Source: Eledone cirrhosa
Taxonomy: Eukaryota
Direction: 5' to 3'
DNA: 64,000 nucleotides
Assembly (NCBI GenBank): GCA_964016885.1
Contig: OZ024742.1
Location: 130,572,001-130,636,000, forward strand
The translations under genes and the position numbers were made by a program. Position 1 is the first letter of the stretch; each line of letters opens with the position of its first letter. Below the pieces are notes generated by a model. It saw nothing but the letters and a program-made list of their open reading frames with translations, did not search any database and was not told the origin of the DNA. Shown here in pieces: positions 1 to 64,000 of this stretch.

Positions 1-1
1 T

Positions 2-37
<36 letters not shown>

Positions 38-98
38 TCCTTCTTTCTTTCTTTCTTTCTTTCTTTCCTTCTTTCTTTCTTTCTTTCTACCTTTCCTG

Positions 99-168
<70 letters not shown>

Positions 169-170
169 CT
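1..170. repeat. (TTTC)n microsatellite
   Basis: Direct reading of the tetranucleotide repeat. Confidence 0.97.
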
Positions 171-374
171 AATTTTCTTCGTTCTTCGTTTCTTCCTTCT
201 TCGTTTCTTTCTTTTCGTTTTTCCTTCTTTCCTTTCTATTATTCTTCCAATGTCTTTCCTCTGTTTTCTTTCTCATTTCTTCTTCCTCCAATTCTTTCTT
301 CCTTCCAAACAGAAGAAATGTTAAAATCAATCCTTTGAGATTTGAAAAACAAATTTCAAGTTTGTATTTTGTGT

Positions 375-1590
<1,216 letters not shown>

Positions 1591-1679
1591 TGTTTCTGTA
1601 CGTGTTCTTGCGTGTAAATCAATTTTCTTTTTTTTTCCGGTATTTTCTCATTGTTGCTGTTTTCGTTATCGGGAGTCTT

Positions 1680-1703
1680 GGTTGCTGTTATTGTTGTTGT
1701 TTC

Positions 1704-1740
<37 letters not shown>

Positions 1741-2062
1741 ATTGTTGTTGTCTCTGTTGTTGCTGTTATTGTTGTTGTTACTCCTAAAGTTCTTGTTGTT
1801 GTTGTTGCTGTTGTTATTGCTGTGTTTGTTGTTGTTGCTGTTGCTGTTGTTGCTGTTATTATGGCTGTTATTGCTGTTGTTGCTGTTGTTGCTGTTATTG
1901 TTGTTGTTGCTGTTGTTGTTGCTGTTGTTGTTGTTGTTGCTGTTGCTCTTCTTGTTTTTATTGTTGCTGTTATTGTTGTTGTTGTTGCTGTTGCTCTTCT
2001 TGTTTTTATTGTTGCTGTTATTGTTGTTGTGTTTATTATTGTTGTTATTGTTGTTTCTGTTA
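1680..2062. repeat. (GTT)n/(GCT)-variant trinucleotide repeat
   Basis: Direct reading. Confidence 0.95.
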
Positions 2063-2317
2063 TTACTTTCTTCTTGTCCGTTGTGTTTTCTTTTCTTTTC
2101 TTTTCTGGCTATGAATAATCGAAGTTATTTCGGGAGATAATCTTCCTTCTTGGATGTTATAATGGTTGTTATTACCGTTAGATGGCGTTAGTTTATACAT
2201 CGCACTAGCTGCTGGCCATAAATTTGATATTGCACTGTTCATCACTTTGCGTTCGTAAGCCTCTTCTCTGATCTACCTGCACTCCAATTCTCCTGGCATT
2301 CTGTTAATCTAGGAATA

Positions 2318-2630
2318 AACCTCCGTCGGTTTCGACGATGAGTGTTCCAATCGTTCAATCAACCGAACGGTATGTTCTTAAAATTAATGTACCAACCAAG
2401 GGAAATGGAATTCTTTCCTCCACCTTCACCCTCTGTATCTCTATCTCTATCTCTCTATCTCACTCATTCACTTTTGGACCTCCGTCGGTTCGAGTTAACG
2501 AAACGGCCTGCTCGTGAAATTAACAAGCAAGTCACTGAGCATTCTACTGATAGGTGTACTCTTAATTCTTTTGGTGGTTGAACATGACACTGTGCGTGTG
2601 ACAAGGCTTTCTCTTTGGATTACATGTACA
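2318..2630 (-). mobile_element. SINE body fragments, family with AACAGCCTGCTCGTGAAATTAAC...GGCTGAGCACTCCACAGACAC (related copies ~25990-26140, 46511-46690, 47540-47610)
   Basis: Four mutually similar dispersed copies in the window; resembles octopus tRNA-derived SINEs from memory. Confidence 0.7.
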
Positions 2631-2995
2631 GACCAGCAGCCCTTATATAAGAGGACGACCTACCCATTGGAGAATTTTCCTCCACGAAACCACCGTGGAA
2701 CGGGCCAAAACACATATTCCCCCCAATAAAAACACGAAATTCATTAGAATTTCACCAAATTAAAAAATGCATCTTCGGTCAAAGAAGGCATTGGGGCTTC
2801 ACAGTAGATGATTCAGCAGTGAGGGTAACAACTGAAATATGTAGCAGTCACGACTATCAACACCATTAACAAGATGAGGCAAACGACAGCAACAGTGACA
2901 ACAAAAACAATAACAACACACGCACACACATACACACACATACATACACACACATGCATACACACTCACACATACATACACACTCACACACATAC

Positions 2996-3042
<47 letters not shown>

Positions 3043-3202
3043 GGGAAGTAAGGTTCTATACAAAACAGTGGATATAGAGAAAAGGTGAAGTTGGAAATAG
3101 CACGGAAAATATATTTAAGGGTCTGTTTTTCTTTTTTTTATCCTTTCTTTGATTCGTCAAAGTGACATTATTGAAAAGAGGACATTATTGAAAGAATGAC
3201 AA

Positions 3203-3325
3203 CTTTACAATCTGAGTTCAAATCCCGCCGAGGTTGACTTTGCCTTTCATCCTTACGGGGTCGATAAAATAAAGTACCAGTAATGCACTGGGTAATTGCT
3301 GGCCGTGTGCCTAAAGTAGAAACAA
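3203..3325 (+). mobile_element. 5'-truncated tRNA-derived SINE (TTTGCCTTTCATCCTTACGGGGTCGATAAAATAAAGTACCAG family) with TSD
   Basis: Matches more than 12 other copies; flanked by the direct repeat ATTATTGAAAGAATGACA. Confidence 0.88.
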
Positions 3326-3741
3326 TTATTGAAAGAATGACATTATTGAAAAAATGAGAGGGCAATTCTTTTTATAAAAACTTTTAAAATGTATATAAAG
3401 TATATAAAGTATTTAAAGTATTACCGGTTTCGGTGTATTATTAAAATTCATCTTATCAAATGTTGAGTATTGAAATAAAAAATTAAAAAGGATTAATAGG
3501 AGTTAAAACTAAAAATTAAAGATTTAGCTATCTCTCTTTACGTTGCCTCACCATTCGTGTTTGTTTACCTGTCTCTCTTTCTCCACCCAACTCTTTTTAT
3601 CCCAATAACTTAATTTAGTTATTTTATCGCCCTAGCTTGAGGTATATGGTCTGTAATGCGATTTCTTCGCATTACCTATGATGGCTAGTAGACCACTGAT
3701 GACGGATATTACTGGCTTCTATTTCTAATTCTTCATTTATT

Positions 3742-3803
<62 letters not shown>

Positions 3804-3857
3804 CCGAGTCATTCAAAGCTGGTAATCCCTCTTCTATGTCGACAATAAGTAGTCGAG

Positions 3858-3990
3858 CCCGTAGCAGTGGAGACTTCTGGTGTCCTTGGCTCTAGGACCA
3901 CCTCCCTACCCACCATCACCGGCACTGAGTTGGTTACCCGCCGGTCAGAGCCTTGCGAGTTGGAATGACTCTTCCAACGCGGCTCCGCGA
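3858..3990 (+). mobile_element. CRE-clade-like non-LTR retrotransposon 3' fragment, decayed
   Basis: Homologous to 61410-61560 (GCAGTGGAGACTTCTGGTGTCC...GCGAGTTGGAATG..TTCCA.CGCG), which encodes AVETSGVLG...WLFQRVS. Confidence 0.65.
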
Positions 3991-4199
3991 GGCGGCCAGC
4001 GCTTGAGCTCTCATTTGCTTATAATAGTGAGAGATGGGGAGAGCGAGATAGACGGAGGTAGTAACTATACCAACATTGCTGAAGTATTTTGTAGTGTTAA
4101 AGGTTAAGTGATTTTACGATGAACAGGTAGATAACCATATATTTACAGTCGATCGACTTTCGTCAAATCGGACCGAGGACACAATGTTTCCATTGGTCA

Positions 4200-4362
4200 T
4201 TCCAATTGCTAATACTATCTATCAGTCGTAACTCCAGGTAGAAGGAGCAACGTGAAATAAAGTGTCTTACTCAAGGACATAATGCATCGCCCAGTCCGGG
4301 AATCGAACTCATAACCTCATGATTGCGAATCCAGTTCTCTAACCACTCAGCCACACGCCTTC
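4200..4362 (-). mobile_element. tRNA-derived SINE head (related copies ~16130-16335, 58200-58390)
   Basis: Reverse strand reads GGCGTGTGGCTGAGTGGTTAGA...GTTCGATTCCC...CCTTGAGTAAGACACTT, with A/B-box-like motifs. Confidence 0.7.
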
Positions 4363-4571
4363 ATATATACAAGGAATTAATAAATTAAATATTCTATTTT
4401 TAGAAATGTTGAGCGAACTCTACAATTGTTTTGGCATTCTGGCCCCTAAAGAGTTTCCGTCTTTCCCAGTTCATTCAGAAGGTATGGGCCGATCCGAGCC
4501 TATGGTAAATCACAGTTGCCCATGATGCCACGCAAAGAGTTCGAACCCAGGACCTTATGATTATGAAGCGA

Positions 4572-4638
<67 letters not shown>

Positions 4639-4639
4639 C

Positions 4640-4674
<35 letters not shown>

Positions 4675-4719
4675 GTCTGTCTATCTATCTATCTGTCTAT
4701 CTATCTGTCTGTCTATCTA

Positions 4720-4792
<73 letters not shown>

Positions 4793-4865
4793 ATGTATAT
4801 ATGTATATACACATGTACATATGTATATATATGTGTATATACATAGGTGCATATGTATGTATATG

Positions 4866-5216
4866 CGCGGGGACATAGAAATAGTCGGGCTGGACACCCG
4901 ATCGCGCGGTTAAACCACTGGGAGTGAAGGACCCCTAGCCTTTTTCAGGGCATTCTTCTAGGAGAAGGGAACTCAGGAAACTGGGATAACTCCGATATAA
5001 AACCTGCGGCTCAGTAGTTACCGATGATGTTGATCTTTTCTTCTTTTCAGGTTATAGCTACTGTCTCTCAGAGAGTGGGATTGGCTCAGTGCACAGTCTT
5101 TCCTCACTTAAAAAGATATCTTCACGCACAGGCATTGCACGATAGAATTAATTAATAATTATTAATAATGGTATATCGTGCAATGGCCATACTCGATAAC
5201 GAGGGGGAAGCCATCA
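4866..5216 (+). mobile_element. Non-autonomous RTE-derived element, sister family of 34878-35322/15318-15681
   Basis: Shares GACCCCT.AGCCTTT..CTAGGAGAAGG, GATGTTGA.CTT.TTC, GAGAGTGGGA.TGGC, CTTCACG.CACAGGCATTGC, and a 3' end GGCC.TACTCGA.AACGAG..G.AGCCA.C followed by ATGT. Confidence 0.7.
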
Positions 5217-5251
5217 TGTATATATGTATGTTTGTTTATCTATCTGTCTAC

Positions 5252-6083
5252 CTGGAGAAACTCTAGGCGTAGAGGAGGACGAACTGGCCAGTCTGTTCGG
5301 TAGGACCTTCCGCCCGGGACCAATGGACAACTTCCAAAAGTCCCTGGCCTGGCAGTGCTACCGAGGAGCTCTACCAGTTCGAGACAAGCTCTACAGACAC
5401 GGGCGCCCGGGTAGGGACCCTTCGAAAAAGATCTGTCCGAGATGCATGCGCGAGGAGGAAACCGTCGCACACGCATTTGTACACTGCACGGGCGTTACCG
5501 ACCTGTGGGGCTATGTAGAACGACTATTGACGCGGGTGGGACCAATCCAGTTGACCACCGAGTCCATTGTCATGATCAAACAGCCACCCTCCTTCAAAAA
5601 CGAGGGAGAGGCGGTTTTCCTATGTGTTATGGCTATGGTGAAAGAGGTTATATAGTGGACGAGGTTAAAAGGGTTGAGGTCAGACACCTTTCTCTCCGGC
5701 GAGCAACTGATTCGTTTTTTCAAATATCATTTTGGAAGAAGAATCAGGATGGAGAGAGAGAGGTGTTGTACCCCAGCAAATTTTATAAAAGGTGGGTGAA
5801 TGTGGGAAAGATGGCCCGAGTGGTTGGGCCTTCTATCTATATAAGCCTGTAGGTTGAGGAAAAAGAGGAAGAGAGGAAGGGAGTACTCACTCTTGGTGCT
5901 CCTGGAGATGAGGGTTGTACATTTTTTCGGGGTGTGTACAACCCCTGTGTAACGCCTCCCCCCTATTGGGGATTTCAATTGTTATTTGTTATATTATTAA
6001 TAGTTTTATTTTCATATACCTGTATGTAAACTCCCCATTTGTATTTGTCCCCTTCTTTTGTGCCCTTGTGGCTAATAAAGAAA
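5252..6083 (+). mobile_element. Tx1/L1-like LINE, 5'-truncated 3' fragment (zinc finger and 3' UTR)
   Basis: Encodes CPRCMREEETVAHAFVHC, nearly identical to 51890-52165. Ends AATAAAGAAA followed by (TATC)n and is preceded by TATCTATCT. Confidence 0.9.
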
Positions 6084-6109
6084 TTTATCTATCTATCTGA
6101 GATAGAGGA

Positions 6110-9060
6110 AGTTGTGTGCCAGTCACGCTGGTTAGCTTTTGTCATTTTACTTATAAAAAACAAAAATTATTGTTTTAAAAAATATACCACTGTATAGATT
6201 GACCCTCTGACTAAATTGTCAGTGGGTGGGTCATTGAAATTTTGATAAAAATTTATAACAAATTGTTTTAAGCATGAATGATAAAACTGAAGCGCTTCTC
6301 GCCATAAGTGGAAATGGGAGCGTTGAAATGAATGTCACTATGGCAACAGGAAGTAGTGACCGAGAAAAATCACACCAAAACAAAAGTATGGAAACACATA
6401 CGGCACAAAAAAATATTGAACAAGAAAAAAACACAACTTCACAAATGAACTCCACAACCACAAATCAAGCAACTGAGAACAACAAAAACAACAACAACAA
6501 CGACAACAACGACAACAACAACAACAGCAACCATAAAAAATCTTTTGCCACAATAAGCAAAGGAACTTTTACAAATATTGATATTTCCAATGCGAAGGAA
6601 ATGATCAATGAAGGAAAAAATATATTACCTTCGAGAAAAAAGGGAGATTTAAAATAACCTCAATATAATATCAAAGATTAGCGAAAAGGATAATATTTAT
6701 GCAGAACTGATGAGAAATCTGCAGATACTCCACCCTGATTACACCTTCAGATTTATGCCTGTGATTATTGGGGCACTGGGATATGTTAGTAACTGCCTCA
6801 ATACAAATCTTGAGAAGCTAGGCTTCACAGGAACAGAAAGAACACGACTAGTTATTACAAGTAAAACTTACAAGTACAATCCATTAATGGAACAGTAAAA
6901 ATATGTAAAACATTCCAAAGATTTTGCATCTAATAACTGCATATACACATATACAGATGCAAAGCATATACACATGCACACATACAACTCAAAACATACA
7001 CATCCACACATAAAGTCAAAGCCGACACTATGCGAAGGACTGTGATTTTTCGCACGATTTTGAACAAACAAAAAAACCGGCTTTCCTTACTCAAGGCGAA
7101 ATTGAAATCGGCAATGAAAGAGGCAATGCCGAAAACACAATACATACAAAGGGCTAAACTGTATGGAAGCATTTCGGTGCTCTTCAAAAACGAGGCCCTT
7201 GCCAAAAAATACTCAGTGACCCCGGTCACCTCTGCCACACACACCTTTTTCCCTACATACATGGGAAAAAGAACACAAAGAATAAACATCACCAATATAC
7301 CACCCAACATTAACATCTGGTGGATTCTGGCAGGTTTCTTGGAGGAAGATGAAGACACAAAACTGTCGATACAAAAATCCACAAAAAACACCTGGAACGG
7401 CACAAGTTTTGAAATTTTGGTCCAAATGAAACCGGACAGAATTTCCAAGATACCAGAAAGGGAGCACATCGCATTTAAAGGCCCCCTGTCCCCTCTTACG
7501 AACAAACACCACCACCCTCAAAAAAGTACTTTTACCAACAACAACTCCAAAACCACAACAACAACAACAACAATACACAAAACAAGCAAACACACAAAAA
7601 CAAACAACTGTTCAACCACAAACAACAGAAAAAACACAATCAATTCCCCTGAAAAACACAGTCCAACCCCATCCCACTCCATCCAACACTACCACAATCA
7701 CACACACAAACACACCATCACCACACAACATACCCCTCCCACACGCCCTTGATGACGATTCATCACCAGACGAGGCTACTTCTCCATCCCCAAGTGAACA
7801 TGAAAGAGAGCCTCGGAAATAAAACAAAACAAAAAAAAGAGACACCACAAAGCTACAAAAACAACAATCACCAACACAAACACACAACCACTAACACAAA
7901 TAACAACACAAACATTGCCACAATCACCCCCCCCCCCTTACCAGCAAAACAAACACCAACACCACCCCAAACACAAATGCCCACCATAAAAAGAAAACTA
8001 CAAAATGAACAACAAACAAAAACAACACAACAAAAAAACAAACAACAATACACATACATTAACACAAACAACAAAAACCTAATGGAGGCCATCTCCCAAG
8101 GCCCCAAAGTATAAACTGAGGGGAAAACTTTTGTAAAAGCAAACTCTCAACCACACCTAAAACTAATAAGGGTTTCGATAGAGACCTATCAGAAATTGAA
8201 AGAAAAGTTTTCACAGGACGTTGGCAACCCCTGCAAAAACCAATAAACCGTGTCCTGTTGAAATGTTTCCCCACCCCACTCAACACCCCCACCAGAACTG
8301 AAATGGAGATTGAACCCGATCTCCAGGAAACGAAAAGTAAGTGCACCTTTTCGTCCTTTTTGCCAACTCTTCTCCACCAACATGGCTGACTTACGAGTTG
8401 GAAGCGTGAATGTGCGTGGCCTAGGGATGCCCTGGAAACAGGGCCAACTTTTAAAGGATCTTAGGTCACACGGTATAGATGTAATAGCCAACACCGAGTC
8501 CAGGATCCACAACAGGCAGCAAGTAACCCCCATCTTCAATGACTTTGAGATCTACGCATCTCTCTGTCAGCCGGGAGGTGGAGGGGGAGTGACTGTCATG
8601 TTTCGGAAAAACCTGGATCTCGAAGTACAGCAAGTACACTTGGACCCGGAGGGTAGACTGGTAGTCCTAGACGTGAACAGTATTGGAGGTGGAGCCTTCA
8701 GACTGGTGGCCGTTTATGCCCCAACCGGGAAATCACAATAGCGGCCAGACTTCTTTAAGCGTCTGGAGTCTTTTCTGGGAACGTCTCGCTCCTTACTTTT
8801 AGTGGGGGACTGGAATGGTATCCTAGATGCACGATGGGACTATGTGGGAGAATGTCCCAGTAGAGGGGGGTGCAACAGCCTTTAATCGGCCAATTCCAAC
8901 TGGCCGATAGGTATCGACTAGATTTCCCGACTGCACCACAGTGGACGTGGGCAAACCGCAGCGGGACATCTAGATCGTATTTAGATAGGTTCTTCATTAG
9001 AGAAAGGGACAAGGAGATGTTAAGCTATCCACGAATGCACATGGTTGCCTATTCAGATCA
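6110..9060 (+). mobile_element. Tx1/L1-like LINE, 5' portion (ORF1 and APE endonuclease), disrupted and 3'-truncated
   Basis: ORF1 pieces 6274-6657 and 7030-7752 are homologous to 28811-30007. ORF2 starts ATG ~8382 with GSVNVRGL, LVAVYAP, VGDWN and WTW..YLDR motifs. Confidence 0.88.
6659..7012 (+). mobile_element. Internal R4/Dong-like fragment captured inside Tx1 ORF1
   Basis: Near-identical to ~22865-23208 (ELMRNLQILHPDY...CKTFQ plus part of the 3' UTR). Confidence 0.9.
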
Positions 9061-9454
9061 GGTGTGTAGACATGCAGTTGGTGGTTGTGTGTAGATGGGG
9101 TGCATATTACGTTGTGTGTGTGCGTGTGTTGTTGGTGGAAGCGTGTGTGTGTAAATGTTGTAAACATACGTCTGCGTATGCACTCAGCAATATACACACA
9201 AACATACATATATAAATGTGTTCACACGCCCACACGTGTATCTCTGTGTTCGCACTTCTGCATTTGTGTGTGTGTGTGTATGTTAGTATGTGTGTTTGGC
9301 AGTGTGTGGTTATTGGAGTATATTGTGAGGTTGCATGTATTGGTGTATGCGTGTGTGTGTATGCAGAAAGGGTTGTAACATGTTCTTACGCCGTATTTGA
9401 CTAAATAGAATTAGTCTGTTAGTTGGGATTAAAAAACAACACTATGAAGGGGGA

Positions 9455-9543
9455 AAAAAATGAGGAGTATTGACGTACATGGGACACGAACCCAAATCTT
9501 TGGTTTACCGGACCTATGTGTTACCATTACACCAACATGCCAG
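9455..9543 (-). mobile_element. Decayed tRNA-like element head (similar heads ~45675-45760 -, ~48395-48470 +, ~61750-61825 +)
   Basis: Reverse strand GGCATGTTGGTGTAATGGTAACAC...GGGTTCGTGTCCC; the cloverleaf is imperfect. Confidence 0.45.
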
Positions 9544-9605
9544 GATGGCATATATAACTACCAGGGTTGCTATCACTAAAGTCATTTGTAAAATCTACCA
9601 GAAGA

Positions 9606-9723
9606 AGTAAATATGCGCCGAGTGACGTCTTCTGTGATATCATAATCACAGTTATGCATAACTCAGTAAATATGCGTCGAGTGACGTCTTATGTGATATC
9701 ATAATCACAGTTATGTGTAACTC
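9606..9723. repeat. 59-bp tandem duplication
   Basis: AGTAAATATGCG.CGAGTGACGTCTT.TGTGATATCATAATCACAGTTATG..TAACTC occurs twice. Confidence 0.92.
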
Positions 9724-9789
9724 TTATGAAACAAACGAAACATCATATCGGCAACAGGTGTAGGGAAAATATAGAGATGTAACTTCATC

Positions 9790-10975
9790 TGTTTATATTA
9801 CGAAATATGCGCCTCTGATAGGGTTGTTTCGGGATAGCAACCCGTCGGCCGCGGTTTTTGTGCACGGCTGTCCGATCGGGGCCTGTGACAGCTGGTCGAC
9901 GGAGGCCGAGGCAGAGCTGGACGTTCTGGGGGTTGGAAGCGGCGCGTTCCGCAGATTCATCTGTTGGCGCACGCTGCTCCACACTTTGGAAATGTTGCGA
10001 GATTGATCGACCGACCACCGTCCCGTCGATGGCGTCTACCTCGCTGCGAACGCATCCTTCCCGAGTTCACCCACAACGCCCACCGGTCGAGTGTCGGCCG
10101 GGAGACTCCAGGCGCTTCCGGGACGGTTTCCCGCTCTTTGTTTTAGGCCTCTAACACAGCCTCGTCGATGGCGCCCCCACAGTGACCGCGTCCGGCTCGA
10201 GCTCGCCCGCGATGCCTCGCTTTCGTGTGTCGGCCGGCGTGTTCCTGGTGGCTGGGCGCCTACGAGGCGGTGTCCTGATTTTTATTTTAGTTCTCATTCA
10301 CAGCCTCGTCGATGACAACGGCTCCGCTTTGGACGTGTCCGGCCTGGCCTTTGGCCCATAACGCCTCGCTGGTTCGAGGGCCGGCCGGAACGCCTCGGGC
10401 GAGGGATTGCCTCCGAGGTGTGACCCGATTTTTGTTTTAGACCCTCGACCCCGTCTCGTGTATGGCGACCGCCCAGCGGCGATCGTTTCCTGCTTGGAGC
10501 TCCGTCCGCGAATTCTTTGCGGGCTTGAGACTCAGCGGGAACGGTCCTGGCGTGGGCTAGCCTCCGAAGCGGGGGCATAACGCGACGTCGCCCTGGCATG
10601 CCCTTTCTCTAGGATCGGTGGACTTCTCTCCGGGCGTACTAAACCGCGTTAACTGGCTTGGATTACCGATTTAGACCGGGGCCTTTGCCGCTCTCCGGAC
10701 AAGTCTCAGTCGTTGCCCGATGACTCTGACTTGTTGACAATGTCGAACGCGGGCTCGGATTGGGAGCTGGACACCGCAGAAGAGGTCTGCCATCCGTCCG
10801 AGCGGAGATGTTGTCTCCGGGTGTCAGAAGCCCTCATGTCCGACGGGTCTGCGCTCGATATCCCTCAACTCGGAAGCCTTCAGTTACGAGTAGTTTCCAG
10901 ACGGCCGCTGCTACGCGGGGACAGGGGTTTTCCGCATCCGTTGATGTCGTCATTATTTGACGAGGTTTAGTGTCT
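9790..10975. other. GC/CpG-rich island with diverged ~145-bp subrepeats, identity unknown
   Basis: Abrupt compositional shift; the motif TTTTAG...CACAGCCTCGTCGATG recurs near 10140, 10285 and 10432. Confidence 0.7.
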
Positions 10976-11078
10976 CTCCACGCAAAAGAGATAAAGTTAA
11001 CTTTAATTAGTCGACTCAGATTATATCATTATCACTGTACTCTGCACCACAGTATACATGTCTTATATCAGATATATA

Positions 11079-11404
11079 CAATGTATCCTCGGCATTCGCG
11101 GTACCGGTTATTCACGAAATTTTCCAGAGAACCTCACTCATAATTGTTCGTGGGAAATCACCGCATATTCGCGGAATCGTAAATATCTTCCGCGAATTTT
11201 TATGGCTTTTTTTCGTGGCAATATATATTTTCACGCCTTTAAAAGCCAAATTATTAATAACAATATACCGTATTTGTCGGCCTATATTTTATGTTATGTT
11301 TTGACGTTTATAGGTATTTTTATGGACCACGTCCGATATTCGCGGATTTCCACTCTTCGCAGGTGCTCTAGGAAATAACCCCCGCGAATACCGGGGGACA
11401 ACTA
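11079..11404. mobile_element. pogo/Tigger-like (Tc1-mariner superfamily) MITE
   Basis: Imperfect TIRs CAATGTATCCTCGGCATTCGCGG and CCGCGAATACCGGGGGACAACTA with TA flanks, and internal repeats of TATTCGCGGA. Confidence 0.72.
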
Positions 11405-11524
11405 TATATGCATGAGGACTTATTCCGACCAAACCGACAGAATATATCAATCAGGGAAGACGCATTTCACATGGTTAGTGCAAAAATATATTGAGTCATT
11501 CTGTCAAGGAACATACATACATAC

Positions 11525-11900
11525 ATGTAGGAGAACCCCTACCGATGCGCTGAACGAGTGTGACTTTTTAGTCCAGCCAGCGACTTGAAAACTCTGGTAC
11601 AAACACTACACTTGTGACAATTATTAACACATAGTAGATAAGCTGGGCCCATTGTACCATGTGACGACAAGTGCAGAGAGATCTCCAGATATAAAGCAAT
11701 GCCTGTGCCGTGAAACTTTTATAGTGAGCAAAGGCACTGCACAAAAGCGAGTCCCACTCTCTTAACCAAGATGATATTTACCAAAAAGAAGAACAAGTCA
11801 ACATCATTGGATACCATCAGGGTTGCAGGTGTTATATCAGGGTTTTCCTTCTCCTAGACAAAATTTCTGCCTTGACAAAGGCTAAGGGGTCATCTCTCCC
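11525..11900 (-). mobile_element. Bipartite non-autonomous RTE derivative in (TACA)n
   Basis: Reverse complement of the 15318-15640 and 35035-35322 sequence. Confidence 0.88.
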
Positions 11901-13762
<1,862 letters not shown>

Positions 13763-14386
13763 TTCTGGTTTTATAATTTCACAACGTTTTACCAATAGTG
13801 AGAGAGTCGGTTTCTAACATAGACACAAGACTTTCTCATTGGAATTTACACAACACCAACTAGGTTGATTATGTATGTATGCCTGCATGTGTAGATATGG
13901 ATGTTATTGTATGTGTGGATGTATATGCTTTGCATCTGTATATGTGTATATGCAGTTATTAAATGCAAAATCTTTGGAATGTTTTACATATTTTTACTGT
14001 TCCATTAATGGATTGTACTTGTAATTTCCTAACTAGTTGTGTTCTTTCTGTTCCTGTGAAGCCTAGCTTCTCAAGATTTGTATTGAGGCAGTTACTAACA
14101 TACCCCAGTGCCTCAACAATCACAGGCATAAATCTGAAGGTGTAATCAGGGTGGAGTATCTGCAGATTTCTCATCAGTTCTGCATAAATATTCTCCTTTT
14201 CGCTAATCTTTGATATTATATTGGCATCTGCTGGGCAGCTAATTTCCACTACTGTGCATGTTTTCTTCTCTCTGTCCCATATCATAATATCTGGTCTGTT
14301 ATGCCTGCATTTTATTGGGGTTTTTACTGGAACATTCCACCAGTACTCTTTCATATTATGTACATGGATGTAATCCACATTGATGT
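13763..14386 (-). mobile_element. R4/Dong-like LINE, 5'-truncated copy (RLE domain and 3' UTR)
   Basis: Encodes KEYWWNVPVKT..RPDIMIWD..VVEISCP, near-identical to 22700-23358, and sits in TATG/TGTG repeats. Confidence 0.93.
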
Positions 14387-14749
14387 GTATGTATGTGTGT
14401 GTGTATGTATGAATGTGTGTATGTATGTATGTGTGTGTGTATGCATGAATTGATGTAAGTATGTGTATGTACGTGTGTATGTGTATGTATGTATTCGTGT
14501 ATGTATGTATGTATGTATGTATGTATGTATGTATGTATGTATGTATGTATGTATGTATGTGTGTGTGTGTATGTATGAATGTATGTATGTAAGTGAGTGT
14601 ATGTATGTGTGTATGTGTATGTATGTATGTATGTATGTATGTATGTATGTATGTATGCATATATGTATGAATGTATGTATGTATGTATATATGTATGTAT
14701 GCATGTATGTGTGTATGTATATATGTATGTATGCATGTATGTATGTATG

Positions 14750-15236
14750 TTATCTCTTCCTCTTAATTTCGAGTATATTTTTTTGACCGGCCACCTTCCT
14801 GGTGGCAAGGTTGTAAAAGAAAAGTAATTGTCATCCCTTGAATCGCAAGAATGTTTTACAAGTTTGGAAGGTGCCAGCTATCGCAGCCATTTGTAGACTA
14901 TGAATGAGGGAGCTGCGCTCTTTGTCCGCAAATCCAAGTTCAGTCATACTTTGGTCCAAGCAGGTTGGTATATAACCCGTAGCTCCAATAATGATGGCTA
15001 TGAAGCTAAAGGTGTATCTTGGATACTGGATTTGTAAACTCCTCATCAATGGTCCGTCGATGTCCTCCTCCTGTATTTTTCTGACAACGTTTACATCAAG
15101 AGGGCAGCTGATCTCCACAACAGAACACGTTTTCAATGTGTGGTCCCAAACAACAATATCAGGCCGGTTGTGCTTTAATTTGGTGGCAGTTTTTATTTTC
15201 AGGTTCCACCAGTATTCCTTAGTGCCATCTGTCTCA
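14750..15236 (-). mobile_element. Second, divergent R4/Dong-like family, 5'-truncated
   Basis: Encodes KEYWWNLKIKT..HNRPDIVVWD..SVVEISCPLDVNV..CKTFLRF with a different 3' UTR; flanked by (TATG)n on both sides. Confidence 0.88.
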
Positions 15237-15317
15237 TGTATGTATGTATGTATGTATGTATGTATGTATGTATGTATGTATGTATGTATGTATGTATGTA
15301 TGTATGTATGTATGTAT

Positions 15318-15681
15318 GAAGGAAAACTCTGATATAACACCTGCAACTCTGATGGTATCCAATGATGTTGACTTGTTCTTCTTTTTGGTAAATATCATCT
15401 TGGTTAAGCGAGTGGGACTGGCTTTGTGCAGTGCCTTTGCTCACTATAAAAGCTTCACGGCACAGGCATTGCTTTATATCTGGAGATCTCTCTGCACTTG
15501 TCGTCACATGGTACCGTGGGCCCAGCACTATGTGTCAATATTTGTCACAAGTGTAGTGTTTGTACCAGAGTTTTCAAGTCGCTGGCTGGACTAAAAGTCA
15601 CACTCGTTCAGCGCATTGGTAGGAGTTCTCCTACATGGATATAAAGTAGTGGCCGTACTCGAAAACGAGTTGGCAGCCACC
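15318..15681 (+). mobile_element. Bipartite non-autonomous RTE derivative with intact 3' end
   Basis: RTE-like 5' UTR piece fused to a frameshifted C2H2-like remnant (CSVCTRVFKSLAGLK..). Ends in the hairpin CTCG-AAAA-CGAG followed by (TATG)n. Confidence 0.85.
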
Positions 15682-17175
15682 TTGTATGCATGTATGTATG
15701 TATGTATGTATGTATGTATGTATGTATGTATGTATGTATGTATGTTATGTATGTATGTATGTATGCATGCGTGCATGTATGTATGTATGTATGTATGTAC
15801 GTATGTATCTATCTATCTATATACGACCCTATATTTGAAATGAAGAAATATAACATCAGTAAATGTTAAAGTAACAAACATAGTTATATCAAAACAGCAG
15901 TGAAATGGCTGACAGAATATAATAAATCGTCAATTTGTTTAATTCCTCCTGCTGTCTCTTCCGTATACTTATTTCTGATGCTGAGCCAGGTCAGTGTACT
16001 TTCTTATACGCTAAATGTTTCCATCCAGCTGTCAGGAACAGTAGGTAAAATGTAGTATAGACCAATCTCCAGCTAAATCTAGTTTGGTCTAGTAATATTC
16101 AGTGTCTCATCTGAAATTCTAAAATTCTAAAGTATGTCTCGAACCCGGAGTCTCATCATGCCGGTGCTTATCCCAGACAGAATGCCAACTATTGTTGGTA
16201 CTAATTTTCAGCTGAGTATACTAGTGCAACGTGAAGTGAAGTGTTTTGCCCAAGAACTCAATACACAACCCAGTCTAGAAATCGAACCGACAACATTATG
16301 ATCGTAAGTACAACACCCTTACCACTCGGTCGTTATTTTACAACCACGTTGTTGTCCTATTTCAGTCACTATACCATCTTTCCCGGGTGCTTTGCAAGTG
16401 TTTATTTGTCTCACTGTAGTCTGAATCTCTTCCAGTGTGTGAGGATCAACAAGCTTGTTAATCACAAGAGTTTGATCCACGGCCTCATTAACGTCAAGAT
16501 TAACGTTAAAGTGTGCGCGCTAGCTTGTCTTGATTTAATCATGTTTACACAACACTTCGTTTCAATTCTTTGACCACAGTGGGGAAAAGACTGGTAGGTG
16601 GTTCATGTACAGTACGCAGTTAATGTTACAATGATATAGCACCTCGTTTTATGCTAAGGCTTGTTTGTGATGCGCTTTATCGTGCAACCAAGAATTTTTT
16701 GCTGCTCGGAGTTCGAGTTGCACTCACGCCTTACATTCTTTGAAAGCCGAGATTTTTCTGCGTCTTCCTTGGAGCAAGATAAAAACTTGTCCAGACATAT
16801 TTTCTTTTTCCTTAGCAGGCTTTCCACTAGTGGTTCATTTGCAGTAAAACAGTCCTGATGTTTTTTCTATGCAGAACCCAAAGTCATGGCTGCTGCTACA
16901 TAAAGCTGTTTGCTGAAAGACAGTCATGCACCAACACCATTGGTGACTTCAATTTGCTGAACTGCGTCATGGAAATCCTTTAATTTTTCTGGGTAAACCA
17001 ATTGTGAGGTGTTTACGTCACTGCAGCCTTACACCACCGTGTTTCATCTTTCGAACACAAGCACGGAGAGTTGCCCTTAGGAGATGGTGGCTCGTCAATA
17101 CTCTGGCCCTCTCACACAATGGATAGATCTGACATCTCACAAATTGTCTCGTCTTACAATCACGTTGTAAATAAT

Positions 17176-17362
17176 TGTTTCTACTTTTGGAACAAGGCCA
17201 GCAATTACCCAGTACATTACTGGTACTTTATTTTATCGATCCCGTAAGGATGATAGGCAAAGTTAACCTCGGCGGGATTTGAACTCAGACTGTAAAGGGA
17301 CGTAACTATGCCGGAAAGCATGGCATCTGACCCGGCACCGATACTGCCAATTCACCACCCTT
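17176..17362 (-). mobile_element. Full-length tRNA-derived SINE with 16-bp TSD
   Basis: Family consensus on the reverse strand; flanked by TCAC[G/A]TTGTAAATAAT. Confidence 0.9.
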
Positions 17363-18031
17363 CACATTGTAAATAATGTGCCAATGACATGAACATGGGT
17401 GCATTTAGGCCCTTCTGTTTTTGTTCTTCTGTTTGAAACACGTGTTTCCCACAAAATCGAATTCCCGGCACACCTGCAACAGGATAAGTCCATTGCCATT
17501 ATACTTTCCCGTTCCATAAAGACCTATGCTGCTCTATGTAGAAGAGTTTTATCCAACACAACCATTCAAGTCACCCGACACTAGAAGTTTGTCATCCCAA
17601 TTTACATTTTGTAAGACTATTCGCAGATCCACGAAAAATATATCTATTTCTTCTCGGGGACTTACAAGAGCTGGAGCGTACAAACTCACCCAAGTCATAA
17701 AGCGGTTAAAGTGGAGCAGCAGCTTAAGTGTCATAATCCGATCGTTCTTAGCGCAAAACCGATTCAGACTTCACGGCGCTCATATGTTGGCCGACCTTTG
17801 TAGAATAAGGTGTATCACGAGTCATGTTCATCTAGCTGGCCCTCTTCAGGTAGTCACGTTTCAGAGAGAACGACAATATCTAGTTGATACCGACAGAACT
17901 CTTTACAAAGAAGAGCAGTTCGACGTTCAGCAAGATTTGAGCCTGCTAAATCCAAAGCGTGTATACTTTCCAGGAAGCAATTTTCAAAGATCCCATTGAA
18001 GATGTATTCTGTCATTATTTGTCATATTAGT

Positions 18032-18218
18032 GGCGGGGGATTGGCAATATCGGTAGAGGGTCGGACGCCATGCTTTGCCGCATAGAGTTACGGCCTTTTC
18101 CATTCTGAGTTCAAATACCGCCGAGGTTAACTTTGCCTTTCATCTTTACGGGGTCGATGAAATAAAGTACCAGTAATGTCCTGGGTAATTACTGGCCTTG
18201 TGCCAAAAGTAGAAACAA
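18032..18218 (+). mobile_element. Full-length tRNA-derived SINE with 18-bp TSD
   Basis: GGCGGGGGATTGGCAATATCGG...GTTCAAAT...AGAAACA flanked by ATTATTTGTCATATTAGT. Further copies lie at ~35441, 43093, 43545, 44872, 45415(-), 47689, 48075(-), 53103, 53808, 59159, 59375, 60871 and 61064. Confidence 0.92.
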
Positions 18219-18904
18219 TTATTTGTCATATTAGTCATTTCATTTTCATTACAAGTATTTTTCCCGCCTAAGTGAACAACCGCCAGCCACGGGTTGCCGG
18301 TCAGCTTAGATATTGGTAAACTTTCTTTAGACCACCTTTTCTAGGTCCCTCTTGGCTAGGAGGTGAGCAGTGCTCATCCTGGAAAGGTCTGTTCAGTCAC
18401 TTCCGATGCAGCCAAGTCGTATCATAGCCTATGTTCGGAGAAAAAACGATCAATATCCCAAGTCACCTACACGTGGGTTTGCTACTACGTACTTACAGTT
18501 TTTAGGCCTGTTCACATCATAGTTCTCCCTCTTGCCGCAGGTCTTTTGAATGAAACGTTGTGCGTTATCCGTTCAGAGTCTAAGAAGTCCCTGTGCGTAA
18601 AATTGATTATAGTGGACGTGGCTTGCACAACACCAGGCCCGCCTTTGAGACAAAACCAAAGCTGATTTCCCAACATAGGTTCAGACGAACAGCAACTGAT
18701 TCAATTTCAGGTTTTCTACCAGGGTTTCTCTCCCTTTGACGGGTTTTATTTTTCCTCCCGCAGGATGTCTAAAATCATCACCTCCTTACCAAGTTAGCTT
18801 GATGGTGCTGCCAGTTTAGACACCGACGACTCAACTATGCAACAGATTGTATTGGGTTACATGTTACCAGCACATTGCTAAGAGTATCGCAATCGCTTGT
18901 CAGA

Positions 18905-19143
18905 TTAAGATGTGTGACGCTTTTATGGCTTTTCAAGCCTGCTAGAGACTTGCACTCCTTTGCACATTGACGACAACTATGGATCTCCCTGGCCCCAGGT
19001 CTTGCATCAGGTTGCCTGTGAACCTTCACAATGCCGAGGAGATCATAGTTCACTGGTTCTCTCTGAACATGGCTACGACTGTGGCTCCTGAGAACAGATT
19101 TTCTCAAGCAAATTTTTCCACACTCAGGGCACTTCAATTCATA
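18905..19143 (-). mobile_element. RTE-like LINE C-terminal fragment with two C2H2-like fingers
   Basis: CPECGKICLRKSVLRSHSRSH and CRQCAKECKSLAGLKSH; the KSLAGLKSH motif is shared with the non-autonomous RTE 3' part. Confidence 0.65.
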
Positions 19144-19242
19144 CACACACATACATACATACATACATACATACATACATACATACATACATACATACAT
19201 ACATACATACATACATACATACATACATACATACATACATAC

Positions 19243-22200
19243 ACAGTCAACGCGATCAGTCGCATATTTTGGCGTGGGAGACTATTTATTAAATTTAAGA
19301 TGGATACTATCTCCGACAGTAATGCCACAACTACAGACATGTTGAATAACTGGTTATTCTTCTAACTATATCTTCTGAAGACACCTTTTATTAGAATTTG
19401 TAGAGATATCCGACTAAATACATAATTCTTTTTACAAGGATTTGCTACAAACAGCATGGCTGAACACAACATCAACAACAAAATTAAGGAAGTACCGAAG
19501 ACAAATAACAAGGAAGGTAAACAAACTTTATTCAGTTGTAGTTACAGAAGAAACCGAAATTATAAATCGCATTTCTCTTGGAGTTGCGAACTTAATAATG
19601 ATTTATTTAATTCTTATAAAATGGCAAAAAACAATCCCTCCATTGGCTATATGAACAGAATGAAGCCACACTGGGACGAAATGCACTCAGAGCTAAATTA
19701 TTTCACAGCGAAACAATTACGCCAACAAGCAACGTTTGTTGAACGTAAAAATAAGATAAATATTATTAATTGTAAGTCCCCCACAACAAACATGTTATCA
19801 ACAACACGTGCTACAGGTCGCCATGCTACTAGACTTCCTAGCAGCTAGGTCGAACAGCGCCTTGAAACAACTATGCCTGTAAGAAACTTGACACCACGTG
19901 TACCATCTAAGTCTACCTCGAATGCTGGGGAAAACAATATCGATAATAATAATAATCGAAGAAATAATAATAATAATCGAAGAAATTTGACACCACGTGT
20001 ACCATCCGAGTCTACCTCAACTATTGTGGAAAATACTATCGATAATGATAATAACCAAAAGTATAAACAATTGAAACTTTCCCCCAACGAAATCTTCCAG
20101 AGAGAAATTAATTCATGTATAAATATCTCTCTTGCTGAAAGTATTAAAACGACAATGTTTAATAAAAAACCAAATAATGAAATATTACGTGTTATTGACG
20201 AAATAGGGGATGCATATTTACGACGGATAAAAACCCCAACATTTTGGCAAATCAACGCCTGTTTATATGCCTTAGCAACGACAGTGAAGCATTATCTTGG
20301 TGATAGCAGAGATATTAACAAGAACAAAACACCACCAAAAATACCATCATATATAACTAAAATAGAAAAAAAGATTGCTGACCTACGAAAAAACATAGGA
20401 TATGTGACAATGCTCCTTACATGCAAACAAACACAAAAAAACCTCACTCCTCACCAACAAAGAGTAAACAATAAAATAGAGACGATGTTTGGTAACAGTA
20501 GAACCAGAACTCTCCAATATAAGCTGATCACCCTCAAACAAGAATTGAGAGCTGTTAGCGAAAAACGCTGATACCTGAAGAAAGTAGATGAGAGAAAAGT
20601 GCTTAATAAAAGATTCAGACGAAACCAAACATCAGTCTATAGAGATATGAAGGGCAAAATAATAAGTGTCACTGAGGCCCATTCCCAAAAAGACATAGAT
20701 TTCTTTTGGAGCAAAATATAGGGTGAAAAGAAGAATTTCAACCAAGATGCAGGGTGGCTAAGAGAAATCCGAAAGAACTATTGCTCCTACACTACAACAA
20801 AAACATACGAAATAAGTAAGGGTACTCTTGAGACTGTGATAGGAAAACTCCAAGATAAGAAAACACCAGGAAGAGACATGATTGTCGGCTACTGGTACAA
20901 AAAACTGATATTCTATCGGAGGTATCTTACTGACCTCTACCAACAAGTTCTTAAGGGAGATACACTTATACCAGAATGGTTGAAATTAGCACAAACATTA
21001 CTGGTCCCCAAGAACAAAAACACCCACTTGGCAAAAAACTACCGACTCATTTCATGCCAGAACCTGATGTATAAGGTGTATACAGCCTGCCTGAACCTAT
21101 TCCTCCAAGATCACTGTGAAAATAATAACATCATCACAGATGAACAAGCAGCTGGAAAGAAAGGGGTTTGGGGATGTGTTGAACAACTCCTAATAAACAA
21201 AACTGCGATGTCGGAGGTGCGACAACTTAGGAGGAATATGGCTACAGTCTGGCTGGACTACAGGAAAGCTTTCGATTCTATTCCCCACTCTTGGATGATA
21301 GAGGCCCTCCAACTTGCTAAAGTCCCAGACATTATTGTCAGAGCCATAGAGTGGCTCTCTTCTTCTTGGGCTACTATCCTAAGGTTAAAGACAGAGAGGG
21401 AGGACTCTATTTTCACTGATAAAATAAAATATTGCAGGGGTATATTTCAGGGGGACAGTATCTCTGTGATATTATTCATCTTGTCCTTTTTGCTCAAGAA
21501 ATGAGAGGGATACATCATTGGCTCACAGGAGGACAGAAATACGAACCTAACCCATAATTTCTTTGTGGACGATCTGAAAATCTATGCCAAGAACATGGAT
21601 GGGATGAAGAAAAATTTTGACCTGGTTACAACGTTCTCAAAGGATATAGGAATGGAGTTAGGCTAAGATAATTGCTCATACATGACTGTAAAGCGGGGAA
21701 AAACAACAACCCAATCTAGCAACATTGTCATCAATGGCCTAACTGTTTCACCGATATCTGACGAGGACTGCTACAGATACCTGGGGATAGATGAGAACAT
21801 ATCCTATAATGGTATCTGTAATAAAGAACGCGTAACCAGGGTATACTACACCCGAGTAAGAAAGATCTGGTCATCGGAACTCTCTGCGCAAAACAAAACA
21901 GTAGCTCACAATGTGTTTGCTGTGCCTGTTCTAACACCAACGTTTGGAATACTCAATTGGACGATAGACGAAATCCGAGCAGTTGATGTTGGAACTCGAA
22001 AAATACTAAACAACACAGGAAACTTCCACATCAACAGTGACATAGACCGTCTTTACTTGAAACGTAAACAGGGAGGCAGAGGCCTAACATCAGTCCAGAC
22101 AACATTTGAATGTCGCATCATATCTCTCCGACAACATCTACGAACCTCGAAGCGTAGGAGCCCGTTTCTCGAGCAAGTCTATCTGCATGAAACAGATAAG

Positions 22201-23358
22201 ATCATGAGAATTGGCAAGGCACTCCTCGAGAGATATTCCCTGTGTGATAATCAAAAACTCACACCCAGGGATGTCGCTCAGCAGTATCGCAGTGAATCCA
22301 TGGATGAAAAACTGCATGCTTATCAAAAAAAATCATGCATGGATATGTTGCCAGGAAGCTCCAGAGTGAGAGTTATATAGATAAGGAAAGTAGTCTATCT
22401 TGGACCAACAACCGCTATATTGGCTCCCACTTTGAAGGATACGCTTTTGCAATCCAAGAACAGGAGATTAACACGAAATACCTGATTCACAAAAGAGATA
22501 GGGATGCAGGCAAAACACCTAGATGTGATAACATGTGCAGACTCTGCAGAACTAACATCGAGGATATCACCCATGTCATCAGCAGCTGTCCAAAGATGTC
22601 ATCGCGGTACTATCTACCTATGAGGCATGATGTAGTGGCCAAAACACTGTACAATGCAGTTCGTATAAAAGATAGCCCCGATAATAAACACATTAAAAGC
22701 TACATCAATGTGGAATACATCCATGTACATAATATGAAAGAGTACTGGTGGAATGTTCCAGTAAAAACCCCAATAAAATGCAGGCATAACAGACCAGATA
22801 TTATGATATGGGACAGAGAGAAGAAAACATGCACAGTAGTGGAAATTAGCTGCCCAGCAGATGTCAATATAATATCAAAGATTAGTGAAAAGGAGAATAT
22901 TTATGCAGAACTGATGAGAAATCTGCAGATACTCCACCCTGATTACGCCTTCAGATTTATGCCTATGATTATTGGGACACTGGGGTATGTTAGTAACTGC
23001 CTCAATACAAATCTTGAGAAGCTAGGCTTCACAGGAACAGAAAGAACACAACTAGTTAGGAAATTACAAGTACAATCCATTAATGGAACAGTAAAAGTAT
23101 GTAAAACATTCCAGAAAGTTTTCATCTAATAACTGCATATACACATGTACAAAGGCAAAACATATACACATGCACACATACAACTTAAAACATACACATC
23201 CACACATACAATAACATCCATATCTACACATGCATGCGTACATACATAATCTACCTAGTTGGTGTTGTGTAAATTCCAATGAGAGAGTCTTGTGTCTATG
23301 CTAGAAACCGACTCTCTCACTATTGGTAAAACTTTGTGAAATTATAAAACCAGAAGAA
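19243..23358 (+). mobile_element. Near full-length R4/Dong-clade non-LTR retrotransposon (RT, CCHC, restriction-like endonuclease), pseudogenised
   Basis: N-terminal W..ELN.DL..GYM.RM..W..QLRQQ. RT motifs YRLISCQNLMYK, WLDYRKAFDS, RGIFQGDS and FVDDLK. CRLC..HVISSC, RHD and RPD..VVEISCP..K...Y. Several stops and frameshifts; (TACA)n on both sides. Confidence 0.95.
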
Positions 23359-24116
23359 CATACATTCATACACACATACATACATACATACATACATACA
23401 TACATACATACATACATACACACATACACACATATATACATACATACATACATACATACATACATACATACATACATACAGTATTAATAGTTGAAATTTG
23501 TAAATAACTGTTACTCTACAAGACTATAGTATTTCTACTAGCTCTACCAACAACACCTCACCCCATCCTCTCATACCACCCACAGTATCACTACCTCACC
23601 TCTTACCGCCATCAGCCAATACTGTAGAAACGTAGTTCGTTTTGGAAACCTCTTCGTAACGTCTTTAGTATTCGCAGCTTGTCTTCGTTCATGATTTAGC
23701 ATTGAGTAATTAATTTCATGTTTGTCACACACTCTCTGTTATTATCTCTTCATCCGTCTGTCCGTCCACCCGTCTGCCAGTCCATCTGTCTGGCTGTATG
23801 TCTGTAAGCCTGTTTGTCTGCTCCCCCCCCCTCATACTTTACTCCCTCGTCATCCCTGCCTGTCTGTATCAATCTTACCCATATCCTTGCATCTACCGGC
23901 CTCCCTTTCATCTACACACTGTCTGTCTATATGCCCCTTCCCCATATCCATAGCCAACTCTTTCTTCTCTGCCATTATTATTCGATGCAATTTCTAGCAA
24001 AACTAGTCGCGCGCGAAAAGACACCAGCCAAGCCGAAGCGTCGTTCTGTAATTAAGAACGTCACTATGTTTAAGACCCCATCGACTCTCCCTTCGCACCC
24101 CTGTTGCGTAGGATGC

Positions 24117-24179
<63 letters not shown>

Positions 24180-24263
24180 TACGCATGCATTGTATAGACA
24201 TACATATACGCCGCTCACAAACATACACATTCAAAGACACGTATATATATATATAACATGCAA

Positions 24264-24322
<59 letters not shown>

Positions 24323-24472
24323 ATATATATATATATAATATGAAAAAGTCCAACTCTTTCGTATTACCAAGTATCGAGTACTCTGGTGAGTAATGGTCTA
24401 ACCAGGTTTTTACTGCATCCATATTTATATATATATATGTATATATATATATAGAGAGAGAGAGATCCATAT

Positions 24473-24569
<97 letters not shown>

Positions 24570-24714
24570 ATTCTACAGGACTAATATAGATGAGATTCTA
24601 CAGTTCTAGTCCGGTAGTCCGGTAGAATTTCATATATATTAAAACTTTTATACTCTGCTATGTATTGAGTACCTTACTTACTGTGGTACCTCCGATTCAA
24701 CCCGGAATAACTTA

Positions 24715-24813
<99 letters not shown>

Positions 24814-24934
24814 TCGCAATACTTGTAAAATTTTCATAGTTGTTTTTAGAGAACCATGAAAACATTTTTTTCGTGAAATTTAAAGGTAGTACAGAAGGTT
24901 TAGTAGTTGCTTCACATGTAAATTCTAAAGTAAC

Positions 24935-25470
<536 letters not shown>

Positions 25471-25789
25471 AAGATTTCCAAAAATTAAAAAAACCACTCA
25501 GAGCTCTAGCCGTCATTATTGACATCACGGCACCACTTGTATATCAATATATGTTCTTCAGATTTAATATAAAATATTTATTTCTCAGCCAAATATTTTA
25601 CGAATAGTACAAATGACTACAATAAGGACATTGCAGTATATAACGCCCTCACATATACACATGAACACACACACGTATTTACATACACACCAGCTTTCAC
25701 ATACATACACGTTCACATAGACACACGCGCACATAAATGAACATTCATACACACACAGACACACACTCACACACACACACTCTCTCTCA

Positions 25790-25832
<43 letters not shown>

Positions 25833-26747
25833 ACACACTCACACTCACAACTCACAACTCACACACACACTCACATACACACACACACACACACACTCAC
25901 TCACACACACACACACACACTCACACATACACACATACACTCACACGCATACTCACAACTCACAACTCACACTCACACGCACATGACTGCAAGTTGTTCA
26001 ATCAACGGAACAGACTGTTCATGAAATTTATGAGTAAATTGTTTAGCACTCCACAGACACTTGTACTCTTTAAGTATTTCTCAGGGAGATTCAGCATGAC
26101 ACTGTGTGACGAGGCTGAGATTTTGAATTACAGATACAGTTCACCCGACGAACTTCCACCCAAACAGTTTCCGTTTGCTCAATATCAGTCACATGACATG
26201 GGTGGAAATGAGGTTGTGTGGTAAATGGCGCCCAAGATAACATACAGTGGGATTGAACCCAGGACCTAATGGTTATGCAACGAACTCCTTAATTATTTGA
26301 CCATGCACACACACGCACAAACACACACACTCACACACACACACTCATACACACACTCATTCACTCACACATACACACACACTCACACACTCACACACAC
26401 ACACTCATACACACACACACACACTCTCACACACACACACACTCACACACACACACACACATACTCACACATACACTCACACACACACACACATATACAG
26501 ACGCCCATACAAACACACATACACCACACGTACACATATACATACGCCCATACAAACACACATACACACGCCTCCACACACAATCACACACACTAACATA
26601 CAATACACAGTACGCACACACACATATATATACACCTACACACAATCACACACACACCACACACACACATATACATACGCCCATACAAACACATATACAC
26701 ACGCCTCCACACACAATCACACACACTAACATACAATACACAGCACG

Positions 26748-26783
<36 letters not shown>

Positions 26784-26831
26784 CATCCACATACATACGC
26801 TCACACACAAACACAGACACTAAGACACACA

Positions 26832-26872
<41 letters not shown>

Positions 26873-27254
26873 CACCCTCATACTAACGCACACACACATA
26901 CATACGCTCACACACAAACACACACACACTAACACAGACAATTGTATGGAATTTATGCTGAAATGCCAATTTCTAATGTTAAACAAGAAAATATTTCCTG
27001 TGTAAAGGAATTAGAACTTAATGAAGGAGACGAAAAAGAAAAAAACAAAAACAAAACAAAAATACAATAAAAACAAATAATAGAAAGAAGAAAAAAGAAA
27101 CAACAGCAAAAAAACAACAACAAAACAAAACTAAGCAAAGGACATTAGTATAGTGTATTTATATATTAAATATCTCGTATTTAAATCTAATTATCAAACT
27201 ACAACAGTAATTTTCTTAAACATATATACATGTACACACATATATATATATGTG

Positions 27255-27356
<102 letters not shown>

Positions 27357-28187
27357 AATAAATATATATATATATGTATGTATATATATATATATACATA
27401 TATATATATACACACATATATATGCACACATACACATACACACACACATATATATATATATGTATATATGTATATATGTATATATATATATATATATATA
27501 TTTATTATATATATATATATATATATATCATATGTGTGTGCGTGTGGGATTATGTGTGTATGTGTACGTATATATGTGATATGTATGTATGTGTGAATAT
27601 GTATATATATACAGATTCACACATACATACATATCACATACATATCGCATACATATCATATATATATATATATATATATATAGGTATACATAATATCATA
27701 TATATAGGTATACATGCATACATATTTTACATACTTACGCAGTACTAGACATACATACTTGCATACATATAGATGCATAGATCGTTACCACGTACAACAA
27801 ATTTACACTAACTACAGCACAACAATGAGAAGTTAGCGTTAATTAAAGGCTAAAATCTCAACACTTGAACGACTAAACAAAGCAATAACTTGGCTAGAAT
27901 TACCGATTAATGATGGCTCTTTTGCGTGTAGACAACGTCAGCGAAATTTCAATGAAAATTCATTGAAAATTCAATGAATTTCAGCAAATTTTAGAAACAT
28001 TCATGAGTTCACATGTTATAGTAGTAGATACATACATACTTAGAAACATACATATGTACGTACATACATACATACAAATATACATACATACATACATACA
28101 TACAAACATATATACATATATACATACATACAAATATACATAGAAACATACATACATGCATATATGCATGCAAATATATATACACAT

Positions 28188-28221
<34 letters not shown>

Positions 28222-28412
28222 ACAAATATACATACATATTTGCGCGGATATATATATATTCTCTCTCTCTCTCTCTGTCTCTGTCTCTCTCTCTCTCTCA
28301 CTCTCTCTCTCTCTCTCTCTCTCTTTATATATATATATATATAATATATATACATATATGTATATGTATATATATATACTATAAATTATGTCTCTATCTA
28401 TCTATCTATCTC

Positions 28413-28586
28413 TACATTTTTTTTTCGGGGGTATGTGTTACCCATATACACTGTCTCCCTCTATTGGGGAAAATCGACTAACTTTTAAATTCCATCTGTG
28501 ATAACATTTTACACGTTTTTATTGTATGTAAACTTCCCCCTTTGTATTTGTCCCCTTCTTTTGTGCCCCTGTGGCTAATAAAGAAA
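28413..28586 (+). mobile_element. Tx1-like 3' UTR-only insertion in (TATC)n
   Basis: Matches 5917-6083; ends AATAAAGAAA-TCTATCTATC. Confidence 0.88.
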
Positions 28587-28609
28587 TCTATCTATCTCTC
28601 TTTCTGTCT

Positions 28610-31600
28610 GATGCGTGAAACATCGCCGGTAAGATTTTTTCTAAATTTATATACGAAAAACAGAACAAATTGTTTGAAAAAACATTATTTTGTAGATTAA
28701 CCCCCAAGCTGAATTGTCAGCTGGGTGGCAATCCCATTTTTCGCCCCTTTAGGGCGAAATTTTTATTTTAAAAATTGTTTTAAAATATAAAATTTTACAA
28801 ACTATTTAACTTGAACAACACAAGAACTCTGGAGAACGTCAATAGAGAAAAGAGAGAGAAAGAGGCAGATATTAACGTTATATCTGTTTCTGCTACTATG
28901 GACGTCGTCATAGATACGACTGTCAACAAAGAGGAAAACATGTTACCACTCGAAAACTGTACAATTTCTACCGTCGAAGCGGAGAAAAATAACACTAACT
29001 CACATGAAAACACAGAAATTAAACCTAATAACATACATACACATGAAAAAGACATCAACAACTCCACAGATACATCTACACATAAAGTTTTACCTCGTCA
29101 AGGAACTGAGATTTCCAAGACCGAGGCTAACAACGACAACAACAACAACAACAACAACAACACCACACAAAAAAAGAAAATGTCTTTCGCTGAAACAGTG
29201 AACAAAAAACAAGATTTTATAAATCTTGATATCTCCAATGTAAGAGATATGCTCCAGCAAGGGAGAAAATTTGTAACTTTCGAAGAAAAAGGTGGGTTTA
29301 GAATTAATTCACCCCTTGAAATAAAGGAAGACACAATTCGCAGATCAGTCACCTTTAAGACTGTGTCAAATTCCACAAGAAAGCCGACATTTGTTAGCCA
29401 AGCCGATATAGAAGCTACTTTCAAGGAAATTCTAGCAAATATCGATTTTCTCCAGCGAGGAAAACAGTACGGAAGTGTTTCCGCCCAAAAACATTCTGTG
29501 ACACCAATGGTGTCAAAAGCATTCACCTTTTTCCCTACATACATGGGAAAAAGGACACAAAAAATAAAAATAAAAAATATACCACCAAACATTAACATCT
29601 GGTGGATCTTGGCTGGCTTCGTAGAGCCAGAAACTGATATGATTCTTTCGATACGAAAATCTATTCGACAAAGGTGGGCGGGTACTGATTTGGAGATTCT
29701 GTTGCAAATGAAGCCGGAGAGAATCTCCAAAATACCCGAAAGAGTCGTCATCGATGATAACAACAAAATAAACATTTCGGTAGAAGGACGAAAATTTCAT
29801 TGCTTTCGCTGTGGTAGCACAGCACACCTAAAAGCCTCTTGTCCACAAACGCACAACAACAACATCATTAAAAAAACACCATTACCAACACCAACACCAA
29901 AACAACGACCACAACCACAAGTACACGACAGACGAAACGAGCAGCCACACCAAAACAAACAGACACTCAACCAACAACAACAGAAAAAACAGAGACAACA
30001 CCCCTGAAGAACACAGCCCTACCCCATCCCACTCCATCAAACACTACGACAAACACACACACCGAAACACCACCACCACACAACATACACCTACCCCACA
30101 CACCTGAAGATGATTATTCATCGACGGATGAAGCTGCTTCTCCTTCTTTAAGAGAAGAAGAGGAGAGCCGCGGAAATCTAAAAAACAAAAAAAGAGACAC
30201 CACAAAACCACCAACACCAACACACAACCACAGACACAAACAACAACACAAACAACACCATAGTAAAACATCCCCCTATCAGCAAAACCAACACCAACAC
30301 CACCCCAAACACAAGCACCCACCTTAAAAAGAAAACTCCCGGACGAACAACAAACTAAAACAACACAACAAAAACGCAAACAACAATACGCATACATCAA
30401 CACAAAGAACAAGAATTTGATGGCGGTCATCTCCCAAAACCCCAAGGTGGAGGGCAAAACTTTCGTCAAGGCTGAATCGTCTCCACACCTTAAACTTATA
30501 AGGGTTTCTATGGAAACCTATAATGACCTAAAAAATAAATTTTCACAGGGCGTGGGCAACCCCTGCCAGAAACCCATCAACCGCGTCCTGTTAAAATGTT
30601 TCCCCACCCAAATGGAGATTGAACAACCCGATCGCCAGGAAACGAAAAGGTTAGTGCACTTTTCGTCCTTTTTCTCGAACTATTCTTCACCAACATGGCT
30701 AGTTTACGAGTTGGAAGCGTGAATGTGCCTTGGGATGCCCTGGAAACAGGGCCAACTTTTAAACGACCTTAGGTCACACGGTATGGATATGATAGCCATC
30801 ACCGAGTCCAGGATCCACAACAGGCAGCAACTAACCCCCATCTTCGACGACTTTGAGATCTACGCATCTCTCTGTAAGCCAGGAGGTGGGAGTCGAGTGG
30901 CTGTCATGTTTCGGAAGGACCTGGACGTCGAAGTACAGCAAGTACACTTGGACCCGGAGGGTAGACTGGTAGTCCTAGACGTGAACAGTATTGGAGGTGG
31001 AGCCTTCAGACTGGTGGCCGTTTATGCCCCGATCGGGCAATCGCAATCACGGCCAGACTTCTTTAAGCGTCTAGAGTCTTTTCTGGGAACGTCTCGCTCC
31101 TTACTTTCAGTGGGGGACTGGAATAGTATCCTAGATGCACGATGGAACTATGTGGTAGCATGTCCCAGTAGAGCGGGGTGCAACAGCCTCAAAACTTTAA
31201 TCGGCCAATTCCAACTGTCCGATAGGTACCGACTGGATTTCCCGACTGCACCACAGTGGACGTGGGCAAACCGCAGCGGGACATCTAGATTGTATTTAGA
31301 GAAAAACAGAATAGAAAGAGAACTAGTAGCCAAGGTAGAGGAGGCACTTAGAAGTGGCAACGCGGGTAGAGTGTTAGCGTCGAGAACGGCACTGGACCAG
31401 TTCTTCGATGCGAAACACGAAGGCTACGTGGTCAGAAGTAAAACACGTGCTCTTGGAAACGAAGGAGCGAAAGCTGTCAGCTGGGCCTGAGTGGCGGAGG
31501 CAAGAAGTGGCAACAAGTCCACGAATTGGTCTTTGAAAGACCAAAACGGACGCGTGCTACTTGACCCCAAGCAAATGTGTGCGGCCATTCAGCAGCACCT

Positions 31601-34034
31601 TGCACGACTGTTTGAGCATAACGACGGTGAGCCGAACGGGGCAATGGACTTTAGTTCATACCTCAACGGTCTGCCGCGTCTCTCGAACACTGACGCCGAG
31701 TTCTGCGATAGACCGATCACGGACACTGAGATACGGGACATTCTGGGCCGCTGCGGGAAACGCAAGTCACCCGGCCTAGATGGTCTACCCTATGAGTTTT
31801 ACATAGGCATGTCGGACTTGTTCTCTGGCGTCCTCGAAGCCGTCTACTGCAATGGCAGCAGAACGGGAGAATTCCCAGTTCTGCAGACAAGGGCGTAGTA
31901 ACGCTGATCAGGAAAGACGAGAACAAGGGGGACCAAATTAACAACTTCAGGCCCATAACTCTGCTCAACACAGAGTTAAAGATTTTGGCCAAGGTGCTAG
32001 CGACGAGGTTGGCGCTTGTCGAGAACCTGGTAGGAAAAGCGCAAACGTGTGCAATCCTGACCAGGTCCATACACGACAACCTCCACCGCATGCGATACAT
32101 CATAGAGAGGGTGGGTAGTAAACCCGGCTTCGGTGGGGCTCTGATCAATTTGGATCAGTCTAAGGCATTCGATAGGGTCGACCATCGATACTTGGAAGCG
32201 GTTCTCAAGGTGGCCGGTTTCGGTCCCGTGTTCAGAGGCTGGATCGAGGCGATGCACACCAGCATCTGCTCGAGGGTCAAGGTGAACGGCTACCTATCGG
32301 AGTCGTTCGCAATCACGCGTTCCATTCAACAGGGGTGTTCTCTCTCCTCCATGCTGTATGTATTGAATCTCGAGCCACTACTGCGGAAATTGGAGCTATT
32401 GCAGGGCATCCCTCTAGAACCGGGACTGCGCAAAGCGGCGTGGGCTTATGCTGACGACGTAACGGTAATGGTGTCGAGCACCTCGGAAATCGGGGTGATG
32501 GGCAACTTACTGAAAGAATACGAAACGCTGACGGGAGCAAAACTAAACCCGGACAAGTCTGTCGGTTTGCAACTCGGTACGCGGAGAGGCAAACCAATGA
32601 CGTCCGACAGTGTCGTTGGACGCTGGACGGACCGGTGAAATTGCTCGGGGTCTGGTTCGGTCCAGACCTCCAGGTGGAGAAAAACTGGAACGAGGTCACG
32701 GCCAAGGTGTTTGCACTCACCCAGAAGTGGGCAGAGGGCAAACTGTTCTTGAAAGGTCGAGCGGAGGTGGCGAACACTTTCATAGCGTCCGTCATCTACT
32801 ACCGCTTGACTGTCATGCCTTGTCCCCGAGAACACCTCACCAAGATGGAACGCATGCTCTTCCAGTTTCTGTGGAAGAAGCAGGCTCCGCTGGTGAGGAG
32901 ATCCGTCTGCTGTCAGCACCCTTCCAACGGAGGGCTGGGAATGCCGTGGGTGATGATGCGCAACCATGCGCTGAGGCTGCGGCATCTCCAGGTATTCCTC
33001 ACCGACCCCCAACCGGTGTGGGCACCGTTTGTGAGACAGGCTTTCCCACAGCTCGTCTCGCTGACGGAGCTGCAGTCCTGGGTGAAGAAAAGACCGAAAA
33101 CGATGTGCGCTTGGCACATTGAATGCGCTCAGGCGCTCACAGTCCTCTGGCAAGCGGGCGCAGCAATCAGTGGAGACTCCACTTCGACATTCTATAGAGG
33201 GATTGTACGTTACAAGGGCGACGACGTGCTCGGAGAGACTCTGGGCGTCGAAGACGATGAGCTCACCAGTCTGTTTGGTAGGACTTTCCGCCCGGGACCT
33301 ATGGACAACTTCCAGAGGTCCCTGGCCTGGCAGTGCTACCGAGGAGCTCTACTGGTTCGTGACAAGTTCCACAGGCACGGACGCCCCGGCAGGGATCCTT
33401 TCAAGAAGATGTGTCCAAGATGCGCGCAGGACATTGAAACAGTCCTGCACGCAATTGTACACTGCCCGGGCGTAACCGACCTGTGGAACTATGCAGAACA
33501 ACTGCTGTCGCGTATGGGACAAATCCAGTTGACTGCCGAGTCCATAGTAAGGATCAAACCACCAGCCTCTTTCAAAAACGAAAGAGAGGCGGTTTTCCTT
33601 TGTAGGGTGGCTATGGTGAAAGAAGTTATATGGTGGACGAGATTGAGAGGACTGAGGACGGATGCCTTTCTCTCCGGACAACAATTGATTCCCTTCTTTA
33701 AGTATCACTTTAGAAGGAGAATCAGAGTGGAGAGAGAGGCACCCAATGTAAATTTACTGAAAGGTGAGTGAATGGGCCTTCTCTGTTTATAAGCCTGTAG
33801 GTTGAAGAGGAGAGCTAAAGGAAGAAAAGAACACTTGCACAACACGCTCCTGGAGTTGAGGGTTGTTCTATCGACGGCGTATTAAACAACCCATTTGTAG
33901 CGCCTCTCCCCTATTGGGGATTTCGATTGTTGTAATTGTTTGTTTTTATATTTTTTACACGACTGTATGTAAAATCTCCGGCATGTCTTTGTATTGTCCC
34001 CTTTTCTTGTGCGCCCTTGTGGCAAATAAAGAAA
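28610..34034 (+). mobile_element. Near full-length Tx1/L1-clade LINE, pseudogenised
   Basis: ORF1 28811-~30680 carries a CCHC knuckle CFRCGSTAHLKASC. ORF2 from ATG ~30695 has APE motifs, SPGLDG, FRPITLLN, LDQSKAFDRV, QGC.LS, YADD and CPRC..HAIVHC. An internal deletion lies near 31300, and the element ends AATAAAGAAA followed by (TATC)n. Confidence 0.95.
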
Positions 34035-34300
34035 TATATCTATCTATCTATCTATCTATTTATTTTATCTATCTATCTACACTCAGACACATGCATAACA
34101 CACACTTATATATATATACACCAGTATATACACACACATATATATGTATATTGTATAAACTATGAAAATTAATAATGACTCTACTTATTGACAAGTCTAG
34201 TGAATATTATTTTAATCTCACGCAATGTTGTGGTTATAAGGAAATTTCATTAATATTATCTGCCTTATTATTATTATTATCATCATCATCATCATCATCA

Positions 34301-34344
<44 letters not shown>

Positions 34345-34591
34345 GTCATCATATTTTTTTAATAATGTGTAATGTTTTTTTTGTTATGTGTTGTCATTGT
34401 GCTCTTCCCAATTGTTATATTTTTTTAAATTTCATGTTTGTGGACCTTTTTTGGTTTCGTAAATATAATTTTGTACATATATATTATTTTCTACTGAAAT
34501 AAGATTGTGTGTATGTATGTATGTATGTATGTATGTATGTATGTATGTATGTATGTATGTATGTATGTATGTATGTATGTATGTATGTATG

Positions 34592-34626
34592 TTCTTCTGG
34601 TTTTATAATTTCACACAGTTTTACCA

Positions 34627-34629
<3 letters not shown>
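34592..34629 (-). mobile_element. 38-bp extreme 3' end of the R4/Dong-like LINE inside pure (TATG)n
   Basis: Reverse complement of 23321-23358. Confidence 0.9.
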
Positions 34630-34657
<28 letters not shown>

Positions 34658-34706
34658 TGTATGTATGTATGTATGTATGTATGTATGTATGTATGTATGT
34701 ATGTAT

Positions 34707-34800
34707 GACTAAAAAGTCACACTCGTTCAGCGCATCGGTAGGGGTTCTTCTACATGGATATAAAGTAGTGGCCGTACTCGAAAACGAGTTGGCAGCCACC
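34707..34800 (+). mobile_element. 3'-terminal 94 bp of the RTE derivative inside (TATG)n
   Basis: Matches 15589-15681. Confidence 0.9.
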
Positions 34801-34877
34801 ATGTATGTATGTAAGTATGTATGTATGTATGTATGTATGTATGTATGTATGTATGTATGTATGTATGTATGTATGTA

Positions 34878-35322
34878 CAACCTGTCCCATGGTCGGGTCG
34901 TTGGCGACTAAACTGGCAACCCCACCAAGGTTTCTTGGTGAGGAGGGTGACTTTGGACAGCCTGCAGGACTAAAAACAAAACCTGTCAAAGGGCAAAGGA
35001 GCTCTTAAGAGTTAATGGCCATCCAAAATCACCGGGAGAGATGACCCCTTAGCCTTTGTCAAGGCAGAATTCTAGGAGAAGGAAAACTCTGATATAACAC
35101 CTGCAACCCTGATGGTATCCAATGATGTTGACTTGTTTTTCTTTTTGGTAAATATCATCTTGGTTAAGAGAGTGGGACTGGCTTTGTGCAGTGCCTTTGC
35201 TCACTATAAAAGCTTCACGGCACAGGCATTGCTTTATATCTGGAGATCTCTCTGCACTTGTCGTCACATGGTACCATGGGCCCAGCACTATGTGTCAATA
35301 ATTGTCACAAGTGTAGTGTTTG
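34878..35322 (+). mobile_element. RTE derivative with the longest 5' part, 3'-truncated
   Basis: 34878-34995 is homologous to the RTE 5' UTR at 18730-18855 (-); the remainder matches 15318-15564. Confidence 0.88.
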
Positions 35323-35622
35323 TATGTATGTGTTTGTGTATGTATGTATGTGTTTGTGTATGTATGTATGTATGTGTGTATGTATGTATGTGTGTATGTG
35401 TGTATGTATTTGTGTATGTATGTATATTTTTCTTGTTTCATTGGCAGTATCGGTAGAGGGTCTGACGCCATGCTTTTCAGCAAATAGTTACGGCCCTTTA
35501 TGGTCTGAGTTCAAATCCCGCCGAGGTTAACTTTGCCTTTCATCCTTACGGGGTCGATAAAATAAAGTACCAGTAATACACTGGGATAATTGCTGGCCTT
35601 GTGCCAAAAGTAGAAACAATTC

Positions 35623-35729
35623 TTTTATAAATTTTTACCAATAGAGAAAAAGTTGGTTTCTATCATAGACACAAGACTCTTTCATTGGAATTTAGACATC
35701 TACTAGGTAAGGTAAATATGTCTGCATGC

Positions 35730-35796
<67 letters not shown>

Positions 35797-36083
35797 TGCA
35801 GCTATGGATGTTATTGTATGTGTGGGTCTGCATGCTTTGAGTTATATGTGTACACGTGCATATGTTTTGTATCCATACATGTGTATATGTTGTTATTACA
35901 TGCAGAACTTTTGGAATTCTTTACATATTTTTACTGTTTCATTAATGGATTGTACTTGTAACTTCCTAACTAGTCGAGTTCTTCTGGTTGTGTGAAGCCC
36001 AGCTTCTTAAGATTTGTACTGAGGCAGTTAGTAACATATCACAGAATCCCAATAATCACAGGTATAAATCTGAAGGTATAGTC
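35623..36083 (-). mobile_element. Older R4/Dong-like 3' fragment
   Basis: Diverged homology to ~22940-23345. Confidence 0.85.
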
Positions 36084-36895
36084 ACAGAATCTTAACAGAC
36101 CATTTGATTAGTGAAAACATTGTGCAAAACTAGTGCCCAAACACTTGTCTGTGGGGCAGAAAGCAAACCGGTAAGAAATTTGTCTCAATTTGATTGAAAG
36201 ACTCGAAATTTAGCCAAATTTCTTGGATAAAGTAATAACTGGAGATGAATCGTGGGTGTTCGGGTACATCCAAAGACAAAACTATAATGTGAGAATTGGC
36301 ACACGAAAAATTCTCCTCGTCCGAAGAAAGCACCCATGAGGAGAAACAGGGTGAAAACGATGATTATCATTTTGTTCAACAGCTGTGGTATTGTTCAAAA
36401 AGAAGTTTTACCTCCATCACAGACAGTTAATCACACCTTCTACAAAGATGTCTTGAAATGACTTCGAACATGTGTCCAGCGAGTCCGAATGGACATTGCA
36501 GGAGATTGGTTACTGCACCACTTTAACACACCTGCAAACACAGCTCTTTCAATTAGAGAATTTCTGGCGAAAAAAAAAAGATTCCGATTCATCCACATCC
36601 TCCCTTCACTTCAGATCTAGTTCAATGTGATTTTTTCCTCTTCCCCAAGCTGAAATCGAAGTTGAACTGTCATCATTTTGAAACCGTGGAAAACAGTAAA
36701 AATTGTAAGCGACGAGCTAAGGTCACCCACAAAAAATAACGCCCAGTACTGTTACAATCAATGGGAACAACTTTGGAATCATTGTGCGACTTCCCAAGGG
36801 TCGTGTTTTGAAGGAGATAGCTTGTAATTTTATGTTCGTCTAATCTAAATTTAAATAAAACATTAGTACACTTACTTTGGGAACAAAGCTCGTGT
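36084..36895 (+). mobile_element. Mariner transposase remnant, 3' two-thirds
   Basis: Decayed motifs CAKLVPKHL, DKVITGDESWVFGY, HPPFTSDL..CDFFLFPKLK (YSPDLAPxD-like) and G..FEGD. Confidence 0.9.
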
Positions 36896-36900
36896 ATACG

Positions 36901-36933
<33 letters not shown>

Positions 36934-36934
36934 T

Positions 36935-41600
<4,666 letters not shown>

Positions 41601-41891
41601 CACCTTTCCAGTTTTTATATTTGAAAGTATATATATATATACATATACATACATACACACACACACATATATATATATACATATATATATATATATGTAT
41701 GTATATCGGTATATACATATGCGCGCGCCTGTGTGTATGTGTATATATATATACACATACAAACGCGCGCACGTATATATACATATTTATATGTATATAC
41801 TCGTATATATGTATATATATGTATATATATATATATATACGCGCAAACACTCTTATTTATATCTCTCCGCCACTCATGCTCTCTCTGTATC

Positions 41892-42015
<124 letters not shown>

Positions 42016-42034
42016 CATACATACATACACATAC

Positions 42035-42071
<37 letters not shown>

Positions 42072-42082
42072 CACATACATAC

Positions 42083-42127
<45 letters not shown>

Positions 42128-42134
42128 TACATAC

Positions 42135-42213
<79 letters not shown>

Positions 42214-43333
42214 TGAATGTGTATATGCTGCCCGTTTTTGTGTTTGTGCGTCTATGCCTGTCTGCCCGTGTATATTATATACTCTATATGTGAACGGCGT
42301 TTGTGGATTCTACTGCTTAATAAATTAAAAATTGGTTCATGGCAGTCGATAATCTGAAGTTTTATGGGTCATCAGCCAGTAATGTGACACGTTCCACTGA
42401 TCTGTCCTGAGCAACCTGCTCTCTGTAATATTTACTACGATCACAACGTTAGATGCAAGGAAGGAAGGAAGGAAGGAAGGAAGGAGATGGAAAAATACGG
42501 ATCGCCTTCACCACCACAATCTCTACTACTGCCAGCAATACTGTCACCACCACCGCCGCCGCCACCACCACCACCACCACCACCACGACCTACCAGCAGC
42601 ACCAGCAGCACCGTCAACCAAATTCACTACCACCAGCAGTACCAGCAGCATCCCCACCACCTTCACTACCAGCAGCACTAGCGCAACCACCACCAACCAC
42701 CTTCACCGCCGGCCACCACCACCTCCGTCGCCGGCACCACCGCCACCACCTTCACCAGCACCACTATTACTTCTACCCCCCCTCCCCTCCCTCCGCAACA
42801 CCACCTCCTCCCCCACCATCAGCATCCTACTCCAATAACACCTCCGACTACCACCGTCGTATCTTTGCCACCATCACCATACCCAGCAATGAGTAAGCAT
42901 CCATATTCGCGCTAGACCTGCTAGAAATAACAGTCAAATTCTCATTAAACCACATTCCAATATCTTAAAATTGTAAGGACATATCACATAATGTAGTTTT
43001 ATTAAACTGTCTGAAACGAAGAAGGGATGGTCATAGTTGGAACGCTTTAATCACAGAACTGTTTCACCAGAGCAAACCTACACCCCACCATTTTGGCAGT
43101 ATCGGTAGAGAGTTGGACGCCATGCTTTCTAGCATAGTTACGTCCCTTTACAGTCTGAGTTCAAATCCCGCCGAGGTTAACTTTGCCTTTCATCCTTACA
43201 GGGTCGATAAAATAAAGTACCAGTAACGTACTGGTTAATTGCTGGCCTTGTGCCTAAAGTAGAAACAATTATTACCATTACAAACAGCACTAACAGCCAA
43301 CCAATATAGGAGCCTCTAGAAACAGAAACCAAA

Positions 43334-43538
43334 TTCTTCTTCTTCTTCTTCTTCTTCTTCTTCTTCTTCTTCTTCTTCTTCTTCTTCTTCTTCTTCTTCT
43401 TCTTCTTCTTCTTCTCCTCCTCCTCCTCCTCCTCCTTCTTCTTCTTCTTCTTCTTCTTCTTCTTCTTCTTCTTCTTCTTCTTCTTCTTCTTCTTCTTCTT
43501 CTTCTTCTTCTTCTTCTTCTTCTTCTTCTTCTTCTTCT
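43334..43538. repeat. (TTC)n/(TCC)n microsatellite
   Basis: Direct reading. Confidence 0.97.
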
Positions 43539-43807
43539 AACAAGTGGATTGGCAGTATAGGTAGAGGGTCGGACGCCATGCTTTGCAGCAAAGAGTTACG
43601 ACCCTTTATGGTCTGAGTTCAAATCCCGCTGAGGTTAACTTTGCCTTTCATCCTTACGGGGTCGATAAAATAAAGTACCAGTAATACACCGGGGTAATTG
43701 CTGGCCTTGTGCCAAAAGTAGAAACAATTATTATCACTATTGACCAACACAAACTATACAGGAGTCTTGGGTACATTTTGCTGTAGGAAAGAAACCCGAG
43801 AAGATTA

Positions 43808-44646
43808 CGACTGGAACACTTTCGATCATAGGTTTACTCATCTAGAGTTAACCTTGGTGGACCCGGTGCAGTTCAGATTTGGGTGTGGTGGTACTCAGGG
43901 CTGTTCCTAGTCAGGGCTCTGTTTGACAAGGGGTACGCAGGGCATCTGCCCTCTTCCCTGATTACCAGGGTAAATGCTCAGTGATGGTGGGGGATGAATC
44001 CGGACTACAACCAACTATGGTGCCTCCATCTTATGTATCTCCTATTTAAACTGTCTGCAGATGGAATACGCGAGTCTCTCATCTCTTGGGTGGGGTTTTT
44101 CAGTCAAATCGCATCCTCGTGGGGTGTGCTGACGGCCTTCTCTGTGATCCATAGACTATTTAATCTGATGTGCTACAAGGTTCCGTTTTAGACCCCCACC
44201 CCACACACATTTCGTCCAATACATCAACAACATACTGTTATCTCCCGCATCATCCACTTTTCACTCTGACCTAACTTTGCACACCCAGCATCATTTTAAT
44301 GTAACAAAGATGCACTGATTCTATGGAAATAGGGTCCTGCTTGATAATCTTGTCTCCTTCAATAGCATAAACATGTCAATATAATCCCTCTTCTTTCCTC
44401 TAAACGTGACCAACTCGCAACTAAACCATCAATAAGGCCAGGACTGCTTGGGCCCCACCATTGCTGGGCACCTACTCTGGTCATCTCATATCCTCCACAT
44501 AACTAAGACCACACCATAAAGACTGGTTTTCCTATTCAGTGATATAAAATACGCCAGCCCCAACTAGCAACTACTAACCCTTTACGAGCCGACTGGAACA
44601 CTTTCGATCATAGGCTTACTCATCTAGTGTTAACGTTGGTGGACCC
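43808..44646. repeat. 57-bp direct repeats (43808-43864, 44590-44646) flanking ~725 bp of unidentified sequence
   Basis: CGACTGGAACACTTTCGATCATAGG.TTACTCATCTAG.GTTAAC.TTGGTGGACCC occurs twice. Confidence 0.88.
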
Positions 44647-45885
44647 TGCGCGGTCACTCGACCTACTAGAAATATGTTTTTTAAATCATAACCTACTGAA
44701 CTGAGAAACGTTAGGGCACACCGGATAAACTAACCTGGGGTTAAACAACAGTAGTATTTCCACATATCTTATCCTACTGTCTTAAAAAATGAAGGAAACA
44801 TTGAAAATATATAAAAAGTGGGATGTTCTCTACAGGAACGGCGTTGGTCTTAGGTTTGCACAATCATCATTGGTGAATTGGCAGTATCGGTAGAGCGTCG
44901 GACGCCATGCTTTGACGCATAGAGTTACGTCCTTTGCTATTCTGAATTCAAATCCCGCCGAGGTTAACTTTGACTTTCATCCTTACGGGGTCGATAAAAT
45001 AAAGTACCAGTAATGCACTGGAGTAATTGCTGGCCTTGTGCCAAAAGTAGAAACAATTATTATCATCATCATCATCATCATTATCACCATTAGAAGAAGA
45101 AGAAAAAGAAGAAGAAGAAGAAGAAGAAGAAGGATGGAGGCAATAATAATAATATCTAACATCTTTACCAATGCAAACAGCTCTTGCACCACCACCACAT
45201 CCAGCACCCCTCCTCTACTACTACTACTACTACTATACACTCATCATTATCACTATCTCCAACATCTATGGACCTTTAACTCCTGATGTAGTCCCAGGTG
45301 CATTGTCGCGACACAGCATGTATTTATACCTGGCGTCTGTGTGAGAGAGAAGGAAAGAGAGGGAGAGAGAGAGAGAGATAGATAGAGAGAGAGAGAGAAA
45401 TAGCAGAAAAATCGATCCCAGTACTGGTATTTTATTTATCGATCTCGAAAGAATGAAAATCAAAGTTGACTTTGGAAGGATTCGAACTCAAAGATCAGTG
45501 ATACAGAAACAAAGGATTCAATCTAACTTCCTCACCACTCTGCTAGTTCGTCGCTAAACCATCGCCAACACCAATATAAACAGTATACGTGCGTCCCACC
45601 GCAAATGACCATAATAAGAGTCGATCACTATAAATGATAATTCAGAAAATCAGGTAAAATACTCCTGACCGAAAAAAATGAGGCAGAGGCGTCTGCAAGG
45701 AGCCGAACACTTATTTTTCAGACATCGGAGGAATATATTAACCATTACGCCACAGAGCCGATGGCCACCAATTTCCCCTTTTTAGACGATTTTAATCAAG
45801 TGTAAATAAATCTATTAGGAAGCATTGGGAAAATTTGAAATTTGAAATGTGTGCTTCCCAACGCAAATAATCATAATAATAGTCA

Positions 45886-46146
45886 ACCAAAAGTCAGCTC
45901 AAAAGTGACACAGAGGAGACTGAGGTTAGCCGGACATGCTCACCGACATCCAGAGTTGACACTTCACTCAGTGCTCCTATGGGATCCCACTGGAAGAAGA
46001 AGACCGAAGTTAACATATGTTGATGCCCTAAGGGCAGACACTGGTCTGTTGGAGACGCAGGACATGGCAGCGATAATGAGGGAAAGAGACCGCTGGAGAA
46101 AACTCGTCCATGGATCTCGGGAATTTTACCCGCCCTAGATAGATAG
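45886..46146 (+). mobile_element. RTE/RTEX-like LINE 3' fragment with (TAGA)n tail
   Basis: RRLRLAGHAHRH..LLW.P..RP.LTYVD..RDRWR; near-identical to 62955-63230. Confidence 0.85.
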
Positions 46147-46420
46147 AAAGATAGTCAACCACCATAAATAATAGTTGAGAAAATCGGGCAAAGTACTCCA
46201 GGAGTAATTTTCCTAATGCTTCTTTAGTCAACTTCTTAATATAGATAGTATGCAATAGTTTTATGGTTTTAATGACTTAGTAAGAGGAAAAAGGACAGTG
46301 TCGTGGCTTTTTTAGGGTATTTGGTATTGGTGGGAGGGAGGAATGCTTGCAAAAGAGTGGTGTGTATATATGTGTGTGTGTATGTATGTGTGTGTGTGTG
46401 TGTGGGTGTGTGTGTGTGTG

Positions 46421-46460
<40 letters not shown>

Positions 46461-46926
46461 TATGTGTGTGTGTGTGTGTGTTCATATGGGTGTAAGTGCG
46501 TGTGTGTTTTAGACCTCTGCCGGTTCCGACGATCAGTGTTCTAGTTGATTCGATCAACGCAACATCCTGATCGTGAAGTTCACGTGCAAGTGGCTGAGCA
46601 TTCTGCAGACACGTGAAACTTTAACTTAATTCTCAGGGAGATTTAGTGTGACACTCAGTGTAACGAAGCTGCCTCCTTTAAATTACAGATTTAGGCAATC
46701 CGATGGGCTTCGAAACAATTTGCGTCCACCCAATTTCACTCACAAGGCCTGACTTAACCCGATGCTATGGTAAATGACATTTGCCCAAGATTCCACGCAC
46801 TGGGATCAAACCCGGGACCTAATAATAGCGGAGAAAACTTCTTAATAATTCGTCAATGCAGCGTCCACACTCAACTTGTATTAAATCACAGAGAGCTACA
46901 CCCACACAACCGCTATCTACTTTCAC

Positions 46927-47018
<92 letters not shown>

Positions 47019-48973
47019 AACACACACGCGCACGCACACGCACACGCACACGCACATTCACACTCACATATACATATAAGTATAAACGCACACATATATA
47101 TGTATAAACACATACGTATGTGTAAACACACACACAAGTATCTATATATGTATATGTGTATATATATATCTCTCTCTCTTTTTCTCTGTATATATATATA
47201 TATATATATAAGTATATAAAGCCATTCATATGTGTATAACCCATGTATATAGGTATAAACGCATACATATGGATACGAGTAAACACTCTTTATAATTTAT
47301 GTAATGACTTCGTGAACGATGAGTAATATTGATGTGAAAATAACAGTCATAAATCTCAGAAATAAATTTCTAAACACATCCCCTCTCTTCCTACTTTCCA
47401 CCAGCTATTGTGACTGTACACACGTACACACGTACACACGTACGCACGTACGCACGCACATATATACGCGCATGCGCATCACACATACACACACACACAC
47501 ACAGACACACACCGTACTTGATGTGTGTGTGTGTGCGTTGCATCTCTGTCAGTTCCGACGATGCGAGTTGCAATGTTTGAACAACAGAACAGCCTGCTCG
47601 TGAAATAAGTGGAAAGAGATACATGGTTCGATTCTCGCAGGCGTCTCCAGGTGTGTTTTACCCGACTTATTCAACTATTATTTATTGTCGGCAGTATTGG
47701 TAGAGGGTCGGACGCATAGAGTTACGGCCCTTGCCATTCTGAGTTCAAATCCCGCCGAGGTTGATTTTGCCTTTCATCCTTACGGGGTCGATAAAATAAA
47801 GTACCAGTAAAGCACTGGGTAATTGCTGGCCTTGTGCCAAAAAGTATAAACAATTAACTATTACTTATAGTTGTTCGTATTGTGGCGATTATATTTTCAA
47901 ATTTATAAGATTTTGTGTAACACAAAACAAACAAAATTCCGTCAATAATATTTTAAATGGAATTTGAAAATATAGTCACATATGACTGCATGGTCCTGTA
48001 ACTATTGAATACAGAAGGTTTCTTCCAGAGAAGGGGAGAAAGTGAGAGAGATATAAAGGAAGAATGGAATCTAGTAATAGACTGGTACTTTTTTATCGAC
48101 CTCGATAGGATGAAAGACAAAGTTAAAAGCAGCAGGATTTGATCTCAGAGAACCGGAACCACAAAGCATTCTATCCGACCTTCTAACGCCTCTGCCAATT
48201 CGCCGCCTGCAGATAACTATAGTCATAAGAAATATAGATAATAATTGAAAAAGTCGGTTAAAATGTCCCTGGAGACGGGAAAAAGTTGATAGAGGCACAT
48301 ATGATGTATTGAATCACATATGTCTCGTATGCTAATCAAGTCTTTTTTTAAGCATCAAGCTTAAATCTTCTAAAAAAGACGGTAATTTGCAGTCAGAGAC
48401 CCTTTTGACGCAATGGTTAAACGTGCTCGCCTGGCATACAAGAGATATGTGACTCGATTCCCTACACTGTTCATACCTTTTTGTATCATCAGTGTTACTC
48501 TACCTGATGTATTAAACTCCTATCAATAGTTATCAACTATTATTATAGTTATCTGCATAGTGGCGACTATTTTTTCAAATTTCAAATTTCCCAATGATTT
48601 GTAAGTCAACCTAATATTTTATCTATTTTTTCTTACGTTGCACACTATTTTCTTTGTTATTTTTTCTTTGGCTTCGATCAAACTAGAAATTCTCTTTAAA
48701 ATGAAATTAAAATATGTTAGAATAGTTTCGATAATTTATTGACGACCAATAAAATTCTATATGAGCATGTCAAAATATTACAAAACTCTCATATATCTAT
48801 AAACTCATTTCCTTCTATACCACCCCCACTACAACCATATTCATTCGTCTTTTTGTTAATTTTCTCTCATTATCTCCCCTCATTCACTATATTCGCTTGT
48901 CTATTTCAATCAACCAGTTTCTTAGTTTCTTCCACCCCACTCTAGACTTTTCCCATTCATTCCATTTATACAT

Positions 48974-49056
<83 letters not shown>

Positions 49057-52000
49057 GCTATGCCGGACTTGTTCCCCGAACTCCTCGAGGCGGTCTACGA
49101 CAACAATTGATTCCCTTCTTTAAGTATCACTTTAGAAGGAGAATCAGAGTGGAGAGAGGCACTGCACCCCAGTAAATTTACTGAAAGGTGGGTGAATGAA
49201 GCGAAAATGGCCCGAGTGATTGGGCCTTCTCTGTTTATAAGCCTGTAGGTTGAGGAAGAGAGCAAAAGGAAGAAAGGAGCACTTGCACAACACGCTCCTC
49301 GAGTTGTTCTATCGACGGGGTATTAAACAACCCATTTGTGGCGCCTCCCCCCTATTGGGGATTTCGATTGTTGAAATTGTTTGTTTTTATATTTTTTACA
49401 CGACTGTATGTAAAATAGGTGCTAATGAAAGACAAAATAACAGCACAAAAATATTCCATCGCGCCCATTCCAATAGTAGCCAAGGTGCTAGCGACGAGAA
49501 CGGCCTTGGACCAATTCTTCGACGCAAAGCATGAAGGCTGCGTTGTCAGAAGCAAAATACGTGCTCTGGGAAACGAGGGAGCCAAAGCTGTTAGCTGGGC
49601 CCGAGTGACGGAGGTGAAAAGTGGCAACAAGTCCACGATTCGGTCTTTGAAGGACCAAGACGGACGCGTGATACGTGAGCCGAAGCAGATGTGCGCAGCC
49701 TTTCAGCGGCACTTTGCTCAACTGTTCGGGCAGGGCGGCGCACCGGGAGGGGCTATGGATTTCGGTCCATACCTCGACGGCCTACCGCGACTCTCGGACA
49801 GCGAGGCAAAGTTCGGCGAAAGGCCGATTTCGGCCGCTGAGATAGCACTGAGGAAATGCGGCAAACGCAAATCTCCAGGTCTCGACGGTCTACCCTACGA
49901 ATTTTACGTAGCAATGCCGGGATTGTTCGCCGGTCTCCTGGAAGCAGTCTACTGCAACTGGCGGCAGAACGGGAGAATTCCCAGTTCTGTGACCAAGGGC
50001 GTAGTCACGTTAGTCAGGAAGGACGAGAATAAGGGGGATGACATAGGAAACTTCCGGCCCATAACTCTGCTAAACACAGAGTTACAGATTTTGGCCAAGG
50101 TGTTGGCAAAGAGGCTGGCGCTTGTCATCGAAAACCTGGTGGGAGAAGCGCAGACATGTACAATCCCGACCAGGTCCATGCACGACAACCTCCACCTCAT
50201 GCGATACATCATAGAGAGGGTAGGGTGTAAACCCGGCTTCGGTGGGTCCCTAATCAACTTGGATCAGTCTAAGGCTTTCGATAGGGTTGACCATCGTTAC
50301 CTGGATGCGGTGCTCTAGGTGGCAGGGTTCGGACCCGTGTTCAGGGGCTGGATTGCTGCAATGCACAGCAGCAACATCTGGTCAAGGGTCAAGGTGAACG
50401 GCTACCTATCGGAGCCGTTCCATATCACGCGATCCATCCGACAGGGATGCCCTCTCTCCTCCCTTCTGTACGTACTGACTCTTGAGCCACTACTGCGGAG
50501 GTTGGAGATATTGCAGCCGCCCACTTCTGCTTTTCGCAGTCCTGGTTCCCTTTGGAACCAGGACTGCGAAAAGCGGCGTCGGCCTACGCCGACGACATGA
50601 CAGTAATGGTGTCGAGCACCTCGCAAATCGGGGAGGTCGGCACCTTACCGAAAGAATACGAAAGGTTCATAGGAGCGAACGAAACCGGGACAAATCTGTC
50701 GGTTTGCAACACGGAACGTGGAGAGGCAAACCGATGCCTACCGATGGCGTCGTCGGACGCTGGACGGAAGGACCGGTAAAGCTGCTCGGGGTCTGGTTTG
50801 GTCCGGACCTCCAGGTGGAGAAGAACTGGAACGAGGTGACGTCCAAGATGTTTGCGCTCACCCAGAAGTGGGCCGAGTGCAAACTATCCTTGAAAGGTCA
50901 AGCGGAGGTGGCGAATACTTTCATAGCGTCCGTCATCTACTACAAGGTATTGGCAAAGAGGCTGGCGCTTGTCGAAAACCTGGTGGGAGAAGCGCAAACA
51001 TGCGCAATCCCGACCAGGTCCATACACGACAACCTCCACCTCATGCGATACATCATAAAGAGGGTAGGATGTAAACCCGGCTTCGGTGAGGCCATGATCA
51101 ACTTGGATCAGTCTAAGGCTTTCGATAGGGTTGACCACCGTTACCTGGATGCGGTGCTCGAGGCGGCAGGCTTCGGTCCCGTTTTCAGGGGCTGGATTGC
51201 TGCAATGCACAACACCAACAGCTGCTCAAGGGTCAAGGTGAACGGCTACTTTTCGGAGCCGTTCCATATCACGCGATCCATCCGACAGGGATGCCCTCTC
51301 TCCTCCCTTCTGTACGTACTGATTCTCGAGCCACTACTGCGGAAGTTGGAGCTATTGCAGAGCATCCCTTTGGAACCGGGACTGCGAAAGTGGGCCGAGT
51401 GCAAACTATCCTTGAAAGGTCGAGCGGAGGTGGCGAACACTTTTATAGCGTCCGTCATCTACTACTGCCTGACCGTTGTGCCTTGTCCAGCCAAAACGCT
51501 CACCAAAATGGAGCGCGCGCTCTTCCAATTCCTTTGGAAGAAACAGGCTCCTTTGGTGAGAAGATTCATCTGCTGCCAACACCCTTCAAACGGAGGGCTG
51601 GGGATGCCGTGGATGACGATGCGCAAACACGCGCTCAGGCTGCGGCACCTCCACGTATTCCTCACCAGACAACCGGTGTGGGCCCCGTTCGTGAGGCGAG
51701 CCTTCCCACGACTCGTCTCGTTGACCGAGCTGCAGACCTGGGTCAAGCAAAGACCGAGGAAAATGGGCGACTGGCATATCGAATGTGCTCAGGCGCTCAC
51801 AGTCCTCTGGAAAACGGACCCGGCGATCAGTGGAGACTCCACTTCGACATTCTATAGAGGGTTGGTCTGCAGTAGGGGCGACGACACGCTCGGAGAAACC
51901 CTAGGCGTAGAGGAGGACGAACTGGCCAGTCTGTTCGGTAGGACCTTCCGCCCGGGACCAATGGACAACTTCCAAAAGTCCCTGGCCTGGTAGTGCTACG

Positions 52001-52165
52001 GAGGAGCTCTACCAGTTCGAGACAAGCTCTACAGACACGGGCGCCCGGGTAGGGACCCTTCGAAAAAGATCTGTCCGAGATGCGTGCGCGACGAGGAAAC
52101 CGTCGCACACGCATTTGTACACTGCCCGGGCGTTACCGACCTGTGGGGCTATGTAGAACGACTAT
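49057..52165 (+). mobile_element. Mosaic Tx1-like LINE with scrambled pieces and an internal RT duplication
   Basis: After (TATC)n come an RT snippet, a 3' end, an ORF1-like snippet and then ORF2. The KVLAKRLALV...EPGLRK block is present twice (~50097-50570 and ~50944-51390). Confidence 0.9.
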
Positions 52166-52852
52166 TTTCCAAAACAGTCGAGGTAGACTCGGATGGTACA
52201 CGTGGTCTCAAATTTATTCGATTATTATTATTATCGATAGTGTTTTTCCCAGCATTCGAGGTAGACTTAGATGGTACAGGTGGTGTCAAGTTTCTTACAG
52301 GCATAGTTGTTTCAAGGCGCTGTTCGACCTGGCTGCTAGGAAGTCTAGTATCATGGCGACCTGTAGCACGTGTTGTTGATAACATCTTTGTTGTGGGGGA
52401 CTTACAATTAATAATATTTATCTTATTTTTATGTTCAACAAACGTCGCTCGTTGGTGTAACTGTTTCGCTGTGAAATAATTTAGCTCTGGGTGCATTTCG
52501 TCCCAGTGTAGCTTCATTCTATTCATATAGCCAATGGAGGGATTGTTTTTTGCCATTTTATAAGAATTAAATAAATCATCATTAAGTTCGCAACTCCAAG
52601 AGAAATGCGATTTATAATTTCGGTTTCTTCTGTAGCTACAACTGAATAAAGTTTGTTTACCTTCCTTGTTATTTGTCTTCGGTACATCCTTAATTTTGTT
52701 GTTGTGTTGTGTTCAGCCATACTGTTTGTAGCAAATCCTTGTAAAATGAATTATGTATTTAGTCGGATATCTCTACGAATTCTAATAAAAGGTGTCTTCA
52801 GAAGGGATAGTTAGAAGAATAACCAGTTATTCAACCTGACTGTAGTTGTGGC
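52166..52852 (-). mobile_element. R4/Dong-like 5' fragment fused to the Tx1 mosaic
   Basis: Reverse complement of ~19324-20040 (MAKNNPSIGYMNRM..). Confidence 0.92.
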
Positions 52853-54438
52853 GTGTATGTATTTATGTTTGTATGTACGTGTGTACATTTGTTTGTATGT
52901 ATTTATATACATGCATACGCGCCTGACCCCCTCCTCCCCTCCCTCCACACACACATATATATAAACATTTTGTTAATTTATTTGCAATCTGAAAATGTGC
53001 TAGCCACAATGCGGATAACTGTAGATAATAGTTGATAGATACAAATATATATTTATATACACTCGTATTTATATGTGCTTTTTATTATTATAAATATTTG
53101 AAAGGCGGTGGGTTGGCAGATTCGGTAGAGGTCCGGACACCATGCTTTTCAGCTTAGAGTTACGGCCCTTTACGATCTGAGATCAGATCCCGCAGAGGTT
53201 AGCTTTGTCTTTCATTCTTACGAGCTCGATAAAATAAAGTAGCAGTCACGCACTGGGGTCGATTTAATCGACTTTCCCCCCTTCCGAAAATTGCTGGCCT
53301 TGTGCCTAAATCAGAAATCATTATTATAAACATTTGAGCTGCTCTCTATGAAATTGAGCTGGCAGCTCGAGTCTGTTTTCAGCACTGACTGAAACTCTAC
53401 TAGCTAGCGAATCTTCCTTTTTCTTATATATGTAATATAAGATTGCGTGGTTAACGGTTTTTGCAGATGTTTCATGCAAGAAGTAAATTTGTTCGAGAAG
53501 TTTTGAACTTTTAATGATGTTCTATGTTCTCTAAAGAGAAAGGTTCAAATCACTTTATTCAAAATATAGGATAGGTTTTGCCGAATGTTGAATGTTTCTT
53601 TAAAACGCTTGGCAGTAATGGAGTTTAGTTAATTTAGGAAAATCGGCGAGAGGCTTGGCATTAATGGGTTTTGTTAAAGCTCTCTCTCTCTTATTGTATT
53701 CAAAAAGCTCAGTGATAATGGAATTGCTAAATTTGGATTTGACTGTTTCAGCCATTTTGTTTGCATAATTGTGTGCATGTATCTATGCGTGTGTAAGAAT
53801 GTGTATAGGCGAGATGGTCTAATTGGCAATGTCGTTAAAGGGTCGGATTAAATGCCTCAGTATTAGTTCCGGCACTCTGCGCTCTGAGATCCAATTCCAT
53901 TGATGTCAACTTTGCCTTTCATCCTTTCACAACCGATAAATAAAATACTAGTCTACAGGCGGTGCAACGGTAAAGTTGTTAAAGAAACGAACGGAATACT
54001 TTACGGCTTGTGTGTCGGATCTGTGTTCTGCGTTTGAAATTCGCCTCAACTCACCGGAAAAGCGAGATCGGCAGACAGCATCAACAATAGAGAGACCACT
54101 GTAAACACAGTGTCCTTGGTCCGATCTGACGAATTGCTCCTTTCCTTAAATACTCTACTTATAGGACATGAAATTAAATTCGCTGCTAGCATTTCGTTTC
54201 ATTTCGAAGTAGATCACTTTATAGCTTCCAAAAATATGTGTATAAGATGATTAGCGGATATTCTCTGGGGTAGACTGAAATACATTCTAAGGGAAGATTC
54301 ATTTTGCTTTATATGATGAAACTAGAAGAAAGCATCAACCAGCCAGCCAACCACTTAAAAATCACTTTGAGGCTTATGAGGTATGTATACATACACTCAC
54401 ACACGCAAAAGCGCATGTGTGCGCGTGTACATACATAC

Positions 54439-54545
<107 letters not shown>

Positions 54546-54597
54546 TATATATAATATATATATATATATATCCACATCCACACACACACACAACTAC

Positions 54598-54719
<122 letters not shown>

Positions 54720-54732
54720 GATATATTTATTA

Positions 54733-55285
54733 TCATCATCATCATTTAACCTTCGATTCCCTGCTAGCAGGGGGGTTGGACTAGGCGTCACAGTACAGAC
54801 CGAGTCACCACTCAATCTTAGTCAAGATCCCTCATATCCCTCATACATACGTTCCTAAACTCAACAGAGTGCCTTAGGAACATTTTATCGTGGCACCAGC
54901 ACTATGGAACTTATCATTTCTTTGATGCAACTAAAGAGTCCTCTCAATCCTTGGTTTGGTGAGTTTTCTGCGATAGGATACCCTTTCTATCACCAACGAA
55001 TTTAGATAATGTTCTTGGTGCGTTCTTTCTTGTCAACAACCCTAGAGGTTGTCTCCTTGACACAACTATGGAGTCTGCTAGATCATTTTTAGTGTGGTTT
55101 CTACAGCCAGATCCTTTTCTCACACCATCCACCTTACAGAGCGTATCGGGCGCTTTTTTCGTGGTAATATCACTATAAAGGCCGTGTCATGACTGAATGG
55201 TTCACTGAAAACTTTTGCCCTTCCTAACAACAATCACGTACAGAATGTATTGGGCGTGTTACATCGTTGCACCAGCCCCAGAGAG
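54733..55285 (-). mobile_element. Decayed RTE-tailed repeat with about four tandem ~125-bp units
   Basis: (TCA)n-TTTAAC..TGCTAGCA..GGTTGGAC terminus; recurring CCCTT.CT..CA..AAC...ACAGA..GT...TCGTGGCACCAGC. Confidence 0.55.
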
Positions 55286-55805
55286 GTTGACGATAATTGA
55301 TTTGACTGAAACCATTATTGTTTAGTATCCCGAATTTTTAGATCCCAAATAAATATATCTAAAGGGACATATTATTACTCATTTAATTTAACAAAAAGAT
55401 TATTTATGTTTTATAATGAGGAGTGAATTTTGCAGTATGTGGTGAGATCAATGTGGTTGATGTTCAGTTCGAATTTTTGTATGTAGACGCCTCAAGATAG
55501 CAGGTTTAAGGAGGAATTATCTTAAGAAAGTGGACGATGAAAATAGAATAGCATGCAAATCTCCCTCAAATTATAATAAACTCTCGTGAAAAAAAAAAAA
55601 AAAATGCCAATCATATAATACGGACCAGAGTATAAAATGGCTAAAAAATATAAGGAAAAAAATACGGGATGGTCATGACTAGAATGTTTGTGATCATAGA
55701 TTCGCTCGATCAGGGACGACTAGAAGATAAACATCAACGATATATAGACATACATACAGAGCCACATACATATGTACACATACATCCATAATATACATAC
55801 ATATA

Positions 55806-55914
<109 letters not shown>

Positions 55915-56361
55915 CATACACAGAAAACAGACACATACATATTCAAACTCACGCACACACATAGACTTAGACATTCTTGTCAGGAAATGGTGAAATTCTC
56001 TAGAACGCAGCAGTGGACGCTCATGCAGTTTGTCCTCGCCAAACGACGCCAAGCAGGATATGTCACGATTTGAGACATATAGACGATGGTCAAATCATAT
56101 TCTATTAAAAGAAGCTGGCACCTTTCACACGTTGACTTGTTTGAATAGGGAAGACTACACGGATATTCTAACACGTAATCTTCATCATTTTTATTTACTC
56201 GCTGACATTTCAAATGATGTATCCGTTGATGGGAAGATGTGCGGACAGAGGAAAAGAAAGAATCTTCTAGAGATAAGATGTTAGGACGACAAACTATGAT
56301 AGGTCAGTGGTAAGGGATGGTAGACCCATCGATAATAACAACAACGAGACGGGTCATAGAG

Positions 56362-56395
<34 letters not shown>

Positions 56396-56418
56396 AATAA
56401 ATAAAGAAACATATCTAT

Positions 56419-56488
<70 letters not shown>

Positions 56489-56489
<1 letters not shown>

Positions 56490-56532
56490 GTATTTGTCCC
56501 CTTCTTTTGTGCCCCTGTGGCTAATAAAGAAA
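56489..56532 (+). mobile_element. 44-bp extreme 3' end of the Tx1-like LINE inside pure (TATC)n, with a 15-bp stub at 56395-56409
   Basis: TGTATTTGTCCCCTTCTTTTGTGCCCCTGTGGCTAATAAAGAAA is identical to 28543-28586. Confidence 0.93.
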
Positions 56533-56534
56533 CA

Positions 56535-56600
<66 letters not shown>

Positions 56601-56697
56601 AATATATCTATCTATCTGTCTCTCTGTATCTCAGTCTGTCTGTCTGTCTGTATATGTATGTCCCTCTCTTTATCTGTTTTCTCTTTTTCTTCTTATT

Positions 56698-56779
<82 letters not shown>

Positions 56780-56829
56780 AGATATAAATGCACGTGCGTA
56801 TATGCTAGTACATACATGTAAACATCCAT

Positions 56830-56890
<61 letters not shown>

Positions 56891-56930
56891 CATATATATA
56901 TATGTATGTATGCATGTATGTATGTATGTA

Positions 56931-57082
56931 TGTGTCAATAATTGTCACAAGTGTAGTGTTTGTATCAGAGTTTTCAAGTCGCTGGCTGGACTAAAAAGTT
57001 ACACTCGTTCAGCGCATCGGTAGGGGTTCTCTTACATGGATATAAAGTAGTGGCCGTACTCGAAAACGAGTTGGCAGCCACC
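56931..57082 (+). mobile_element. 3' part of the RTE derivative in (TATG)n
   Basis: Matches 15531-15681. Confidence 0.9.
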
Positions 57083-57429
57083 ATGTATGTATGTATGCAT
57101 GTGTATATATGTATGTATGCATGTATGTATGTTCTTCTTTTGGGGCAAATGCATTCGTTGTTCAGAGAGTGGGATCAGCCTCGTGCAAAGCCTTTCCTCT
57201 CTTAGAAAAGCTTCAAGAACAGACACCACTTGATAGACGACATTTTTTGCGATGCATGGTATTTCTGGCCACAGGCAAGTCCCTTGCAGGATTACAAAGC
57301 CACGTCTGTGATGCTCATGCAACTTCGGTTATACTCATTATTATTATTATCATTATTGTTATTATTATTTTCTCCTAGTCCTTATAATTAATTGTTTAAC
57401 AAATTGTTTATAAACCTAGTCGAGAGTTT

Positions 57430-57815
57430 ATTCGCGGCTGCATATACATATAAACACAAGCACACACATATACATATATATGTATATGTGTATGCATATA
57501 CATATAAACACAAGCACACACATATACATATAAGCACAAACACACATATACATATATATGCACATATACATATACATATAAACACAAGCACACACATATA
57601 CATATAAGCACAAACAGATATATACATATATATGCACATATACATATACATATATATATATACATATACATATACATATACATATAAACACAAGCACACA
57701 CACATACATATATATGTATATGTGTATGCATATACATATAAGCACAAACACACACATATACATATATATGCACATATACATATACATATAAACACAAGCA
57801 CACACATATACATAT
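57430..57815. repeat. Higher-order minisatellite built from CATATA/AAACACAAGCACACA units
   Basis: CATATAAACACAAGCACACACATATACATAT recurs about five times. Confidence 0.8.
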
Positions 57816-57960
57816 GTGTATGAGTGTAGTTGCTTTGGTTTATTTAGTGGTACAAAAAAACATACATTTTTTCAATACGATCTTGTGGAAGTGTGTAGAA
57901 TCTAATATGTTTATTTATGTGCGACACACACACAGACACAGACACACACACACACACACA

Positions 57961-58129
<169 letters not shown>

Positions 58130-59622
58130 ACATACATACATACATACATACATACATACATACATACATACATACATACATACATACATAGATACATATA
58201 TAACAGAGACCCTTTCCTTTAACCCATCTCTGGAATAGGACAGGTGACAGTTGATTTAAGCACTTTACACCAGTTGCACTGCTTGTATCCCTTCAAACAC
58301 CGACACAGATAAAAGTCATTCCAGTTCATTACAACCAATTGGTGTATACAGGCAACTGAATGAAGCCCTGTCAAGGGAAATATAACACGTGTTTATCTCG
58401 CACATAAATAAACATATATACTGCCTGTTGCCCATAAAATCTGTTCTGCGTTTTTTTCCTTAGACATTATGATAACATGTAGGTAGTATTGGAATTGGAA
58501 TCTCTCAAGTTGTAGATGTAGCGGCTCTATCAAGAGTGACTTTCTGGTCTTCGAGCTACGCTCTCTATCGAAATCTCTCACTAACAAGTATAATATGTAA
58601 TGAGATGATTCGATTTATCATGCTGATCGAGGAACTGATCGACAGATCCGACGAGTCGTATGGATGCGGAGATACAGAGTACATTGACAAAGTACAGAGT
58701 ACATAGACACTATTGCACGAATATCTAAGATGAAAACAAAAAAAAAATGAAGACATTATATTTTTCTAACACATGTTTCTACAAAATGAGTACACAAAAT
58801 AAAGCATTGCTCAAGCCCCATAATTCATATATAGATGTATCTATATATGTGTGTGTTGACTCGAAGAATTATGCATTTTCTAAAACATTAATTATGCTTA
58901 TTCTTGTGTTATCAGAGAATTTATAAAATATTTAGAAAAGCCATGTCAGTGAAAAACATCCCTATATCACAACAACAATAATGTTCAGATTATATTATAT
59001 TCTAACATCTATACAGGAATAATAGAGCTTGAGCAAGATTTTTTCACATTTTTCTTTCCTCTCATTTTTTTTCTGCTCATCCTTGAACAAAAATATATTA
59101 GAAAAATAAAAAGTCTTAAATGTTTCACTTTGGTTATTGGTGCATTATTATTATTAAGGGCGGTGAATTGGCAGTATCTGTAGAGGGTCGGACGCCATGC
59201 TTTGCAGCATAGAGTTATGGCCCTTTATGATCTGAGTTCAAATCTCGCCGAGGTTAACTTTGCCTTACGAGATCAATAAAATAAAGTACCAGTAACGTGC
59301 TGCGGTCGATTTAGTCGACTTTCCTCTCCTCACAAATTACTGGCCTTGTGCCTATACTAGAAATCATTACTAAGGGCAGTGGATTGGCAGTATCGGTAGA
59401 GTGTCAGACACCATGCTGTGCAGCATAGAGTTATGGCCCTTTGCGTTCTGAGTTCAAATCCCACCGAGGTTAACTTTGCCTTTCATCCTTACGGGGTCGA
59501 TAAAATAAAGCACCAGCAACGCACTAGGTTCGATTTAATCGACTTCCCCTCCCCCCAAATCGCTGGCCTTGTGCCTATATAAGAAACCATTATTATTACC
59601 ATATATGTGTGTGTTTATATAT

Positions 59623-59674
<52 letters not shown>

Positions 59675-61404
59675 GTACATAATTCTATATGCAGTTAATG
59701 TCATTGTTAGGACTCCATATTAATAATATATAAGAAATCTGAATTACTATAACATGTTTTTTCCTTTAAAATTTTATCAAATCAACAAACAAAGACGGTA
59801 GATCGCTAAGCGCAGAAAACACTTATAATATACTGCATCTGACAGCTTTATTTTGTTGGCGGCATAGGAATATCGGAAGTTAAGACTGTTAACAAATAGC
59901 AGTTAGAATATTTTTATAGACACCAAAATGGCGGTGAGCAACTGAGCTATTGTTAGTAGCTTCGTAGAGCAAGTGTTTGTTCGTAATCTTTCATAGTCAG
60001 TCTTGTATCTTTTATACATGTATATTATACATACACATACAGCTCGAGGAATTTCTGTTAATCAGATTGTTATGCTATAAATTGTATTGCATATCTTCTG
60101 CAATCTGGGTCATATACTATTACTATATCAGAATCCAAAGGAGTCTCTTGCTTATGATGTCTGCAGTCGATCCTTAACCTCAGTTGGTAAAATCAGCACC
60201 AAATACCAGAAATGTCTCCAGGTTATTTCCCCTTTCAAATTAAGGGTTCACCGTACGGGTTGTATAACAGATTTCATACTCGTCACAAGGTTCCTTTTGA
60301 GATAATGTTCTGCAGTCGAATGTCCTTCCTGTTTCAAACCCTTTGAGTCGCATCTTTTGACACGCTGGTATGTGGTGTTCCTATTCTAAACCGAATACAC
60401 ACAGCAACACATTACTCCAATACATAAACCATAACACGTCATGCGTGACTGTATGTATATCTATATATCTTTCTGTAACTCTTTAAAATGTACACACAAA
60501 CATATAGACACATACACACAATACATTTCCTATCCCAGTCATGTTTCTACAATAAGAAGTTCGGTTTCTAATCACAAGAGCTTCACTTTTAACTCTATAT
60601 TTGTCCTTATGAACAATTATTTCTCCGAAGGTACACATTTAATCCTGCATGTCTTATGTGTATTTATGCAATTAATTATATCCCAGAAATAAATTATTAA
60701 AATAATTTTATCTTTAATCACTTCCACTTGTTAGAATCAACATAAACTATAGAATTTTTCTTGTGCAAATCATTAGTTTATCAAAACACAAAATGCCCTA
60801 TTTTGTATGATTGTTCATATTTTAAATAATTCTGGTATATATGGCGCACCAATGCTGGACACCAAACACGGTGGATTGGCAGTATCGGTAGAGGGTCGGA
60901 CGCCATGCTTTGCAGCATAGAGTTACGCCCCTTTGCGGTCTGAGTTCAAATCCCGCCGAGGTAAACTGCCTTTCATCCTTACGGGGTCGATAAAATAAAG
61001 TACCAGTAATACACTGGGGTAATTGGTATTGTGCCAAACGAAGAAACAATTATTATTAACAGCACCGAGGTTAACTTTGCCTTTCATTCTTACGGGGTCA
61101 ATAAAATAAAGTACCAGTAATGCACTGGGATAATTGCTGGCCTTGTGCCAAAAGTAGAAACAATTATTATTAACAGCACTGATCCACTAGTTAAATTCTA
61201 TAAAGAAGCTTTTTATATACACCCATTCCTCGTTGCCTTAGTTCGGTTATTTATAATTGTATCTATATTGGTACAAGGCCCGCAATTTGAAGGGAAGGGG
61301 AAAGTCGATTTATTCAACACCAGTCTATTACTTGATAAAAGTTGAGCGAGAGGATGGTTTTTGAATTTGAAAGTTAAAACCATCAACGTTGTTTGATTGC
61401 GGTT

Positions 61405-61575
61405 GTACTCTTGGCAGTGGAGACTTCTGGTGTCCTCGGCCCTAGGGCTACCTCTCTACTCACCCTCATAGGTGCTGAGCTGGCCAGCCGCAGGTGCGAG
61501 CCTCGCGAGTTGGAATGGCTTTTCCAGCGCGTCTCCCTTGCCGTCCTCTGGGGAAATCCTTCTCCATTCTGTCTG
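61405..61575 (+). mobile_element. CRE-clade-like retrotransposon RLE C-terminus
   Basis: LAVETSGVLGPRATSLL..IG..EPRELEWLFQRVSLAVLWGN resembles CRE-type C-termini (ET.G..G...QR.S.A...GN). Confidence 0.75.
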
Positions 61576-61955
61576 CCGGGGCTGTGGGGAGGCCACAAAT
61601 ATGATTGACGGACTTGTCATTTTATCAATCAGATGTTTTTAGACATCATCCAACTAAATGTCTAAACAGTTGGGCATATAAATTCTGTGTACTGTGTACA
61701 GAGCCACCAATTGGTCCCAGGCTTTATATAACGGAAAAGTCTGTCAGTAGTGCTTTAGTCTAGTTTGTAAGCACGGTGAAACGGTATATTACAGGTATGG
61801 GTTCGAGTCACACGGGTGGCGCTGTACAAAGTTTTTCCATCTCCAGTGTTTATATCTACAACTTAGACTATTTTTTATAGTCAAACAACGCTGATGCTTC
61901 TAACATTCAAATTAAAAATAACTTCCTATAACTCAACTATGCTAAAAAATAGATT

Positions 61956-62003
<48 letters not shown>

Positions 62004-62126
62004 GAGTTAAACAAGATTCAATGAGTATATCAGAGAATGAGTTTTACATTAGATTGGAAGCACTCTACGCTAAATAATTTTCCAGAGTTATTAATATTAA
62101 AATACAAATATTAATAAAATAGATGT

Positions 62127-62154
<28 letters not shown>

Positions 62155-62168
<14 letters not shown>

Positions 62169-62400
62169 GAGAATGTCTGCCTGTCTGTCAGCTTCCTAAA
62201 ACTCGAGAACCACCCAACCGATTGTTTTCAAACTTTACACATGTAATACTTATGGTCCTGTGAGTGTTTTGAGAGAAATAATTTCAAATTATCAATGCCC
62301 TAGGGACCGCATTAGGCGATTTAGCGATATATCTCTATAATTCTCAGTCTTTCTTTTTAGATAGACACATAGATATAACGTTGCGCCCTTATAATATCTG
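62155..62400 (+). mobile_element. Non-autonomous Helitron/Helentron-like element end
   Basis: TATAAAACAGAGAATGTCTGCCTGTCTGT...CAACCGATTGTTTTCAAACTTTACACA resembles DINE/HINE-type 5' cores. Confidence 0.5.
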
Positions 62401-62423
62401 GCTGGATTACGACATTATGACGC

Positions 62424-62474
<51 letters not shown>

Positions 62475-62512
62475 ATATATGGTGTGTGTATATATATATA
62501 TATATATAGTGT

Positions 62513-62630
62513 GTAACGTTTTTCGAAATATTTCCTTCTGCGTTTAAAGATTGATTTTTTTTAGTTTCAGAAGATCCCGCTAAGGGTGAAAGCAGCGATT
62601 CTTTGCTTAAACTTTAATCTGTTATTTTAA
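62513..62630 (+). mobile_element. Penelope-like terminal fragment, same family as 39014-39365
   Basis: Inverted copy of ~63463-63580. Confidence 0.75.
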
Positions 62631-62670
<40 letters not shown>

Positions 62671-62718
62671 CATATATTAAAATATATATATACATATATA
62701 TATATACATACATATATA

Positions 62719-62836
<118 letters not shown>

Positions 62837-62869
62837 CATATATATATATACATACATATATATACATAT

Positions 62870-63232
62870 ATTAAAACACGAGAATGCTGAGGATGGCTCT
62901 GAACATTAATCAGTATACACTGAGGATGAAAAACTCAGAGCTGTATGGGAGCATCCCAAAAGTCAGCTCAAAAGTGACACAGAGGAGACTGAGGTTAGCT
63001 GGACATGCTCACCGACATCCAGAGTTGACATTGCACTCAGTACTCCTTTGGGAGCCCCTACATGGACACACTAGAAGAGGAAGACCTAGGTTAACGTATG
63101 TTGATGCCCTAAGGACAGACACTGGTCTGTTGGAGATGCAGGACATGGCAGCGATAATGAGGGACAGAGACCGCTGGAGAGAACTCGTCCATGGATCTCG
63201 GGAATTTTACCCGCCTTAGATAGATAGATAGA
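62870..63232 (+). mobile_element. RTE/RTEX-like LINE 3' fragment with (TAGA)n tail
   Basis: [39 protein letters not shown]. Confidence 0.87.
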
Positions 63233-63370
63233 TATACATATATATATATATATAGGAGTAAGTAAGACCCCGACGGCTGAGCTCAAGCCGTTTCGACGGC
63301 TAATTCTGTACTGTGCGTTATGGTCCACCTGGTTCCTTACCACTTTTCATTCGCTATATATATATATATA

Positions 63371-63880
63371 GTAATAATAATAAAATTGAAGACTAAAATC
63401 CAGAGAGGGCTCGATAAGGAAAATATATATCAAATATATAAGAACCGAAGAGCAAATATTTATTAAAATAACAGATTAAAGTTTAAGCAAAGAATCGCTG
63501 CTTTCACCCTTAACGGGATCTTCTGAAACTAATAAAGTCAATCTGTAAACGCAGAACTGGATATTTCAAAAAACGTTGCAACCGGAGGAAGACAGGAAGA
63601 CGATACTTTGGTTCATGGTGACGTTCGCTGGCAAAGAACGGGAAAAAACGAATAATACGTCATTAATAGGAGCGGTGAAAAACAATTACGTGCAAGGACA
63701 GAACCACGTTTATGGTATAAAAGAGGTCGTAGACTAATGTTCTCTAAGTGGTGCATAGAGACGTTCTCTGGCAATGAACGAAAAAACGAAGATAATAAGT
63801 CATATGTGGAGCGTGGAGAACAATAGCGTGCAAAGACAAAACCACGTAAATCTGCTATACCATTTACGTGGTTTTGTCTT
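63371..63880 (-). mobile_element. Penelope-like terminal repeat, longer copy of 39014-39292
   Basis: Near-identical to 39014-39292, then a diverged ~140-bp internal tandem repeat and a 19-bp-stem hairpin (63833-63880). Confidence 0.72.
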
Positions 63881-64000
63881 TCTTTTCTCAGGGCGAAACA
63901 GATTAAATCCCTAATCTGTCCGGGAGATATAATAGTTATTGAGGCGGTCTGTATGTATCTTATTTTATTTTATGTAAATTCCGTTTGCTTCTGATTAAAT

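Follow-up and report, generated by a model that had tools for sequence, protein, structure and literature searches.

Dong-like retrotransposons with a restriction-like endonuclease in (CATA)n microsatellites of Eledone cirrhosa

Described relatives and the locus in the window

Dong elements target (TAA)n and Waldo elements target ACAY repeats, as described in PMC3812793. The account in PMC7998251 gives R4/Dong elements an N-terminal Myb domain without zinc fingers and a TAA target in most insects, molluscs and cnidarians. These two sources describe Bombyx Dong, DongAg, DongBg and ostracod Dong1/2 as microsatellite-targeting elements with the repeat on both sides and one open reading frame (ORF) for a Myb-like N-terminus, a reverse transcriptase (RT) and a restriction-like endonuclease (RLE), with no N-terminal zinc finger (PMC7998251, PMC3812793). 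Other RLE groups target other microsatellites, with (TG)n used by Togen and microsatellites by some HERO and Togen families according to PMC4640811, so that a change of target is expected behaviour.

Dong-R4 elements are reported as abundant and recently active in O. vulgaris, with five families and 1,129 young insertions (PMC13282606), for O. bimaculoides a Dong consensus with a full ORF has been described (PMC9115989), and abundant octopus Dong-R4 LINEs are also mentioned in PMC8967140; the Dong-R4 passages of these three accounts name no insertion target. The families described here may well be among these octopus LINEs, as judged from their descriptions.

We analysed a 64,000-nucleotide stretch of the Eledone cirrhosa genome (contig OZ024742.1; hereafter, the window), which contains a family-1 element of about 4.1 kb running from CAGTCAACG (starting at 19244) to ...CCAGAAGAA (ending at 23358) between two (CATA)n arrays (Table 1). 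The near-complete, repeat-bounded copy of the original prediction was thus confirmed, with its 3' end correctly placed and its start shifted by one nucleotide, because 19243 is the last A of the upstream array. Five in-frame stops and two deletions, of 15 nt and 1 nt, disrupt the ORF of this copy. Also as predicted, the window holds a 38-bp stub in pure repeat at 34592 and, at 14750-15236 on the minus strand, a divergent second family with the same flanks and polarity, about 69% alike to family-1 DNA over 120 bp. Further pieces lacking a 3' end lie at 6660-7012 (+), 35623-36084 (-) and 52163-52852 (-).

Table 1. Repeat arrays, element copies and element parts in the window (positions counted from its first nucleotide)
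Feature	Position	Strand	Remarks
Upstream (CATA)n array, 25 units	19145..19243	+	
Family-1 element, full length	19244..23358	+	2.2% off the majority of 21 near-full copies
Family-1 5' UTR	19244..19455	+	Start CAGTC common to genome-wide copies
Family-1 single ORF	19456..23129	+	1,229 aa in the family majority
N-terminal arm and predicted three-helix Myb/SANT-like domain	19546..19760 (bounds approximate)	+	No CCHH zinc finger; fold checked on the family-2 domain
Reverse transcriptase core	20860..21790 (bounds approximate)	+	FFVDD at 21559; Pfam RVT_1 E 4e-13
CX2CX8HX4C knuckle	22536..22592	+	
Restriction-like endonuclease (RLE)	22623..23129	+	Motifs RH, PD, E, K..Y present
Family-1 3' UTR	23130..23358	+	Ends GAAGAA, no poly(A)
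Downstream (CATA)n array	23359..23480	+	Junction phase = CATA
Family-2 copy, 5'-truncated (RLE and 3' UTR)	14750..15236	-	(CATA)n both sides; encodes RLE C-terminus
Family-1 copy, 5'-truncated, repeat-flanked	13763..14386	-	In the same array as family-2 copy 14750..15236, head-to-tail behind it
Long degenerate (CATA)n array, downstream of copy 13763..14386	12670..13762	-	
Family-1 3' stub of 38 bp in pure (CATA)n	34592..34629	-	97% identical to the element 3' end; (CATA)n both sides

We consider it highly probable that these are two families of single-ORF RLE retrotransposons that reside in (CATA)n in one phase and one direction, likely through repeat recognition and target-primed reverse transcription (TPRT), within a Dong-like branch of the R4 clade whose target probably shifted from TAA to four-letter repeats. 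They resemble Dong in the single ORF, the lack of an N-terminal zinc finger, the microsatellite on both sides and, by prediction, the Myb-like N-terminus, and the TAA-flanked relatives found here share 37-41% RT identity with them; unlike Dong, their flanks are (CATA)n and not (TAA)n, and they form a long-stemmed subclade with CTTA-flanked elements. The parallel with Waldo drawn in the original prediction stands for the target, since the ACAY repeats of WaldoAg1, WaldoAg2 and WaldoFs1 (R1 clade; PMC3812793) include ACAT and the present flanks are (ACAT)n. Nevertheless, Waldo carries an APE endonuclease whereas the present element lacks APE and carries its RLE at the C-terminus, so that the shared target would be convergent; the nearer comparison is the Dong-like subclade, whose two other flanked members lie in (CTTA)n.

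Sequence and protein anatomy of the two families

The genome (3.0 Gb, in chromosome-scale contigs) was searched with each element end, retaining the best 40 of 297 to 1,603 candidates per query, and 39 family-1 and 40 family-2 regions were fetched. The family-1 majority, from 21 near-full copies diverging by 1.6-3.6%, is 4,130 bp long with one ORF of 1,229 aa, and the family-2 majority, from 23 copies diverging by 0.6-3.4%, is 4,214 bp long with one ORF of 1,169 aa. The two proteins show 45% identity over 1,200 aa and both ORFs have the RT-knuckle-RLE order, so the claim of two divergent families with RLE architecture holds. The ORF repair from genome-wide copies that had been proposed is unnecessary, because one family-2 copy (L230:856-4365, minus strand; P0344) has a natural intact ORF of 1,169 aa. 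Among the family-1 copies fetched no ORF was intact, the longest spanning 578 aa.

The single ORF encodes an RT (Pfam RVT_1), a CCHC knuckle and a C-terminal RLE, with a profile match to R2 that extends through the RLE; the Pfam scan found no APE domain. Among 81 aligned relatives, the endonuclease residues RH, PD, K and Y show at least 90% conservation, and they align with those of R2Tg; the roles of these motifs are described for R2Bm (PMC4838377), and their context in PMC5678591 and PMC5035012. An AlphaFold model (pLDDT 86.8) had its best structural matches in R2 (Foldseek E 2e-34). Of the solved proteins, R2 (R2Bm, R2Tg) thus matches best in structure and in profile, and it shares the layout and the RH / PD / K..Y motifs; the present families differ from it in having neither N-terminal zinc fingers nor a 28S rDNA target, and identity in the structural alignment is 17-19%. 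No solved R4/Dong structure appeared among the structural matches found, and a single-sequence search with the RLE piece of the window copy itself returned no PDB relative.

The N-terminal 77 aa are predicted to form three helices (pLDDT 83), and their best matches are mostly Myb/SANT domains (Zeste, TRF1, Cdc5L), at weak scores (Z 5.0-5.7, none with a Foldseek E below 0.001). A conserved Trp of this domain is common to TAA-type relatives too. No CCHH-type pattern occurs in the first 420 aa of the 81 aligned proteins or in the first 450 aa of family 1.

A poly(A)-tailed LINE inserted at random was ruled out, since copy ends carry no poly(A). Folding z-scores of the UTRs ranged from -1.3 to -3.3 relative to crude doublet shuffles, and Rfam gave no structured RNA or ribozyme match except mir-297 in L247 and L083 (E up to 0.1), which is driven by the microsatellite. 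No RNA data set was listed as containing the element, which speaks neither for nor against expression. Additionally, a third CATA family, kin to family 2, is probably represented by its 3' end at positions 1-82 of L151, where it heads three elements chained in a single array.

Placement among TAA- and CTTA-flanked relatives

We kept 80 loci from a metagenome scan, 33 of them with the C-terminus and more than 60 bases beyond it. Their 3' flanks were (TAA)n in 17 loci, mixed or distant TAA-like sequence in four, (CTTA)n in two, and (CAA)n, (AT)n and poly(A) in one each, with no repeat in the remaining seven. The two (CTTA)n loci, L250 and L251, were the top-ranked full-length matches of the scan (43% and 36%), and L250 has CTTA on both sides, with both junctions falling before the C. 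Ordinary TAA targeting coexists with the CATA-flanked families in the E. cirrhosa genome, where L141 (G000:C4:40000001-40010000, minus) contains two tandem Dong-type elements, each followed by (TAA)n, beside a Tx1/L1-like ORF. Family 2 followed by CATA also appears in contigs of three sequencing runs, each with an organism code of its own (X3, X7, X8); for X5, no loose family-2 end with CATA was found among the rows listed.

In an RT tree of 89 rows, built by a quick search with SH-aLRT support only and containing no named R4/Dong references, both families, L250 and L251 fell into a single clade of 27 rows (support 100, stem 0.61), with the TAA-flanked rows outside it in a base without resolved order. 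As a whole, the RTs grouped with those of TAA-flanked and insect homologues and away from the APE outgroups, again with the base not resolved. A full-length tree of 24 rows, from which L251 was left out for its broken ORF, recovered the same subclade (100/100, stem 0.79 changes per column). On this tree, a sister relationship of the two CATA families was rejected (AU p 2e-6, in a test chosen after the first tree), indicating that CATA either is an old target in the branch or was taken up twice. The subclade with CTTA-flanked elements has its own N-terminal arm, R-x-x-R-[DN]-Y, a candidate target determinant.

The placement in the R4 clade made in the original prediction is supported by the TAA-flanked relatives and by the predicted Myb-like N-terminus without zinc finger; protein searches and a cluster look-up for named R4/Dong proteins returned only unnamed or 'uncharacterized' matches, and the Atlas only unnamed RVT_1 clusters. 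Alternatively, the targeting might be real and the elements might instead fall in a different RLE clade (HERO or NeSL-like) or in an unnamed clade that is sister to R4. The long stem of the subclade in both trees and their lack of named references leave room for this, as does the use of microsatellites by some HERO and Togen families (PMC4640811). We nevertheless regard it as unlikely, because RT identity to TAA-flanked relatives is 35-41%, as compared with weak direct matches to R2, and because the predicted Myb-like N-terminus without zinc finger, shared with those relatives, is the arrangement given for R4/Dong in PMC7998251.

Taking these elements as Dong-like, it is likely that a branch of the Dong group changed its DNA target from TAA to CATA repeats. 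In the literature searched, which lay outside Repbase and supplements, we found no Dong element targeting CATA or CTTA. A broader version, to which we give roughly even chances, is that a long-stemmed, widespread and undescribed Dong-like branch moved from repeats with a period of three bases to repeats of four, C-W-T-A (CATA in this genome and CTTA in two relatives), with the N-terminal arm and the Myb domain as the switch and with arrays shared with opposite-facing RTE-like elements as self-renewing hot spots.

Three TAA-type relatives contain a tRNA-like sequence upstream of the ORF (L252:84-168 and near the starts of L262 and L264), with a tRNA call only in L252; this stretch may represent a Pol III head or else a SINE next to the element.

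CATA flanks across the genome and a model of insertion

Whole-genome exact counts placed exact CATA directly after 4,782 of 5,552 family-1 ends and 3,522 of 4,312 family-2 ends, leaving 14% and 18%, respectively, without it. In the fetched loci, 85/95 family-1 and 68/85 family-2 3' ends were in phase CATA, and an oriented (CATA)n 12-mer, within one mismatch of the repeat, lay right after 74/95 and 66/85 distinct ends. By the same measure, in a background of 200 kb (20 stretches at round-number coordinates), (CATA)n 12-mers occupied 0.28% of positions, (AC)n 0.42% and (AT)n 4.1%, the last being 15 times commoner than (CATA)n. None of the 180 sampled 3' ends showed the reverse polarity and one was followed by (AT)n, while CATA stood upstream of 33/37 full-length 5' ends of family 1 and 24/27 of family 2. 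Across the genome, the family-1 end plus three CATA units occurs 3,394 times and the same end plus three C-not-A-TA units twice; two non-CATA ends hold register with another unit (CCTA, CGTA) and no CATA. The ranking of the searches did not select for CATA flanks, because the queries contained no flank, and chance is excluded as an explanation. The junctions AGAA|CATAC and ATAA|CATAC are as first described, and their phase holds genome-wide and is not random. The target preference is real, strong and genome-wide, and is best regarded as a target variant of Dong-like R4-clade elements, which, with at least 9,800 element ends, help explain the dense (CATA)n arrays of this genome.

Arrays of (CTTA)n are rare here (777 overlapping 20-mers). 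All three that we inspected (L332, L333 and L341) grow out of (CATA)n, one of them directly behind a family-1 end, which suggests that CTTA runs in this genome arise by mutation of CATA units.

Copies truncated at the 5' side separate a target from a tail, because CATA upstream of them cannot come from a 3' tail. With no rows dropped and with truncation points that were internal and unrelated, a strict test found CATA upstream of 26/45 truncated family-1 and 41/52 family-2 copies (67/97; background 0.8%), which fits targeting and not just a tail. The other 30/97 failed the strict test; by eye, among the 19 family-1 misses, eight or nine were full-length copies interrupted by later insertions and five had short CATA runs clipped by the alignment. 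Some misses have true non-repeat 5' flanks (for instance, L004, L023, L082, L117 and L164), and upstream of one family-2 copy the repeat is reversed. Where only one to three units lie downstream (L087, L092, L239, L241), the upstream array is longer and no unique flank is duplicated. We found no empty pre-insertion site; in the one comparison of paralogous flanks, the sequence downstream of L084 proved to be an old repeat, and its 14 paralogues do not extend into the upstream flank.

The element could itself make the repeats, its RNA carrying a (CAUA)n tail and inserting with low specificity, so that the flanking arrays would be tails or duplications. Consistent with this, flanks vary less at the 3' than at the 5' side, some copies have CATA at the 3' side and a non-repeat 5' flank, and a young subfamily of family 2 whose 5' UTR is shorter (L230-L232, L234, L236, L240) repeatedly shows CATATATAA just upstream, suggesting that upstream bases travel with the RNA. 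Against it stand the 67 truncated copies preceded by CATA, the 5' arrays, often far longer than the 3' ones, and the two ends followed by CCTA or CGTA; we thus consider self-made repeats quite improbable.

At its far side, the downstream array met a same-direction copy for 23/92 family-1 and 18/85 family-2 ends, an opposite-direction copy for one, and an RTE-like element in the opposite direction for 22/92 and 17/85. That the RTE element itself is the target was ruled out, since only these arrays end at one. The latter is a non-autonomous element of 607 bp (L170-L199) that we take to be RTE-like from its 5'-UTR and C-terminal CxxC motifs; its copies are 96-100% alike, lie opposite to the Dong-like elements with (AT)n or (ATGT)n on both sides, and in L182 show what looks like a target duplication (about 25 nt). 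As a control, it is looser, with 3' flanks of (AT)n in 16/30 and (ATGT)n in 11/30. Passive enrichment, in which a relaxed endonuclease with RNA-primer pairing, or selection against other insertions, leaves copies in microsatellites, could draw on this loosely repeat-flanked element and on read-through tail pairing, which could supply much of the specificity, but it too is quite improbable, because selection cannot produce a single phase and a single polarity while bypassing (AT)n and (AC)n, which are far commoner, and because the TAA-flanked relatives that share this genome make another choice.

For insertion by targeting, we propose a model by analogy with R2. The Myb-like domain, the N-terminal arm and the endonuclease would read the repeat, and the (TATG)n strand would be nicked, most simply at TATG^TATG, with the 3' end of the nicked strand priming cDNA synthesis at the 3' end of the element. 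If a transcript read a few bases into the downstream CAUA, it would pair with this primer and could thereby set the phase by itself, so the junction is no proof of where the nick lies. Both a nick at a fixed site and a CAUA tail gained by read-through would agree with the constant phase and the lack of poly(A). For R2, PMC13580325 describes the need for a template whose tail can pair with the primer (avian R2). Insertion would leave intact repeat on both sides, and the same array would therefore be open to another insertion.

The TAA- and CATA-flanked families of one genome, their CTTA-flanked relatives elsewhere and one intact ORF form a natural comparison set for the way in which RLE retrotransposons come to use new targets. 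The suggested use as a site-specific tool appears weaker than first claimed, because the target would be a dispersed, unstable microsatellite and not one locus, making these elements less attractive than R2 for gene insertion.

The window contains other repeats as well. Pieces of the 607-bp RTE-like element lie at 15319-15680 (+), 11518-11900 (-), 34708-34800 (+) and 35034-35324 (+). A SINE-like repeat of 180 bp, present in many copies, occupies 17170-17350, 18040-18223, 35440-35624, 43093-43280, 43544-43736, 44873-45065 and 60870-61060; elsewhere, its end lies directly at two family-2 3' junctions (L104, L110), and it also occurs inside several family-1 copies. Two RT-bearing LINE pieces (about 31371-33500 and 49485-52160), 81-83% alike, group with a Tx1/L1-like RT in the tree, and two stretches of 1.5 kb (7460-8985 and 29813-31300) are 81% alike.
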